IMG/VR virus record: IMGVR_UViG_3300031418_000001
Length of the DNA stretch: 64,000 bases
Source of the DNA: a virus
Lineage: Duplodnaviria; Heunggongvirae; Uroviricota; Caudoviricetes
Reading direction: 5' to 3' (one strand)
How positions within the stretch are numbered: the first letter of the stretch is position 1; the number at the start of each line of letters is the position of its first letter. This document shows, piece by piece, positions 1 through 64,000 of the stretch. Below the pieces are notes generated by a model, which was given only the letters and a program-made list of their open reading frames with translations, searched no databases and had not been told where the DNA came from. The position numbers and the translations under genes are program-made.

Positions 1-2
1 AT

Positions 3-1001
3 CTTCGTGGTATTCCAGTACCTGTTAAGCGTTATAGTGATGATGCAGGAAACATTATTTTCCAACACGAAATGCTGGAAGGTAAATCTTACCGTGAAAG
101 TACTTCAGTTGAATGGGCTGCACCTGCTGCACTGAAACTGCCTGCTGGCTGGAAAGGCGTCATCATGTTTGATGAAATCAACTCAGCTATGCCAATTGTA
201 CAGGCAGCGTCATATCAGTTGATTCTGGATCGTTGCATCGGTGAACTGAAACTACCTGATGGTGCTTTCATTCTGGCAGCGGGCAACCGTGATACCGATG
301 GTGGTGTTACCTTCGCACTGGCTACCCCACTGCGTGACCGTATGACCCACGTTACCATGAAAGCTGACCTGGAAGACTGGATTAATAACTTCGCAGTTAA
401 GAATCGTGTCCATCCACGTGTAGTAGGTTACTTGAAGTCTGCTGATAGCCACTTCAACACCCTGAACCCACAAGACCCGAGTCATGCTGGTGGTACTTCA
501 CCTCGCTCATGGGTACGTGTTTCAGATTTTGAGTACTATCGTGACCAGAATCCAAATACACCACGTGAAATCCTGAAAGCTATGATTTCTGGTCGTATCA
601 GTGATTCAATCGGTGCTACTTACATGGCGTATACCGAAAACGTTGCAGACCTACCAGCAACAATGGACATTCTGAACGGTAAAGTTAAAACTCTGGACGG
701 TAAGAAACTGGATATTTCTCAGAACTACTTTATCTCTCTGAATCTGGTTTATAAAATTATTGACCTGAACGAAAGCAAGAACAACAAAGAACTGTCAATG
801 AAAGACTGGAGTACTCTGTGTGGTAACTTCCTGGAGTTCATTGATAAGAACTTCGGTGATAAGAATAGCAAAGAACTTGTTATCCTGTCAATTCGTACAC
901 TGACCGAAAACAAATGTATGATTCGTGCTAAAGAAGTTGCTCGTTACGAAACTTTCGTAGACAAATATTCTGACTTGGTAATCAAGTCACGTAATATCTA
1001 A
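3..1001 (+). CDS. MoxR/RavA-like AAA+ ATPase, 5'-truncated by the window edge
   Basis: The frame is open from base 3 (LRGIPVP, end of the DLRGIP motif), so ATG72 is internal. Walker B MFDEINSA, sensor AAGNR and arginine finger PLRDRM are present. Walker A lies upstream of the window. Confidence 0.85.
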   Translation, partial: LRGIPVPVKRYSDDAGNIIFQHEMLEGKSYRESTSVEWAAPAALKLPAGWKGVIMFDEINSAMPIVQAASYQLILDRCIGELKLPDGAFILAAGNRDTDGGVTFALATPLRDRMTHVTMKADLEDWINNFAVKNRVHPRVVGYLKSADSHFNTLNPQDPSHAGGTSPRSWVRVSDFEYYRDQNPNTPREILKAMISGRISDSIGATYMAYTENVADLPATMDILNGKVKTLDGKKLDISQNYFISLNLVYKIIDLNESKNNKELSMKDWSTLCGNFLEFIDKNFGDKNSKELVILSIRTLTENKCMIRAKEVARYETFVDKYSDLVIKSRNI

Positions 1002-1020
1002 GTAGCAATAAATTAATAAC

Positions 1021-1050
1021 TGAGGACTACAACACTATATGTAGTCCTCA
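1021..1050. other. Perfect intergenic hairpin (10-bp stem, 10-nt loop)
   Basis: TGAGGACTAC-aacactatat-GTAGTCCTCA lies between the AAA stop and the VWA gene RBS. Confidence 0.85.
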
Positions 1051-1068
1051 TCTTTAATGGAGAGATTA

Positions 1069-2427
1069 ATGAGTAAATTACTTCCAACACGTGAAGAAAG
1101 TGAAAAGTGTCTTGACCGTTTGATGGTTGCTCGTACTGCTTTAGTACTTCGTTTTCCATTCTTTGGTATTCTCGCTTGTAAGTTAATTCCGGTTGAACAG
1201 AATACATGGTGCCAGACCCTTGCAGTTGATGGTCGCCATCTGTATTATAACGTCAAGTTCATCATGGGTGTAACTGATCCAGAAGAACGCAAAGAGAAAG
1301 AAGAACTTATTCTCAAAAAACTACCAGATACTTCACCTGAACAGATGAAACAGTATCTTGATGGTTTAACAGATAAGAACCTTCTGGCAGCTATTTGCCA
1401 CGAAATTCTTCACTGTGCTTATAACCACTTCCTGCGTCGTGGCTCCCGTGATCCTCAGTTGTTTAACAAAGCTGCTGACTATGCGATTAACCAGATGTTA
1501 GTACGTGACAGTATCGGTGAGATTCAATCATCATGGCTATACGATGCTCGTTTTGATGGTATGAATGCTGAAGAGATTTATAATATTCTTCAACAGGAAC
1601 AACAAGACGATCCAAACGGTGGCGGCGGTGCAGGTGATACATTCGACCAGCATGGCGGGGCAGATGATTCAAGTTCTGGTCAAAGCCGTGGTAAAGCTGG
1701 TGATGTAATGTCAGGTGGTGACGAAGATGGCCCAGGTACTTCCCAAGAAGATATGGAAAAGTACATGGACGATTTCCAAAGTACCATGATGAATGCAAGT
1801 GGTGCTGGTAGTACTCCAGCAGAAATTGAACGCATGGTTAATAAAATGCGTAACCCACGAATCGACTGGCGTTCTAAGTTACACCGTACCCTTCGTTCTT
1901 GTATCAAAAATGATCTTACTTTCTCGAACCCTAACCGTCGTTCGTGGAGTATGATGGGGTACTTTGGTTCTTCTTATGGTTCACCTATTTTCCCAGGTTT
2001 GAAACCGGATGAAGAAATTGATATTTGTGTAGCTATTGATACATCTGGATCAATTGGCGAATCTATGCTTCGTGATTTCCTTTCAGAAGTATATGGTATC
2101 ACAAAACAATTTACCCAATTTAAGATTCGTTTACTGTGCTTCGATACTTCAGTACATAATCCACAAGATTATGATCCAAGTAACGTACAGAAACTTCTTG
2201 AATATGATATTCGTGGTGGTGGTGGTACTATCTTCGAAGCCGTATGGGAACATATGAAAGAAGAAAACTATAAGCCGCATCAGCTTGTAATGTTTACTGA
2301 CGGAATGCCATGTAATACATGGGGTGATGCTGATTACTGTAAGACTCTTTTCGTAGTACATACCTACGATGTAGATGCTCCTTTTGGTGAGACAGTACAT
2401 TATAACTACGAAGGTAGCGAAGACTAA
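1069..2427 (+). CDS. DUF2201-type putative metallopeptidase + VWA domain protein (MoxR partner)
   Basis: HEILH zincin motif, Gly/Asp-rich linker, MIDAS DTSGS, GGGGT and FTDG. The start was moved from 1057 to 1069, after GGAGA. Confidence 0.85.
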   Translation: MSKLLPTREESEKCLDRLMVARTALVLRFPFFGILACKLIPVEQNTWCQTLAVDGRHLYYNVKFIMGVTDPEERKEKEELILKKLPDTSPEQMKQYLDGLTDKNLLAAICHEILHCAYNHFLRRGSRDPQLFNKAADYAINQMLVRDSIGEIQSSWLYDARFDGMNAEEIYNILQQEQQDDPNGGGGAGDTFDQHGGADDSSSGQSRGKAGDVMSGGDEDGPGTSQEDMEKYMDDFQSTMMNASGAGSTPAEIERMVNKMRNPRIDWRSKLHRTLRSCIKNDLTFSNPNRRSWSMMGYFGSSYGSPIFPGLKPDEEIDICVAIDTSGSIGESMLRDFLSEVYGITKQFTQFKIRLLCFDTSVHNPQDYDPSNVQKLLEYDIRGGGGTIFEAVWEHMKEENYKPHQLVMFTDGMPCNTWGDADYCKTLFVVHTYDVDAPFGETVHYNYEGSED

Positions 2428-2434
2428 ATAGAAA

Positions 2435-2470
2435 CAGCCTACAAGAGAAATTTTGTGGGCTGTAATTTTT
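2435..2470 (+). terminator. Probable intrinsic terminator
   Basis: CAGCCTACAA...TTGTGGGCTG stem followed by a T-tract. Confidence 0.6.
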
Positions 2471-2472
2471 TG

Positions 2473-2501
2473 TGAAACAAAATGGATTTATATCCTATAC
2501 T
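2473..2501 (+). promoter_or_regulatory. Putative early/middle promoter TGAAAC-N17-TATACT
   Basis: One of five matching motifs found in intergenic positions upstream of plus-strand non-structural units. Confidence 0.7.
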
Positions 2502-2549
2502 AATGGTATATGATATATTTGATTTAATTTAAAATACATGGAGTGTATT

Positions 2550-2795
2550 ATGAGTAAAGAAGTTAACGTAGATACTATTGATGATGTTGGTGCAGGTGAT
2601 GAGCAAGTTCAACAAGAACACGCGAATCAAATTTCTATTCAGATTGCCGATATTATGGATGCACTTCAGATTATTGAAGTAGCTATTGAACGCTCTACAT
2701 TCAAAGCCCCTGAACTGGTAAGTGTAATGCCAGTATATCAAAAACTAAAATCATTTGCTGAAGAAGTACAGAAAGCAGAGAAGAAAGGGGAATAA
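2550..2795 (+). CDS. Hypothetical acidic protein
   Basis: ORF with a GGAG RBS before ATG2550. Confidence 0.75.
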   Translation: MSKEVNVDTIDDVGAGDEQVQQEHANQISIQIADIMDALQIIEVAIERSTFKAPELVSVMPVYQKLKSFAEEVQKAEKKGE

Positions 2796-2796
2796 T

Positions 2797-3456
2797 ATGG
2801 CAATCCGTCACATCGGAAGTATCAAAAATACAGGTTCAGACGTTATTGTTGTATATCGCTCACTACCAGATGAAGCAGACAAATGTCTTGTTATTTTCAG
2901 AGATTCAATTCCTGAAGTTTATAGTCATAAAATTCTTACTTTTGTAAACGGCATCGGTCAACGTAGTGTAGATCTATTTGAAGTAATGCATGAAGCTGGT
3001 ATCCTTGAAGGTAACAACATGCTTACTACTCTATATAAGCATGGTATGCTCAAGAAGTATAGTACTTCAGAAGTTGTAATGCGTCCTGGTGGTAGTCAAA
3101 CTATTCGTCTTGATGAACTTAACAGTATCATTGATGATGAACGTAAAATGAGCGATGGAAAAGTTAAAGCATTCAATCCATTTGATATGGGTAGTGCTGA
3201 AGCTCGTGAAGCACTTGAAGATCGTGGTTTGGTTGACCGTCTAATGAAACAACACAAAGAACATCTGAAACAAGCTAACAGTTTCCTTCAACGTGCTATT
3301 GAACTTGATCCTGCTATTAAAGCAGAACATCAACCAGAACCAAAGTCGGATGTTATTTCACTTGAACTACCTGCTGATATTTCACAATCTAAAGCAATTG
3401 AACTTGTGAAGAAAGCAATTAAGGAATTCAACGAAGGTAAGAATGACAACGCGTGA
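2797..3456 (+). CDS. Hypothetical protein
   Basis: ORF track 2755-3456. The likely start is ATG2797, after GGGG. Confidence 0.75.
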   Translation: MAIRHIGSIKNTGSDVIVVYRSLPDEADKCLVIFRDSIPEVYSHKILTFVNGIGQRSVDLFEVMHEAGILEGNNMLTTLYKHGMLKKYSTSEVVMRPGGSQTIRLDELNSIIDDERKMSDGKVKAFNPFDMGSAEAREALEDRGLVDRLMKQHKEHLKQANSFLQRAIELDPAIKAEHQPEPKSDVISLELPADISQSKAIELVKKAIKEFNEGKNDNA

Positions 3457-3742
3457 TGAAATAATCCAGAAGATTATTGAAGAACGTGAGAAACAATTAA
3501 ATGGCCCCAATAGTTCTTGTGACTCTGAAAAGACTAAGAACGATTGGGTTGCTAAAATTGGTTATTACTTATTTGAAACTTCGTCAAGACCTGACAAACA
3601 TGTAACTTTTGAAGAATTTCGTGAATCTCTTATTAAAGCATCAGCAATCATATTGAGTGCATTAGAGAATAGTTATGAACATGACAATAAAGTACATGAA
3701 CTTCTGGAAAAATTAAAAGAGGATAATTCAGATGAGCGTTGA
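3443..3742 (+). CDS. Hypothetical all-alpha protein, possibly MazG-like NTP pyrophosphohydrolase fold
   Basis: The pattern EEREKQ...DW...ESLIKASAIILSALE resembles small phage MazG-like proteins. The catalytic acidic residues are not clearly intact. Confidence 0.4.
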   Translation: MTTRDEIIQKIIEEREKQLNGPNSSCDSEKTKNDWVAKIGYYLFETSSRPDKHVTFEEFRESLIKASAIILSALENSYEHDNKVHELLEKLKEDNSDER

Positions 3743-4352
3743 TTTATTCAATATACTCAATGAAGAATCCAAAAATGCAAAGAACGTATGTTATAGCGGT
3801 GGAGCCGATGGCTCCGACCGCTTTTTTGGTATTTGGGCTACTAAAAACGATCATGAACTTTTGCACTATGGATTTAAAGGACACAAGTATAAAGGACATG
3901 ACCCACAGTATAATGTGATTGTTCCTAAAGAATTACTTGAGTCGGATGAAATAATACAGCTTTTAAATAAAGCAAACCAAGTTTTAAATAGAAAAGTACC
4001 ATCATTCGGATATGTTTATAACCTTCTCGCACGTAATAGATATCAAATAAAAAATACTGAACGTGTTTATTGTATGGTTGAAGAAGTATATAAAAAGACT
4101 GTAGCAGGTGGCACTGGTTGGGCCGTTGAAATGTACAGAACAAGTGCTATTAAACCAGAAATATATGCTTATTCTATTGGTACTGGTAAAGTATTTGAAT
4201 ATGACCATAAACAGGAAAAATTCATTGAAGTACTTTATGTACCTACCCCATATGGAAGATGGACAGGTATTGGAACTCGTGCAGCAACAATGCATGATTT
4301 AAATAAATTTAGCAAAAAATTCAAGGATGAATTATGTCAAACACAACAATAA
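3732..4352 (+). CDS. SLOG-superfamily (DprA/YpsA-like) nucleotide-binding protein
   Basis: SGGADGSD, LARNR and GGTGWAV motifs. Confidence 0.55.
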   Translation: MSVDLFNILNEESKNAKNVCYSGGADGSDRFFGIWATKNDHELLHYGFKGHKYKGHDPQYNVIVPKELLESDEIIQLLNKANQVLNRKVPSFGYVYNLLARNRYQIKNTERVYCMVEEVYKKTVAGGTGWAVEMYRTSAIKPEIYAYSIGTGKVFEYDHKQEKFIEVLYVPTPYGRWTGIGTRAATMHDLNKFSKKFKDELCQTQQ

Positions 4353-4696
4353 ATGCTACACTCTATGGTACTGGTACAGGCACTCCATCTATAGGTTCAG
4401 GTAATATTATTTCTACCCCTTCAGTTTATCAGGTTGCATCTGGTGCACATACCCATACAATTAATCAGGTATTTAATCAACAAATGCATCCATATACTCA
4501 TATTTCTATGGACTATACCCAAAATTTTTATTTTCAGAAAGATGGTATTGAAGTCCTAAAAATAAAAGATAATCAAATAAAATTAAATGAAACCGATAAA
4601 CTTGAAGTCACTGAACTTGTTTCGGTTTTTAAATATATTAAAGAAGATTACCCAAATCTTTACGCAGATTTGATATTGAAAGGCATTATAAAATAA
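4334..4696 (+). CDS. Hypothetical protein
   Basis: ORF in a tightly coupled operon. Confidence 0.65.
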   Translation: MSNTTINATLYGTGTGTPSIGSGNIISTPSVYQVASGAHTHTINQVFNQQMHPYTHISMDYTQNFYFQKDGIEVLKIKDNQIKLNETDKLEVTELVSVFKYIKEDYPNLYADLILKGIIK

Positions 4697-4983
4697 TGAA
4701 TAACGTAGATGAATACAACGAAGTTTATAGCAATGCTTATGATCAAGGTGTGCGTGATAATCAAGAAGAAATGGATAGAGTACTTGAAAATCTTTTGTCT
4801 GACAAAGAAGATGAATATCAAGATGAATTAAAAAGTCAAGCATACGATTATGAAGAGAAAATAGAAAGGTTGTCCGACCATCTACGTAAAAAAGATAGTG
4901 AAATTGAATTTTATTTAACTGAAATATACGAGCTAAGGAAAGCTAATGAAGAACTACAACGAACTATTGGGAAAAATCCTTGA
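4696..4983 (+). CDS. Hypothetical acidic coiled-coil protein
   Basis: ORF coupled by a TAATG overlap, with heptad-like composition. Confidence 0.7.
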   Translation: MNNVDEYNEVYSNAYDQGVRDNQEEMDRVLENLLSDKEDEYQDELKSQAYDYEEKIERLSDHLRKKDSEIEFYLTEIYELRKANEELQRTIGKNP

Positions 4984-5875
4984 ATTTGGAATTGAAAGTA
5001 CTGACCGAACTGGAGTTGGTACTATTGGATTACTTGGTCAGCAATTACGTTATGATCTATCAAAGGGGTTTCCGGCAGTTACCACTAAACGATTAGCATG
5101 GAAGTCTGTACTGTCAGAACTACTCTGGTTTATTGAAGGTTCACATGATGAACGTAGACTATGCGAAATCCTACACGGAACCCGTGATTGGTCTAAACGT
5201 ACTATATGGACTGAGAATTATGAAAATCAGGGAATTGCGTTAGGATATAATAACGGAAATCTTGGCCCTGTATATGGTAAACAATGGCGTGATTGGAAAG
5301 ATACGGTTCTTAGTTCTAACCCAACTGAAATAGAAGATCTTAAATCAAAAGGTTATAAAGTACTTGATAGCACTTTCTTCAGTGGTGTTGTACTTGAACG
5401 AAGTACTGACCAACTATTAGAACTGGTTAATGGTTTAAAGAATAACCCTGATTCTCGTCGTCATATTATGAATGCATGGAATGTTGGTGAACTTGATAAG
5501 ATGGCATTACCACCATGTCACACATTATCACAGTTTTTTGTTAAAGATGGAAAACTAAGTTGTCATTTATATCAACGAAGTGCAGATCTATTCTTGGGTG
5601 TTCCATTTAATATCGCATCTTATTCATTACTGACGCATATGCTTGCACAAGTATGTGGTTTAGGTGTGGGTGAATTTATTTGGACAGGTGGTGATGTTCA
5701 TATCTATAAAAATCACGTAGATGCAGTAAAAGAGCAACTATCGAGAACTGAGAAAGAACTTCCTACATTATGGATGGATACTAATATTACTGATATTGAA
5801 CAGTTTACTATGGATTCCTTTAAACTTGAAGGATATGATCCACATCCGACAATTAAAGCACCAATGGCAGTATAA
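4946..5875 (+). CDS. thyA: Thymidylate synthase
   Basis: DRTGVGT, ELLWF, LGPVYGKQWR, catalytic ALPPCH, YQRSADLFLGVPFNIASY and C-terminal IKAPMAV. Confidence 0.98.
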   Translation: MKNYNELLGKILEFGIESTDRTGVGTIGLLGQQLRYDLSKGFPAVTTKRLAWKSVLSELLWFIEGSHDERRLCEILHGTRDWSKRTIWTENYENQGIALGYNNGNLGPVYGKQWRDWKDTVLSSNPTEIEDLKSKGYKVLDSTFFSGVVLERSTDQLLELVNGLKNNPDSRRHIMNAWNVGELDKMALPPCHTLSQFFVKDGKLSCHLYQRSADLFLGVPFNIASYSLLTHMLAQVCGLGVGEFIWTGGDVHIYKNHVDAVKEQLSRTEKELPTLWMDTNITDIEQFTMDSFKLEGYDPHPTIKAPMAV

Positions 5876-5902
5876 AAAAAGGGAGCATATTGCTCCCTTT
5901 TT
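5874..5902. terminator. Bidirectional intrinsic terminator
   Basis: A7-GGGAGC-atatt-GCTCCC-T5 between convergent genes. Confidence 0.9.
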
Positions 5903-5907
5903 ATTTT

Positions 5908-7779
5908 TTAGAATAAAACAATCAATCTTCCATCGAATCTGTAATCAGAACTTGAAGGGATCTTAATAGTTGCATTTGAAGAGGTAAGATTAACAGTATC
6001 AACTTCAACCTGAGTATAAGAACCATCAGATTCCTTCTGTTGAACTTGAATATCTTTAATATTACTACCAGTAACGACCATTTGGTAATAAGAACCGGAT
6101 AATACCCAATCAGAAGTAACAAAGGTGTTGATTGTTGCACCTGAACTAATTGGTTTCCATGTTCCATCAACCTTCTGTACTACAGTTTTCTGATCCGAAC
6201 TGAAAGCTATCATTCCATCTTCCCCAACTGTATCAGTAGTCGGTGAAAGTACTGGAAGTTTAACTCCATATCTATTAAATTTAGTACGTACTGTACTACC
6301 ATCCAATACAGTAATATCATCAAACGCATTCATTGCAAAATTCAAAGAAGTGCTTACTTTTGAAATTGTTGAATTATTCGTTCCACTGAAAGTTAATCCA
6401 GAACCATTGGCAACAGTAACATTACTATTAAAGGTACTGGTTGCATTGACTGTAAGAGTATCTACAGCAGCATCACCAAGAACTGTACTACCAGTAACAT
6501 TAGTATTGCCATAAAAATTAGTCAAACCTTGTTCAAATGAAACGTTAACTGCATTATTAGATACAAGCTGTGTTTTATTATTGATAGCTACTATACCCAT
6601 ATTGGTATTGGTGTTTGCATTAAAAATAATATTCGGATTTGTAGCTGTTCCAGTATTTGAGGTATAAAAGATTACTTGGGTAGGTAAAATACGAATCTTT
6701 TCTGTTCCACTTGAAGTAAAACCTATTGCACCTGGTGTATTTGGGTGATAGATACCGGTAGTTCCATCAGACCATTTACTCGGATCAATTCCTGGGTTTG
6801 TAAGTGGGTCAAATGAGTTGCTATTAAACGTAATACTCGGGGCTGTAGCAGTACCATACAAAAAGGCAAGGCGTCCATCACCATCTGTACCAGCGTCGTA
6901 CATAGCGTCTCCTGTGCGTCTTAAACCGTACATCAGGAGTGAATCTACTACGTTCTGGACTGTACCAGTAGGTGAATCTGGTAGTACTCGATTGCTTGAA
7001 TACATTTGAGTTCTATCGAAGAGTACTGCACCTGCTAAAATACTTGTTCTTGATTGTCTTTGACGTGTCCATTTCTCACCATCACTAATAATCCAATCAG
7101 TATCAGTTAATGAGGTTTCAGCACTTGGGTTATTACCAGAATCAAATGCACCAATTAAATCAACATCGGTGGAAAGATCTTGTAAACCATAATGTTCATC
7201 ACCAGTTGGAACATTAGCTACTATAATACGACCGAATGCATTTGTAATAGTAGTTCTGGTATTATCATATGGATCAGTACTAAAATAATACTTAACTTCA
7301 ATCCAATTAGCTTCACCGCTTGGGTTTGTTGGAATAAATGTGGCAGGTGAAGTACTTGGGTTATTTGCCTTGAAGTGTGCAACTGCTGATTCGTATATTC
7401 CACGAACTATGTAGTAATTACCACTATTAGCTACTGCTGCTTGTGGTAGGTTATCATATTGTCCTACTGTTCCTGGTGGGTCAATGTCATCTGAAATCGG
7501 AGAGAAAGTGCCAATATATTTCAGACCGCTTGTAACTGAATCAGGAAGTTGTGAAGTTTGTAATCTACCGTTTTCATCTAAATGTGCAAATCTTCTATAA
7601 GCCACAGTACCATCAGTGAATTCTAATGTACCTTCGAAAGCAGCCCAATCATTGTTATATCTAATCATACCTGCACGTTGTACATCAGCAGTTACTTTCG
7701 AAGGTGCTTTAGGTAATTCAAGATACTTATCACTTTCAATCACAACCCCATCTGAACCTTTTATTCTATATGTACTCAT
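5908..7779 (-). CDS. Virion structural / tail-fibre-associated protein
   Basis: Ser/Thr/Gly-rich beta-strand repeats; located in the fibre cluster; late-promoter hexamer upstream. Confidence 0.7.
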   Translation of the reverse strand: MSTYRIKGSDGVVIESDKYLELPKAPSKVTADVQRAGMIRYNNDWAAFEGTLEFTDGTVAYRRFAHLDENGRLQTSQLPDSVTSGLKYIGTFSPISDDIDPPGTVGQYDNLPQAAVANSGNYYIVRGIYESAVAHFKANNPSTSPATFIPTNPSGEANWIEVKYYFSTDPYDNTRTTITNAFGRIIVANVPTGDEHYGLQDLSTDVDLIGAFDSGNNPSAETSLTDTDWIISDGEKWTRQRQSRTSILAGAVLFDRTQMYSSNRVLPDSPTGTVQNVVDSLLMYGLRRTGDAMYDAGTDGDGRLAFLYGTATAPSITFNSNSFDPLTNPGIDPSKWSDGTTGIYHPNTPGAIGFTSSGTEKIRILPTQVIFYTSNTGTATNPNIIFNANTNTNMGIVAINNKTQLVSNNAVNVSFEQGLTNFYGNTNVTGSTVLGDAAVDTLTVNATSTFNSNVTVANGSGLTFSGTNNSTISKVSTSLNFAMNAFDDITVLDGSTVRTKFNRYGVKLPVLSPTTDTVGEDGMIAFSSDQKTVVQKVDGTWKPISSGATINTFVTSDWVLSGSYYQMVVTGSNIKDIQVQQKESDGSYTQVEVDTVNLTSSNATIKIPSSSDYRFDGRLIVLF

Positions 7780-7833
7780 TTAAAAATCCTCAGAATGTGT
7801 TTATATTACTTATTTATTTGTAGTACCCAAAAT

Positions 7834-7895
7834 AAAAGCCGTCTATGACGGCTTTTGTACTTTTAAAAAGAAAGGCCAATCGTTAAATTGGCCTT
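7834..7895. terminator. Two tandem hairpins downstream of the depolymerase gene
   Basis: AAAAGCCGTC-tat-GACGGCTTTT and AAGGCCAAT-cgttaa-ATTGGCCTT. Confidence 0.75.
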
Positions 7896-7901
7896 ATAGT
7901 T

Positions 7902-9836
7902 TTATTTAGTTAGTGTAATCTTATAAAGAGTTCCATTAACATAAATCGGTAATTCATTATTTGTAATCTGTACGGTACTTAATCCAATATAACCATCTGA
8001 ACCAATTACAATACCATTTTTACCAGCACCGAGACATAATTGTGCTGGAGCCTGGATTAAACCAGTAAGAGCATTAAAATCAGTATCAGTTATTGCTGTA
8101 CCAGCAGGCATCCAACGGAAACAAATACCTGCGTTGTAACGGTCTTTTGCAGAAGTTTCAACAATAGATACACAGTTCATAGTCCAAGGTGCAAGTTTAA
8201 CATATACTGCACAGTTAGTTGTACTATCACCTTTAAAGTACATTACATCCTGAACTGCTGATGCACCTACAGTTTCCCATGTAAGTTGTACGCCGGATTT
8301 TTTCTTCTGTGCACGGATAATTGCTTCACCACCACCATAACCAGTACCACCAACTTTATGTTCAATACCAACTGAGTTAAAGCCTGAAGTACCAATAATT
8401 CTAAGATTAACAGTATCACCATCAGCAGGAACAAACAGATCACCTACTTTAACCCAGCCTGAATTAGCCTGAATATTAAAGAAACGATTCTCTGAGGTTA
8501 GATAACCATAGTTCATTGAACCAGTTGTCTTAATTCCGTGGTTCTCAATTTCAGTATTACCATCTTCCCAAACAGACAACCAAGTACTTTTAGTACTATC
8601 GTTAGTGATAATATTAGATTTACCTTGGAAGTTACGTTGAGTCATAATATAACGACAGAAGGTTAGGTTTAGTGGAGTATCACAATCTTCCATACTAAAT
8701 GCTTCAATAACCCATTGACCATTAGATAGATCGCCAGGTGTAGTACTGTGTTCAATCCAACCATTTCTGATAATAGATTGAGTACAACGTTGAAGATCAA
8801 AAATAGGAGTAGTACCAATACAACCTTGAATATTGAAGTTAGTAAGTTCAACTGCTGTTGAATGGTTCCAACCACGATAATCAGAATCAGACCATGTTGC
8901 GTGAATAACGCCACCATGACATTTAGAAGCATAGAATTGGTCAATTTTAGTATCTAAAGTATCTACTAAAGAAATACAAACACCACCCATGTTACTGAAA
9001 CGAAGATTAGATGCACGTACATATTCACCTTCAATCTCAATATTCTGGAAGAATCCTTTAGTATTAAGTTTATTACCATATTCTTTAAGATCGTTTTCAC
9101 AATTCACAAAGAAGTTACCGAATTCAGACCAACGGGCTTTGACTTTAACCATCATACCAGTACCTTGATCTGAAACTAAAGTTGTTGCAGGAAAATATCC
9201 ATAAGATACCATTGCACCAACCATTCTAAAAGTGGACACAGAAGAACCTGAAATATCTAAACCATTTAGTTTAAATGTACCAGCAGGGAACTGAATACCA
9301 ATTTTAGGATTATATTTTTTAGACCAGTTATGCATTGCAAGACATGCACTTGTGCAATCGGTCTTACCATCTGGAATAGCACCAAAATGCGTTACGTTAA
9401 TATCGTTTTGGTTTTCAATTATTTTCTTCCATCGTGCACCTTTAGGAGTTACAATAACAGTGGCGTTATCTGATGCAGTAGATCTATCAGCACTATCGTA
9501 ATAGAAATCACCACTACCAACATAAGTTCCTTTGGTATATGACATTACGTGTACTACTTTGATAGAAGAGGTAGGTTCGAATGCTTTTAGGTCAGCAATT
9601 GAATCTAAGGTGAAGGAAGCTGCTTGAGCCGAGGTTGCCATTGATACTGCTGTATCAACACTTGATTTGATTGATGAAAGGTCGGTTGCTGATACGCTAT
9701 CAGCCTTTGGAACATAATAACCATCATCTTTTTTAACAAGAACATTATCTTTCGTTGAGCTTAATTGAATATCAGGAATTATACCGCTTAGAGTCAAATT
9801 ACCGGATACTTCAAAATTACTTTTTAAATCGGCCAT
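7902..9836 (-). CDS. Tailspike / polysaccharide depolymerase (parallel beta-helix)
   Basis: N-terminal YYDSADRSTASDNATVIV...RWKK module, then INVTHFGAIPDGKTDCTSA...IQFPAGTF, typical of the entry into pectate-lyase-like tailspike beta-helices. Confidence 0.8.
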   Translation of the reverse strand: MADLKSNFEVSGNLTLSGIIPDIQLSSTKDNVLVKKDDGYYVPKADSVSATDLSSIKSSVDTAVSMATSAQAASFTLDSIADLKAFEPTSSIKVVHVMSYTKGTYVGSGDFYYDSADRSTASDNATVIVTPKGARWKKIIENQNDINVTHFGAIPDGKTDCTSACLAMHNWSKKYNPKIGIQFPAGTFKLNGLDISGSSVSTFRMVGAMVSYGYFPATTLVSDQGTGMMVKVKARWSEFGNFFVNCENDLKEYGNKLNTKGFFQNIEIEGEYVRASNLRFSNMGGVCISLVDTLDTKIDQFYASKCHGGVIHATWSDSDYRGWNHSTAVELTNFNIQGCIGTTPIFDLQRCTQSIIRNGWIEHSTTPGDLSNGQWVIEAFSMEDCDTPLNLTFCRYIMTQRNFQGKSNIITNDSTKSTWLSVWEDGNTEIENHGIKTTGSMNYGYLTSENRFFNIQANSGWVKVGDLFVPADGDTVNLRIIGTSGFNSVGIEHKVGGTGYGGGEAIIRAQKKKSGVQLTWETVGASAVQDVMYFKGDSTTNCAVYVKLAPWTMNCVSIVETSAKDRYNAGICFRWMPAGTAITDTDFNALTGLIQAPAQLCLGAGKNGIVIGSDGYIGLSTVQITNNELPIYVNGTLYKITLTK

Positions 9837-9929
9837 TATTTTTCCTTTTTCAAATTTTAAGTCGCATGGTATGTATATTACATACGATTTATTTATTTTT
9901 ATAAGGGGTATATTTAGTACTTTTAGAAC

Positions 9930-9961
9930 AAAAAAAAGCTGACTAATATAGTCAGCTTTTT
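9930..9961. terminator. Intrinsic terminator
   Basis: A8-GCTGACT-aatat-AGTCAGC-T5. Confidence 0.85.
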
Positions 9962-9976
9962 ATATATTAATTTATG

Positions 9977-10615
9977 TTAAATTGGTTCGTCATCCCATGT
10001 TGCAGCGGCCCGAGCATCTTCATAAGTACTCGCAGCATCAATAGTGGCTTTTAATGTCCATGCTTTCTGATAAATTTCATTACTGAACTGGAATAAAGCA
10101 ATCGCAAATTCCTTAAATTTATCAGCATCCATTGGAATATTTTGGTCATCTTCTGAACGCCAGATAAAACCTTCTGGTAGTACTGCTGGATTAGATAAAA
10201 TCGCAGCCTGTGCACCAATAATATTCATTCTTGAATCACGATCAGTTAAGTATCTAACATCTTCAAATACAAAACCACCATAGTACTTATCATTACGTTT
10301 AGCATCCACACGATTTTTTAAATCAGTTTTGATTTCATCAAGTGGTTGTCTTTCATAAACGTATGTATTGGTTACTACTGCGGTATCTTCATCATAAGCA
10401 GTTTGCTTTTCTTTGAAGACCATGTATTCACCCTGATCAACATATACATCTTCTTGTGTCCAGAAACCTTCTGCTTTACGAGTATCTAAATCAAGGATAG
10501 TGATATTACCATAGGTAATACCACTGTTTCCACGTTGATTGATTGGACTCGTAATGACACGTACTATTCTGAAAGAACCATCGTCTTCCTTAACAACATA
10601 CAAATACAGCATCAT
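9977..10615 (-). CDS. Tail fibre assembly chaperone (DUF4376-like)
   Basis: KRNDKYYGGFVF...WRSEDDQNIPMD...LKATIDAA pattern, directly downstream of the long fibre gene. Confidence 0.75.
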   Translation of the reverse strand: MMLYLYVVKEDDGSFRIVRVITSPINQRGNSGITYGNITILDLDTRKAEGFWTQEDVYVDQGEYMVFKEKQTAYDEDTAVVTNTYVYERQPLDEIKTDLKNRVDAKRNDKYYGGFVFEDVRYLTDRDSRMNIIGAQAAILSNPAVLPEGFIWRSEDDQNIPMDADKFKEFAIALFQFSNEIYQKAWTLKATIDAASTYEDARAAATWDDEPI

Positions 10616-10629
10616 TATTTCTCCTAAAA

Positions 10630-13600
10630 TTATGGTCTTTGTGCAATAAACACGTCATACTGAGTACCAACACCGCAATATACAACTTGGCAGATACTTA
10701 CAGCGTTTGGATCAGTATTAACTTGACCGCCGATTACTGAATAGTTAGAACCCCAAGTTACTGCATGACCGCCAGTAGCGTCCTGAGTAATATAGATGAA
10801 CCAAGAACCAGCACCATTAACGTTAGCGATAGGGTTAATGGAAGTATTCGCAGATAGAGTAACGTTATAAACGTTTGAAGTGCCATCTGGAGTCCATGTT
10901 GCCGCACTAACAGTTTCAGTAGCATGTTGTTTAACGAAATAAGTACCAGTTTTGAAAGAGGTAGTAGTTAGTGTTGATAGATCAACATCTAAAGTACCAT
11001 TTACTTTCAAGTTGTTTACAGTTACTGCACCAGCAAAAGTACTTGTAGCGTTTACAGTCAGGGTATCAGCAGCAGCATCACCAATTACAGTGTTACCATT
11101 TGCAGATAGAGTTCCAGTTACTGTTGCACTGTTTAGTGTTGCAAGACCAGAAGTACTTAGAGTACTTAGAGTAGTTGCACCAGTTACACCTAAAGTAGTT
11201 GTAACAGAAGCACTGTTCAGTGTTGCAAGACCAGAAGTACCTAATGTACCAGTGATTGTAGTATTACCAGAAGCCACTGTTGCAAGAGTAGTTGCACCAT
11301 TTACTTTCAGTGTAGTACCAGCAGTAATACCAGCAGATGTGGTCACTGATTTAAAAGTAACATCAGAGTTTGTCTGGTTTAATGTACCGTTAATCACACC
11401 AGTTACTGTGAAGTCACCAGTAGTTACTACATTACCATTAACCTGAAGGTTATTGTTTGTCGAGCCTGAAGCACCGATAATTGCAGTTGCAGCAGTTAGT
11501 GAAGTACCAGCAGTTAGTGAACCAGCAGCAGTAATATTACCTGAAGCAGTTACGTTACGTGGAGAAATATCACGTGAAGTAAGGTCAATCGCTGCGTTAA
11601 TCACACCAGTTACATCTAAGTTACCGTTTACAACTGAGTCACCAAATACGTTCAGAACATAGTTAGTATTTTCAGTACCAGTACCAATTTTAATGGTATC
11701 TGCGTTTGCTTTCTTAACAGTGGTGGTTGTTCCTGATACAGTTAGATTTCCAGCAAGGGTAGATGCACCAGTTACTGATAAAGTACTACCTACTGTTACC
11801 GCACCTAAAGTACTTACGCCACTAACACCTAAAGTACCAGTGATAGAATGGTTGCCAGAGTTAACAGCAGCTAATGTTGTTACACCAGTTACACCAAAGG
11901 TTCCGGCTACGGTAGATTTACCACCAACAATAACATCATCAGTAGTAGTGATTGAAGCAACACTCAACGCAGCACCAGACAGATCTAAACCGCCAGTAGG
12001 TGTTAGTGTTCCAGTTACAGTTACATTATTTGCAAATGTAGTATTACCAGTAATTGAAGGAACTGCTAAAGTAGTTGCAGTTACACCAGCAAGAGTAGTT
12101 GCACCAGTTACACCTAAAGTACCACCTACAGTTGTATTACCAGAGATTTTAGGAGCACCAGTGATAACGCCAGTAGTAAGAACTAAGTTACCGCCTACAG
12201 TAGCATTTCCAGTACTTTCTAAACTCTGTACACTTAGATCAGTATTTGATAGGTCAAATGTACCATTAACAACTAAATCACCACCAACTGTTGTATTACC
12301 AGTAGTAGTCAATGTTGTAGAACTAATATCAGCACCAGACAGATCTAAACCACCAGCAGGAATAAATGTACCAGTTACTGTAACGTCATTTGCAAAGGTA
12401 GTATTACCAGTAATTGAAGGAACTGCTAATGTAGTTGCAGCAACGTCACCTAATGTAGCTTTACCAGTTACTCCTAATGTACCACCTACAGTTGAACTTC
12501 CTAACGTAGTTGTACCAGTTACCTCCAAAGTACCAGAAGCAGTAATATTAGCTGCTTTTAAAGTACCAGTTACGTTGCCAGTAATTGCAACATTACCACC
12601 AACAGACAGGTTAGTACCAACAGTCACAGCAGCAGTTGTTGTAAGTGATTTAGAACTAATATCAACAGCACTTAAATCAATACCAGCAGCAGTGAGAACA
12701 CCGTTAATTGTCAAGTCACCAGTTAAAGTAGTATCACCAGTTACAGAAGCATTACCTTTTACAGTTAGATTAGTACCTACAGTTGTTTCACCAGTACTTT
12801 CTAAAGTAACACCTTTAACAGATGTTGTACTTAGTACCGAATTTGGTTCAATATCTAAACCATCAACATTAGCTGCAACAGTAACACCAGTAGTAGTTCC
12901 GGTAACAACGAGGTCTTTGATTGTAGCAGTGCCAGATACTGAAGAATCGACCGAAGCAACAGTGCCATCAACATTAATCGAACCAGTAGACAGATTGCCA
13001 GCATTTGCACCAGTTAATTTACCGCCGACTGAAGCTGCTCCAGAAACTGTTAGAGTAGCGGCAGTAACACCATCAGTAACAACAACTGAATTTGGTTCAA
13101 TATCTAAACCATCAACGTTAGCTGCAACAGTAACGCCAGTAGTAGTTCCGGTAACAACAAGATCTTTGATTGTAGCAGTACCAGTTACTGAAGAATCAAC
13201 TGAAGTAACTGTACCATCACTATTAATTGAACCAGTAGACAGAGTGCCAGCACTTGCACCAGTTAATTTACCACCTACTGAACCTGCACCAGATACTGTT
13301 AGTGTAGTAGCACTAACACCATCAGTAACAACAACTGATTTAGGTTTAATGTCTAAACCATCAACATTAGCTGCAACAGTAACACCAGTAGTAGTTCCGG
13401 TAACAACAAGATCTTTTACAGTTACAGTTTGACCGTCTACTGTTACATTACCATCAAAGGTACTTGCACCAGAAACATTAACTGAACCAGCAGATACAAG
13501 ACCAGTACTTGTAACTGAACCAGCAGATAGAAGACCAGTACTTGTAACCGTTGCACCAGATAGACCCGCTGTTGCAGTTACAGAGTTAGGATTTAAATCT

Positions 13601-15042
13601 TGACCAGTAACATCAAGTGTTAGACCACTAACTTGACCAGTGACTTCAAGATCGTTTAGTACGGTTTTACCAGCAACTGTTAATTGTGGTCGTGTAGTGC
13701 CAGTGGTACTGTTACCAACAATATCAAGATAATCAATACTTGCTTTGCCTTTTGCGGTTAGACCGTTATTAGCGAAGGTCACATCACCAACAGTAATACG
13801 ATCAATATCTGCTACTTGGCCTTGGAATTCATGAGAACTAACTTTATAAGGCTCAATAGAAGATTTAATATCTGTAGGACGAGAAGCATCATTATAACTG
13901 AACTGTACAATACCAGCAGAACCAGCAACAGTGTAAGTGCCAAAAGTAGCAGCACTTGATGCACCAGTTACATTACCTGATACGTTAAGACTCGTTAGAG
14001 TAGTTGCACCAGTAGCAGTAATACCATTAAATGAACTTGCACCACTAACTGTTAGGGTTTCAAAGTTACCTTGATCGAGACTAAAATCACCACTTAGAAC
14101 ACCAGTAACCTCTAAATCACCAACAGTAGTTTTTCCGGTGAACTTTGAAGTACCAGCAACAGTGAATTGAGGGCGTGTAGTGCCAGTGGTACTGTTACCA
14201 ACAATATCAAGGTAATCAATACTTGCTTTACCTTTAGCAATTAAGCCATTATCACTATAAGTAACATCACCAAGAACAATATGACCGATAGTACCTTTTT
14301 GACCTTGGAATTCATTAGAACTAATTTTATAAGGTTCAATTGCAGATTTAATATCAGTAGGACGTGCTGGATCATTATAAGTAAACTGAACAACACCAGT
14401 TTGACCAGCAACATTATAGGTTGTGAATGTAGCAGAATAACCAGTACCAGCAACGTTACCTGATAGGTTTACGTTTTTAAGTGTACTTGTACCATTTACA
14501 GTTAGACTATTGAATACACCGTTGTCCATAGTAAAAGTACCACCGAGTGTACCATTAATGACAACATCATTAAGAGTAGCAGTTCCGGTACTCGTTAGAT
14601 CAACAGTATCCACTGAGTCAGATGCATTAACAGTTGTCGCCGTTACAGTATCAATATTACCGACCGGAGAAGTTAATGAAGTTGTTGCACTTAGGGTATC
14701 AGTAGTGATAGCACCTGAGTTATTAATTTTTGCACTTGTAATGGTTCCTGTACTTTCTAAATCAGCAGTCGTAACTTTTGCAGTTCCGGTTACATTACGA
14801 AATGTTGCAGAACTGTTTGCACCACCAGTGATGTTACCATTTATACTCATGTTACCACTTGCAGAGATATTAGCAAGATTTGCGGTTCCAGTTACAGTGA
14901 TTTGGGTAAATGTAGCGTCGGCAAAACTTACCGTACCATTGACTGTTAGATTTTTGGCAATAACTGCATTACCACTTACTAACAAATCTTTGTCAATTGT
15001 ACCATTACCAGCTACTTTAAGATCCGTATTAAAAGGATACAT
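10630..15042 (-). CDS. Long tail fibre protein (1470 aa, T/V/G-rich repeats)
   Basis: Extended L(T/N)V(T/S)G beta repeats, internal duplications and an adjacent chaperone gene. Confidence 0.85.
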   Translation of the reverse strand: MYPFNTDLKVAGNGTIDKDLLVSGNAVIAKNLTVNGTVSFADATFTQITVTGTANLANISASGNMSINGNITGGANSSATFRNVTGTAKVTTADLESTGTITSAKINNSGAITTDTLSATTSLTSPVGNIDTVTATTVNASDSVDTVDLTSTGTATLNDVVINGTLGGTFTMDNGVFNSLTVNGTSTLKNVNLSGNVAGTGYSATFTTYNVAGQTGVVQFTYNDPARPTDIKSAIEPYKISSNEFQGQKGTIGHIVLGDVTYSDNGLIAKGKASIDYLDIVGNSTTGTTRPQFTVAGTSKFTGKTTVGDLEVTGVLSGDFSLDQGNFETLTVSGASSFNGITATGATTLTSLNVSGNVTGASSAATFGTYTVAGSAGIVQFSYNDASRPTDIKSSIEPYKVSSHEFQGQVADIDRITVGDVTFANNGLTAKGKASIDYLDIVGNSTTGTTRPQLTVAGKTVLNDLEVTGQVSGLTLDVTGQDLNPNSVTATAGLSGATVTSTGLLSAGSVTSTGLVSAGSVNVSGASTFDGNVTVDGQTVTVKDLVVTGTTTGVTVAANVDGLDIKPKSVVVTDGVSATTLTVSGAGSVGGKLTGASAGTLSTGSINSDGTVTSVDSSVTGTATIKDLVVTGTTTGVTVAANVDGLDIEPNSVVVTDGVTAATLTVSGAASVGGKLTGANAGNLSTGSINVDGTVASVDSSVSGTATIKDLVVTGTTTGVTVAANVDGLDIEPNSVLSTTSVKGVTLESTGETTVGTNLTVKGNASVTGDTTLTGDLTINGVLTAAGIDLSAVDISSKSLTTTAAVTVGTNLSVGGNVAITGNVTGTLKAANITASGTLEVTGTTTLGSSTVGGTLGVTGKATLGDVAATTLAVPSITGNTTFANDVTVTGTFIPAGGLDLSGADISSTTLTTTGNTTVGGDLVVNGTFDLSNTDLSVQSLESTGNATVGGNLVLTTGVITGAPKISGNTTVGGTLGVTGATTLAGVTATTLAVPSITGNTTFANNVTVTGTLTPTGGLDLSGAALSVASITTTDDVIVGGKSTVAGTFGVTGVTTLAAVNSGNHSITGTLGVSGVSTLGAVTVGSTLSVTGASTLAGNLTVSGTTTTVKKANADTIKIGTGTENTNYVLNVFGDSVVNGNLDVTGVINAAIDLTSRDISPRNVTASGNITAAGSLTAGTSLTAATAIIGASGSTNNNLQVNGNVVTTGDFTVTGVINGTLNQTNSDVTFKSVTTSAGITAGTTLKVNGATTLATVASGNTTITGTLGTSGLATLNSASVTTTLGVTGATTLSTLSTSGLATLNSATVTGTLSANGNTVIGDAAADTLTVNATSTFAGAVTVNNLKVNGTLDVDLSTLTTTSFKTGTYFVKQHATETVSAATWTPDGTSNVYNVTLSANTSINPIANVNGAGSWFIYITQDATGGHAVTWGSNYSVIGGQVNTDPNAVSICQVVYCGVGTQYDVFIAQRP
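11971..12490. repeat. Internal duplication in the fibre gene, period 360 bp (120 aa)
   Basis: agcaccagacagatctaaac occurs at 11971 and 12331, with matching downstream sequence. Confidence 0.8.
12780..13430. repeat. Three tandem modules in the fibre gene, period 249 bp (83 aa)
   Basis: tctaaaccatcaac(a/g)ttagctgcaacagtaac(a/g)ccagtagtagttccggtaacaac recurs near 12854, 13103 and 13352. Confidence 0.9.
13680..14440. repeat. Internal duplication in the fibre gene, period 483 bp (161 aa)
   Basis: cgtgtagtgccagtggtactgttaccaacaatatcaag occurs at 13691 and 14174. Confidence 0.85.
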
Positions 15043-15153
15043 TCTTTCCCTCCGTTGGAAACAATATTAATTTAATGTATTTATCTATGATGTTATTTTA
15101 TATTAATACTTAAAAGAAAAATCTCAGATTTAACAACCTGAGATTATTATCTA

Positions 15154-16026
15154 TTACTTACCTGAAATAACTGCTTTACCACTGAAAAGAATATTACTAT
15201 TCAAAATAATATTTCCACTTGAATCAATTGTAGTATCGAGTGAAACTACTTCAAATGGTGCGGTACTGGCAGCAGCATCCACTGTATTTTGATAAACAGT
15301 AATGAATAGAGGGCCAGTAGCTTGACCATGTTCAGTAGCTGGAATAGATAACTGGTATGCACCATTAACTGAAGTCCAATCTGCTTTATCAATTGTTTTA
15401 GGATATGGGGTACTCAATGTAGTTGCTCCTATTAATAGTAGTTTATAATTTGATGTAGGTAATGCATTACTTGTAATAGAAATATTACCTTCATTACTAA
15501 CAACAACCTGTGCCATTGCAGTAGCACCAGTATCATCTTGTAATTGCACAATGATATTGGAACCACGTTCATGAACTGTCTCTGCTAAAGAGTACTGATA
15601 TACTCCTGAATTACTTACCCAATCTGAAGGGGTAATTACATGTTCAGTTACATAGCTTGAATCTGATTCTGGCTTAACAGATAAGGGTTTCCATACTCCA
15701 ACATCTTTAAAAAAGATGTTTAAAATATTAGTGCTGTCCAACTTAAAGTACACATTATTATCTTCGCCTAAACTCTGTGCTGGGTCATCGGCACCATGCA
15801 GAATACCTGCACTACCGCCGCCACCTCCACCATGTGAATTGAAATAAGCTAAGTTAACCGCATGTGTATCGTCAGTAGGATTTGCCACACTGATTGGAAT
15901 TAAGTCATCTTGTTGGTAATTCATAACTTTAAGTGAACCATTTTCATAAACTAATGCTCCACCATTTTTACCAACAACGAAGGATTTTTTCATTGTTCCT
16001 TCTAAATTTGAAAAAATTGCCATCAA
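15154..16026 (-). CDS. Virion structural protein (fibre/adaptor-associated)
   Basis: Contains two copies of a 'DW...YQ...H' module that also occurs at the C-terminus of 5908-7779. Late-promoter hexamer upstream. Confidence 0.65.
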   Translation of the reverse strand: MMAIFSNLEGTMKKSFVVGKNGGALVYENGSLKVMNYQQDDLIPISVANPTDDTHAVNLAYFNSHGGGGGGSAGILHGADDPAQSLGEDNNVYFKLDSTNILNIFFKDVGVWKPLSVKPESDSSYVTEHVITPSDWVSNSGVYQYSLAETVHERGSNIIVQLQDDTGATAMAQVVVSNEGNISITSNALPTSNYKLLLIGATTLSTPYPKTIDKADWTSVNGAYQLSIPATEHGQATGPLFITVYQNTVDAAASTAPFEVVSLDTTIDSSGNIILNSNILFSGKAVISGK

Positions 16027-16101
16027 TACATTCTCCGATTGGTTTATTTGATGTAGTATTTATGTATGAGTAAATATAGGATATTGAATAGGAGAACAAA
16101 A

Positions 16102-16686
16102 ATGGTTTCAATGAAAGATCTTGCACAAAAAGTACAAAGTGTGTTAATCGAAGGTAATGTTGGTACTTTTTATCACGGCAGTCCTCATAAAATCACCTCA
16201 TTTGTGAATGATTTCATGGAAGAGGGTAATCATATGTATGGGCCTGGAATTTATTTCACATCAAATCCGCAGGAAGCATCGACTTATGCTGAAAAAGATG
16301 GATATATCTATGAAGTAACCTTAAACTTCAGAAAAGAACTTGCTGCTAAAGGAAAAGTTAACCTAAATGTATGTAAAAAGTTGATGTTGAATTCACCAGA
16401 TGAAGAAGCATGGACTAATTGGGCTGAAGACAAAAATACTGCCATCAATGATGCATTACGGACTACTGCTGAATCATCAGATAATATGCTTGAAGCACTT
16501 ATGATTGTTTGGGGTGACTGGTATCGTGGTCAACATATAGCTTTTGTTAATCAACTTATTAAACTTGGCTATGATGGTACTTTATATCCTAATATTAACA
16601 ATTCTGGTAATACATTTGCGGTTGTTTATAACCCTCAATCAATTAATTTAGTTCGTATAATTCCAGCAAGTGAATTTTACAAATAA
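16102..16686 (+). CDS. ADP-ribosyltransferase-fold protein (ART-PolyVal-like)
   Basis: FYHGS...GPGIYFT...ASTYA...GYIYEVTL...GYDG. The start was moved to ATG16102, after AGGAGA. Confidence 0.65.
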   Translation: MVSMKDLAQKVQSVLIEGNVGTFYHGSPHKITSFVNDFMEEGNHMYGPGIYFTSNPQEASTYAEKDGYIYEVTLNFRKELAAKGKVNLNVCKKLMLNSPDEEAWTNWAEDKNTAINDALRTTAESSDNMLEALMIVWGDWYRGQHIAFVNQLIKLGYDGTLYPNINNSGNTFAVVYNPQSINLVRIIPASEFYK

Positions 16687-16712
16687 AAAAGGAGCCTGTT
16701 GGCTCCTTTTTT
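16685..16712. terminator. Bidirectional terminator
   Basis: A6-GGAGCC-tgtt-GGCTCC-T6. Confidence 0.9.
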
Positions 16713-16713
16713 C

Positions 16714-17784
16714 TTAAATCGGAATACTACTTGTTGGTAATTGCTTAGCTACTGTGATTTTAACTTCTACTATACCAGAGTCACTGTTTAGCGGAGCATA
16801 ATCAAATACAGCACTAACTATTTCATCTTTAACGCTTGGGTTATGATTAATTTCATTAACGATGTATCTTTTCTGAACGTTAATATCAAAATATTCTTCT
16901 GGTGCAATTATAACAGAACCAGCATCATCCTGAATAGTACCACCAAAACGAATTTCCATTTCAACTACGTTAGTATTAAGTTTAGTTGTTACATTAGCAT
17001 CAATATTTGTCACTACATAACCAGCAGGAACGGTTCCAAGTACTAAAAGGGTGTTAGCCATACTGAAATCAATTGTATTTGAAATAATATACAATGCATC
17101 AGCACTACTTCCATCATCACCCTTGACACCCTGTTTACCTGTCCATTGATACGGTTTACTCCAGTGTAAAACACCATTACCATCAACATATACCTGATAA
17201 ATCTCACCAGTATCTTCTTTTAAGAAAGTATATGTATCCCATAAAGTACTTATATCCGGTAAAACATCACCACTGTCATTAATAACAAAGTTACCAGCAT
17301 CACCTTTAATACCTTTCCATCTGTAAGGAGCACTCCAAACTAATTGAGGGGTTTTCTGGTAAATGTTACCTTCATCTTCTTTATAGAAGGTGTAACCAAT
17401 GCGAAGGTCTGCTAAATCGGGGAGGGTATCACCCTGTGCATCAATAAGGAATGGATCTCCTTTATCTCCTTTACCGTACTCTACACTAACCCAAGTACTC
17501 GGTGTAACACCAGGAAGAGAGGTTTTAAAATATAATGTTACTTTGCCATTTGCATAGCTTTGATATACGAATCCCTGCACTTCATCAACAAATGAAGTAC
17601 CATCAGGAATTAAATCACCCTGTAAATCAGGTTTGAAGTTTTTTCCATCTGAACCAACAACATGCCCGAGTACTTCTGAAGTACTATCAGTATAAAATAC
17701 AACTAAATCACCATCATCATTGATAGTAGCAGATTTAATACTTTTATTAGATGAGCAGTTTTGATTATTGAAAGAAATTGCCAT
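16714..17784 (-). CDS. Virion/fibre protein with short collagen-like GxKGD linkers and three repeated modules
   Basis: GKGDKGD, GIKGDAG and GVKGDDG separate repeated GDxLPD...YTF.KED.G.IYQ...WS.PY.W units. RBS AGGAGA before the start at 17784. Confidence 0.7.
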   Translation of the reverse strand: MAISFNNQNCSSNKSIKSATINDDGDLVVFYTDSTSEVLGHVVGSDGKNFKPDLQGDLIPDGTSFVDEVQGFVYQSYANGKVTLYFKTSLPGVTPSTWVSVEYGKGDKGDPFLIDAQGDTLPDLADLRIGYTFYKEDEGNIYQKTPQLVWSAPYRWKGIKGDAGNFVINDSGDVLPDISTLWDTYTFLKEDTGEIYQVYVDGNGVLHWSKPYQWTGKQGVKGDDGSSADALYIISNTIDFSMANTLLVLGTVPAGYVVTNIDANVTTKLNTNVVEMEIRFGGTIQDDAGSVIIAPEEYFDINVQKRYIVNEINHNPSVKDEIVSAVFDYAPLNSDSGIVEVKITVAKQLPTSSIPI

Positions 17785-17883
17785 GTTAGAATCTCCTATA
17801 CAATTTATGGTATTTATCCCCATTACACATTGTGCGTCTTGCTTAAATAAATAATATAAAGTTCAATAGAAGGGAACTATAAA

Positions 17884-18381
17884 ATGGGATTAAGATCTAA
17901 AAACTTTATGTTCGAACGCTTAACGAAAGATGGCGAACAAGAAATGTATCTGGAAAGTGATACTTGGTATCCAACTAATCCAGATTATAAATGGAATGAA
18001 ACTTCCGTTAAATTACCAGCAGGTGGTTATTATGGTAGTACTACTGGACTACATACTTTTAGTTTTACTCTTAGAAATTTTGTGGGTCGTATATCTGTAC
18101 AGGCGACGTTAGCAAATGATCCAACAGAAGAAGATTGGTTCAATATTAATTTCTGTGATAAGGGTGAATACATTGAGATTACACCAGAGCAAATTTTCGA
18201 TATGTATAATGGCGAAAGAGTCATATATGCATATGGAAGTACTGGCACTTTTTCGGAAACGGTAGTGGGTAACTTTACTTATCTACGTATTGTTATTTCC
18301 AGAGATTATATTAGTACAGATCCTACAGATTACCAAAAAAATAACGTTGGTAAACTTGAAGAAGTATTAATCAATTATTAA
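17884..18381 (+). CDS. Conserved hypothetical, probably virion protein
   Basis: ORF with RBS and TAAATA at 17844. Confidence 0.7.
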   Translation: MGLRSKNFMFERLTKDGEQEMYLESDTWYPTNPDYKWNETSVKLPAGGYYGSTTGLHTFSFTLRNFVGRISVQATLANDPTEEDWFNINFCDKGEYIEITPEQIFDMYNGERVIYAYGSTGTFSETVVGNFTYLRIVISRDYISTDPTDYQKNNVGKLEEVLINY

Positions 18382-18393
18382 TAAGGATACAAA

Positions 18394-19002
18394 ATGAGTG
18401 ATTTTAAAGACGCCCCAAGATTATATGTAAAGGGTCATGTTCTAATACAGGACATTACTGATCCTGAGAACGTCACTACTGTGCTTGATAAATCCAACGC
18501 AATTCACCCTGAGAATATGTCATTTGCAATTGCAAACTCACTGGCTGCAATCACTGATACTCAAGGTAAAAGTATTGGTGCTATTTCAGAAATGCGTTTT
18601 GGTAATGGTGGTACTATTGTTTTAAGTACAGGTAGAGTTCAGTATAAAAAACCAAGAGTAAGTTCATTAGGTGGACTATATTCACAGACTTATTCTAAAA
18701 AAATTAACATCAACGTAGATAGTAGTGTTGAGAGTGAATATAATAGCGTAAGCACTGTACATATTCCTGGTCAGGTATATTCTGATATTGTATGCTTATG
18801 TACTTTAGGTTTAGGCGAACCATCTGACCAGAACGTGAGTAGTACAACCGACATGGAAGGAAAGTATGTATTTGATGAATTAGGCTTATATACCGATGGC
18901 GACAGTGGTTCAGCATTAACACATATTATCTTCCATCCAGTAGAAAAAAGTGCGAACCGTGTTCTTCAAATCAAATACACAATTCGTATTCAACTACAAT
19001 AA
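18394..19002 (+). CDS. Probable virion structural protein
   Basis: FGNGG...FDELGL...LTHIIFHPVEKSANR pattern seen in jumbo-phage structural genes (recognised from memory). Confidence 0.65.
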   Translation: MSDFKDAPRLYVKGHVLIQDITDPENVTTVLDKSNAIHPENMSFAIANSLAAITDTQGKSIGAISEMRFGNGGTIVLSTGRVQYKKPRVSSLGGLYSQTYSKKININVDSSVESEYNSVSTVHIPGQVYSDIVCLCTLGLGEPSDQNVSSTTDMEGKYVFDELGLYTDGDSGSALTHIIFHPVEKSANRVLQIKYTIRIQLQ

Positions 19003-19013
19003 GGAAGAAATAA

Positions 19014-20120
19014 ATGGATTATGTAATTAAACGTAGTAATGGTAAAATCTACGCAACTGTTGCGAGTAATACAATATTAGGCCCAAATGTACCTAATAGT
19101 AATCCAGTACCTCTGAACCTAATTGGTAAAAACAAAGTATCTTACGGTCAAGCAATAAATGAAAACGCATTGTGGCTTGCTGAAAACTTTGCTGGCCCAA
19201 CTGCACCACGTGGTGCAGTACCAGGGCAAATATGGTACAATTACACAAGTGGTACTGGTCAGTTACTAATAGCTTTAGAAGATGGTGCACCACAACCAGT
19301 TAATTCAGACCCAAGTACTGAAGCTAAATGGGCGAGTATTCCAATGATCTCATTGCAGAATACAGTTCCTGAAGCTGAAACTTCTATAATGGGACGCATG
19401 GTACTTACCAATTCTGGTGATACCTTAATGGTACTGATGAAAAATAAAGAATGGCGTGAAATTCAAACATCAAGACCTAAAAATAAACAATATGAAACTT
19501 TACTTGATATTAATTATGATACTGGTAAAAAATATATTGCGTTTACACAAGGTAACTCATCTAAACCAATCGCTTTTTTCAACGATGGTGGTGGTATTAC
19601 TACTGATGCAGCAGGTTTCACTGTTTTACAAGATGGTAATGGAACTTTAAGATTTGGTTCAAACTATTTTTATGAATTAAAAATAATGGCCCGTGTGGTT
19701 AATGATAGTAATGGACAGGTTATTTCTGTACCAAGTGCATACAAGACTTGGATGGTTACTGGTTCATTCTATATTGATAATGAAGGTGCATTTACGCCGG
19801 GAACCACAACTGCTGTACAGATTCCTGATCCTCGTAAGATTGCCGGATTGACACAGATTGTTGATACATATGATCAGTTGGGAAGTACTGCTAACTGGAA
19901 TATAAGTGTTGATATTAATGGTGTGGATACTTCACTACCAAATCAAAGCGGAACTACTGAGACAGACTATAATGCATTTATCAATGAATCACTGAATAGT
20001 AATAAACATTTAGGATTTAAGATAACTGGTGCTATTAGTGGTCTTACAACGGGAGAAACAGTGCTAACACAATGGTCAGCACTGTTGAAAATTACTGGTA
20101 TTCCACCAGTTGGGGTTTAA
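19014..20120 (+). CDS. Probable virion structural (baseplate/fibre attachment) protein
   Basis: LIGKN...YGQAINENALWLAENFA...P...PGQIWY motif. Confidence 0.65.
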   Translation: MDYVIKRSNGKIYATVASNTILGPNVPNSNPVPLNLIGKNKVSYGQAINENALWLAENFAGPTAPRGAVPGQIWYNYTSGTGQLLIALEDGAPQPVNSDPSTEAKWASIPMISLQNTVPEAETSIMGRMVLTNSGDTLMVLMKNKEWREIQTSRPKNKQYETLLDINYDTGKKYIAFTQGNSSKPIAFFNDGGGITTDAAGFTVLQDGNGTLRFGSNYFYELKIMARVVNDSNGQVISVPSAYKTWMVTGSFYIDNEGAFTPGTTTAVQIPDPRKIAGLTQIVDTYDQLGSTANWNISVDINGVDTSLPNQSGTTETDYNAFINESLNSNKHLGFKITGAISGLTTGETVLTQWSALLKITGIPPVGV

Positions 20121-20588
20121 TTAGTAAGGATATGGCAGACTGTTTACGAATGGTCTGCCATTTTTTATGGAATTCCATAATGAATTAAAGTCCTGTACAA
20201 TATTTTCATTATATAGAGTACTTTTAGCACCTGGATGTAGTGGTTTAGGCCAATTTCCAATCTTTACCCACGAGTAACCAGAACTTTCGGAATTAAGAAC
20301 AGGTATAAATTCATCCTGCACGATAATTACGAATGAATAGTACTTAAACTTTTCATTTTTAGTGCTGAATACATCAAATGGTATAATATCTTCAATATCT
20401 GGTACACTATTACCAAGTTCCTCTTTTATTTCTCTAAACAATGCTTGTACAGGAGATTCATTTCTTTCTACTTTACCACCAACGAAACCCCAATAGTTTG
20501 AGTAAGTAACAGAATCTGAACGTAAATTAAGCATCATTCTTCCAGTACTTTTAGATAAAAATATTGCACCTACAGCTTCGTTGGACAT
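20121..20588 (-). CDS. NUDIX hydrolase
   Basis: Nudix box GGKVERNESPVQALFREIKEELG. Confidence 0.92.
   Translation of the reverse strand: MSNEAVGAIFLSKSTGRMMLNLRSDSVTYSNYWGFVGGKVERNESPVQALFREIKEELGNSVPDIEDIIPFDVFSTKNEKFKYYSFVIIVQDEFIPVLNSESSGYSWVKIGNWPKPLHPGAKSTLYNENIVQDFNSLWNSIKNGRPFVNSLPYPY
20133..20167 (+). terminator. Terminator for the plus-strand operon, embedded in the NUDIX 3' end
   Basis: TGGCAGAC...GTCTGCCA followed by T7. Confidence 0.65.
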
Positions 20589-20601
20589 GATAAACTCCTT
20601 T

Positions 20602-21933
20602 TTATTCTGAGAACGAAATTCTCCAGTAACCAGGACGGTACTTGCTTAAGATAGTACGAATCCATCCAAATTCTGGATCAAGTTTGTAATATAATTGGTC
20701 TTGTTCGTTATATATGATATTATTTACGTCTGATAACTGATGAACAGTCCATACATTCTGACTTTTCATTATAATGTCATTAGTTTTAATATGTACTCCA
20801 TCAATAACAATAGTTTTAGTACCCAAATAACAATAGTATTCGTCATCCACTGCTTTAACGAAGTCTGAGTCATCACCATAGAACCCTTTAATAGTATATT
20901 CAACGGTGTAACCAGAGTTATCAACCTGAACATATAACTTATTTCGAGTTTCACCAGTACCAATAGTACTAACAGTACCTTTTATATAGCTACCATTCTC
21001 GATTGCCGATTGGAACTTAAGGGAAAGGGTTTTTTCTTTGTATTGTGGGTCAAGATAATCAAGATATTGTTTCCAATTAAAAATTTTACCATTATCATTA
21101 GCAACTGCACCATACTCATTAAGTAATGTCACCTCATACATTTCAGTACTGCTACCAGTGTCTATTTTATCAACTGCAATACTGAAATTTTTAGGTGTAA
21201 AAACAACTGATGTAATATCATGTTGATCAAACATAATATCTTGTTCATCATTTACTGTCTGAATATTCTGTACAATTTGTTGAATGAGTACTGCACGTTT
21301 ATCAATTGCAGGCAGACTTAAGTAAACTTCTGTTTTAAACGACATTTTAGCAATATCAAGATCAGTTTCAGTACCTTGTGGAACTGCACGGGTACTAAAT
21401 TCAGTATTGGTTAGTTCTACGTTACTCAAAGAAGTCCAATCCAGCGGGTTAGTGCTCAATTGTAGCTGGATAGCTGGATTGAATATACAACCAATCTGTT
21501 CAATCAATTCCATCTTACTTTGTAAGGTGGTAGTCCAGATATTCAGGTCAAATTCAAGTGTCCAAGGTACAGGGTTAAATCGAGTTACGTGATGTATCTT
21601 TTCTAATTCATTACTGTAAGTACCATCTTGATTCTGACGGTTCTTTCCAACGATAGTATCTATTGCTGTTGGAGAATATATTGCCTGACGATTCATATTG
21701 AATGATTTAACACTAATCGTCATGAATGGAGCACTATTCAAAATGTTTTCAGAGTTTTGTGCAAGTTGGTACTGTGCCTGCCGACTAATGTCGGCATAAA
21801 GGCATGGTACTTTTCTATATTTTTGGTTATTGTCATCATCGACTCCATTTTGTACTTGGAATTCACCAAAAATTCTGATAAGGTGTTTTAATACGCGACC
21901 AAACTGGTCATCATAAAAGTATTCAAGTTTCAT
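20602..21933 (-). CDS. Tail completion / sheath terminator protein (T4 gp15-like)
   Basis: YFYDDQF...FGEFQV...VPCLYAD...PVPWTLEFDLNIWTT...ELIEQI...FNP. Confidence 0.7.
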   Translation of the reverse strand: MKLEYFYDDQFGRVLKHLIRIFGEFQVQNGVDDDNNQKYRKVPCLYADISRQAQYQLAQNSENILNSAPFMTISVKSFNMNRQAIYSPTAIDTIVGKNRQNQDGTYSNELEKIHHVTRFNPVPWTLEFDLNIWTTTLQSKMELIEQIGCIFNPAIQLQLSTNPLDWTSLSNVELTNTEFSTRAVPQGTETDLDIAKMSFKTEVYLSLPAIDKRAVLIQQIVQNIQTVNDEQDIMFDQHDITSVVFTPKNFSIAVDKIDTGSSTEMYEVTLLNEYGAVANDNGKIFNWKQYLDYLDPQYKEKTLSLKFQSAIENGSYIKGTVSTIGTGETRNKLYVQVDNSGYTVEYTIKGFYGDDSDFVKAVDDEYYCYLGTKTIVIDGVHIKTNDIIMKSQNVWTVHQLSDVNNIIYNEQDQLYYKLDPEFGWIRTILSKYRPGYWRISFSE

Positions 21934-21944
21934 ATTGACCTCTT

Positions 21945-23411
21945 TTATTGTTTTATGTTAGGCTTAACAACATCATGAACGGATACTCTGTCCTTGCTGT
22001 TGAGGAACGTAGCTTGTGCTTGATCAGCACCGACCCAAGGTAATCTTCCACCATAAGGGAATAGTGTCCACTTCTTGTTTTCTTCACTATATTGCCAAAT
22101 TTGTGCAGGAGTGAAGTCAGTACGGTAGAAGTACATTCCATCTTGTGGCTCAGTTGGGAATTCAGTACCTTCAGGTATAGTTCCTCTCTGTGGTGGTATT
22201 GCACCACGAACATCATCATGTGTCGTTCTGTTAACAGCTATATGCTTAGATGTAAATGGCTTAGGTAACATTGATTCATCAACTTCTTCCCATTCTTTTC
22301 CATTGTATGTATATACAACTGGTTCTTGGTAAGAGTAGTAAAAGTCAGTAGCATTAGATGGTACTGTACCGTTATTTGTACCAGGTAAAGTACATTCATA
22401 CCATTTTTTATCATTAGCATCGTACTGGAAAAGAATATAATAATCTTCAATATTAGTACTTGCACTTTTGAAATAGAAATCAGCATCATTAGGTTTTACA
22501 GGGAATCTACTACCAAATTTACTTGGTACTACTACCCAACCTTGCTCATCTTTTTCATATAATACAGGTTCTGATTGTAATTTGAAGTACTGACCAGATT
22601 TAGGTTTTTTAGGGAAAGTGAAATTCATCGGTATGTCTTCATTATATCCAAGACCTACTGTGTCGTTATAGATGTGCTCATTATCCCAATGCATATACGG
22701 TACTTCTGTATCAGCTTGTTTAATGATTGCATTCATAATTTCCAATTCTTTATCTCCTACTGCTACTGAACCAGTACTGTTATCTGGATTAGTATCATTA
22801 GGATCAGTACTATCACTTGGATATTGTTGTTTTATCTTATCTACTATATCTGAAAACTCAGGTGAATCTGTAAGAGGTTTTACACGGAGTTTCCAAATAT
22901 GGTGGTTCCATGTTTGTGAGTAACCTTCAGCAGCTTTAAATGAGTCCTGAACAACATACCATTTGTTGATTGAAAGGTTAGAACCATAAACATCAGTATC
23001 ACGAAGGTTTGGAAGTTCAAGTACATCACCAGGTATAATCTTTCTGCCTACATACTGCATCATAGTATTGTAATGTACAGTAATGTCCATAGTATTAAAG
23101 TTAAAGAACAAACCAGGAAGTTTTAAGTCAGGAGTAGCTTCTTGAATCTGATATACTACTGGAAGTACTATAGCTTCAGGGTTGTATTTTCTGTTAATAG
23201 TTTCACCAAAAACAAGATTTCCAATAGAAAGTAATGATTGGTTTGTTGTTAGATCGGGTTTAGTTAAATCTGTACTTCCGGCATTACCAGTAGCACCTTG
23301 AAAAGTGTAAAGGAACATATCAACACCACCGACAACATATTGTTCAGCAATGATTCTATCTAATAGAGCATAGTCTTTAGATTTATTAGGTTTCCACATT
23401 CTATATGACAT
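21945..23411 (-). CDS. Neck / head completion protein (T4 gp14-like) with C-terminal extension
   Basis: GGVDMFLY...VFGETINRKY...GDVLELP...YVVQD pattern; adjacent to the gp15-like gene. Confidence 0.6.
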   Translation of the reverse strand: MSYRMWKPNKSKDYALLDRIIAEQYVVGGVDMFLYTFQGATGNAGSTDLTKPDLTTNQSLLSIGNLVFGETINRKYNPEAIVLPVVYQIQEATPDLKLPGLFFNFNTMDITVHYNTMMQYVGRKIIPGDVLELPNLRDTDVYGSNLSINKWYVVQDSFKAAEGYSQTWNHHIWKLRVKPLTDSPEFSDIVDKIKQQYPSDSTDPNDTNPDNSTGSVAVGDKELEIMNAIIKQADTEVPYMHWDNEHIYNDTVGLGYNEDIPMNFTFPKKPKSGQYFKLQSEPVLYEKDEQGWVVVPSKFGSRFPVKPNDADFYFKSASTNIEDYYILFQYDANDKKWYECTLPGTNNGTVPSNATDFYYSYQEPVVYTYNGKEWEEVDESMLPKPFTSKHIAVNRTTHDDVRGAIPPQRGTIPEGTEFPTEPQDGMYFYRTDFTPAQIWQYSEENKKWTLFPYGGRLPWVGADQAQATFLNSKDRVSVHDVVKPNIKQ

Positions 23412-23448
23412 AATTCTTCTCCTTATGTATCATGGAAGTATTTATTTG

Positions 23449-23477
23449 TGAAACGATGAATCGTTATGGGCTATACT
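23449..23477 (+). promoter_or_regulatory. Putative early/middle promoter TGAAAC-N17-TATACT (clpA)
   Basis: Motif match, back-to-back with minus-strand TAAATA at 23439-23444. Confidence 0.7.
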
Positions 23478-23515
23478 ATAAATGTTGCGAGACAGATTTT
23501 TTAACAGGAGCTAAA

Positions 23516-25810
23516 ATGAGCGTTACTATCGAAACACTGATTCAAGAAAGCCGTGATCTGGCGAAAAAACTATCTCATAAGATGGTGACGATTGATCACC
23601 TCGCTTATGTTACATTACAAGTGAAAAGTATTCGTGAGTTTTTTGAATCACAATCTTATGAAGTACCAACAATCGAAAAACGTATTCTGAATGGGTTAAA
23701 TTCAATTACAGTACCTGCTATTGCTACTGATACTGAATCTATTAACATTCACAATGTACTGGTAGATATTAAGAAAGAAGCTATTATTCAACAACTGAAA
23801 GATAATGATGTTTCCGTTGAACCATTCTTTATCCTTCTGGAATGTTTATCTTTTAGCGAAACGATCTTCAGTAAAGTACTTGAATCTGTTGATACCAGTG
23901 CTGCACAAGTTGCAACTGAATTGAATACCTATATGAATGAACGTGATTTCAACATGGATTCTAAAAGTATCCAAGAAGAAATGAACGAAGAACAGGAATC
24001 AAGTATCAGTCGTGGACGTTCTGCTAAATCAGCGGTTGATGAATATACTACTGACCTTACACAAGAAGCACGTGATGGCAAATTAGATCCTCTGATTGGT
24101 CGTGCGGTAGAACTTCTTGATATGGTTCAAGTACTTTCCCGTAAAACCAAAAAGAACGTTACTTTGGTTGGTGACGCGGGTGTAGGTAAGACGCAGGTAG
24201 TTAATGGGTTTGCACATATGATCGTTCAGGGCAATGTACCTGATAATCTCAAAGATGTTCGCCTACTTAGTCTGAACATGGCATCATTACTTGCTGGTAC
24301 GAAGTTCCGTGGTGATTTTGAGGGTCGTATTGATCGTCTGATTAAAGAAATCAAAGAAAACCCGAACTATATTCTTTTCATTGATGAAATTCATACAATG
24401 ATGGGTGCAGGATCATCGGGTGGCGGTGGTACTGATATGAGCAATATGCTTAAACCAGCACTATCTAAAGGTGATATTCGTGTTATCGGTGCGACTACTT
24501 ATGATGAATATCGTAAGCACTTTGAGAAAGACCCAGCACTATCACGTCGATTCATGAAACTTGATATTCTGGAACCTACTCTTGATGAAACCCGTCAGAT
24601 TATTACTGGTCTGAAGAAAACATTTGAGAAGTTCCACGGGGCGAAATATCCACGTGCTACTATTGAAGCAGTACTTGAACTTTCATCAAAGTACATCAAA
24701 AACAAGAAGTTTCCAGATAAAGCAATTGATCTAATTGATGCCGCTGGTGCTCGTAATAAAGTACGTGATGTACCGAATGGAAGTATTACTCGTTCTGATA
24801 TTGAATACGAAGTTTCCCGTATTGCTAACTTATCTCTTGAGATTGTTGCATGTCAGGAATCTGAACGTATGAAGAATCTGGAAAGTAATCTTCATAAATC
24901 AGTATATGGTCAGGATCAAGCTATTCACACACTGGTTAAGAACGTTCTGGTAGCTCGTGCTGGTCTGCGTGATAAATCAAGTATTCAGGGTGCATTTCTG
25001 TTTGTAGGCCCGTCTGGTACTGGTAAAACTGAAATCAGTAAGGCATTATCCAATTCGTTAGGTCTTGAACTTATTCGTTTTGATATGTCCGAATATGCAC
25101 AGGAACATACTGTTGCTAAACTGATCGGTGCACCTCCTGGATATGTAGGTCATGATGCCGGTAATGGAGCACTGTTAGACCGTGTGGAACAGTTCCCGAA
25201 TAGTGTACTTCTGCTCGATGAGATTGAGAAAGCTCATCCTAAAGTACTACAGACGCTTCTATCACTACTTGATGAAGGTCGCTTAACTGGTTCTCATGGG
25301 AAGACAGTTTATTTTAATAACGTAACTGTTATTATGACTTCTAACTTGGGTGCTCGTAATGCTGATGTTCGTGCAGTAGGTTTTGGTGGCAAAGGCGGCA
25401 AAGATGGTATTGATTCTGCGGTACGTGAAAAACTCGCACCAGAATTCATTAACCGTCTGGATGCTATCGTTAAGTTTAACGAATTGAGTACTGAAGCAAT
25501 CGAAAATATCGTTGATAAATTCATTGATATTATCAACGAAGATAACAAAGATCGCAAGGTCAAAGTTATTCTCGATACTGCTGCTAAATCATGGTTAGCT
25601 GAACATGGTGTTGAAAAAGGTATGGGTGCACGTCCAATGAAACGTGTAATCAATGAACATATCAAAGTACCATTGGCACAAGAAATTCTGTTTGGTTATC
25701 TGGTAAATGGTGGTAAAGCTAAATTTACTGTTAAAGATAACAAATTGGTTCTTGTTATGCCAAAAGCAAAAGTAGAAGCTAAACCAGAAGAAGAAGTAGA
25801 AGAAGAGTAA
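23516..25810 (+). CDS. clpA: ClpA-like Hsp100 AAA+ chaperone
   Basis: N-domain, Walker A1 GDAGVGKT, Walker B1 LFIDEIH, Walker A2 GPSGTGKT, RFDMSEY, LLLDEIEKAH and VGF loop. There is no ClpB M-domain. Start ATG23516 follows AGGAG. Confidence 0.92.
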   Translation: MSVTIETLIQESRDLAKKLSHKMVTIDHLAYVTLQVKSIREFFESQSYEVPTIEKRILNGLNSITVPAIATDTESINIHNVLVDIKKEAIIQQLKDNDVSVEPFFILLECLSFSETIFSKVLESVDTSAAQVATELNTYMNERDFNMDSKSIQEEMNEEQESSISRGRSAKSAVDEYTTDLTQEARDGKLDPLIGRAVELLDMVQVLSRKTKKNVTLVGDAGVGKTQVVNGFAHMIVQGNVPDNLKDVRLLSLNMASLLAGTKFRGDFEGRIDRLIKEIKENPNYILFIDEIHTMMGAGSSGGGGTDMSNMLKPALSKGDIRVIGATTYDEYRKHFEKDPALSRRFMKLDILEPTLDETRQIITGLKKTFEKFHGAKYPRATIEAVLELSSKYIKNKKFPDKAIDLIDAAGARNKVRDVPNGSITRSDIEYEVSRIANLSLEIVACQESERMKNLESNLHKSVYGQDQAIHTLVKNVLVARAGLRDKSSIQGAFLFVGPSGTGKTEISKALSNSLGLELIRFDMSEYAQEHTVAKLIGAPPGYVGHDAGNGALLDRVEQFPNSVLLLDEIEKAHPKVLQTLLSLLDEGRLTGSHGKTVYFNNVTVIMTSNLGARNADVRAVGFGGKGGKDGIDSAVREKLAPEFINRLDAIVKFNELSTEAIENIVDKFIDIINEDNKDRKVKVILDTAAKSWLAEHGVEKGMGARPMKRVINEHIKVPLAQEILFGYLVNGGKAKFTVKDNKLVLVMPKAKVEAKPEEEVEEE

Positions 25811-25812
25811 TG

Positions 25813-25841
25813 AAAAAGGGAGCCATAGGCTCCCTTTTTTT
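25813..25841. terminator. Bidirectional terminator
   Basis: A5-GGGAGCC-ata-GGCTCCC-T7. Confidence 0.9.
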
Positions 25842-28800
25842 ATTTTTGTTTCAGTAAAGTACCAATATCGGTAGAAACTGGTAAACCTGTGCTGAAGTAG
25901 GTATTTGGTATAACATCATATCCATCAGAATAATATTCAAGATCTTCCTGTTTACCGAAGTTGAGTGAAAGTACAGTACTACCTGAAGTTTTATCGTAAT
26001 ATTTTTCAACAGTACGTAAAGCACCTCTTAGTAGATAACCATTTCTGGCTTTCGCAATCTCTGCATTAATTCCGTAAAGAACATTATCAGAAACATTTGA
26101 ACTTTCAACCTTATCACCATTGATTAAGATGTTAATTACTTCCGTTGGTTTAGTAACGTAAGTTTTATCTAAATCTTTAATCATAACAGAAAGTGAAGCA
26201 CCTACAGAATCAATGTAAATCCCATCTTTGACAGTCTTAGAGTAGTTCCATTTTTGAGTACTTGCACTATAAGTTGGTTTAATGTCGGAAGTCTTATATT
26301 CATAAACAAAAATCTGTAAAGAATCAGTATTAACAACACGAACTAACTCACTTAAAGCACCCTTCGCATAAATTGGCATATAGAAACCATGATCGACTTC
26401 TGAACCATCTTCTGCTGTAACTACTTCGTTGGAAATATACCACATGTCGTACTCATCTTCTTTATATTCATAAGAATCAATCGTTCTATCATAATAAACA
26501 TCATAATCAAGAACAGTTAAAGAGTATTTTCTAACATTTGAATATTTCTTCTGAGAACCATCAAATGATACATCATTGAAGTTGGTAATTCTAACTACAC
26601 TTAATGCAGTACCGTAAGAAGAACGAATAAATGAACTGGTATTATCTGAACTAAATGTTGCATCAAAGGTTAAACCATCAATTGTAACATTATCATCAGA
26701 AACAGAACTAACTTTGAAAATCTTAGGTCTGTTACCATCTTTTACTGTTGCACTTGATAGGATCTGAACTTCTGAACCATCAAGTTGTTTCTCAAAGTAA
26801 TCATTAAACTCTGCACCAGAGATAATTACATTATCACCAACCTGTAGAGAATGACCAGGAATATTAACTACACCAGAAGTACTTACAACTTCTTTAATCT
26901 TGTTAAAGTACTTGATTTCTTTTCTGTTGAAGTTAGTTTTATCAAGGTATTCCATCGCTTCTTCATATCTTGGTATACTAACATATACTTCTTTAAGATT
27001 ATACGGGTTCTGTACAACTAACCCTTCAATCTGATACGTTCCGAAATCCTTAAGAGCAAGATTGCCAGAAGTATCAAAGTTATAACCGTCTACAGTAAAC
27101 TTAATTTGAGAAATGTCACGTCCATCAGGATTAATTTCAGAAATATCAAAGAATACTGGATCATCTGAGCCAACAACACCATTTGCAGAATAAGTTAATG
27201 TTTTGTACTGAGATTCTAATGCTAAGTTATCAAAAGAATTCATGTCATCAACAAAGTCTTCACCTTCTGTATTAGTCAGTACTGAAAGTAGCTCACTATA
27301 TAGAGGATTGTTAGTATCATGTGGTAGATCATCAAGGCTAACGTGATTCATTTCCCACACTTCATTACCAGAGATTAGTTGTTGTTCCATGAACTCATCT
27401 AATCCAGTATCAGCAGGAATTGTATAATTAACGTTAGTACCTACTTTACTCACCTGAATGTATTTTCTTGGAACAAGTACCATACAATATGAATCAAGTG
27501 TCGGTGCGTCTAAAATCTCTTTAGCACGGTCATATGGGTCAGTTTCTGATAATACATAGTTGTTTAGCATTGCTGCAAGAACAAGATATGTATCAGAGTA
27601 GAATTTACCATTTTCAGCAATATCTACAGACCAAGGATATAAGCCGTATTCATAAATCAGATATTCATTAATCTGTTCTTCGGTAAATGAAGGGTTTTCT
27701 TCCTGTACCTTGTCTTTATACCAGAAATAAACATCCTGAGATTTTAAAATATAACCTTTATTAGTATCACTTTCAGCACTATAACCGAATGGAAGTCTTG
27801 AATTAGGGTTATCATTTAAGATTAAACCTTTAAACGGACAATTCACATCATATGAAATAGTACTATCAGTTTTATTAGTATATAATTTCAATCTGTTTGC
27901 TAATGTGTTATATTGTGAGTACTTAATAGTATTCTGAATGTTTTCATCAGTACTGAATACATTTTTCATTACTGATTCAACATCAGCAGTGAATTTAACA
28001 GTCTGTTCAAAATCATCCTTGATAGTTATGTAGTAATCATTAATCGCCTTTGGATAACCTGCTGAGGTGTTCAGTGGGTATCCCATATTTGACAGATTAT
28101 AAACAACATTAACACCTAAATTATCAACATTGTAAACCGGAGTACTGAATTTAAATCTTTGAAGTTTATAGTGCTCACCGTAACCCAAGCGATCCTGACT
28201 TTGTGATTTAAATTTGTTATCTACTTTTTCCATCTCAACAATTGTACCTAAATTAGATTCAGGAGTACAATTAACGTTATCGAAAACAAGTACTTCAGTA
28301 CTTTCCTGGAATGGACGTTGTGGATATTCAAAATCAGTTGGAAGTTCACCAACAATCTTATAAGCACCTTCGATTTCATCCCATTCCGCATATTGATAAT
28401 CCCACACATCCGGTTCAGATTTAACCCAACTACCATTTGAATAGATATATCCATTTGGCCCTAAATCATTATACAAACCGTTTACTTCATCAGTATCAGA
28501 TGTTTTCTGTTCAATCTGAGAACGAATCTTAGTTCTATATGGTTTTACTTCTTCAAAGTAAGTAACAATCTGACCAATAAGGTCGTCTTGCTGTAGATAG
28601 CTTCTCTGTAATGGTTGTTCTAATCCAACTACATAAATGTAAGATGTTTTGAATACCCAATCAACAACAGTTTGTTCTACATGAACGTACTTAACCATAT
28701 CGAACACTAATCTACTTTGAACAGTGTCAAATGTTGATTTAAGTAGCTTAATTGCACTACGAGCATTCGTTTCAAGTTGTGTAGCTTTACCGGATTCATC

Positions 28801-31800
28801 ATACTGAGAATATCCGTTATAAATCTTATCATTCAGTTTAATAGTACTGTTCTGGCGTCCTACTGGTTGCCACAATACCACATCACGAGAATAAGTTTTA
28901 ACGTACAGTGTCCAGATGCCGTCAGAACCAGTAATTTTAATACAATCACCTTCCTGATAGTTTTTACGGTTAGCTTCATCAATACTAACTTCAACTGTAT
29001 ATTCAGTATTTTCGTTATAACCAAGTGAGTACCAGTCAGTTAATGTCCAGTACTGAGTCATATCTAAATCAGTACCAAGTGCAGAAATATAATCAGACTG
29101 TTTAATAATGTGATGCTTTCCAAGACCAATATCAGTAAGTGTAATAGTGATAGCAGAACCATTAGAACTCGGAGAACGCATTAATTTAATGTATCCTTCA
29201 TCCGTGATGTGAACAAAATACACATCAGTTTGTAATAATGGATTTGGTAGAGTACCAGTACTTCCAACAATTACAGAATCATTCTCAGTAAAGATACGGT
29301 TAGCTACGCTAAGAACGTATTCGTTATTATAACGAATTACTTTAAATGTAACCTGATTTGGGTTTTCTTTTTCAGTCTTCACATTAAACACTGTATCCAT
29401 AAGGATAGTATTAGTTGTAACGTTAAGAGTTTTGAAGATATTATTTGCAGAAACAACGAATTCGCGGCGAGCCTCAACAACATCCTTAAACCATGTTTTA
29501 TTAGAATCATCACCTAATAAAGTTTTTGGATATTGCAATTCATTGATAGTACCATCTGCAAGTTCTTCTTCACAAGTTAATGAATTAAACAGAGAGTTCC
29601 ACACATTAGGGTTGAAGTTATAGTCCAGACCTTCTTTACAAAGTTGGTACTGTTCGTGTTTAATAACTTCAGTTACATCATCCTGATATGTAATTGATAG
29701 AACACTTGTATCATCTGTTACTAATAGTTCGTTAGAACTAACGATGAATGATTTTTCATCAATTGGTGCAAACCAAGGCTGATTTAAATTAAGTGGATCA
29801 ATTAACGCATTAGTAATTTCATTAACAGGTTTATGTCTTGAATTAACTTTAGGTAAGAAGATTGGATTCTTAACCCAAAAATAATAAAACGTTTTGTACG
29901 ATGAAGTTGTTGCATCCCACTCATCAAACTGTGACCAATCAGCATCAACATTAACAGTACCACTTGGAACCCAAGCGTTAGGATCTTTGTTAAGTTTTTG
30001 CTGGCGGGTGCAGTATGCATCCCATTCAATCGGTGATTTTGGAGAGCGTACCCATTCGTACACATCAATTGATGCATCAGGAAGTAATTTACCCCAATTA
30101 GTACGTTTGTACTGTTTAGTAGCTTCCTCGTTCACTGTTCCATCATCGTTATAAATCGCTCTGGTGTACTCCAGGAAGAACGCATTAGTTGTGTCCCACC
30201 AAACCTCACCTACATGCTCAGAACCCCATGCGTTGCTTGTGGCGTCGTATACGTTGAAACTTGCAGGGTCTACTGAAGTAACGTACTTGATTTCACGCAT
30301 GATACTACCAGGGATTACACCGTTGATAGGGTCATAAACATTAAAAGTAACATCAGGAATATTATTGAGCATGTTGTAAGTACATGGACGGTCGAATAGT
30401 TTACTCTCTGGAGCATTGTATTCATACTTGTCAGCAACATATGCTTCTTTATCCTGATTAGTACTAAATTTAGACTTATAAATGTATAGTACAGGTTTGT
30501 TATCAGTGAAAGTAATGTCATTAACTAATTCCATTGGAATAATAAATGAATTGTCATTATCAGTACTGATATAGTACTCACGTTCATTCTGTAATACGTC
30601 TGGCATAAATCCTGAAACATCATTAAAGAAATAAATGTCTCCGTTTTTCATACCATGAGCACCAGATAAGGTGATAGTACAATGTGTATTTTGTTCTTGA
30701 ACTTCAGATTCATTAACGGTAATGCTTTCAATTGTTAAACCAGTATTAACGATATTGAATATGTTCCATTCAGCACTCTGGTCACGTAAAATCCATGCAG
30801 ATGCTGGTTGAGCATTATTCATATAATAGTAGTTTAATCTTACTGCATTTACTGTACTAAAATCTTTAGAGATAATATCTACTTCATTGGTAGTAACTGG
30901 CCCAATGTTTGGTAATGAAATATTTGAAGTACTTCCAGTACGCATAGGGAAACTAAACTTACCAGTTGGACGGGTAATCCAACGAGAATCAACTCCATTT
31001 TCACCAAAGTACTGAATAGTACTGTCGCTTGTATCAGATGTATTATTAGAGTCAAATACAAATAATTGTGGTTGCTGTTTAATTTCGTTATTAATTAACT
31101 GGAACTGTAGATGTTTCTTACCATTCACATTACCATAAGTACCAACTTTAAATGCCCATTCTTCAAGAGCTTTATAGTTTTCGGTATTATAAGTCTTAGA
31201 AACACGAAGTACTTTTTCAAATGCCTGACGTGTACCTTTTTCCTTAATATAACCTTTATAGAAATCAACCTGTGCGGTATCAGCAGTGATCATTTCACGT
31301 AGATATTCTCTACTCTGGAAGCCGATAAGGTGTCTTGATAAACTATTAAGTTCTGAATTATCAGAAGGGTTTTCGTTGTCATAATATTTGGTAAAATCGT
31401 TTGCAAGTTTTTCAAAGTTAGGTAGTGTGCCACTTTCAAGGATCATAAAACCAGGAGCTTCGAGACGACCATTCCATGATGCAGTGATATATCCATATAG
31501 TTTTAGCATTTCATGGATAGAACCATATACTGGCATATAAATGGAATCACCAAAAATAGTTTCATCATCAAAAATAATAGCATGTTCAAATGAAACAAGG
31601 TTCAGACGAATAAGTGCCATTTGTTTTGAATCATCATCCATACGAACAGTGAAAACATTACCGATTCTTGAAGTACTAATTTCGTTTGGACGAATACCAG
31701 TTCCTGCACTATCAAGAAGTGACCAAACACCACCACTATATTGAGTTACAGAAAGAACCGATCCGAACGTACTACCAAATTTAGCACTTGCAGTACTTGG

Positions 31801-34800
31801 TGACATAACAAGGTATTCACCACGTGCTTTATTAACTAAAGACCAGTCAAGGAATGAACGAGCAATATTATCCCAATTATAAACTTCACCATTTGAGTCA
31901 ATATCTTCGAAAATCCAACCCTGTGCTTCAAGGTATTCACCATAACCACGAACAAAGTTATAAACTTCTTGTGGAGTTTTTAATAGTGTACCATATTCAT
32001 AGTCAGTTGTACTGTTAATGAACTGGCTGTAATGTACTACTGACAGATTACCAGAAGAAACAGTTGTACGTTTACCAGTTTTATTAAAGTTCTGGACTTT
32101 AAACACTGGATTAACTAAATCATAACCATTTACTGAATAACCGTCACCTGTCCAAGTAACTTTAAGTGAGCTATAAACAGCTTCTTGAAAAACAGAACTT
32201 TTAACTAAACCGATTTGTTGGTTTTCTTGTGATACAAGACCAAAACTATCAGATTTGAACGTAAGGTTCTCAACTTTAGAGTATCCACCTAAACGATGAC
32301 CAATATTAACACCAGAAGAACGTAGAATATTACCATAATTCTTAGTAACATTGATATTTTCAGCAATCAGTGAATCAGAAATCCACATCTGGTATCCAAG
32401 AACGCGAATATCTTGTTCTGAATGTACAATTGAACTTGAATTAAAGTTCAGACGACTATCAATTTCACCATACTGGAACTGTGACGAACCATTCTTAACT
32501 TCTTTAAGGCTGTTATTTTTAGTATCATAGTAATAGGTACTAAATTGTGCTGGTTTAGCTCTTAGTAGTGTTAGAGCACGGTCAAATGAAAACATTGGTG
32601 TGTTAGCATATGCGAATTCAATATCACCTAAATCACCAAATTTCCAAGGTTCAGCTAAATGATTCAATGCACCACTGATCATACCTAATTCTACTGGTGA
32701 TTTAAGAATAACTTGCTTAATTTCTTCACCGTTATCCGCAATCTCTCCAGTACTAACAATTTCAAAAGGTACTTTACCAAAATGTTTGAATTCTGCATGT
32801 GTTCCTTGACGGTCGCCACCACGGATATAACCATTACTTGCATCACCCTTAACACCGTTAACATCCCATAGCTTATTAGTAACTTTCTGACCATTTTGAT
32901 CGGTATAAACTGCATCATAAACATTCATATATTCATTTGCGGTTTTACCGATTTGAACTTTTACAAATTTATATGCATTATTAAACCAATCAGGACGTTG
33001 AGTATAACCAAACATTTCCCAAGGGTGAGTATGTGGACGGTATGTACCGTACATATCTTTATAAATTGCACGCCATGAACCACGAGCAGAAATATCACTT
33101 ATAACACCATCAATGATATATTTGGTGCCTGAGAAGTTCCATGTCATCCAGTTATTTTTATCATAATCGTGTACAGTACTATCAATTTTATTAGTTGCAA
33201 TAAAATTAGTATAGCCACGAAGTGAAAGAGTAGTGAACTCATCACGTGTGTACTCTGTATTCTGATTATAAGCAGTTGGGTTAAGGTTATATTCGTTAAG
33301 AATTGGCAGATATTCATTATCTTTAAAATCAATATCAATACTATCGTAAATTCTATTTTCTAATTCATATACAACTTCGTCCATTAGTGGTACTTGGTTG
33401 TTAACAGCAAATGCTTTACTAACTGAACCAGTGTGGTCAATGTTATAACAACCAACGCCACTACCAACATGCAGATAAACTGCTTTTTGTGGTTTAAATG
33501 AACCAAGGATACCTAAGAATTGAGGTGTTGCTGGAATATAGGTTCTGTTAATATTAGAACTTGAACCAACAAGATCAATTGCAAATGGGAATTCAGAACT
33601 CTTGCCAATATTCAGTTTAGTCAGAATTTCATCAACAATAACAGTAGCTGATTTAGCTAAGAATGTTTGTGGATTCGCATTGTAAAGTTGAATCATAACA
33701 TTATTAAATCTGTTTTTAAATCTGAAATATTCACTCTGATTATACATGATAGCATCAAACAGATTTAGACTTTCATTCGCTGTAGTTAACATCAATGGAA
33801 GTAGTGATGCTTCATTTTGAATAATCTGAGTACTTACAGAGTTATCTACAAGACCCGCTGCTAATCTCTGTTCATAATCATTAAGATCATTAACTGCACC
33901 AGTAGTAATATTTTTACGGATAACTTCTTGGAAATGTAAAGTATACAAACCAGCATGAACGAATTCTACTTTTTCATTCATTGGGTTATTACGTAAATTG
34001 TTAGGTACTTCATATGCACCAAGTTCTTTGTTAGGAACAATGTCTTTGCTATATGTTCTGAAGGTGATTAAACTATCATCAGAAAATGATGTACTGTCGT
34101 TAATTTGCACATAATCAACAAAACCATCAGCATTAAGGATAGTTGTATATGCATCACTTAGCAGTGATTCACCATCAACATAAACTTCAATAACATCAGA
34201 TGAATTTGGTTTAATTTTTTGTGCTACTTCATATTTTGTATTATACACATCTGAACTGATTGCATCAGTACTGATTGCATTCCAAGAAATTGAAGCTGAA
34301 CCATCTTTTTTAGTGTACTGATATGTAGTGTCATTCTCAATTACATAAGCATACATAAATTCTATAGGAGCATCAAAGTTGTTTAATTCATACAGGTTTC
34401 CAAAAACACGGTACATAGAATTTTTAGATACGTTCTGTACTTGGTGAACATATTGTTTAGAATCTTCTTTTGAACGAATCCAATCAGTTTCTATTTGAGA
34501 AACTAATTCACCTGCTTCATTCTCACTGATAACATTGTAATAGTAGAAACCTGGGATTTCTGTATTGTTGCCATTACGAATGTAATTATAGCGAGTACTC
34601 TGTAGGAAGTTCTCAAAGATATAATAGTTAAGATCACTTAGTTCAATGTGTTTACCATAAATGCCATCTTCGCCAAAATTATAGTTAATTTTAAAGCCAA
34701 AGATTTCAGAACCAGTAAAGGTACTGTTTGGATATTTGGTCATATCACTTAATTTTGTTCCTGAACGATCATAAAGTACAAACAGTGGTGAACTGTTAAT

Positions 34801-35835
34801 TCCAGATTTAACTTGTGTTTCTGTCCAGTTTTTACCATTCCAGTAGAAAGAACGGTTAGCATAGGTAGAACCTTTGCGAATAAGAACTACATCACCAATA
34901 TGTGGTTCACCTGTTAATCTTCCAGTATGTTGTTCATCTTCATCAAGTGCTAAACCGTAAACCTTAGTATTATCTTCCATTGTTTTAACGTAAGTTTTAT
35001 AGATACGGTTGTTCTCACCAGGATTACCAATACTGGTGAACAGGATACGATCACCTGCTTTTAAAAGATTACCGTCAACGCGAACGTTATCAGTGATACG
35101 TCTTTGAACAATATCTTCTGGTTTAATGTTATCAGCGAAATAGTCAACAACACCACGGAAACGAGTACCGTAGTTAACTAATTCAATATTTTTGTTATAT
35201 TCAATAATAGGTGCGGTAGCACGTTTAAAACGAGCAGTTTGTGCTAAAGATTCAGTCAGAACTGAACCGTCAGATAATTCCTGACCAATAGTATACCAGT
35301 AGTTCTGTAGTGACCAAGTGTTACCGTTTAATGCACCACGTTCCATTACGATATAATCTTGTTCGATACCGTATTCATTTTGGGTGTCCCAAAAATAAGA
35401 ACTGTAGTTAATCATTTTATTAGGGTTAATAGGTGGTGTCCATGAATAGAACTTTCCACTTAGTAGACGACTTTCATTATCGGTAATAGAACCGTTAGAA
35501 CCCAGGAAACCTACAAGGTCTGGATAAAATTGAAGGGAACGAATACTCTTATCATCATTACGGCTAACATATGCTGGAGAAAACTGATATTCTTGGCGAG
35601 CAACATCCTTTTCATTTAAGAAAATTCTACCCACTGCGGCTGGTGAACTGCGATCACCAATATAACCGTCAGATACTTCTTGTTCTTCTGGATTAAACCA
35701 AGGTTGAATAGCTTCATCAAAGAACATCTGAATTTGCTCAAGGTTCTGCATGAATTCAGGTAATCTTTTAATAACTAATTTTTTATTCACTGCTTCACTT
35801 ACTTTAGAAGGTTGGAATCGAAATTGGTTAGCCAT
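25840..35835 (-). CDS. Giant (~3,330 aa) baseplate wedge protein (gp7-like position)
   Basis: Uninterrupted ORF downstream of gp6. The likely start is ATG35835 (MANQFR), after GGAG; the upstream ATG35925 spans a terminator. Confidence 0.75.
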   Translation of the reverse strand: MANQFRFQPSKVSEAVNKKLVIKRLPEFMQNLEQIQMFFDEAIQPWFNPEEQEVSDGYIGDRSSPAAVGRIFLNEKDVARQEYQFSPAYVSRNDDKSIRSLQFYPDLVGFLGSNGSITDNESRLLSGKFYSWTPPINPNKMINYSSYFWDTQNEYGIEQDYIVMERGALNGNTWSLQNYWYTIGQELSDGSVLTESLAQTARFKRATAPIIEYNKNIELVNYGTRFRGVVDYFADNIKPEDIVQRRITDNVRVDGNLLKAGDRILFTSIGNPGENNRIYKTYVKTMEDNTKVYGLALDEDEQHTGRLTGEPHIGDVVLIRKGSTYANRSFYWNGKNWTETQVKSGINSSPLFVLYDRSGTKLSDMTKYPNSTFTGSEIFGFKINYNFGEDGIYGKHIELSDLNYYIFENFLQSTRYNYIRNGNNTEIPGFYYYNVISENEAGELVSQIETDWIRSKEDSKQYVHQVQNVSKNSMYRVFGNLYELNNFDAPIEFMYAYVIENDTTYQYTKKDGSASISWNAISTDAISSDVYNTKYEVAQKIKPNSSDVIEVYVDGESLLSDAYTTILNADGFVDYVQINDSTSFSDDSLITFRTYSKDIVPNKELGAYEVPNNLRNNPMNEKVEFVHAGLYTLHFQEVIRKNITTGAVNDLNDYEQRLAAGLVDNSVSTQIIQNEASLLPLMLTTANESLNLFDAIMYNQSEYFRFKNRFNNVMIQLYNANPQTFLAKSATVIVDEILTKLNIGKSSEFPFAIDLVGSSSNINRTYIPATPQFLGILGSFKPQKAVYLHVGSGVGCYNIDHTGSVSKAFAVNNQVPLMDEVVYELENRIYDSIDIDFKDNEYLPILNEYNLNPTAYNQNTEYTRDEFTTLSLRGYTNFIATNKIDSTVHDYDKNNWMTWNFSGTKYIIDGVISDISARGSWRAIYKDMYGTYRPHTHPWEMFGYTQRPDWFNNAYKFVKVQIGKTANEYMNVYDAVYTDQNGQKVTNKLWDVNGVKGDASNGYIRGGDRQGTHAEFKHFGKVPFEIVSTGEIADNGEEIKQVILKSPVELGMISGALNHLAEPWKFGDLGDIEFAYANTPMFSFDRALTLLRAKPAQFSTYYYDTKNNSLKEVKNGSSQFQYGEIDSRLNFNSSSIVHSEQDIRVLGYQMWISDSLIAENINVTKNYGNILRSSGVNIGHRLGGYSKVENLTFKSDSFGLVSQENQQIGLVKSSVFQEAVYSSLKVTWTGDGYSVNGYDLVNPVFKVQNFNKTGKRTTVSSGNLSVVHYSQFINSTTDYEYGTLLKTPQEVYNFVRGYGEYLEAQGWIFEDIDSNGEVYNWDNIARSFLDWSLVNKARGEYLVMSPSTASAKFGSTFGSVLSVTQYSGGVWSLLDSAGTGIRPNEISTSRIGNVFTVRMDDDSKQMALIRLNLVSFEHAIIFDDETIFGDSIYMPVYGSIHEMLKLYGYITASWNGRLEAPGFMILESGTLPNFEKLANDFTKYYDNENPSDNSELNSLSRHLIGFQSREYLREMITADTAQVDFYKGYIKEKGTRQAFEKVLRVSKTYNTENYKALEEWAFKVGTYGNVNGKKHLQFQLINNEIKQQPQLFVFDSNNTSDTSDSTIQYFGENGVDSRWITRPTGKFSFPMRTGSTSNISLPNIGPVTTNEVDIISKDFSTVNAVRLNYYYMNNAQPASAWILRDQSAEWNIFNIVNTGLTIESITVNESEVQEQNTHCTITLSGAHGMKNGDIYFFNDVSGFMPDVLQNEREYYISTDNDNSFIIPMELVNDITFTDNKPVLYIYKSKFSTNQDKEAYVADKYEYNAPESKLFDRPCTYNMLNNIPDVTFNVYDPINGVIPGSIMREIKYVTSVDPASFNVYDATSNAWGSEHVGEVWWDTTNAFFLEYTRAIYNDDGTVNEEATKQYKRTNWGKLLPDASIDVYEWVRSPKSPIEWDAYCTRQQKLNKDPNAWVPSGTVNVDADWSQFDEWDATTSSYKTFYYFWVKNPIFLPKVNSRHKPVNEITNALIDPLNLNQPWFAPIDEKSFIVSSNELLVTDDTSVLSITYQDDVTEVIKHEQYQLCKEGLDYNFNPNVWNSLFNSLTCEEELADGTINELQYPKTLLGDDSNKTWFKDVVEARREFVVSANNIFKTLNVTTNTILMDTVFNVKTEKENPNQVTFKVIRYNNEYVLSVANRIFTENDSVIVGSTGTLPNPLLQTDVYFVHITDEGYIKLMRSPSSNGSAITITLTDIGLGKHHIIKQSDYISALGTDLDMTQYWTLTDWYSLGYNENTEYTVEVSIDEANRKNYQEGDCIKITGSDGIWTLYVKTYSRDVVLWQPVGRQNSTIKLNDKIYNGYSQYDESGKATQLETNARSAIKLLKSTFDTVQSRLVFDMVKYVHVEQTVVDWVFKTSYIYVVGLEQPLQRSYLQQDDLIGQIVTYFEEVKPYRTKIRSQIEQKTSDTDEVNGLYNDLGPNGYIYSNGSWVKSEPDVWDYQYAEWDEIEGAYKIVGELPTDFEYPQRPFQESTEVLVFDNVNCTPESNLGTIVEMEKVDNKFKSQSQDRLGYGEHYKLQRFKFSTPVYNVDNLGVNVVYNLSNMGYPLNTSAGYPKAINDYYITIKDDFEQTVKFTADVESVMKNVFSTDENIQNTIKYSQYNTLANRLKLYTNKTDSTISYDVNCPFKGLILNDNPNSRLPFGYSAESDTNKGYILKSQDVYFWYKDKVQEENPSFTEEQINEYLIYEYGLYPWSVDIAENGKFYSDTYLVLAAMLNNYVLSETDPYDRAKEILDAPTLDSYCMVLVPRKYIQVSKVGTNVNYTIPADTGLDEFMEQQLISGNEVWEMNHVSLDDLPHDTNNPLYSELLSVLTNTEGEDFVDDMNSFDNLALESQYKTLTYSANGVVGSDDPVFFDISEINPDGRDISQIKFTVDGYNFDTSGNLALKDFGTYQIEGLVVQNPYNLKEVYVSIPRYEEAMEYLDKTNFNRKEIKYFNKIKEVVSTSGVVNIPGHSLQVGDNVIISGAEFNDYFEKQLDGSEVQILSSATVKDGNRPKIFKVSSVSDDNVTIDGLTFDATFSSDNTSSFIRSSYGTALSVVRITNFNDVSFDGSQKKYSNVRKYSLTVLDYDVYYDRTIDSYEYKEDEYDMWYISNEVVTAEDGSEVDHGFYMPIYAKGALSELVRVVNTDSLQIFVYEYKTSDIKPTYSASTQKWNYSKTVKDGIYIDSVGASLSVMIKDLDKTYVTKPTEVINILINGDKVESSNVSDNVLYGINAEIAKARNGYLLRGALRTVEKYYDKTSGSTVLSLNFGKQEDLEYYSDGYDVIPNTYFSTGLPVSTDIGTLLKQK

Positions 35836-35881
35836 GTAATATTCTCCGTTAAAATTCTTTTTTTCATTGAAATTATTTATC

Positions 35882-35914
35882 AAAGAAAAAGGGGAACTAA
35901 AAGTTCCCCTAAAA
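35882..35914 (-). terminator. Terminator after gp6
   Basis: Minus strand GGGGAAC-tttta-GTTCCCC-TTTTTCTTT, followed by TAAATA at 35874-35879. Confidence 0.75.
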
Positions 35915-38900
35915 TTACTGTCCAATATTAATATTTGTCTGTGAAAGAGAGTTCACAATAACAACGTCACTAACTGATGCAGTACTAACAAACAACTGGT
36001 CTGATTCACATGGTATCTCAAAGAGCGTACCAAATTTTGAATTAGGGTTTGTTGGTACAATAACTATAGTACTAATGTCAGTTTGCATATTCTGGTGAAT
36101 ATATGTACATAGTTCAGTGAAGTAAAAACTTTCACCGAAGTCCCAATTGTCCACATCAAAGAAGTTATTTGTAAGTTCAATAACTTTTTGACGAATTTCA
36201 TCATCACTGAGTGTGGTATTAGGTGCACGAACAACCTTAAATGTAGATCTATAATTATCTTCTGCAACTTCACCAAACAATGGCAAGTATCTTGCACTGT
36301 GCCATATGGTGCTATCACTTACTACAATTTTTCTCTCAACTTCAGAGAACATATCTTTTAATTCAGTACTGGTTGGAGGTTTTGGGAAATCTCCGTTTTG
36401 TACTTTTACCCACAAATTAACTTCATCACGATATGAGGTAGTTAACACATACATATCAATCAAGTTTGTTTTACTCGGATCAATTCGATTATCATCAGGT
36501 GCATAGTGTTTCCACTGGAAAGCAAGTGAAACACGAGCATCGTCTTTAATCAAATATTCAGTACTTACATCTTTATAACCATAGTAATCAAGTTTAACAG
36601 TTTCATTCGCTTTAGGAACTGACATGTTCTGAATAGCACGATAGAATGCAGTTTCTGCTGTAATTTGTGCTGAGTCGGAAGGTAAGGTCATGTTACTAAC
36701 AAAATTACCCAATCTCTCATTATTATTACTTACAGTCTGTTCAATATAGTACTTTTTATCTTCATAAGTAAAAGCAATAACAAAACCTGAACCTTTACTA
36801 TATAATCCACTCATCCCATTAGTTCTGGAGTTGATATTTCGTAAAAATGCTTCTTTCTTATAAGCAATAGTCTCAGATTGTGCATCCTGAACAGTATAAG
36901 TCCATGTACTATCAAGAATAGTGAATTTACTGTTAGGTAAAGGTATATAATCAATAGTAAAGTCTTCATTTAAGTGCAATACGATAGAAGAACCATATTT
37001 TTGTTTATCCGTTCCAGTATATTCAGGTACTAACGTTCTGTAAGCATTTGGATTTAACGGAATACCGTTACTATCAACTTCAGAACTCGTAATTAGTACA
37101 CGTGAACCATCCATATATCCATTTTCTTGTGTAACGGTATCAACAATCTGGAAATCTACATCTTCTGAGTATCCAATGTTAGAATTAGGAGTACTATTAA
37201 CCGAAAGTACATTTATTTTATCAGTCTGAACAGTACCAGTACTAATATCTGATATTTTATTCTTATTAACAAAATAAAATTTAACTTTATCACCACCAAC
37301 GAACACATAATTCACACCATAGGAGATAAAATCCCAAGTACTTGCATTAAATGTTGCTTTCATGAATAGAGGATATTCAATATTACCCACTGTGATTGAA
37401 TTTTCAGTAAATGAACCTTCAACAACAACCCAAGTTGATTGTACTGGATCAAAATACAATGCAAAATCAGTCTGTTTAGCTAATTGAGTTGCAATTACTT
37501 GTACTTCAGTTGGACTAAACTTAGTCTTGAACACTCTGATGTACTTAGATGCAATCCATCCAGAGCTAACAGCCTTTGAAAGTACAAGATAATCATCATC
37601 TGTCTTCTGAAGTACTGAAGTCCACTCAGATAGTGAGCTATCTGCGTTGGTAAACATAATCAAAGTACCAACATCATAAGATGTTACCTGTGAACCAGTG
37701 TTTAATTTACCATAAGTACCAGTCTGATAAGCAGAATTTGATTCAGGATTCCAGTAATATAAAGTAGCATTAGATATAGTGTTAGAAGGATACTCCTGAT
37801 AACGCTGAATAACTGAAGTACTTGAAATTAATGGTTGAATGTCGTCAATTACTATACTTGTATTTGATTTACTTGTTGGTAAAGCAATTGATTTCTTAAC
37901 TATCGCACCTTCTTCATCACGATATACGGCACCATCATCAGAAAACACATCAGTATTCTGATATTTTCCAGTTGGATCATTAATATCAATGAATCTGGAT
38001 TGACCTGAATATATACGGTTAATAGCTTTTGATTTAACTACTGCATTACCCAACATTTGAGGGGCAATATTATAATCTTCACCTGTTACTACGCGACCTT
38101 GTGTATAATAGTTCTGTGGAGCACGGTTTTTAATCTGTGCTAATGTTTCTTTAGCCAATGAGTTATTAACTGATTCCTGTAGGGAAAATTTAACAGTTAA
38201 TGTACTTGATTGATCCTGACTTTGACCAGCGGTACGGTAAGAATATTCAGCAGTCTTGTCCTGAATATCAGTAGTTTTGATAGAATAAGTTTTACCATTA
38301 CTCTTTCTGTACCATACACGGTAGATACCACGTGGAACGTTACCACTTCTTGAATCAGGGAATTTAATAGTAATTGCATCGTTATCACGAGTTGTTACGG
38401 AATAGATATTTTTAACCTTTCTGTCAACTGAGTTGTATGATATTGATTCAATAGCTGGAACTTTAGTCCATTTAACACGGATAACAGCATCTTCTGTTAT
38501 TTCCTGCACCCAAACGTCGAGTTCATTAATATCAGTACTGTCAATGTCAACACTTCTATTCTCAATACTTTGAGAAAACTCAAAATCTTGATATGACAAT
38601 GTTCCTTGTTTAAAGTAAACAAAGAATCCAGTATCAGGTGAATTAAAACCATTACCATCATTACGATAAATGATATTTTGCTGTGCTTGTGGTTCTGGAT
38701 GACGTTCAACAAACAAACCTTCGCTTGTAATATCAGGGTTTACTACTTCCATATTCATGCTTTCTCCGTTCACGTTCGCAGTGAACTGGATACTTGGTTT
38801 ACTGAATGGAATTGTGTTCATACGGTAGATGTAATTCGTTACAGAATCAGCTACTACTTTTTTAATTGGTTCCCCATATTGATTTGAAGAAAGGAAAGTA

Positions 38901-39385
38901 CTATTCATTACAAGAATAAAGTTCTCTCTCCAATCTGGATCAATAGGGTCGTTCCAGCGAATAGGTTTACCTTTAAGGGAATCTCCATTACTGTTACGAA
39001 TATCTTGGTTAGTACTGATTTCTGTAATTTTCGCAAGTGAACGTGCTGGATAGCAACGGCGTGGAGAATAAGAAATCATCTTAGCAAGTTTCAGTACTGA
39101 ATTACGTCTCTCTGCTGTATCCAGAAAGTTTTCACGACTGTTTAGATCCATACGGAAAGCTAAGTTCTGACCAAGGAATGAAATTGTGTCTAAAATAAAA
39201 ATAAATTCGTCGTTCTCTATCCAGTCATTATAACTATCAGGGTACGTTGTACGGATATAACTAACCATACTGCTTCTGATAGTATCATAATCATAACTCT
39301 GCAAGTTGATCTTACGAAAACTTTCATATACTAATTTCCAATCTTCACCAGCGTAAAGATTAGATGTTCTTGTTGAAATCGCCAT
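35915..39385 (-). CDS. gp6: Baseplate wedge subunit
   Basis: YDYDTIRSSM...LAFRMDLNSRENFLDTAERRNSVLKLAKMISY and APQNYYTQGRVVTGEDY. Confidence 0.88.
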   Translation of the reverse strand: MAISTRTSNLYAGEDWKLVYESFRKINLQSYDYDTIRSSMVSYIRTTYPDSYNDWIENDEFIFILDTISFLGQNLAFRMDLNSRENFLDTAERRNSVLKLAKMISYSPRRCYPARSLAKITEISTNQDIRNSNGDSLKGKPIRWNDPIDPDWRENFILVMNSTFLSSNQYGEPIKKVVADSVTNYIYRMNTIPFSKPSIQFTANVNGESMNMEVVNPDITSEGLFVERHPEPQAQQNIIYRNDGNGFNSPDTGFFVYFKQGTLSYQDFEFSQSIENRSVDIDSTDINELDVWVQEITEDAVIRVKWTKVPAIESISYNSVDRKVKNIYSVTTRDNDAITIKFPDSRSGNVPRGIYRVWYRKSNGKTYSIKTTDIQDKTAEYSYRTAGQSQDQSSTLTVKFSLQESVNNSLAKETLAQIKNRAPQNYYTQGRVVTGEDYNIAPQMLGNAVVKSKAINRIYSGQSRFIDINDPTGKYQNTDVFSDDGAVYRDEEGAIVKKSIALPTSKSNTSIVIDDIQPLISSTSVIQRYQEYPSNTISNATLYYWNPESNSAYQTGTYGKLNTGSQVTSYDVGTLIMFTNADSSLSEWTSVLQKTDDDYLVLSKAVSSGWIASKYIRVFKTKFSPTEVQVIATQLAKQTDFALYFDPVQSTWVVVEGSFTENSITVGNIEYPLFMKATFNASTWDFISYGVNYVFVGGDKVKFYFVNKNKISDISTGTVQTDKINVLSVNSTPNSNIGYSEDVDFQIVDTVTQENGYMDGSRVLITSSEVDSNGIPLNPNAYRTLVPEYTGTDKQKYGSSIVLHLNEDFTIDYIPLPNSKFTILDSTWTYTVQDAQSETIAYKKEAFLRNINSRTNGMSGLYSKGSGFVIAFTYEDKKYYIEQTVSNNNERLGNFVSNMTLPSDSAQITAETAFYRAIQNMSVPKANETVKLDYYGYKDVSTEYLIKDDARVSLAFQWKHYAPDDNRIDPSKTNLIDMYVLTTSYRDEVNLWVKVQNGDFPKPPTSTELKDMFSEVERKIVVSDSTIWHSARYLPLFGEVAEDNYRSTFKVVRAPNTTLSDDEIRQKVIELTNNFFDVDNWDFGESFYFTELCTYIHQNMQTDISTIVIVPTNPNSKFGTLFEIPCESDQLFVSTASVSDVVIVNSLSQTNINIGQ

Positions 39386-39440
39386 GTTGGAAATACCTCA
39401 TTAAATGTCCATTTAACAATATAGAAATATTTATTAAAAG

Positions 39441-39466
39441 AAAAGGCATCCGAATGGATGCCTTTA
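39441..39466. terminator. Intrinsic terminator
   Basis: AAAAGGCATCC-gaat-GGATGCCTTTT. Confidence 0.85.
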
Positions 39467-39468
39467 TA

Positions 39469-39840
39469 TTACTGCATTCTGTTTAGTGAACGCTGGTCAA
39501 ATACGACTGATAGGGTATCGACAGTATCGAGATTAACAAAGTACAATTCAATATTGAGAATGTACCCGTACTCTATTTTCTGAATATCAATGATACGTTC
39601 ATTAACACGAGGTTCCATGTCAATAATACGTCTGGCATCGGATTCAATCATTTCAGGTACTCCAGGAGTATCCAGTTCAAAGATTAAATCCCATCCAATG
39701 AAACCATATTCGGTATCCATTACTCTTTCACCCTTACGAGTATAGAAATGATTTAATAGACCACGTTTAACAAGTTCCACATCATAAAGTACTTCAGTTT
39801 TACCTACTACTGGTGAACCGAATCCAATAAATGTTGCCAT
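39469..39840 (-). CDS. gp25: Baseplate wedge subunit (gp25 family)
   Basis: LLNHFYTRKGERVMDTEYG...EPRV. Confidence 0.9.
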   Translation of the reverse strand: MATFIGFGSPVVGKTEVLYDVELVKRGLLNHFYTRKGERVMDTEYGFIGWDLIFELDTPGVPEMIESDARRIIDMEPRVNERIIDIQKIEYGYILNIELYFVNLDTVDTLSVVFDQRSLNRMQ

Positions 39841-39849
39841 ATATTATCC

Positions 39850-40335
39850 TTAGCAGGATTCAATGCGTTTAGCTAAAATCTCTGCACGATTAGTTGTTTG
39901 TCTGTACCACAGAGAATTACGCATTCCATTAGCAGCAGCTTTGTAATTTTTAGCAGCAAGTAAACTTAGAGTATTTTTAAATTTATCTACTCCCTGTTTA
40001 CCCATCTGGAATACCATTTCAACAAGTACACGTTGTGCGTCTTCTGGTATATCCATTTTATACTGATCATAAATTGATTTAGCGTCTGCTACTTTAGATT
40101 CCAAATCACGGGCTAATAGTGCGTCACCCTGTGATTCAGTTAATCCATCTTTGAAATTTTCTGTTTTAGTAATAAGGTGTCCGTACCCAATGGTAGGGAA
40201 ACCCAAATGATCTTTGTAAGTCCAGAATTTTCCATTCTTGAAATAGCCTAACTTCGTTTGATACTGTATAGTACCTTCAAACGTCTTAATATTATTAAGA
40301 AGTTTTGCATCAGTACTTTTAATTATCCATGACAT
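39850..40335 (-). CDS. T4-type (GH24) lysozyme
   Basis: FEG...YKDHLGFPTIGYGHLI...LVEMVFQMG...F...SLWYRQTTNRA. Start 40335 follows GGGAG. Confidence 0.9.
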   Translation of the reverse strand: MSWIIKSTDAKLLNNIKTFEGTIQYQTKLGYFKNGKFWTYKDHLGFPTIGYGHLITKTENFKDGLTESQGDALLARDLESKVADAKSIYDQYKMDIPEDAQRVLVEMVFQMGKQGVDKFKNTLSLLAAKNYKAAANGMRNSLWYRQTTNRAEILAKRIESC

Positions 40336-40349
40336 ATTTAATACTCCCT

Positions 40350-42992
40350 TTAAGCACATTTTTCTACTCTACGTGCTAATGTTTCAGCACGTCTTGTTGT
40401 TTGCGAGTACCATAAAGAATTACGCATACCCGCAGCCGCCGCACGGTAATCACCTTTTGCCATAGCATTGAGTGTTCCCGTGAACTTTCTTACACCACCA
40501 ATACCCATTTGATATACCATTTCAGTAATAACAATCTGAATCATATATGGGGTACTCATGTTATAAGAAGCGTATATTTTCTTAGCATCACGAATTGCTA
40601 TTTTAACGTCCTGCATTAACATTTGTTCTGCTTGTTCTAATGTTACTCCTTGAGAGAAATCTTCACCTGGTTTAATAAAGTGACCAAATCCTACTGAATA
40701 ACCAAAAGCATCACGATATGGATAAGAACGACCGTTAATTGCGTTTCCGAAACCTTCGAATCCTTTTAAATCTGATATTAATAAACCATCTTCATTACTA
40801 ACTTTCCAATCAACAACGGTTTTATCAATACTAACGTTATCATTGATCTGGAAATTAACCGCTTGGCCTTTTTTAGTACTCTTAGTACTGGAAGTTTTTC
40901 TTGGAACACGTTTAGAACCACGTTGTGCATAACCAGACCCAATAGTTTGCACCGAATTAATCATTACAAGATCGGTACTATCAATTGACGGGTCATTACT
41001 GGCAATAGGTTGTGCATTAGGGTTACTACGTTGACCAGCAGTAAGTGATTTATTAGCACATTCAGCACCTTTTCCGGTTACTTTACTGTAGAATAAACCA
41101 GGATCGACAGTTCCATTAAAACCATATAAAGCTGAATCGGCTAATCTAATTTCAAAATAGAAAATACCATTTGCAGTTCCTACTTTCTGGCCTTTTGTTA
41201 CGGTATCACCATTGAATACTGACATATTCACATCATAGAATACGCTTTTATATCCATTGCCATGAAGAATAAAGAAACCAGTGTTATTTTTGCCTACTAT
41301 TCCTTTCTCTGGTGCAACAACATCACCTTTACATTGAATAATCCATCCATTGCGGTTAGATTTACCACCTGTTTCAGTAGCAACATCTTTACCCCAATAT
41401 CCGTACTGACGAATAGTACCTGAACATGGCATAACCATACCCAATGATTCGTAAGTCTGATAATAAGTAACACCACTACCTGGATCGTCATATAACATGT
41501 CTTGGTCAAGTGCTTGTGTTACTGATTGTGTTGTATTAACCATTGCAACAGCTTCTTGACTTGTACGTACTGGTACTTCTGCAAGTACATCATTAGCTGG
41601 TTGTGCTGGTGTTGCTGCTTTAGGCGAAGCAGAATCACCACCCTGCACAGGAGCCGCCATAGCGTCACTGTGGTTAGTTGGGTCTGTGAACGCTGCATGG
41701 TAGTGAATATGATCATTAAGTCCAACAGAAGGTGTCTGGAAGTCAGGGCCACGATAGATCGAGTTAGAACTAACATCACCAGCCAATGTAAGGTTAGTAC
41801 CAGCACCAGTTAAGTGCATTTCTGAACCTTTTGCACTGGTTATATCTTTTGAAGTTAAATTCATTGCTGCACCAGAGGTAATTTCAGTATTAGAACCACT
41901 CTGGAAACGCAATTCAGCACTTGCAAATAAACGCATACTACTACTGGTATTAAAAACAACTTCACCCTGTACTTTAGTATCTAATTTACCTTGCATTTCA
42001 ATTTTACTATCACCATTAACGTGAAAGTTTAAATTACCACCAACTTCAACGTTCCAATCTTTCTTAACAGTGAAATTCATGTCTTCATCGGTACGTATGT
42101 TGATTGAACTATCTGAATGGATATTAATAACCCCTTCAGCAGTCATTTCAATACGAGCAGTACCATCACGGTTAATAACAAAAACATTACCAGTACTTTC
42201 AGATAGCAATATTTGTGCACCACTACGTGTACGTAAACAAATACCTTCATTAGCACGTGAACCAATGCGATTATCATCACTTGGGTTATTCATGCTTGTA
42301 TTTTGGTATCCATCAGGGTCATCATCCCATGAAGGTGCATTTAATTCATCTTCAAGATAACCATCATCAATAACAATACTGTTTTGACGTGGTGATGATA
42401 AACCATATACTGTAGGTACAGTTTGTCTGGTACTACTACGGTTTACTGCACCATAGTCTGTATCATATAAAAGGTTTTGTTTTTTAAGACCTTCAACAAC
42501 AGGCGAGTTAACGTATTTTTCATCAACTACCGTCTGAATACTGTTACGGTCAAAGTCAGTAATTGGAACTGGAGTATCTGTACCGTAATTACTAATTACT
42601 TTCGTTGCCATTCCAGGAACCATAGCATTCATGCGGTCATCATACACTCCACCAAACCAATAAGCATCGTGAACATTACCATTAGCAAAGAATACTGCTA
42701 CTGATGTTCCAACATCTGGAGTAGTAGCCCAAAGACCGTATGACTTTGGGTACTCATTAAATTGTTGTGCGTTACTTGAACCTTTAGTACGTCCTGCAAA
42801 AGCTGACAAATAACGACAAGTGATCCATGATTCTTTAGAACTTTCATTACTCTGTGAACCACTAATCCAAACCTTCAATTTACCTGAACGGGATGGGTCA
42901 CGATTATCTTTAACAACGCCAATTTGAATAAAATTTGGTTCAAAACGTTTATTCTGGTTATTAGCGTACTTTAATTGTTTACTTTCCTGCAT
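40350..42992 (-). CDS. gp5: Baseplate hub / tail-associated lysozyme (gp5-like) with M23-like and lysozyme domains
   Basis: N-terminal OB fold GVVKDNRDPSRSGKLKVWI, beta-helix region, M23-like segment and C-terminal T4 lysozyme (YSVGFGH...EMVYQMG...SLWYSQTTRRA). Confidence 0.85.
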   Translation of the reverse strand: MQESKQLKYANNQNKRFEPNFIQIGVVKDNRDPSRSGKLKVWISGSQSNESSKESWITCRYLSAFAGRTKGSSNAQQFNEYPKSYGLWATTPDVGTSVAVFFANGNVHDAYWFGGVYDDRMNAMVPGMATKVISNYGTDTPVPITDFDRNSIQTVVDEKYVNSPVVEGLKKQNLLYDTDYGAVNRSSTRQTVPTVYGLSSPRQNSIVIDDGYLEDELNAPSWDDDPDGYQNTSMNNPSDDNRIGSRANEGICLRTRSGAQILLSESTGNVFVINRDGTARIEMTAEGVINIHSDSSINIRTDEDMNFTVKKDWNVEVGGNLNFHVNGDSKIEMQGKLDTKVQGEVVFNTSSSMRLFASAELRFQSGSNTEITSGAAMNLTSKDITSAKGSEMHLTGAGTNLTLAGDVSSNSIYRGPDFQTPSVGLNDHIHYHAAFTDPTNHSDAMAAPVQGGDSASPKAATPAQPANDVLAEVPVRTSQEAVAMVNTTQSVTQALDQDMLYDDPGSGVTYYQTYESLGMVMPCSGTIRQYGYWGKDVATETGGKSNRNGWIIQCKGDVVAPEKGIVGKNNTGFFILHGNGYKSVFYDVNMSVFNGDTVTKGQKVGTANGIFYFEIRLADSALYGFNGTVDPGLFYSKVTGKGAECANKSLTAGQRSNPNAQPIASNDPSIDSTDLVMINSVQTIGSGYAQRGSKRVPRKTSSTKSTKKGQAVNFQINDNVSIDKTVVDWKVSNEDGLLISDLKGFEGFGNAINGRSYPYRDAFGYSVGFGHFIKPGEDFSQGVTLEQAEQMLMQDVKIAIRDAKKIYASYNMSTPYMIQIVITEMVYQMGIGGVRKFTGTLNAMAKGDYRAAAAGMRNSLWYSQTTRRAETLARRVEKCA

Positions 42993-45138
42993 TATCTACT
43001 CCATCATCAGCATTTTTTCTAAGGCTTCTTACAATTAATGCTCCATTAATATGTTGTTTAAATGATCCTGAACTAAAGGTATGAGTAATCTGTAGTACTC
43101 TATAAATGGTTTGAGCAAAAACATCTTTATCACTAATATCCATAATACCAGTAACATCACTAATCTTACTCGGTGGCTTAAGATTAAGAATAAGATAACT
43201 TTCAGATGTTAAGAAGTTAGCTGAGTTACGTTCAGCATTTAATTCAATTTGCTGTGCTGTCATTGCAGCATTCAGGTAATTATTGAAAGCATCATCTGAC
43301 CAGCCTAACCAATAAGGATCACCAACAACATCCATATCAAGTTGCATCAAGAATGAACGGTTATAATAGTTTGATTTTGTCATACGACGATATAATTCGA
43401 ATGGCGAACTGTTTTCAGTAATAGTACTACTGTTTGTTTCGGCAATGTTTGCAGTGTCAATTGGAATTGTTTTCACATAACCACCAATTCCATCAGTACC
43501 CAATACATTCAAATCAAATTCATCACGGAAATCCTCAATATATACATCAGTTCCAGGAACCATACTGAGTCCATCATTATCATTTTCACCTTCATATTTT
43601 GCTTTACGTTCATCAAGTGCTATTTGTGCTTCCCGTAAGAATTGTTTTTGTTCTTCAGTTGCTGTACCAGCATTTACATCTTTTTGAACCTTTTCTTTTA
43701 CTTCATATAAATGACCTAAATCACTGTCATTACCAACGTTGAAAGTTTCATTACCGAATACAATTTGCTGTGCAACGTGAGTACCAGCACTGTTTTCTTG
43801 ATCTATAGCACTGTACGGGTTACGGGTAGTAGCCAGATAAAATTGTGAGTCAAATTTAAGATCTAAATTCAGTATTTCACTATTCAATCCAGTGAATTGA
43901 TAGTCATATCTTTTAGCCAGTAATTTAGGCATTTTTGAATTCGGGTCAGTAAATTTAGGAACGTTGTCAATAAAATATTTTAGATTAAAAGAATCAGGTT
44001 GAAGGTCATCATATTCCTTTACATCACCTGTCCAGAATGGTACGATGAAATAACGGTACTTATATGCGGTGGTGCCACGAAATGGGTCATAACCAGCATA
44101 ATTAACTGACGGCACTACCTGAACAAACTGTCTGTTTTTAGGGTCAATGGTATTGTCTGATGTTATACTTGAGCAACAGTCAATCGCATTATCTATAGCA
44201 GTACTGATATTGGTTTTAGCATCAAACCTGAACGTTCTTGAGCCATAGGATAAAGCACTGGTTTTACCTGTCTCATTATCCTGTTTTGAGTCAACTACCA
44301 TCTGCATACCATTCAGCTTTTCGGATACCTGAAAATCAAAAAACTTACCATCATTGAGTAATGGCAGCATGGTTGGTAAGTACCCGTATTGTTCCATTGC
44401 CATTGAATTCATTTTCTTTTCTAATTCAGAAACAAACTGACCAAATGTACTCACGGTACATTCAAATGGTTCTTTAAGAATCCATGCTGGGTTATCGTAT
44501 ACGTTACGTAATGCAACAAGATTCATTTTATGTGTCATAGTACCACCTTCATCAGATGCTGTACTATTAATGGTGTTTATACGAACTTTCCAGTACTTTC
44601 TTGTATCTGGAATTTCCATCATCACACCACTATCTTGATCCTGTCCAATAAATTTAAGTTCAAGAATAAATGGAATATCCATAAACTTTTTGTACTTAAG
44701 CTGGTTAGACATTACAACTAAATCATTTAGCAAATTCATACCATTTTGTTCAGTTAATTCTAAATCAATTTGAAGTACAGAACTGTTGGTAGTTTTTCCT
44801 GGTGTTCCTGGCGATACGCTTGTCATTTTAACGTCATTAATACTATAACGTGCTGATACACCACTTTGTGCAATAACATAGCGTTGAACCTGTTCTTTTG
44901 AATTAACCTGAAATAGTTTAAAGTCAGCAGCACTCATTGCATATAAAGAAAAATTGTAAGTATAATTATGATATTTTAAAAGAACATTTTCCTGTTCAAT
45001 AATCGCATTATTCAAGTCAGCATTAATAACCCCATCATAAGGGTTATAATTTTCTGGATTGTATGGATTATTAGGGTCAGTTGCGACCTCATCAGGTTTT
45101 GTTCTTGCATTTACGTTAGATGAAAAAGCGTTTGCCAT
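42979..45138 (-). CDS. Baseplate hub protein (gp27/gp44-like)
   Basis: NVLLKYHNYTYNFSLY at the N-terminus; C-terminal MDVVGDPYWLG...YRVLQITHTFSSGSFKQHI. Confidence 0.65.
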   Translation of the reverse strand: MANAFSSNVNARTKPDEVATDPNNPYNPENYNPYDGVINADLNNAIIEQENVLLKYHNYTYNFSLYAMSAADFKLFQVNSKEQVQRYVIAQSGVSARYSINDVKMTSVSPGTPGKTTNSSVLQIDLELTEQNGMNLLNDLVVMSNQLKYKKFMDIPFILELKFIGQDQDSGVMMEIPDTRKYWKVRINTINSTASDEGGTMTHKMNLVALRNVYDNPAWILKEPFECTVSTFGQFVSELEKKMNSMAMEQYGYLPTMLPLLNDGKFFDFQVSEKLNGMQMVVDSKQDNETGKTSALSYGSRTFRFDAKTNISTAIDNAIDCCSSITSDNTIDPKNRQFVQVVPSVNYAGYDPFRGTTAYKYRYFIVPFWTGDVKEYDDLQPDSFNLKYFIDNVPKFTDPNSKMPKLLAKRYDYQFTGLNSEILNLDLKFDSQFYLATTRNPYSAIDQENSAGTHVAQQIVFGNETFNVGNDSDLGHLYEVKEKVQKDVNAGTATEEQKQFLREAQIALDERKAKYEGENDNDGLSMVPGTDVYIEDFRDEFDLNVLGTDGIGGYVKTIPIDTANIAETNSSTITENSSPFELYRRMTKSNYYNRSFLMQLDMDVVGDPYWLGWSDDAFNNYLNAAMTAQQIELNAERNSANFLTSESYLILNLKPPSKISDVTGIMDISDKDVFAQTIYRVLQITHTFSSGSFKQHINGALIVRSLRKNADDGVDNAGK

Positions 45139-45150
45139 GTTGTTACTCCG

Positions 45151-45450
45151 TTATTTTAAATATCTCTGAACACGTTCAGTAGTAGGTACTCTAATTTCAA
45201 TACCAGCTTTAAAATCGTAAACAGGATCTTGAATAAGGTCTGGATTTAATAATGCAAAAATATAATACAATCTTTCATTGCCATATAAATCTTTGGCAAG
45301 TCTCCAAGGTTGTTCATCATACATTGGGTCAATAGTGTACAACACATCAGAATCTGCTTTAGGTAATGATGGTTGTTCATAATAATCCATATACCAGGAT
45401 GTTTGTTTAGCCTTATAGTAAGGCGAATAGATACTGTATTGTTGAGCCAT
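45151..45450 (-). CDS. Baseplate wedge protein (gp53-like, LysM-like)
   Basis: YTIDPMYDEQPWRLAKDLYGNERLYYIFALLN...DFKAGIEIRVP. Confidence 0.75.
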   Translation of the reverse strand: MAQQYSIYSPYYKAKQTSWYMDYYEQPSLPKADSDVLYTIDPMYDEQPWRLAKDLYGNERLYYIFALLNPDLIQDPVYDFKAGIEIRVPTTERVQRYLK

Positions 45451-46316
45451 TAAATGAATCCTCCTTTACGTAATAAATCACCACGTTTATATGCGTTAAG
45501 GTTAAATTTCTTACTCATAAAGTCGGGCGTTGGTTGTTGTTCAAGCTGTACTGAAATACTCATTTTTTGAGGAACATAAACCATGTTTTCCTGATTTTGA
45601 ATTCCGTTAACACGAATACTGTTATAGAAAGCATTAATATCAGATGTTTTAGTATTAAACACGTTAACGTTAAGTGCATTCGATGCAGAAATTTTAGATT
45701 GAACTGAGTTAATAGCTGTTTGTTTAACAGTCTGGAAGTTACTGTATGTTTTAATGTTACTTGCTAAACCACCAATTGTATTATTAGCTGAAACAGCAGT
45801 AGTACCTTGCGTTGTTAATGGTACTAATACCATGTCAACATCTTCGGCAAAATCAAACGATACTGATTTTACAACTACTGGTATGTCATTATACATATAT
45901 CTACCATAAGCACTGAATAACAAAATTGGAGGCGGTGCTCCAAGTACTCCAAAATCAGGGTTATGATATTGTTCTGCTTGTCTACCAAAGTCCATTAAGG
46001 TAACTGAACGTAAAAAGGTGATACAAGCAAGTAAGTACATTGCTTCTGAACCTGTACCGGCATAAAATTCACCTTGAACGGAAAGAGTTGTGTTATTAGT
46101 GTTACGATAGTTGTTGTATCCACTATTGGTATGTACTGGTTGCTGTGATTCATAGTTTACCTGACGGCTTTCTCTAATAGTTGGAGTATAGTTCCACACC
46201 ATTCCATTAGTTGTTCTCAGGATTGATAATATAGATGGCTGTGATCTATTTAAATCTCCGTATACATAAGTTGCAGCAGCATCTTTAGGTCTTAAACGTA
46301 CTCTACGATCGTTCAT
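45450..46316 (-). CDS. Tail tube initiator / baseplate protein (gp48/gp54-like)
   Basis: WNYTPTI...FLRSVT...GAPPPILLFSAYG...PVVVKS. Confidence 0.6.
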   Translation of the reverse strand: MNDRRVRLRPKDAAATYVYGDLNRSQPSILSILRTTNGMVWNYTPTIRESRQVNYESQQPVHTNSGYNNYRNTNNTTLSVQGEFYAGTGSEAMYLLACITFLRSVTLMDFGRQAEQYHNPDFGVLGAPPPILLFSAYGRYMYNDIPVVVKSVSFDFAEDVDMVLVPLTTQGTTAVSANNTIGGLASNIKTYSNFQTVKQTAINSVQSKISASNALNVNVFNTKTSDINAFYNSIRVNGIQNQENMVYVPQKMSISVQLEQQPTPDFMSKKFNLNAYKRGDLLRKGGFI

Positions 46317-46372
46317 TATAATTCTCCTTAGTACTTAAACATTGTTGTGTACTTTGAATGTATTTATTTGAC

Positions 46373-46401
46373 TGAAACATTTTCCCATTGTGTGCTATAC
46401 T
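46373..46401 (+). promoter_or_regulatory. Putative middle promoter TGAAAC-N17-TATACT (gp55-47-46 operon)
   Basis: Motif match, back-to-back with minus-strand TAAATA at 46361-46366. Confidence 0.72.
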
Positions 46402-46452
46402 ATAAGTACGAACAAGGATCGTTCGAAGTTTTACTATGAGATGGAGCTATAA

Positions 46453-47322
46453 ATGAGTATTGTTAAACGACCGAAGAAAAAATATTTGAATAACGCAGAT
46501 TTGCTGCGTGAGATTCAAAAAAGTAAAATGTCATATTCTTATGTATTGGATGAGTCCTTTAGCATGTACGATTACATCGTATTTGATGAAGGTGAAGTGA
46601 CTCATGAGGTACTTGAGATTGCAGCAGAAGAAAGAAAGAAACGTTTGAATAATGAAATTGTTGATAAAATTCAAATTGAAAATGGTTTTATCAAAAGACG
46701 AGCTAAAGAATTTGCTGAAGAAAATTCACTCCTGATTACTGATGTTCCACTGGATGAAGTAGTTATCCGTGTTATTACAAATGAACATATTCCATATGTG
46801 TCAAAAGATAGTGATAAAAAAATTCGTACTAATTTCGAACCTTTTAAGCACTATATCGTAGATGGTTCAGGTGAACTTATCGAAGTAGCACGTTCACACT
46901 GGCGTGGTGATTTGGAAGACGGTGAATTTAGTTTAACTGCTGGACGGTTAACGAATGAACTTGGGAAGATGTTTATTAAACTTGCTGAACATTATGCACA
47001 AAGAGCAAACTACCGTAATTATACATACATTGATGAAATGATGGGTGATGCTCGTATTCAGTTAGTAAAGAATGCATTACTATTCAACGAAAGTATATTT
47101 TTTGATAAGAAACGTGATAAGCCTGTAATACAACTTAATCCATTTGCTTATTATACATCATTTGTGAATAACGCATTCCGTTCGGTACTGAATACTGAAA
47201 AGCAAGTACGTAATATTCGTGATGATTTACTGGAAATGAACGGTTTTGATCCGAGCTTTACCAGACAAATTGAAATGGAAATGAAGATGATTGAAGGGAA
47301 GCAAAATCGTGGCTCTGTTTAA
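46453..47322 (+). CDS. gp55: Late-transcription sigma factor (T4 gp55-like)
   Basis: YLNNADLLREI...LGKMFIKLAEHYAQRANYRNYTYIDEM...NPFAYYT; located next to gp47/46. Confidence 0.88.
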   Translation: MSIVKRPKKKYLNNADLLREIQKSKMSYSYVLDESFSMYDYIVFDEGEVTHEVLEIAAEERKKRLNNEIVDKIQIENGFIKRRAKEFAEENSLLITDVPLDEVVIRVITNEHIPYVSKDSDKKIRTNFEPFKHYIVDGSGELIEVARSHWRGDLEDGEFSLTAGRLTNELGKMFIKLAEHYAQRANYRNYTYIDEMMGDARIQLVKNALLFNESIFFDKKRDKPVIQLNPFAYYTSFVNNAFRSVLNTEKQVRNIRDDLLEMNGFDPSFTRQIEMEMKMIEGKQNRGSV

Positions 47323-48337
47323 TAAAGCAATTACATTTACCGATATGCATTTAGGATTACGTAATAATAGCAAACAACATAATGAAGACTGTGTAAAGTT
47401 CACTGAGTTCATGATTGGAAAAGCTAAAGAACGTGATATTAAAACATGTATATTCATGGGAGATTTCTTCCATAACAGAAGTAATATCAATATCAGTACT
47501 CTTGATTATGGTTTAAAGGTACTTGAACTTCTAAATGATAACTTCAATGAAGTTTATTTTATCGTTGGAAACCATGATATGTACCATAAAAATAAACGTG
47601 ATATTGCAAGTACAAATATTGCAAGTAAGTTTCCTAATATTAAATTAATCAATCAGATTGAAACTATTGATGATTGCAGTTTCGTACCTTTTATGGTTGA
47701 TAATGAGTATGAAGTACTACCAACACTGAAAAGCAAATATGTTTTCGGTCACTTGGAATTGCCTGGGTACTTACTGAATAAGATGATTGAAATGCCTGAT
47801 CATGGGAAAGAAACTGAAGACTCATTCAAAGGATGTGAATATGTTTTTAGTGGACACTTTCATAAACGGCAGACAAGAATAACAACATCAGGTACAAATG
47901 TTATCTATACCGGTAACTGCTTTCCTCATAACTACTCAGATGCATGGGATGATGCACGTGGAGTTATGATTCTGGAGCATGGAGTATCCCCCGAATTTAT
48001 AGCATGGGATGATGCCCCTAAATACAGAACATTTTCACTATCAGAACTTCTGTCTGAACCTGATTTCTACATTGAGAAGAACACTATATCAAAGGTACTC
48101 GTTGATATAAACATCAATATGGATGAGATCAGTTTTATTCGTGAAACATTTAGTACCCTGTTTGAAGTGCGTGAATTTAACGTAATTCCAAATAAGAAAG
48201 GAATGACAGAATTCGATGAATATGAAGGTGATGTAGAAACCGAAACTGTAGATGAGATTGTTATTGCACAAATTAATTCACTGGACGTGAATCATATTCA
48301 AAAAGAACTACTTATTCAAATATATTTGTCTTTATAA
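47291..48337 (+). CDS. gp47: Recombination endonuclease subunit (Mre11/SbcD-like)
   Basis: TDMHLG, GDFFH, VGNHD, GHLE and SGHFH metallophosphoesterase motifs. The true start may be slightly downstream. Confidence 0.93.
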   Translation: MKGSKIVALFNKAITFTDMHLGLRNNSKQHNEDCVKFTEFMIGKAKERDIKTCIFMGDFFHNRSNINISTLDYGLKVLELLNDNFNEVYFIVGNHDMYHKNKRDIASTNIASKFPNIKLINQIETIDDCSFVPFMVDNEYEVLPTLKSKYVFGHLELPGYLLNKMIEMPDHGKETEDSFKGCEYVFSGHFHKRQTRITTSGTNVIYTGNCFPHNYSDAWDDARGVMILEHGVSPEFIAWDDAPKYRTFSLSELLSEPDFYIEKNTISKVLVDININMDEISFIRETFSTLFEVREFNVIPNKKGMTEFDEYEGDVETETVDEIVIAQINSLDVNHIQKELLIQIYLSL

Positions 48338-48348
48338 AAGGATTTATA

Positions 48349-50487
48349 ATGTTATTATTCAAAAAAATTAGTATGAGAAACTTTTTCTCTTTTGGTAACG
48401 TACCACAGGTGGTAGATCTTGATTCAAATACTCTTACTTTAATCCTTGGACAAAATAATGATGCTCTCAGCACTGAAGGTGCTGAGGGTGCTCGTAATGG
48501 CGTAGGCAAGTCTGCAATCATTCAGGGGCTTGCCTTTGGTCTTTATGGTAAAAGTATTGATAACAGTATTAAAATACCAAACTTGGTGAACAAAATCAAT
48601 GAGAAGCAATGTGAAGTAACTATCGAATTCGAAAAAGATGGTATGTCATATCGAGTAGAACGTGGACGTTCTCCTACTTTCTTCAACTTCTACAAAAATG
48701 ATTCAAAAGTAGAATCAGATGAAAGCCGTGGAGAAATGAAAGATACCCAAGAAGAACTTTTAGAAGTACTTGGTATTTCCCAAACACTATTTGAACACAT
48801 TGTTATTCTTAATACTAACGTACAACCTTTCTTGGCGTTAAGTACTTCAAAACAACGTGACATGATTGAAGAACTACTTGGTATCACTCAGCTTACTGAG
48901 AAAGCAAGTCTCCTTAAAGATATGTATAAGGAATCAAAAAGACTTGCTGACCAAGAGAAGTTTAAATTGGAAACAATTACAGAAAGTAATAAAAAGATTG
49001 AACGTAGTATTTCTTCACTTGAAGAACAAGCAGCAATGTTTGAAATGAAAAAAGAAGAAAAGATTCGTGAGTTACAAAGTAACCTTGAACAATTGGGTGT
49101 AGTTGATTTCAATGTTTTAATGAAAGAAGCAACCCGTCAAGGTATGATTCGTGATGATAACGATAAGATCGTTAAATTAAATGCATCATTAAGAGATTCA
49201 GAAGCTAAGCGTGATAAATTTAATGAAAACATTCAACTACAACGTTCATCTATTATCAAGCAAATTGAAGTACTGAAAGAACTTGATATTTCTTCTGAGT
49301 TGGCATTACATGAAGATGTTCAGGCTTGGGAACAGTTGAGTACTATTCTATCTGAAATGAAGAATAGCTATGCACTTATCAGTTCTAAGATTCAAAACCA
49401 TGAACGTCTACTAAAAAATTCTAAAGATAAACTTCTTAAAGAAGAACAATTAGTACTTGATTTAGAAAAATCACAATGTCCTATGTGTAAACAACATTTA
49501 GACCACACTGATTCTCATAAATCACTACTTGATAAATGTAATTCTAACATTGCCAGTATACAAGATGAAATAAGTACTTATGAAAGTGAGATTGATACAC
49601 TAAAATCATCACTACCTGAACTATTTGAAATGCCAGTTAAGCCTGTTACATTTTACAGTACATTATCTGAAGCTAAGTTACATGAACATAAGTTAGAATC
49701 ACTTGAAAAAGCACTACAAGATGAACAATCTAACCCATATGAATCTGATATTGCTGAAATTAAGGAACAATTAAGTACTTTAGTACATATTGATATTCCT
49801 GATAATGAATATATGGATATTGGTACTATTAGTATGCTCCAATTTCAGAAAAAGAGTATTGAGAAGTCATTAAAAGAAGCACTTGAATCAGAAAATACGT
49901 ATTTCAAGCAAATTGAAACATTAAAGAACGATTCTTTGCAGATTGTTGATTGGGATGAATATAATAGATTGGTTACGTTATCAGAACACCAAGATTTCCT
50001 GTTAAAACTACTAACGAACAAAGATTCTCATGTTCGTAAACGTATTATTGAGCAGAACATTCAGTTCCTTAACAAAAGACTATCTTTTTATATTGAGAAA
50101 AGCGGTTCTAATCATTTAGTTGAGTTCATGAATGATTTAAGTGTTGATATTTCAATGAACGGTAAGTCATATGACTACTCACAGTTATCAAGAGGTGAGA
50201 GAAACCGTGTTATTATTTCACTGAACCTTGCATTCCGTGATACATACGAATCACTATATCAGAACATCAATATTCTTTTCGTTGATGAGATAATTGATAA
50301 TGGTCTTGACAGTTCTGGTGTATATAATGCTTGGAGTATCCTACAAGATTTAAGTGCAACACGCAATAAGAACATTTACGTGGTATCACATCGTGAAGAA
50401 CTATTGAGTAAAGCATCTAATATTCTGAAGGTAGTAAAAGAAGATTCATTCAGTACTATTGAGTACTGTACATCTGACGACTTTTAA
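48349..50487 (+). CDS. gp46: Recombination ATPase subunit (Rad50/SbcC-like)
   Basis: NFFSFGN, Walker A NGVGKS, zinc hook CPMC, signature LSRGE, Walker B LFVDE and VSH. Confidence 0.93.
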   Translation: MLLFKKISMRNFFSFGNVPQVVDLDSNTLTLILGQNNDALSTEGAEGARNGVGKSAIIQGLAFGLYGKSIDNSIKIPNLVNKINEKQCEVTIEFEKDGMSYRVERGRSPTFFNFYKNDSKVESDESRGEMKDTQEELLEVLGISQTLFEHIVILNTNVQPFLALSTSKQRDMIEELLGITQLTEKASLLKDMYKESKRLADQEKFKLETITESNKKIERSISSLEEQAAMFEMKKEEKIRELQSNLEQLGVVDFNVLMKEATRQGMIRDDNDKIVKLNASLRDSEAKRDKFNENIQLQRSSIIKQIEVLKELDISSELALHEDVQAWEQLSTILSEMKNSYALISSKIQNHERLLKNSKDKLLKEEQLVLDLEKSQCPMCKQHLDHTDSHKSLLDKCNSNIASIQDEISTYESEIDTLKSSLPELFEMPVKPVTFYSTLSEAKLHEHKLESLEKALQDEQSNPYESDIAEIKEQLSTLVHIDIPDNEYMDIGTISMLQFQKKSIEKSLKEALESENTYFKQIETLKNDSLQIVDWDEYNRLVTLSEHQDFLLKLLTNKDSHVRKRIIEQNIQFLNKRLSFYIEKSGSNHLVEFMNDLSVDISMNGKSYDYSQLSRGERNRVIISLNLAFRDTYESLYQNINILFVDEIIDNGLDSSGVYNAWSILQDLSATRNKNIYVVSHREELLSKASNILKVVKEDSFSTIEYCTSDDF

Positions 50488-50489
50488 AC

Positions 50490-50517
50490 AAAAAGGGAGC
50501 CTTAGCTCCCTTTTTTT
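50490..50517. terminator. Bidirectional terminator
   Basis: A5-GGGAGC-ctta-GCTCCC-T7. Confidence 0.88.
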
Positions 50518-50984
50518 ATATCTAACATATTAAGTGCACCAGTTTTTATCAACTTACGGGCTTGATTTGCACGTTTCTTAACGTTCGTTTCAGGTTGAAC
50601 CCCTAAGTTAATAAGAATTTCACGTTGCTTGTCAGCAGGCAACGCTTTGAACTTATTCACATCAACTGATAAGGCAGTATGATGGATTTTGTTTGAAGAA
50701 TAATCTTGCTCTAAATAATCCGCAAGATTTCTAAGGACTTCTGGTAAAGGTTTATCAGTAAGATGTTTCATATATCTGTTGAAACTATTCTGTACTTTAC
50801 CTTCAAACGAGTTACATTCACGTTGAAGTACTTGACGGCATCTTTGTTCACCGAAATGTTGGTGGTCAAGTACTGGATCATGAATCTTTTCTTTTGTGAT
50901 TGGGTCAATGTTATTTTGTTTCTTCAATAATTCATTACGATAAGTACCAGCATCCTTACTATCTTTTAATCTGTTGTTTTCCAT
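50502..50984 (-). CDS. gp49: Recombination endonuclease VII (Holliday junction resolvase)
   Basis: DPIT...PVLDHQH...CRQVLQRECNSFEG...LRNLADYL. Confidence 0.85.
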   Translation of the reverse strand: MENNRLKDSKDAGTYRNELLKKQNNIDPITKEKIHDPVLDHQHFGEQRCRQVLQRECNSFEGKVQNSFNRYMKHLTDKPLPEVLRNLADYLEQDYSSNKIHHTALSVDVNKFKALPADKQREILINLGVQPETNVKKRANQARKLIKTGALNMLDIKKGS

Positions 50985-51028
50985 ATTTAAGTACTCATAT
51001 AATTACATATTAAGTATTTACAAAAAAC

Positions 51029-51056
51029 TGAAACAGATCCTGTTATGTGCTATACT
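51029..51056 (+). promoter_or_regulatory. Putative promoter TGAAAC-N16-TATACT driving the non-coding region
   Basis: Motif match, back-to-back with minus-strand TAAATA at 51015-51020. Confidence 0.7.
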
Positions 51057-51062
51057 ATATGT

Positions 51063-51550
51063 ATAGAAAACAATCCTGACTGGCAGTTTAACGACTGACA
51101 AATAGAACCTGATCCTATCGAAAACGTAGATGGCAGATGAGTTGTCCAGACAGAACGATGTGCAAAAGAAACCCGTGTTAATCCCGAACCGCTATACAAA
51201 ACAGGTTGGACATACGGCAATGTGGCACAATAAAGAACCGGATAATATCCCGTAGGTTCCTCGATAGACATATAAGGCCAAACCTTACCAAATGATATAA
51301 GGGAGTCTATTACTCAATAGATGAATTTGGCGACACTTTTTACAATATAATTGTGTCCAGAATTCATGAGTACTTAGACGCTTATAAGAGTTATTCATAC
51401 AGCTTTTATAAGTAGAGTAGTGATTAGCTACGACCGTTGCAAAAGAATGGCGATAGGAAGAAACAGGGCAACCCGCTTCCGCTTAGGTACAATATAGTTG
51501 TATCCAAAATTCGCTGTATGAAATGTACGACGCACCAACGTCAGGTTTTT
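51063..51550 (+). ncRNA. Candidate large structured non-coding RNA (~490 nt), family unknown
   Basis: No credible plus-strand ORF, and GC is higher than in other intergenic DNA. It has its own promoter, a 5'/3' closing helix, many nested stems with GNRA loops, and a U-tract at the end. Confidence 0.65.
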
Positions 51551-51553
51551 TCT

Positions 51554-51571
51554 TCCCTCCCTGCGGGGGGA
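51554..51571 (+). terminator. GC-rich hairpin downstream of the candidate ncRNA
   Basis: TCCCTCC-ctgc-GGGGGGA followed by TTTAAAT. Confidence 0.5.
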
Positions 51572-51681
51572 TTTAAATGTACTCAAGAAACCACGTCAAG
51601 TAATGATTGTTAAACTTATAAAGTAATTAAAAATAATCTGAATTGATATGAGTACTGAATGAACGTAGTGAATTCATACGA

Positions 51682-52215
51682 ATGAAATTCATGGCTTGCT
51701 TGAAAAGCAAGACAGCTAACGAGTTGATAGAAATGTTTGATAAAATCTTTAATCATCTAAAAGTTGATCTGAAAGACAGAGAATCTTTTAAAACTAATGA
51801 AATCCCTTTTAGATGTAATATTTTAACTGGTGAAAACATTACTGTTAAAATTTCATACCAAGAAACAGTAATAGATTCTAATGACATTGTTAAGTTGTTA
51901 GGTCATACCTTTCAAGATTTTTCGTTGAATATTACGTTTGATGATAAAAAACATGATAAGCAACACTATCATGATGTTTTATTCTTAGCTGGTGTTCCCT
52001 TTTTTGTTGGTGCTTATAGCAGTGACCATAAAGGAAAAGAATATCAGTTTGAGTACATGATCAATAATCCTACCGTATTCAATTATAATGATAGCCATGA
52101 TATTGATTTTGATGATAAGGCCGTACACTTCAACCTAAATGTGTCTGGTGATACCGAGTTATACCACGAATTCAAATCCATGATAAGTTACCTTACTAAA
52201 CATTTTGGATTATGA
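51682..52215 (+). CDS. Hypothetical protein
   Basis: 177-aa ORF; start uncertain because no clear RBS is present. Confidence 0.65.
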   Translation: MKFMACLKSKTANELIEMFDKIFNHLKVDLKDRESFKTNEIPFRCNILTGENITVKISYQETVIDSNDIVKLLGHTFQDFSLNITFDDKKHDKQHYHDVLFLAGVPFFVGAYSSDHKGKEYQFEYMINNPTVFNYNDSHDIDFDDKAVHFNLNVSGDTELYHEFKSMISYLTKHFGL

Positions 52216-52222
52216 CACATAC

Positions 52223-52250
52223 AAAAAAAGCACCCAATGGGTGCTTTTTT
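52223..52250. terminator. Bidirectional terminator
   Basis: A7-GCACCC-aat-GGGTGC-T6. Confidence 0.88.
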
Positions 52251-52425
52251 ATTGCTTCTTCTCTTTTTGTACCTTTCTGTTCCATGTAGTGATTAACGTA
52301 TCCCTTTTAGTTACGGGCATATTCAGTAGTAACTCATAGGTTACATTTGGAATATTAATCACTATCTCCCATAACCCTCTATCAATTTCATCCTGATTAA
52401 GCGTTAAATCAGCCAAGTACTTCAT
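52249..52425 (-). CDS. Small gp51-like baseplate/tail assembly chaperone (58 aa; absent from the ORF track)
   Basis: MKYLADLTLNQDEIDRGLWEIVINIPNVTYELLLNMPVTKRDTLITTWNRKVQKEKKQ. It overlaps the upstream stop (TAATG), and LLNMP..RD resembles the gp51-family ENM.PWERD. Confidence 0.7.
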   Translation of the reverse strand: MKYLADLTLNQDEIDRGLWEIVINIPNVTYELLLNMPVTKRDTLITTWNRKVQKEKKQ

Positions 52426-53291
52426 TACTTCTTCGTAGTCTTCCGAGAGAAGCCTTGCACGAAAAAACTGCTTGGATCGAACTGTAGGTTTTCAAGAGTC
52501 CATTCATGATCACACTCTGAACATTGAACATCCATATTATGTTCAACACCGGACATATTCATTACATATGCTGCTTCTGTGATTTCATCAATTGTATGTT
52601 TATCCAGATTTTCAGCCCATTCTCTGATATGCTTTCTATCTTCTACAATTACATCATCTGGTAATTCAATACGTGATACAAATTCAGTTAACATATCGAA
52701 TTGTAATTTAGCCATGTTGTCAAAAATAGTACTGATAAGTTTTACTTTTTCTTCATCTGTATCAATTTTATCTGCATGTTGCATCATTTTGTTCTGCTGG
52801 AATGCAGCAATACTAAACTCAGTATGTTGTTTCCAAGTATGAGGTTTTAGGAAGATAACAAGTCCATTCTCAAGAATCACTTTTGGTTCTTCTTTGATTA
52901 AATTAGCTGTTTCAAACAGAAAGTTTACATCCCTTTCAAACATACCGTACTTTTCACACTTAGGACATTTAGTTTCAATTTCATAAGATACTTCTTTCGT
53001 TGCTAACTTAATACCAAGTAATAGAAGCTCAACATCTGGAAGATATAGTTCATCTGCATTCAGTATATCTGGTACACAGTTTTCAATTACATTCTTTACT
53101 GCTTTTCCGTTCATTAATGCATCAGGGTTATTGAATAGTAATTCATCACGAGCGGAACGAGCACAAATACCTAATTCATCATCTGGATTCTTTAGTACTC
53201 CAGACTTATAAGGAATTTTATTATTTGTTACTAATCTGGTGAATTTAATTGGGTTCTTTGTATATTGTGACAAAGGGTTCATGTTACTCAT
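52425..53291 (-). CDS. Baseplate hub assembly protein / tail assembly chaperone (gp26-like)
   Basis: SARDELLFNNPDALMNG...LPDVELLLLGIKLAT...CPKC...CSEC...SSFF pattern. Confidence 0.75.
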   Translation of the reverse strand: MSNMNPLSQYTKNPIKFTRLVTNNKIPYKSGVLKNPDDELGICARSARDELLFNNPDALMNGKAVKNVIENCVPDILNADELYLPDVELLLLGIKLATKEVSYEIETKCPKCEKYGMFERDVNFLFETANLIKEEPKVILENGLVIFLKPHTWKQHTEFSIAAFQQNKMMQHADKIDTDEEKVKLISTIFDNMAKLQFDMLTEFVSRIELPDDVIVEDRKHIREWAENLDKHTIDEITEAAYVMNMSGVEHNMDVQCSECDHEWTLENLQFDPSSFFVQGFSRKTTKK

Positions 53292-53328
53292 ATAGCTACT
53301 CCGTGAATAAATAAATCTATAATAACTT

Positions 53329-53336
53329 TATTTATA
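53329..53336 (-). promoter_or_regulatory. T4-type late promoter TATAAATA
   Basis: Exact consensus on the minus strand upstream of the gp26-like gene. A divergent plus-strand TAAATA lies at 53308. Confidence 0.75.
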
Positions 53337-53353
53337 AGATGGAGAATTGTTTT

Positions 53354-55507
53354 ATGCAAACGGATGTACTCTTAGATCTCCTTCTTCAAGAGGCGAAGAA
53401 ACAAAATGATACTTTAGGTATCATGAAACAAGCAATGATTAAAATAGCTAAGCAAGGTCAACATGGCGGTGCTGGTGGTGGTAGTGGCGGCGGTAGTCCT
53501 CCACCTAACCCTAATCCAAACCCACCAGCAGGCGGTAATCCGTTTAAAACAGTACTTGATTCGTTAGGTAAGGGTTTATTGACTTCACTTAGTCCATTAA
53601 CAGGAAACAGTGTTACTGCAAGTACCGCTGTTAAGGCTTTTGGTTCAGGTGTAAGTAATGTACTTGGCCCATTAAAAGCTATTCCTGGCCCTATTGGTGC
53701 TGCTGCCACCGCATTTGATATGATCGTTAAAGCTGGTACTGCTTTATATGAATACCTTGATAGTCAACTTAAAATGTATCAGGATTTAAACAGTGCTGGT
53801 GTTCAATTATCAGAAGGTATTTTTGGATTCAGAAAATCAGCAGGGTCTGCACTGTTAAGTATGGATCAATTATCTAAAGTAGTTACTTCTAACAGTGATA
53901 CTTTTGCAGCGATGAATGAGCAATATGGCGATGGTATTAAGCATTTTGGAGAATTAGTAAACACAATCACTATGGCACAACGTCAGGTTGGAATATATGG
54001 ATTGTCACAACAACAAATAGCAGATATTACAGCTAAAAACTATAAGCTGCAAAAATTATATGCAACTGAAGCTCGATTCAGGGATATGAATGAAGCAAAC
54101 ACATCTAATAACTATATTAGTAGTTTAGTACAGATGAGTAAAGTACTTGGAGTCAGTATTGACCAGATTATGAAAAAGAATGAAGAATTTGCTAAGAGTT
54201 CTCGTGCTTTTAACATTACAACGTACTTGAAAAATATGCTTCCAAAAGACACAGCAGAAAATGTAACTAAAACTTTTGGTGAACTTACTTCATCATTAGG
54301 TGATGGTGGTAAGGTAATTCAGGATGTAATGAGTGAATTTGCAGTAACAGGTAAATTACCTCAAGATATTGGTCAATATGGACAGGCACTATTACCGTAC
54401 TTTGATAAACTCAAAGGTATGATGGAAAGTGGTGTTACTGACCCACGTGAATATCAAAAAGTACTAAAGAAAATTACTACTGATACTTCTACGATGAATC
54501 AAATTGCCAATGACTTATATTCAGCACAGGCAACAGGTAATGCTGCTGGTGAACAGTTCGTTTCTGCAATTATGAATATGTCAAAATTCATGAATGATCA
54601 AGCACAGCAGGTTCCTACCGCATTTGAAACATTACAAACCAGATTAGAAAACTGGATTGGTGATTCTATTATCGCACCATTCAACAAATTCTTTGGTGAT
54701 ACTGCTAATGGAATATCACAATTCCTGTTAGAAAAATATAGTGAAACAGGAAGTATTTGGGATACTGCAATTGACGCATTTGGTACTGGTATGAGTAAAA
54801 TAATGGGCTTCTTCTGGTCATTACCTGCAAGATTGCTTGCTTACATAACTGGTCAGGAATATGACAGTTCAGTACAAGATAGTATAACTGAATTATTAGG
54901 AAATGTATTCAAATCATTCAGTATGATCGGTAAAACTGTATGGGATTTCTTCTTTGGTTCTAAAGATGACGTTAAAAAAGATATGGAAATTGTTAATAAG
55001 GCTATTTTTGGTGTTATTAATCAAGTTAAGACTTTATTCCAAAAAATTAAAGATTTTCTGTCTAATTTTTCTATTGATGGAATAAAAGATAAACTTAAAA
55101 GTGGTGCAGATAGTTTAGGTAAGAATTTAAGTGAAAAATGGGACGAAGTTAAGAAAGGATTCGGAAGTATTGGTAATACAGACCAACCGACTGTAAAACC
55201 AAGTGACCAAACCAAATCACAAGACCCAACTCAAAGCCCAACATCACCTGTACAGAAAGTGAAACCACCTCAAGTTAAGTCAAAAACTGAAGTAACCAAA
55301 TCACCACCTATACAAAAACCTGATGAAGATAAACCTAATCAGGATGGTACTAATATGCCTAATCAGCCTACACAGGCAGAAATAGACATTATGAATATAC
55401 TAAATAAACTAAACAGTGGAACTGCTGATACGGTTGCAGCACTGAATAACGCAGTTAAGTACTTAGCGAGTATTAGTACTAACACTGAGCCAGTGCGTAA
55501 CGCATAA
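53354..55507 (+). CDS. Tape-measure-like protein
   Basis: Long helical Ala/Gly/Ser-rich protein with W/F-spaced repeats and a Pro-rich tail; divergent from the chaperone pair. Confidence 0.65.
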   Translation: MQTDVLLDLLLQEAKKQNDTLGIMKQAMIKIAKQGQHGGAGGGSGGGSPPPNPNPNPPAGGNPFKTVLDSLGKGLLTSLSPLTGNSVTASTAVKAFGSGVSNVLGPLKAIPGPIGAAATAFDMIVKAGTALYEYLDSQLKMYQDLNSAGVQLSEGIFGFRKSAGSALLSMDQLSKVVTSNSDTFAAMNEQYGDGIKHFGELVNTITMAQRQVGIYGLSQQQIADITAKNYKLQKLYATEARFRDMNEANTSNNYISSLVQMSKVLGVSIDQIMKKNEEFAKSSRAFNITTYLKNMLPKDTAENVTKTFGELTSSLGDGGKVIQDVMSEFAVTGKLPQDIGQYGQALLPYFDKLKGMMESGVTDPREYQKVLKKITTDTSTMNQIANDLYSAQATGNAAGEQFVSAIMNMSKFMNDQAQQVPTAFETLQTRLENWIGDSIIAPFNKFFGDTANGISQFLLEKYSETGSIWDTAIDAFGTGMSKIMGFFWSLPARLLAYITGQEYDSSVQDSITELLGNVFKSFSMIGKTVWDFFFGSKDDVKKDMEIVNKAIFGVINQVKTLFQKIKDFLSNFSIDGIKDKLKSGADSLGKNLSEKWDEVKKGFGSIGNTDQPTVKPSDQTKSQDPTQSPTSPVQKVKPPQVKSKTEVTKSPPIQKPDEDKPNQDGTNMPNQPTQAEIDIMNILNKLNSGTADTVAALNNAVKYLASISTNTEPVRNA

Positions 55508-55521
55508 CAGGGAGAGTTTAA

Positions 55522-57264
55522 ATGAGTAGTTGGAAACGTCACATGACGATGGATCGTTCAAAGATAACGATTCAAAAACAAAAAGAAGGTAATAATATTA
55601 ACGGTACTGGTTCAAGTAAGAATTATTCATCTTACTTGCCTGCTGTTTATACTGGATTATCAAACAGAACAGACCGTTATCGTCAATATGACCAGATGGA
55701 TCAAGATCCTGAAATCAGTACTGCACTTGATATTCTTACCGATTTTTGTACACAGAATACCGAAGATTATAGTATTCCCTTTGAGATTAAATACAAAGAT
55801 GAAATGGGTGATTCTGAAGTACTGACACTTGAATCAGCCCTTGAAGCATGGTGTACACTAAACAGTATTAAAACGAGAATTTATGATATTTTCCGTTCAT
55901 ATTTAAAATACGGTGATCAATTTTTTGTTCGTGATCCAGAAACATATGAACTACTTTGGGTGAACCCAACGAACGTAGAAAAAATCACAGTTAATGAAAG
56001 AACTGGTAAAGTTCCAGTAATCTATTTTATGCGTGATGTTTCTCTAAACGTTCGTGATAAAGTATTGAGTAACACAGTTGTAGGTATGGATCGTGGATTA
56101 TATGCAGGTCAAATGCCTAACAGTGCTTCTGGTGGTGGTATGCAATATGGTGGCGGTGGTGGTTCTTCACCAACAAACAGTACATCAAATCCTTACAGTA
56201 CTTCTGGTCAGAATGATGTAATTCCTGTTGCTGCTGAACACGTGGTTCATATTTCATTAAATCCAGGTACAGATGATTTCTGGCCTTTCGGCACAAGTAT
56301 TCTTGAAGCGGTGTTTAAAGTATATAAACAAAAAGAACTACTTGAAGATAGTATTATTATCTATCGTGTTCAACGTGCACCTGAGCGTCGTGTATTTAAA
56401 ATTGACGTTGGTGATATGCCAGCACACCAAGCACTTTCTTATGTAGAAAGAATGAAAAATGAAATTCACCAAAGACGTATTCCATCTAATAAAGGTGGTA
56501 GTACTTCATTAATGGATGCAGCATATAACCCACTAAGTATGTTAGAAGATTATTTCTTCCCACAAACTGCTGATGGTCGTGGTTCGTCAGTTGAAACATT
56601 GCCTGGTGGTGAGAACTTAGGACAGATTGATGACTTACGTTGGTTCAATAATAAACTTATTCGTGGTCTGAAAATTCCAAGTTCATATTTACCATTTGGG
56701 CCTGAAGATGGCGGTACTCTGTTCAGTGATGGCGGTGTTGGTAAATCACTAATTCAGGAACATCGTTTTAACAAAGCATGTATGCGTTGGCAGACCTTAT
56801 TTTCTCAGACTGTTGATGAGGAATTTAAACGTTATTTAATTGCAAGTGGATTTAATATTTCGGCTGATTCATTTGAAATTACATTCGTTCCACCAATGAA
56901 CTTTGCAAGTTATCGTAAAGCTGAACTTGACCAAACAATGATTAGTACATATGCGGCACTAAATGAATTCCCATATATTGCTAAACAAACCATCCTTAAA
57001 CGTATGGGCTGGACTCAAGAAGAAATTATTGAGAATGAAAGATTAGTAATGAAAGAAAATCCTAAGAAAGCTCAAGGGAAAAATGCAGGCGGTGATCAAC
57101 AAGCCGGATTGCAATCAGTTGGTATATCTGCACCGAATGATCCAGATATGTCATTAGGTCTGGATAGTGAAGATACGGCAGGATTAACACAAGATGGTAG
57201 TTCTCCTTCTCCGATTCCAGGTGGTTCAGGTCTTGATCCTAATAGTGTAGGAGGTACTTTCTAA
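55522..57264 (+). CDS. gp20: Portal protein
   Basis: YRQYDQMDQDPEISTALD, LLEDSIIIYRVQRAPERRVFKIDVG, LSMLEDYFFP...GRGSSVETLPGGENLGQIDD. Confidence 0.96.
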   Translation: MSSWKRHMTMDRSKITIQKQKEGNNINGTGSSKNYSSYLPAVYTGLSNRTDRYRQYDQMDQDPEISTALDILTDFCTQNTEDYSIPFEIKYKDEMGDSEVLTLESALEAWCTLNSIKTRIYDIFRSYLKYGDQFFVRDPETYELLWVNPTNVEKITVNERTGKVPVIYFMRDVSLNVRDKVLSNTVVGMDRGLYAGQMPNSASGGGMQYGGGGGSSPTNSTSNPYSTSGQNDVIPVAAEHVVHISLNPGTDDFWPFGTSILEAVFKVYKQKELLEDSIIIYRVQRAPERRVFKIDVGDMPAHQALSYVERMKNEIHQRRIPSNKGGSTSLMDAAYNPLSMLEDYFFPQTADGRGSSVETLPGGENLGQIDDLRWFNNKLIRGLKIPSSYLPFGPEDGGTLFSDGGVGKSLIQEHRFNKACMRWQTLFSQTVDEEFKRYLIASGFNISADSFEITFVPPMNFASYRKAELDQTMISTYAALNEFPYIAKQTILKRMGWTQEEIIENERLVMKENPKKAQGKNAGGDQQAGLQSVGISAPNDPDMSLGLDSEDTAGLTQDGSSPSPIPGGSGLDPNSVGGTF

Positions 57265-57497
57265 TGTTGAAGGATATTTTTGAGGCCAAAGCTGACAGTT
57301 TATATGATCCAGAAGATGATACTACTGCATATAAACTTGAAGATACTCGTAAACCGAAGTTAACTCTGAAATTGCTCAATAAATTGAGAATGTACAGGGC
57401 GTTCAAGAATAATGAAGTAAATATGCGTGATGAGGTAATTGCAATTGTCTATGAACCACAACAACCTGATCAATCAGGTGGTGGACTTGGAATGTAA
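57264..57497 (+). CDS. Small conserved head-module protein
   Basis: Coupled to the portal stop; DTRKPKLTLKLLNKLRMYR. Confidence 0.75.
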   Translation: MLKDIFEAKADSLYDPEDDTTAYKLEDTRKPKLTLKLLNKLRMYRAFKNNEVNMRDEVIAIVYEPQQPDQSGGGLGM

Positions 57498-57559
57498 TCT
57501 TCTTCGAATACAGAAAACGTCATTTTTTGGCGTTTTCTAAAATAACCTTATTTGAATTG

Positions 57560-57567
57560 TATAAATA
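57560..57567 (+). promoter_or_regulatory. T4-type late promoter TATAAATA
   Basis: Exact consensus about 40 bp upstream of the prohead core gene. Confidence 0.8.
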
Positions 57568-57605
57568 CATCATATTAAACAATCTTATATCTTATGGAGG
57601 ATATA

Positions 57606-58439
57606 ATGTCTAACAAGAAAATGCAAAAGGCTCTACTTGCTTTCATTAATGAAGATGTAGATCAAGCTAAAAAACTATTACGTCAAGTGTTTATCGAATC
57701 TGCTCAAAAAGTTAATAAAGAGTTAGAAGAAGCATTTGATGCTGAAGAAATTCAGGAAGATGTTGATCAAGATCCAGAGGCTGACCTTGAAGGTGAAGTT
57801 GAGTATAAACTTGACGAAGGTTGGGGCGAATGGGATGACCAAGAACAACCAGTAGAAGAAGATGCATCACCAGTTCCAGAACAAGAACCTGTTGATGATT
57901 TCCCTGCTGACGAACAAGATTCACCAATGGGCGATATGGAAGATGATGCCGCTGCTGAAGAAGAAGTAGGCGACGATGTATTCAAAGAAATCCATACCAT
58001 GATTGATGAACTATCTGAAATTTTTGACTCACTACAAGCTGGCGGCGACGATTCAGAAGTAGAAGTTGAAGATGAATCAGAAGATGGTTTTGGTGAACCT
58101 GCTGATGAGTTTTCTGATGTTCCAATGGGCGACGAAAAAATGGGCGAATCTTACAAGATGAAACCAGTTTCTGCTCCTGAGAAATCTGAAAAAGCTGGTG
58201 GTAATAAAAAATCTCCAGTAGCTCCAGTAGCTAAATCACCAGTTGAAGGTGCTAAACCAGTTCAAACTAAAAATGGTCATGTAGAAACTTCTGACAGTGC
58301 TTTCAAAAACTCTGATACCGAAAGTGTCAAAGTAGAAGACAATAACAACGTTATGGATTCTGCTAAGGGTATGATGAAAGACGTACAGGTTCCTAAGCAT
58401 ACTGCTGAAAAATCTCGTTCACCACTACCTAAGAAATAA
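57606..58439 (+). CDS. Highly acidic prohead core / internal scaffold protein
   Basis: Strongly D/E-rich, located between portal and protease. RBS GGAGG precedes ATG57606. Confidence 0.65.
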   Translation: MSNKKMQKALLAFINEDVDQAKKLLRQVFIESAQKVNKELEEAFDAEEIQEDVDQDPEADLEGEVEYKLDEGWGEWDDQEQPVEEDASPVPEQEPVDDFPADEQDSPMGDMEDDAAAEEEVGDDVFKEIHTMIDELSEIFDSLQAGGDDSEVEVEDESEDGFGEPADEFSDVPMGDEKMGESYKMKPVSAPEKSEKAGGNKKSPVAPVAKSPVEGAKPVQTKNGHVETSDSAFKNSDTESVKVEDNNNVMDSAKGMMKDVQVPKHTAEKSRSPLPKK

Positions 58440-58458
58440 TTAATAGAGGGCCATTGTT

Positions 58459-59085
58459 ATGAGTTCAATGATTAGAGAATGGTCTTCATTTAAAGATTCT
58501 TCTATGGTAGTTGAGTACAAAGATAACTCAATTACAGGTGCAAAAGATTGCTATCTAAAAGGTATCATGATTCAAGCTGACACTCGCAATTTGAATGAAC
58601 GTGTTTATCCACTTCATGAAATTCAAAATGCAGTACAACGGATGAAACAAAAGTTAATTGAAGGTAAAAGTATTCTTTGTGAATGCGATCACCCTGAAAC
58701 ACTAACTATTAACATCGACCGTGTAGCTGGAATGATTACTGATGTATGGATGGAAGGAAACAATGGTTATGGCGTAATTAAATTATTCCCTAATCAGATG
58801 GGTTCAAATATACGTATTATGTTAGAAAGCGGGGCTAAACTTGGTGTTAGTTCCCGTGGTTCTGGTAACGTAGACCATAGAGGTGTTGTTTCCGACTTTG
58901 AAATTGTCACTGTTGATATTGTAGCAGAACCAAGTGCACCAGATGCTTATCCTGAAGTAGTATTCGAATCTTTATATAAACCTACTGGTCATATTATGCG
59001 TGAAGGTAAAGCACCTTCTAATTCACCTAAATCTGTGGAAAATGAAATTTATGCTTTTTTCAAAGATTTGAAAGGTAATAATTAA
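58459..59085 (+). CDS. gp21: Prohead core protease
   Basis: LKGIMIQAD.RNLNERVYP, CECDHP, GVSSRGSG, DIVAEPSAPDAYP. Confidence 0.95.
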   Translation: MSSMIREWSSFKDSSMVVEYKDNSITGAKDCYLKGIMIQADTRNLNERVYPLHEIQNAVQRMKQKLIEGKSILCECDHPETLTINIDRVAGMITDVWMEGNNGYGVIKLFPNQMGSNIRIMLESGAKLGVSSRGSGNVDHRGVVSDFEIVTVDIVAEPSAPDAYPEVVFESLYKPTGHIMREGKAPSNSPKSVENEIYAFFKDLKGNN

Positions 59086-59151
59086 ATTATAATAAATATT
59101 TGTACAAATGCGTACTGTACAATTTCCAGTACTATATAGGAGAGATAACGA

Positions 59152-60255
59152 ATGTCTAAATTAGAAAAGTTTCTAAAAGAATCTACCCTGCCAGAAGAAG
59201 CCAAAAAGCTAATTCAAGAAGCATGGAATGAAGAAAAGAAATCAGTTGCTGCTGATATTCGAAGTGAAATGAAAACTCGTTATCAAGAAGACTTAGATCG
59301 TTTAACCGAAGGTCTTGATTCTTTAATGAAGAACGTTATTAAAGAAGAAATGAAACCTGTTTATGATGAAAAACGTAAACTTGTTGAAGACCGTGTAAAA
59401 ATTCGCTCTGCTCTTGGTAATTTTTCAAACTTCGCAAATGAAGTACTTGCTGAAGAAGTTAAACAGTTCAGAACTGAACGTAAAGATCTACATGAATCAA
59501 TGCAAAAATTTGTTAGTTTCAGTAACAAAGTACTTGCTGAAGAACTTAAAGAGTTCCATGTAGAGAAACGTCAATTAGTAGAACAACGTGTTAAGTTAAT
59601 TGCAGAAGGTAAACAACGTATTAATGAAGCCCAAAAACGCTTTGTTGAACGTGCAAGTGGTACTGCTGCTAAATTCATCGAAGAAAGTGTTCGTGCTGAA
59701 TTTACTAACCTACGTTCTGAGCTACATGAAGCAAAACAAAATATGTTTGGTCGTAAAATTTTCGAAGCGTTTGCTGGTGAGTTCCTACAGAACCAGTTTA
59801 AAGAAAATTCAGTACTACGTAAACTTAACGAATCAATTAAATCTAAAGAAGATGAAGTACTAAGTACTAAACTTGCTTTAAATGAGACTCGTAAACAAGT
59901 AGAACAAACTAAACGTAAACTTAGTATTATGGAAGATAGTCAGAAACGTGAAAAAGCGATTTCCGAGCTAACTAAACCACTAAACACTAATCAAAAACGT
60001 ATTATGGAATCCCTGTTAGAAAGTACTGCTACAGAAAATCTAAAAGATGATTTCAACAAGTACATTAAATCCGTACTTAAAGAATCTGCTGTTACAAATA
60101 GCCGTCCAGCAGTTAATAATCAGGCTAAATCAACTTTATCTGAATCTAAAGATATTACCGGAAACAGAAAAAGTATTATTGCGGAAAGCGAAATTGATGA
60201 CGAAGACAAAGCACTATTAGAAGCTCTGGCTCGCAATGCAGGTCTTAACAAATAA
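59152..60255 (+). CDS. gp22: Prohead scaffolding protein
   Basis: Coiled-coil protein between protease and MCP, containing GRKIFEAFAGEF. Confidence 0.88.
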   Translation: MSKLEKFLKESTLPEEAKKLIQEAWNEEKKSVAADIRSEMKTRYQEDLDRLTEGLDSLMKNVIKEEMKPVYDEKRKLVEDRVKIRSALGNFSNFANEVLAEEVKQFRTERKDLHESMQKFVSFSNKVLAEELKEFHVEKRQLVEQRVKLIAEGKQRINEAQKRFVERASGTAAKFIEESVRAEFTNLRSELHEAKQNMFGRKIFEAFAGEFLQNQFKENSVLRKLNESIKSKEDEVLSTKLALNETRKQVEQTKRKLSIMEDSQKREKAISELTKPLNTNQKRIMESLLESTATENLKDDFNKYIKSVLKESAVTNSRPAVNNQAKSTLSESKDITGNRKSIIAESEIDDEDKALLEALARNAGLNK

Positions 60256-60353
60256 AAACTGCAAAAATTTCGTATTATTAAATGCTAAAAAATTTGTTTG
60301 ATAAATAATATCATACAAAAAAGGAAAAATATCTTTTCAAGGAGATTATAATA

Positions 60354-61529
60354 ATGTCACAATTTTTAACTGAAAGTAAATGGGCTGCTATTAAAGGTAC
60401 TCTAACTGAGGGTCTAAAGGGCAACCGTAAAACTGTAATGGAAACCGTTCTTGATAACCAACGTAAAGTAATGCTAACTGAAAGTGCTACCTCTGGTTCA
60501 ACTTCTGCTGGTAACGTTGCAACTCTAAACAAAGTTATCCTACCAATCATTCGTCGTGTAATGCCAACCGTTATCGCTAACGAAATTATCGGTGTTCAGC
60601 CAATGACTGGCCCTGTAGGTCAAATTCATACCCTACGTGTACAATACGCTGACAATGCACCTGGTGTTGTTGCTGGTGAAGAAGCACTATCTCCATATAA
60701 AATTGCAAAATCTTATACTGGTGAAACTGGTTCAAGTAATGATAATCCACAAGCTGCTCCAACTTCACAGCTTGAAGGTGTAATGGGTCGTCGTGTTAAC
60801 GTTCGTATCCTACGTGAAACAGTAGAAGCGAAATCTCGTCGTCTATCTGCTCGTTGGACTGTTGAAGCTGCACAAGATGCACAATCACAGCACGGTATTG
60901 ATATTGAAGCTGAACTAATGGCTGCTATCGCTACTGAAATCACCACTGAGATCGACCAAGAGCTACTATTCAAGCTACGTTCTCTACCTGGTGCTGCTGC
61001 TGTTACTTATGATCAGTCTAAAGTTACTGGTGTTGCTACCTTCGTTGGTGACGAACACGCTGCTCTTGCTGTTCTAATTAACAACCAAGCGAACAAAATT
61101 GCTCAACGTACTAAACGCGGTGCTGCAAACTGGGCTGTTGTATCTAACACTGCTCTAACTATTCTACAGTCTGCTGGTACTTCATCTTTTGCTCGTACTA
61201 CTGAAGGTACTTTCGAAGCACCTACTAACGTTAAGTTTGTTGGTACTCTAAACGGTTCAATGAAGATTTATGTTGATACCTATGCTGACGATACTACTGA
61301 AGTTCTAATCGGTTATAAAGGTACTCAAGAAACTGATGCTGGTGTATTCTATTGCCCATACATCCCACTAATGAGTTCTGGTACTGTAATGGATCCGAAC
61401 ACTGGTGAGCTTGTAACAAGTTTCCTAACTCGTTATGGTTTCGTTGCACTAACTGATAGTACTTCTTCTCTTGGTAACGCTGCTGATTATTACAGCAAAA
61501 TCGCTATCAAAAACGTTACTTTCATGTAA
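60354..61529 (+). CDS. gp23: Major capsid protein
   Basis: IRRVMPTVIANEIIGVQPMTGPVGQIHTLR, VEAKSRRLSARWTVEAAQD, GVFYCPYIPL, TRYG. Confidence 0.97.
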   Translation: MSQFLTESKWAAIKGTLTEGLKGNRKTVMETVLDNQRKVMLTESATSGSTSAGNVATLNKVILPIIRRVMPTVIANEIIGVQPMTGPVGQIHTLRVQYADNAPGVVAGEEALSPYKIAKSYTGETGSSNDNPQAAPTSQLEGVMGRRVNVRILRETVEAKSRRLSARWTVEAAQDAQSQHGIDIEAELMAAIATEITTEIDQELLFKLRSLPGAAAVTYDQSKVTGVATFVGDEHAALAVLINNQANKIAQRTKRGAANWAVVSNTALTILQSAGTSSFARTTEGTFEAPTNVKFVGTLNGSMKIYVDTYADDTTEVLIGYKGTQETDAGVFYCPYIPLMSSGTVMDPNTGELVTSFLTRYGFVALTDSTSSLGNAADYYSKIAIKNVTFM

Positions 61530-61551
61530 TAGTATTGAAGATAAAAAATTT

Positions 61552-61580
61552 AAAAAGGAACCTACGGGTTCCTTTTTTTT
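61552..61580 (+). terminator. Intrinsic terminator after MCP
   Basis: GGAACC-tacg-GGTTCC-T8+. Confidence 0.92.
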
Positions 61581-61662
61581 TGTCCAAAAATCTTGACTTA
61601 AATAGTATTAGTTCTTAGAGTGATAGATGTAATTTTACGTTTTAATGGATGAAAAATAAACG

Positions 61663-61691
61663 TGAAATGGTTAAATTTTGTGTGCTATACT
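61663..61691 (+). promoter_or_regulatory. Putative early/middle promoter TGAAAT-N17-TATACT
   Basis: Variant of the shared motif, with extended TGTGC before TATACT. Confidence 0.65.
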
Positions 61692-61730
61692 CCCTATATA
61701 AGCACACCTACGCTTTTGCAAGGAGTGCTT

Positions 61731-62102
61731 ATGCGTATTAGAAATGATGATTATGTAGTGGTCTTCAGATTACCAATGGATATGAGTTTTAAATCGTATT
61801 TTAGTGATTGTGAAATACTTTTGAACTCTAACGATTTGGTAGCGGTATTCGAAGAAACATGCACATTAGCTATAGGTTCCGGTACTTATAAAGTGAACTG
61901 GAACAAGTATATGAATTTGGTACAAGGATGTTATATTGATGAAATGTGTTACTCTGAGTACTTAACTAAGTACAGAGAACATCTTCTGAAGTGTAATCCA
62001 GATGCACCAGTTATTGCAACGATAAACGAATCAACTGAAAACAGTACCCCAGGTAAAATGGTTACTATTGCAGGTGCAAATATATTACTACAGAGATACT
62101 AA
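61731..62102 (+). CDS. Hypothetical protein
   Basis: The start was moved to ATG61731 after AAGGAG, because the ORF-track start lies inside the promoter. Confidence 0.7.
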   Translation: MRIRNDDYVVVFRLPMDMSFKSYFSDCEILLNSNDLVAVFEETCTLAIGSGTYKVNWNKYMNLVQGCYIDEMCYSEYLTKYREHLLKCNPDAPVIATINESTENSTPGKMVTIAGANILLQRY

Positions 62103-62398
62103 TGCCTAAAATAAAAAGAACAGATTACGCTAAAGTAGACGTATATGAAGATGAATACGTTGGAATGCCCTATGAACATTTGGTAAATCTTTTACACAGT
62201 GAATTTGGTGTACCACGCCACATGATTGAATACCATCCATGTGCTGGTGATGAAAGTTTATTTTTACGTTTCAAAGGAAACTCCTTCTGGCTATTTGAAA
62301 TAGATGAAGAACAATTTTACAGTTCAGATGAATGGAATGAACATGTAATGTTTCGTTTAAACGCTGTATACACTCAGATGGAAAAAATAATGGACTAA
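62102..62398 (+). CDS. Hypothetical protein
   Basis: Coupled ORF. Confidence 0.7.
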   Translation: MPKIKRTDYAKVDVYEDEYVGMPYEHLVNLLHSEFGVPRHMIEYHPCAGDESLFLRFKGNSFWLFEIDEEQFYSSDEWNEHVMFRLNAVYTQMEKIMD

Positions 62399-62431
62399 AT
62401 AACTCACCTTGAATATTAGGAGAGTTATGTT

Positions 62432-62734
62432 ATGTCACAGATTTGCTATGTTATTACTAATGCTGCATATCCAGAATGGGTTAAAGTTGGATTTACTTCT
62501 AAGTCTGAAATGACATCACGGCTTAGAGTGTATCAAACTGGTTCACCATTCAGGGATTATGAAGTATATCATCAAGTACTTTTCGAAGATGCCAAAAGTG
62601 CAGAACAAGAAGTACATAAGCGTTTGAAAATGATGGGTGCTCATAAGAAAAATGAGTGGTTTAAAATTTCAAAGAAACTTGCAGCAAATATAATTGATGC
62701 AGTATTTGATGATATAGAGAATGATCTGATATGA
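62432..62734 (+). CDS. T5orf172 / GIY-YIG-like domain protein
   Basis: CYVITN...VKVGFT...RLRVYQTGSP...EQEVHKRL...NEWF. Confidence 0.8.
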   Translation: MSQICYVITNAAYPEWVKVGFTSKSEMTSRLRVYQTGSPFRDYEVYHQVLFEDAKSAEQEVHKRLKMMGAHKKNEWFKISKKLAANIIDAVFDDIENDLI

Positions 62735-63198
62735 AACAAATTAACTTTAATCGTATTGCAAGAGCACTTACACATTACAGTACTCATGGATACAAAAGAA
62801 CTGACCTTGATATTGGTTCAGATATTAGTTCTGTACTAATGGAAGAAGGTAAACATCTGTATGTACTTCCTGTCGGTATTTCATTTGGAATTAGTATTTT
62901 CCTCGTTAAAAGTTATGAAAGAACATCCACCAGCAATATGACTGAATCTGAAATGAATTTCTTTAAATCTGAAATTCATTATGAGTTAATTGGTATGGCA
63001 AGAAGTGCACGGGTGTTCCTCAACACAGAAGGTGTTCAAACTAATATTATTGAAATTGATAATGATAAGATTGAACTACAGGATAAACATACCAATAATA
63101 CAATTGCTGTATTTGAATTTAAACAGACAGGTAATGTAGAATACCTTATTGGCAAGGTACTTGAAGAACCATTGTTTGCTTTTTTGACTGATAAGTAA
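62731..63198 (+). CDS. Hypothetical protein
   Basis: Coupled ORF (ATGA overlap). Confidence 0.7.
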   Translation: MKQINFNRIARALTHYSTHGYKRTDLDIGSDISSVLMEEGKHLYVLPVGISFGISIFLVKSYERTSTSNMTESEMNFFKSEIHYELIGMARSARVFLNTEGVQTNIIEIDNDKIELQDKHTNNTIAVFEFKQTGNVEYLIGKVLEEPLFAFLTDK

Positions 63199-63253
63199 AG
63201 AACACAAGTCCTCTTAATAAATAATGTATAATTATACATAAAGAGGACTTTGT

Positions 63254-64000
63254 ATGAGTTTAAGTATTAATCATCCGAGTGGTAAGGTAACGAGTACTAC
63301 ATCCTTATCATTTGAAGTTCAAGGTGGCTCACCTACAGCCCCACGAAATATAAATTTAACAGCTTCATCAGTTATTATGCCTAACGTGCAACAACCAGTT
63401 GGACAACCAGGTGCAATTATTTTTGATGCAAATGCAAAAAGAATGAAGTACTATGATGGTACTGAATGGATTACTTGGGTTCCAAGTTCTGATATTATCA
63501 ATCCAATTCAACAAGATTTAACAGACATTCGTAACAGACTCAATACTAAAGTGGATTCTGTTATTTTCAACAGCAGTGCAGTACCTACCGCAAGTATCAG
63601 TGGAACCACATTATATATAACTTTCCCTACTGGTAGTAACAGTGGGTCAGGTAATGGTTTGTTCACTTCTTTACCTCCAGGTTCTATTACTCAGTATTCA
63701 TTAATTTCTGGACAAACACCAGCAAGTATCCGTGAACAAATGGGTGGTTCAACAGGCTCACAGAACGGAAGAAACGGTACTCAATCTGCACCATATATTA
63801 CAAGTACTGGCTGGTGCTTTGCAGACGGTAATTACTGGCTGTGGAGAGGATCTACGGGTGATGTTATACAACGTGTTCCGAATTTAAACCAGAATGCTTA
63901 TTTAAAAGCTATGAGTACTTCAGGTATAACCAAAACTGACTCTACTATAGCTGCATCCGGTTCAATTGGAAATACTGCGTTGAGTATTGCACAATTACCG
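63254..64000 (+). CDS. Tail fibre / tail-collar-domain protein, 3'-truncated (absent from the ORF track)
   Basis: Open from ATG63254 (RBS GAGG; TAAATA at 63218) to the window end. Translates as MSLSINHPSGK...GWCFADG...VPNLNQNAYLK...LSIAQLP. Confidence 0.75.
   Translation, partial: MSLSINHPSGKVTSTTSLSFEVQGGSPTAPRNINLTASSVIMPNVQQPVGQPGAIIFDANAKRMKYYDGTEWITWVPSSDIINPIQQDLTDIRNRLNTKVDSVIFNSSAVPTASISGTTLYITFPTGSNSGSGNGLFTSLPPGSITQYSLISGQTPASIREQMGGSTGSQNGRNGTQSAPYITSTGWCFADGNYWLWRGSTGDVIQRVPNLNQNAYLKAMSTSGITKTDSTIAASGSIGNTALSIAQLP

Follow-up and report, generated by a model that had tools for sequence, protein, structure and literature searches.

The window analysed here is a 64,000-nt stretch of DNA from a virus of the class Caudoviricetes (IMG/VR record IMGVR_UViG_3300031418_000001). 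Between an endonuclease VII gene and a predicted 177-aa ORF starting at 51682 lies the largest ORF-free gap of the window (50985–51681, 697 nt; the next largest measures 329 nt). The first-pass annotation had described this gap as the sole long non-coding stretch of the window and as richer in GC than the other spacers, and both statements agree with our measurements: the GC content is 36.9% in the gap and 40.4% in 51029–51600, as against 32–35% in the other gaps and 35.6% in the whole window. It had also proposed that the gap encodes a structured RNA with its own promoter, and a consensus scan did place a promoter within the gap, from which transcription would start near 51063.

The stretch was found by blastn in 62 phage records, in three to five places in each, and nhmmer returned a full-length match at every locus. 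A second pattern scan pointed to 17 extra IMG/VR loci on small contigs; none is a member according to nhmmer, and they were discarded as chance matches. The cultured phages carrying the element infect E. coli, Klebsiella, Serratia, Erwinia, Cronobacter and Xanthomonas. In one lineage, the RNA copies have been homogenised within the genome. Five copies, all on the plus strand, are present in each of BF (a Serratia phage) and XaC1 (a Xanthomonas phage), and the endonuclease VII/baseplate-hub position occupied in the window is common to both, i.e. it is kept across genera. Rak2-like jumbo phages keep about five diverged copies, on the same strand and at fixed positions.

Forty-seven copies were aligned (alignment A1), and pairing and compensatory (double-change) cells were counted for each helix in the MAFFT columns. 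The features of the window copy are as follows.

51028–51056, plus strand: promoter, with CTGAAA as a −35-like element, a 17-nt spacer and a TG-extended TATACT (consensus scan)
51075–51083, plus strand: 5′ strand of pseudoknot PK1 (CCUGACUGG), whose partner is the P2 loop at 51147–51154
51084–51097, plus strand: leader hairpin P0 (CAGU-UUAACG-ACUG), read from the sequences and unscored
51108–51602, plus strand: conserved core of the RNA family (nhmmer, model positions 1–489, E = 2.7e-120)
51109–51136, plus strand: hairpin P1, with a conserved GAAAAYGUA loop; segments 92–95% paired, with 6, 16 and 28 double-change cells
51141–43/51154–56, plus strand: stem P2; 100% paired, 23 double-change cells
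51159–63/51225–29, plus strand: P3; 100% paired, 43 double-change cells
51173–76/51214–17, plus strand: P4; 100% paired, with compensatory changes in two copies
51220–22 with 51269–71, plus strand: pseudoknot PK2 (AUG with CAU); 100% paired, 7 double-change cells (AUA/UAU, AUC/GAU, ACA/UGU)
51235–39/51255–59, plus strand: P5, between the PK2 strands; 97% paired, 101 double-change cells
51273–87, plus strand: P6 (UAAGG/CCUUA), covarying by eye (AAGG/CCUU, AUGG/CCAU, GAG/CUC); 68% paired in gappy MAFFT columns
51305–51379, plus strand: P7, a long hairpin of variable length; base GUCU/AGAC 95% paired, 54 double-change cells
51381–51412, plus strand: hairpin P8; stems 94% and 98% paired, with 76 and 57 double-change cells; its loop (51395–51400) is the 5′ strand of PK3
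51395–400 with 51516–21, plus strand: pseudoknot PK3 (UCAUAC with GUAUGA); 100% paired, 91 double-change cells, covariation at 6/6 positions
51417–20/51428–31, plus strand: P9, in the 3′ domain (51417–51515)
51436–40 with 51468–72, plus strand: pseudoknot PK4 (GUUGC with GCAAC); 100% paired, 22 double-change cells, with C-G, U-A and A-U all seen
51449–53/51511–15, plus strand: P10; 99% paired, 72 double-change cells
51456–60/51476–80, plus strand: P11; 100% paired, 55 double-change cells
51483–85/51505–07, plus strand: P12; 96% paired, 46 double-change cells, with an optional module at 51486–504
51529–51551, plus strand: hairpin P13 (GACG/CGUC), from local folds of all copies, with a U-tract at 51546–51
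~51556–70, plus strand: conserved C-rich/G-rich hairpin, 95% paired, followed by a AUGAAAAUG-like spacer
51587–99, plus strand: repeat 2 (CAAAYCNCGUCAR), a direct repeat of repeat 1 (51532–44)
51603–51716, plus strand: conserved 3′ extension, with UGAAUUGA (51639–46), a hairpin at 51656–76 with loop GAACGUAGUGA, then ACGAAUGAAAUUC and a hairpin at 51693–51713

Over the 47 copies, the 70 base pairs of the 17 helices are 97.7% canonical, compared with 74.6 ± 0.5% (maximum 76.4%) in 500 shuffles, and comprise 739 compensatory cells against a shuffle mean of 197. G-U cells outnumber A-C cells by 187 to 20, an excess which indicates an RNA read from the plus strand and bears out the earlier argument that the G-U pairs favour RNA over a DNA cruciform. 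RNAalifold predicted 58 pairs, with compensatory changes in 39. The checks suggested with the first annotation, namely covariation in homologues and folding energy relative to shuffled controls, both gave positive results: the 17 covarying helices include four pseudoknots, and the plus strand of 51063–51552 folds with z = −3.76 (none of 100 shuffles was as good), whereas the minus strand of the same interval (z = −1.53) does no better than shuffles.

These data bear directly on the reading that there is no RNA gene here, and that the gap holds either short coding ORFs or a DNA repeat of dispersed type, serving as a site of protein binding or recombination. The gap does contain ORFs of 41–73 aa, and the copies are indeed dispersed repeats. 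However, the compensatory cells keep Watson-Crick or G-U pairing despite sequence change, the asymmetry between G-U and A-C cells is strand-specific and is not produced by DNA-level or coding constraint, and the indels of hairpin modules would break any reading frame. The covariation already contradicts this reading, and we consider it extremely improbable. The alignment shows instead that the gap carries one plus-strand copy of a conserved, free-standing gene for a predicted non-coding RNA, whose modelled fold is compact and includes at least 13 helices and four pseudoknots.

The closed multidomain fold originally drawn for this RNA stands as far as most of its local hairpins are concerned, but not in its long-range parts. 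The base of the hairpin at 51305–51379, the hairpin at 51381–51412 and the GGAAG/CTTCC stem (P11) were all recovered with the covariation listed above, as was the GAACC/GGTTC hairpin (97% paired, with 101 double-change cells in the 47 homologues). The TAAGG/CCTTA stem (P6) covaries by eye, the alignment there being too gappy for a count. The GGTACAA/TTGTATC stem proved to sit in the optional module inserted in P12, and many copies are without it. The supposed closing stem between CCTGAC (51075–80) and GTCAGG (51540–45) has to be abandoned, because its 5′ element pairs with the P2 loop (51147–54) instead. Likewise, CTATCGA/TCGATAG is 80% paired with a single double-change cell, and its 5′ arm is part of the covarying hairpin P1, while CCGTT/AATGG and the GG-GCAA-CC tetraloop are 81% paired with no double changes, GUUGC and GCAAC forming a pseudoknot instead.

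In place of a 5′–3′ closing stem, the model has four pseudoknots, which connect the leader with the P2 loop (PK1), J4/3 with J5/6 (PK2), the P8 loop with J10/13 (PK3), and GUUGC with the P11 loop (PK4). PK1 was examined by a duplex test in which no alignment was used: the cognate P2 loop locates the leader site in 47/47 copies, with a mean ΔG of −8.9 kcal/mol as compared with −5.6 kcal/mol for non-cognate loops. Compensatory variants of PK1 are many, e.g. CUGAAUGG/UCAUUCAG, CUGUUUGG/UCAAACAG and CAACGG/CCGUUG. At the P0 site, every copy has a hairpin, differing in sequence and variable in size. Invariant elements include AGAUGAG in the P1–P2 region (51109–51156) and ACC...UAAGGGAG on the 3′ side of P6 (within 51273–51304); variable ones are the insert enclosed by P3 and P4 (51159–51229) and the upper part of P7, which is missing in many copies and whose tip is an optional module (UACAAUAUA..GUCC).

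Some motif assignments were considered and rejected. AGAUGAG is partly paired in P1 and shows no U-turn, as would be needed for a hammerhead core; the letters of a candidate sarcin-ricin motif (AGUA/GAA) are those of the covarying P2 stem; and the anti-Shine-Dalgarno match of UAAGGGAG is imperfect.

The whole window gave no match at gathering score in Rfam 15, whose models include GOLLD, ROOL, OLE, raiA, RNase P, group I/II introns, hammerhead, 6S and HEARO, and with the threshold relaxed to E ≤ 10 the region 50900–51750 produced only two chance-level lncRNA matches (E 2.9 and 3.5). ARAGORN called no tmRNA or tRNA genes in the window. The first-pass inspection had likewise noted no hallmarks of tmRNA, RNase P or group I/II introns. 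No paper describing the RNA family was found in the literature searched. The family is thus new with respect to the RNA databases and literature searched, in keeping with the initial notion of an undescribed structured RNA of jumbo phages. On these comparative grounds, we believe that the gap very probably contains a real, new and independently transcribed structured RNA gene with the architecture described above; this judgement does not extend to its function.

As for the ends of the RNA, the conserved unit exceeds the extent initially assigned (~51063 to ~51550), with a core reaching 51602 and a conserved extension to ~51716. The RNA would measure ~0.5 kb to the U-tract near 51551, or ~0.65 kb with the 3′ extension. 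This extension reaches ~35 nt into the predicted 177-aa ORF, and its series of motifs and covarying hairpin stems trails the core in phage and bacterial copies alike. A sigma-70 promoter that could be read at TTGAC...GGCAAT within it was dismissed, as there is no consistent −10 element and the intervening hairpin covaries. The public runs holding the window stretch are plant or phyllosphere DNA metagenomes, with no RNA run among them. Contigs from a wastewater metatranscriptome span the RNA gene and its coding flanks at a 121Q-type locus, although contigs cannot give ends, strand or level.

P13 and the U-tract of the window copy make a weak terminator, uncalled by the terminator scan, so that the RNA may run into the 177-aa ORF. 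In three paralogue groups, a terminator-like hairpin followed by U6–8 is found within the conserved unit, as a separate hairpin after P13 or, in one group, overlapping the 3′ strand of P13 (GUCAG/CUGAC); in that group, the two pairings are mutually exclusive. Repeat 1 coincides with the loop and 3′ strand of P13, and covaries with repeat 2 by identity: the Y position agrees in 47/47 copies, and rare changes are common to both repeats in L036/L037 and L068. Neither the core nor the 3′ extension supplied a purine partner for these co-varying Y positions, nor did one occur as a GRU motif upstream of P13. A duplex test comparing cognate with non-cognate pairings of repeat 2 had too little discriminating power, the CGUCA core being invariant. 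The covariation by identity of two direct 3′ repeats suggests that the terminal helix may be bistable.

Such an arrangement recalls a cis-acting leader controlling transcription (riboswitch-like or put/EAR-like), in which the core would decide between a stop after P13 and read-through into the 3′ extension and on to the genes that follow. Attenuators and antitermination RNAs (riboswitch platforms, HK022 put, EAR) similarly lie just 3′ of a promoter and have an internal terminator, and the identity covariation of the repeats is what would be expected of alternative partners of one strand, i.e. of exclusive helices. In addition, some paralogues have a conserved hairpin directly against the start codon of the gene that follows, and all copies are oriented like the surrounding gene arrays. 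However, there is no conserved downstream gene for such a leader to control. Downstream genes differ between copies and are unrelated, absent or convergent; the D paralogue group (which corresponds to the BF copy at the endonuclease VII/hub site) and the syntenic BF locus end in a terminator and convergent genes. Nor does the promoter imply a leader: the class tGAAAC/GGGACA-N15–17-TGnTATAAT is found upstream of nearly all 47 copies, but of the 38 promoters of this TG-extended class in BF, all on the plus strand, 5 head RNA copies and 33 are without such an element. Finally, at 450–650 nt the RNA is 5–10 times larger than these regulators, and to the best of our knowledge no known attenuator approaches this size with four pseudoknots. 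A cis-acting leader therefore appears unlikely. The same variability of neighbours disposes of the earlier idea that the 177-aa orphan ORF is the partner of the RNA, since XaC1 has an unrelated ORF at the syntenic place, BF has none, and the genes that follow the other paralogues are unrelated as well.

The distribution of the copies along the genome suggests a different alternative. The BF copies are 52–84 kb apart, and the probability that the smallest gap is ≥ 52 kb by chance is ~0.005; a spacing more even than chance is a hint that the role depends on where in the genome the copies lie. The transcript could prime replication in the manner of ColE1 RNA II or of the T4 R-loops, marking about five origins, and satellites or islands could have captured it to be replicated by a helper phage. 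This would account for the five same-strand copies, for their positions fixed across genera and for the capture of the unit by small integrative islands. As in those systems, a promoter-driven transcript with a G-rich element downstream (here, on the 3′ side of the folded domain, a G6 run and a C-rich hairpin, and then conserved DNA rich in AT) is present at several dispersed loci per genome, as is the case in T4-like genomes. On the other hand, the cumulative GC skew of BF tracks gene orientation, with no inflection at any copy; an intrinsic terminator separates the folded domain from the proposed hybrid zone and precedes the G-run; selection on RNA pairing, G-U pairs included, extends over 450 nt, a very heavy structural constraint that R-loop origins do not need; and no initiator or iteron system was identified. 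An origin transcript is accordingly, in our opinion, very unlikely.

Full-length copies were also found outside phages, in integrative islands of Enterobacterales, where their neighbours include tyrosine or serine integrases and CI/Cro modules. The islands concerned are few and hold one copy each, and the gene following the RNA is a convergent CI repressor, which again argues against a cis-acting leader. One island, located in a complete E. coli chromosome, also bears PDC-M45, a candidate defence system. These occurrences show repeated transfer of the RNA, as a self-contained module, into integrative islands of this order. An island protein (F0, 257–286 aa, with a C-terminal match to phrog_20749) was considered as a common partner and rejected, having no homologue in Rak2-like phages. 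An apparent ADP-ribosylglycohydrolase link connecting one island locus with the gene that follows BF copy 4 was also rejected, the island-side match being a chromosomal housekeeping gene outside the island.

The fixed positions, the homogenisation within genomes of one lineage and the repeated capture by islands argue for an important role in giant-phage infection. Our best guess is an abundant, early RNA acting in trans. In this mechanism, host RNA polymerase would make the RNA early from the phage promoters with TG-extended −10 elements, termination after P13 would be leaky, yielding both a short and a long isoform, and the terminal helix could use either co-evolving repeat (P13 with repeat 1 or repeat 2), resulting in a bistable 3′ end. 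The RNA would then operate in trans rather than as the leader of one gene. As to the nature of this role, our confidence is low throughout: an RNA or RNP that works as a scaffold, decoy or sponge to help host takeover or counter-defence is a serious candidate, though short of an even chance; a ribozyme is conceivable but not likely; partnership with a phage Ro60-like protein seems doubtful; and the rest is divided between unassigned and cis-acting roles.

The Ro60 option would make the RNA a giant Y-RNA-like partner of a phage-encoded ring protein, together with an RNA ligase/2H phosphodiesterase repair cluster. It is prompted by the presence of the Ro60-like phrog_850 in 4/5 of the tested phages with the RNA, namely BF, XaC1, GAP32 and an IMG/VR genome, a pairing of RNA and protein reminiscent of Y RNAs and YrlA with Ro60 (Rsr). 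Against it, phrog_850 is absent from the 121Q record, which has the RNA, and was not found among the bacterial-island ORFs scanned; it adjoins no RNA copy, being 8–11 kb off in BF and XaC1; and the RNA is several times the size of known Y RNAs, with no Ro-binding helix identified. We therefore regard this partnership as rather improbable.

Returning to an RNA acting in trans, its fullest version is a new class of large phage RNA with four pseudoknots and a bistable 3′ helix, produced in bulk early in infection from about five copies and acting alone or as an RNP, e.g. as a new ribozyme, or as a decoy or sponge disarming a host defence based on RNA targeting or nucleotide signalling. Host islands of the defence type might have captured it as a counter-measure or to exploit a helper phage. 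We put this forward tentatively, as a possibility with the balance against it; if true, it would mean an RNA-level weapon used by both sides of the phage–host conflict. Large structured RNAs of unassigned function are rare and have repeatedly led to new biochemistry. The present family is tractable, considering its strong constraint, its natural variation, sufficient to define the fold, the availability of cultured phages and the several copies per genome. The co-evolving terminal repeats provide a concrete, mutable handle on the putative conformational switch.

Among known RNAs, tmRNA is of a similar size class and has four pseudoknots as well, but the present RNA is without a tRNA-like end, a CCA tail or a tag reading frame. 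A distantly related jumbo phage, PA5oct, which is said to be Rak2-related, produces ncRNA002, a highly expressed, ORF-free RNA of 451 nt detected by RNA-seq (PMC7318152). Its length and context are similar; however, nhmmer at maximum sensitivity gave no match in 16 kb over ncRNA001 and ncRNA002, and the PA5oct RNAs were rejected as homologues, ncRNA002 being an analogue at most. Another parallel is with ROOL and GOLLD, large ornate RNAs of phages and prophages studied by cryo-EM, for which the formation of oligomers was the defining finding (PMC12286853). The present RNA does not match their Rfam models, and differs from them in occurring as about five copies per genome, at fixed syntenic sites, in lytic jumbo phages. 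Like them, it measures hundreds of nucleotides, has many helices and pseudoknots, and is encoded by free-standing genes of unassigned function; it is a large, conserved, multi-helix non-coding RNA of phages and mobile elements, and in these respects an RNA of the same kind.

The window belongs to a jumbo phage related to T4. The 697 nt between the endonuclease VII gene (endoVII) and a 177-aa ORF are the largest ORF-free gap of the window (the next measures 329 nt), and their GC content is above that of the other gaps, as the first-pass annotation had stated. The locus is arranged as follows:

48349-50487, + strand: Rad50-like gp46 homologue, flanking on the endoVII side
50502-50984, - strand: endoVII (phrog_423, E = 8e-35)
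51028-51056: TG-extended promoter CTGAAA-N17-TATACT, upstream of the RNA
51682-52215, + strand: 177-aa ORF, flanking the gap on the other side
52425-53291, - strand: baseplate hub gene, beyond the 177-aa ORF

The promoter claimed for this RNA, there written as TGAAAC-N16-TATACT, is present. Folding against dinucleotide-shuffled controls and covariation in homologues had been named as checks, and both favoured a structured RNA. The + strand of 51063-51552 folds 3.8 standard deviations better than the shuffled sequences, while the - strand does not fold better.

The stretch matched 62 phage records (blastn), all of them from Rak2-like jumbo phages (about 320-385 kb) with hosts in Escherichia, Klebsiella, Salmonella, Serratia, Erwinia, Cronobacter, Yersinia, Pectobacterium and Xanthomonas, at 3-5 places per record and almost always where annotation was absent. 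In Xanthomonas phage XaC1, as in Serratia phage BF, there are five full-length copies, every one of them + strand. Pattern scanning of IMG/VR yielded 49 further loci, without exception on contigs of the Rak2-like group, and the profile covers all loci end to end (51108-51602 in the window).

In an alignment of 47 distinct copies (pairwise identity 54-97%, median 65%), 17 helices comprising 70 pairs were canonical in 97.7% of cells (one base pair in one aligned copy), compared with 74.6 ± 0.5% when the 3' partners were shuffled; the highest value in 500 shuffles was 76.4%. Cells in which both sides had changed and pairing was compensated numbered 739, against a mean of 197 in the shuffles, and of the 58 pairs in an independent RNAalifold prediction, 39 showed compensatory changes. 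G-U cells outnumbered A-C cells by 187 to 20, and selection therefore acts on the RNA of the + strand. Judged from the aligned copies, the fold is that of an RNA, strand-specific and heavily constrained. Its nested helices run from P1 to P12, and four long-range pairings (pseudoknots, PK) cross other helices:

51075-83 with 51147-54, + strand: PK1, leader motif AAyyCUGAuUGr with the apparent P2 loop (alignment-free duplex test)
51220-22 with 51269-71, + strand: PK2, AUG with CAU
51395-400 with 51516-21, + strand: PK3, from the P8 loop; 6 of 6 positions covary, 91 double-change cells
51436-40 with 51468-72, + strand: PK4, GUUGC with GCAAC, within the P11 loop

Because leader lengths differ among the copies, PK1 was tested without an alignment. 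When the P2 loop of each copy was matched to the leader of that copy, the strongest duplex lay at the same relative place in all 47 copies, the duplex energy was -8.9 kcal/mol for cognate P2 loops and -5.6 kcal/mol for foreign ones, and the cognate loop ranked among the top three of 20 in 37 copies.

The local hairpins drawn in the first-pass annotation (GAACC/GGTTC, TAAGG/CCTTA, 51305-79, 51381-412 and GGAAG/CTTCC) proved correct; several other stems did not survive. The closing stem CCTGAC/GTCAGG gives way to PK1. CTATCGA/TCGATAG pairs in 80% of cells because many copies merely retain CCUAUCG; it has one double-change cell against 44 for P1, and variation in its CTATCGA arm is compensated inside P1 and not by GAUAG, which is invariant. 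Neither CCGTT/AATGG nor the GCAA tetraloop shows a compensatory change, and both clash with PK4; GGTACAA/TTGTATC belongs to a module that many copies lack. This module of about 25 nt (UACAAUAUAG..GUCC) occupies the tips of P7 (51341-65) and P12 (51488-512), 88% alike, and is present or absent independently at the two tips, being missing from many copies at either site; it resembles a small hairpin or binding site that can be inserted. Long invariant blocks (GAAAAYGUA, AGAUGAG, GCAAAAGAAAC, GAUAGACAUAUAAGG, UAAGGGAG, CGACCGUUG and GAAAC..AACCCGC) are single-stranded.

The 3' end contains two co-evolving elements:

51532-44, + strand: repeat 1, CUAYCANCGUCAR, P13 loop and 3' strand
51587-99, + strand: repeat 2, CAAAYCNCGUCAR, direct repeat of the repeat 1 element

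They covary by identity rather than complementarity. At the Y position 24 copies have U in both repeats and 23 have C in both, an agreement in 47 of 47 with at least five independent switches, and three more position pairs behave likewise; the core is invariant except for rare changes common to both repeats (UGUCA in copies L036 and L037, CGACA in L068). Either repeat is an equally good partner for the 5' strand of P13 (averages of -4.0 kcal/mol for repeat 1 and -3.8 for repeat 2), and the minimum-energy fold uses repeat 2 in several copies. The simplest reading would be a bistable terminal helix, so that the 3' helix would be switchable; a complementary partner for the Y position was sought and not found.

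Downstream of P13, three paralogue groups have a terminator hairpin of the typical form, followed by U6-8; in one of these groups it shares GUCAG with P13. The window has P13 and AGG-U6 alone, and the terminator scan makes no call there. Past the terminator region follow a conserved C-rich/G-rich hairpin and then repeat 2, which duplicates the 3' strand of P13. Another conserved series (UGAAUUGA, a hairpin with loop AACGWAGUGA, ACGAAAAUUCUUGAC-hairpin-GGCAAU) extends past 51602 to about 51716, overlapping the first ~35 nt of the 177-aa ORF. Short and long isoforms of the RNA may be produced.

Nearly all copies are preceded by tGAAAC or GGGACA, N15-17 and TGnTATAAT. The whole BF genome has one promoter class, aTGrAAC-N15-16-TGnTATAAT, with 38 occurrences, all + strand; five of the 38 head RNA copies. 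By these predictions the RNA has its own promoter, of the class common in the phage. The TG-extended -10 suggests recognition by the host sigma-70 polymerase and therefore early expression. Directly after the predicted start site, several copies (e.g. L002 at 3945-3985, L007, L011, L038 and L057) have a stable hairpin and U-run, which could stabilise the 5' end or serve as a very early attenuator. It appears unlikely that the RNA as a whole is a device controlling transcription in cis; the genes 3' of its copies are mutually unrelated. An ADP-ribosylglycohydrolase-like protein is encoded directly 3' of BF copy 4 (BF 259455-260288).

The 177-aa ORF had been put forward as a partner, a suggestion we abandon. 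It matches no PHROG, and nothing related to it stands at the syntenic sites (the XaC1 ORF is unrelated, and BF has none there); it may be restricted to this lineage, have a start codon further 3', or be no gene at all. The window, XaC1 and BF all have an RNA copy between endoVII and the baseplate hub, which marks this copy as old and fixed. The window copy is nearest to all five XaC1 copies (L001, L005, L007, L009 and L011; 72-79% identity), and these six copies are more like one another than like their positional orthologue in BF, which suggests homogenisation by gene conversion in the XaC1/window lineage. The BF copies lie 52-84 kb apart, more evenly than chance (P ~0.005 for a smallest gap of at least 52 kb, calculated for five random points on a circle), as might suit a replication-origin transcript; GC skew tracks gene orientation only, and we regard such a role as very improbable.

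Full-length copies also occur on seven bacterial genome contigs (Buttiauxella, two Serratia, Enterobacter, two other Enterobacteriaceae and a 2.8-kb contig binned as Clostridium) and in each of two complete E. coli chromosomes. They lie inside integrative elements, adjoining a tyrosine integrase or large serine recombinase, often with a convergent CI-type repressor, a Cro-like HTH_35 protein and an uncharacterised 257-286-aa protein on their 3' side. The E. coli island adjoins ffs and includes PDC-M45, a candidate defence system according to PADLOC; in strain LR-29-1 (L072, locus 7956-18300, ~10 kb) it comprises an IS3-split integrase, the RNA, uncharacterised proteins and PDC-M45 (dual-OB and DUF488 proteins, plus a DUF4326 protein). 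No homologues of the island proteins were found beside phage copies. Copies in different islands resemble different phage paralogues, which shows that the RNA, as a self-contained unit, has been transferred on more than one occasion. On this genomic evidence it is independent of neighbouring genes and mobile as a unit.

No Rfam 15 family matched even at E <= 10, in line with the claim of novelty; ARAGORN detected neither tmRNA nor tRNA in the window, and none of the papers found in literature searches described the family. The RNA-seq-defined ncRNAs of phage PA5oct were considered as relatives and rejected, having no sequence relationship to it. A role in trans is probable, with the RNA presumably an abundant early transcript. 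Within such a role a scaffold, decoy or sponge is likelier than a ribozyme, and a ribozyme likelier than an RNA partnering a Ro60-like protein. Such a protein, phrog_850, is encoded in four of five RNA-bearing phages tested (including BF 101477-102991, XaC1 128421-129968 and GAP32 105937-107439) and was not found in 121Q, and is therefore a candidate, not an obligate, partner.
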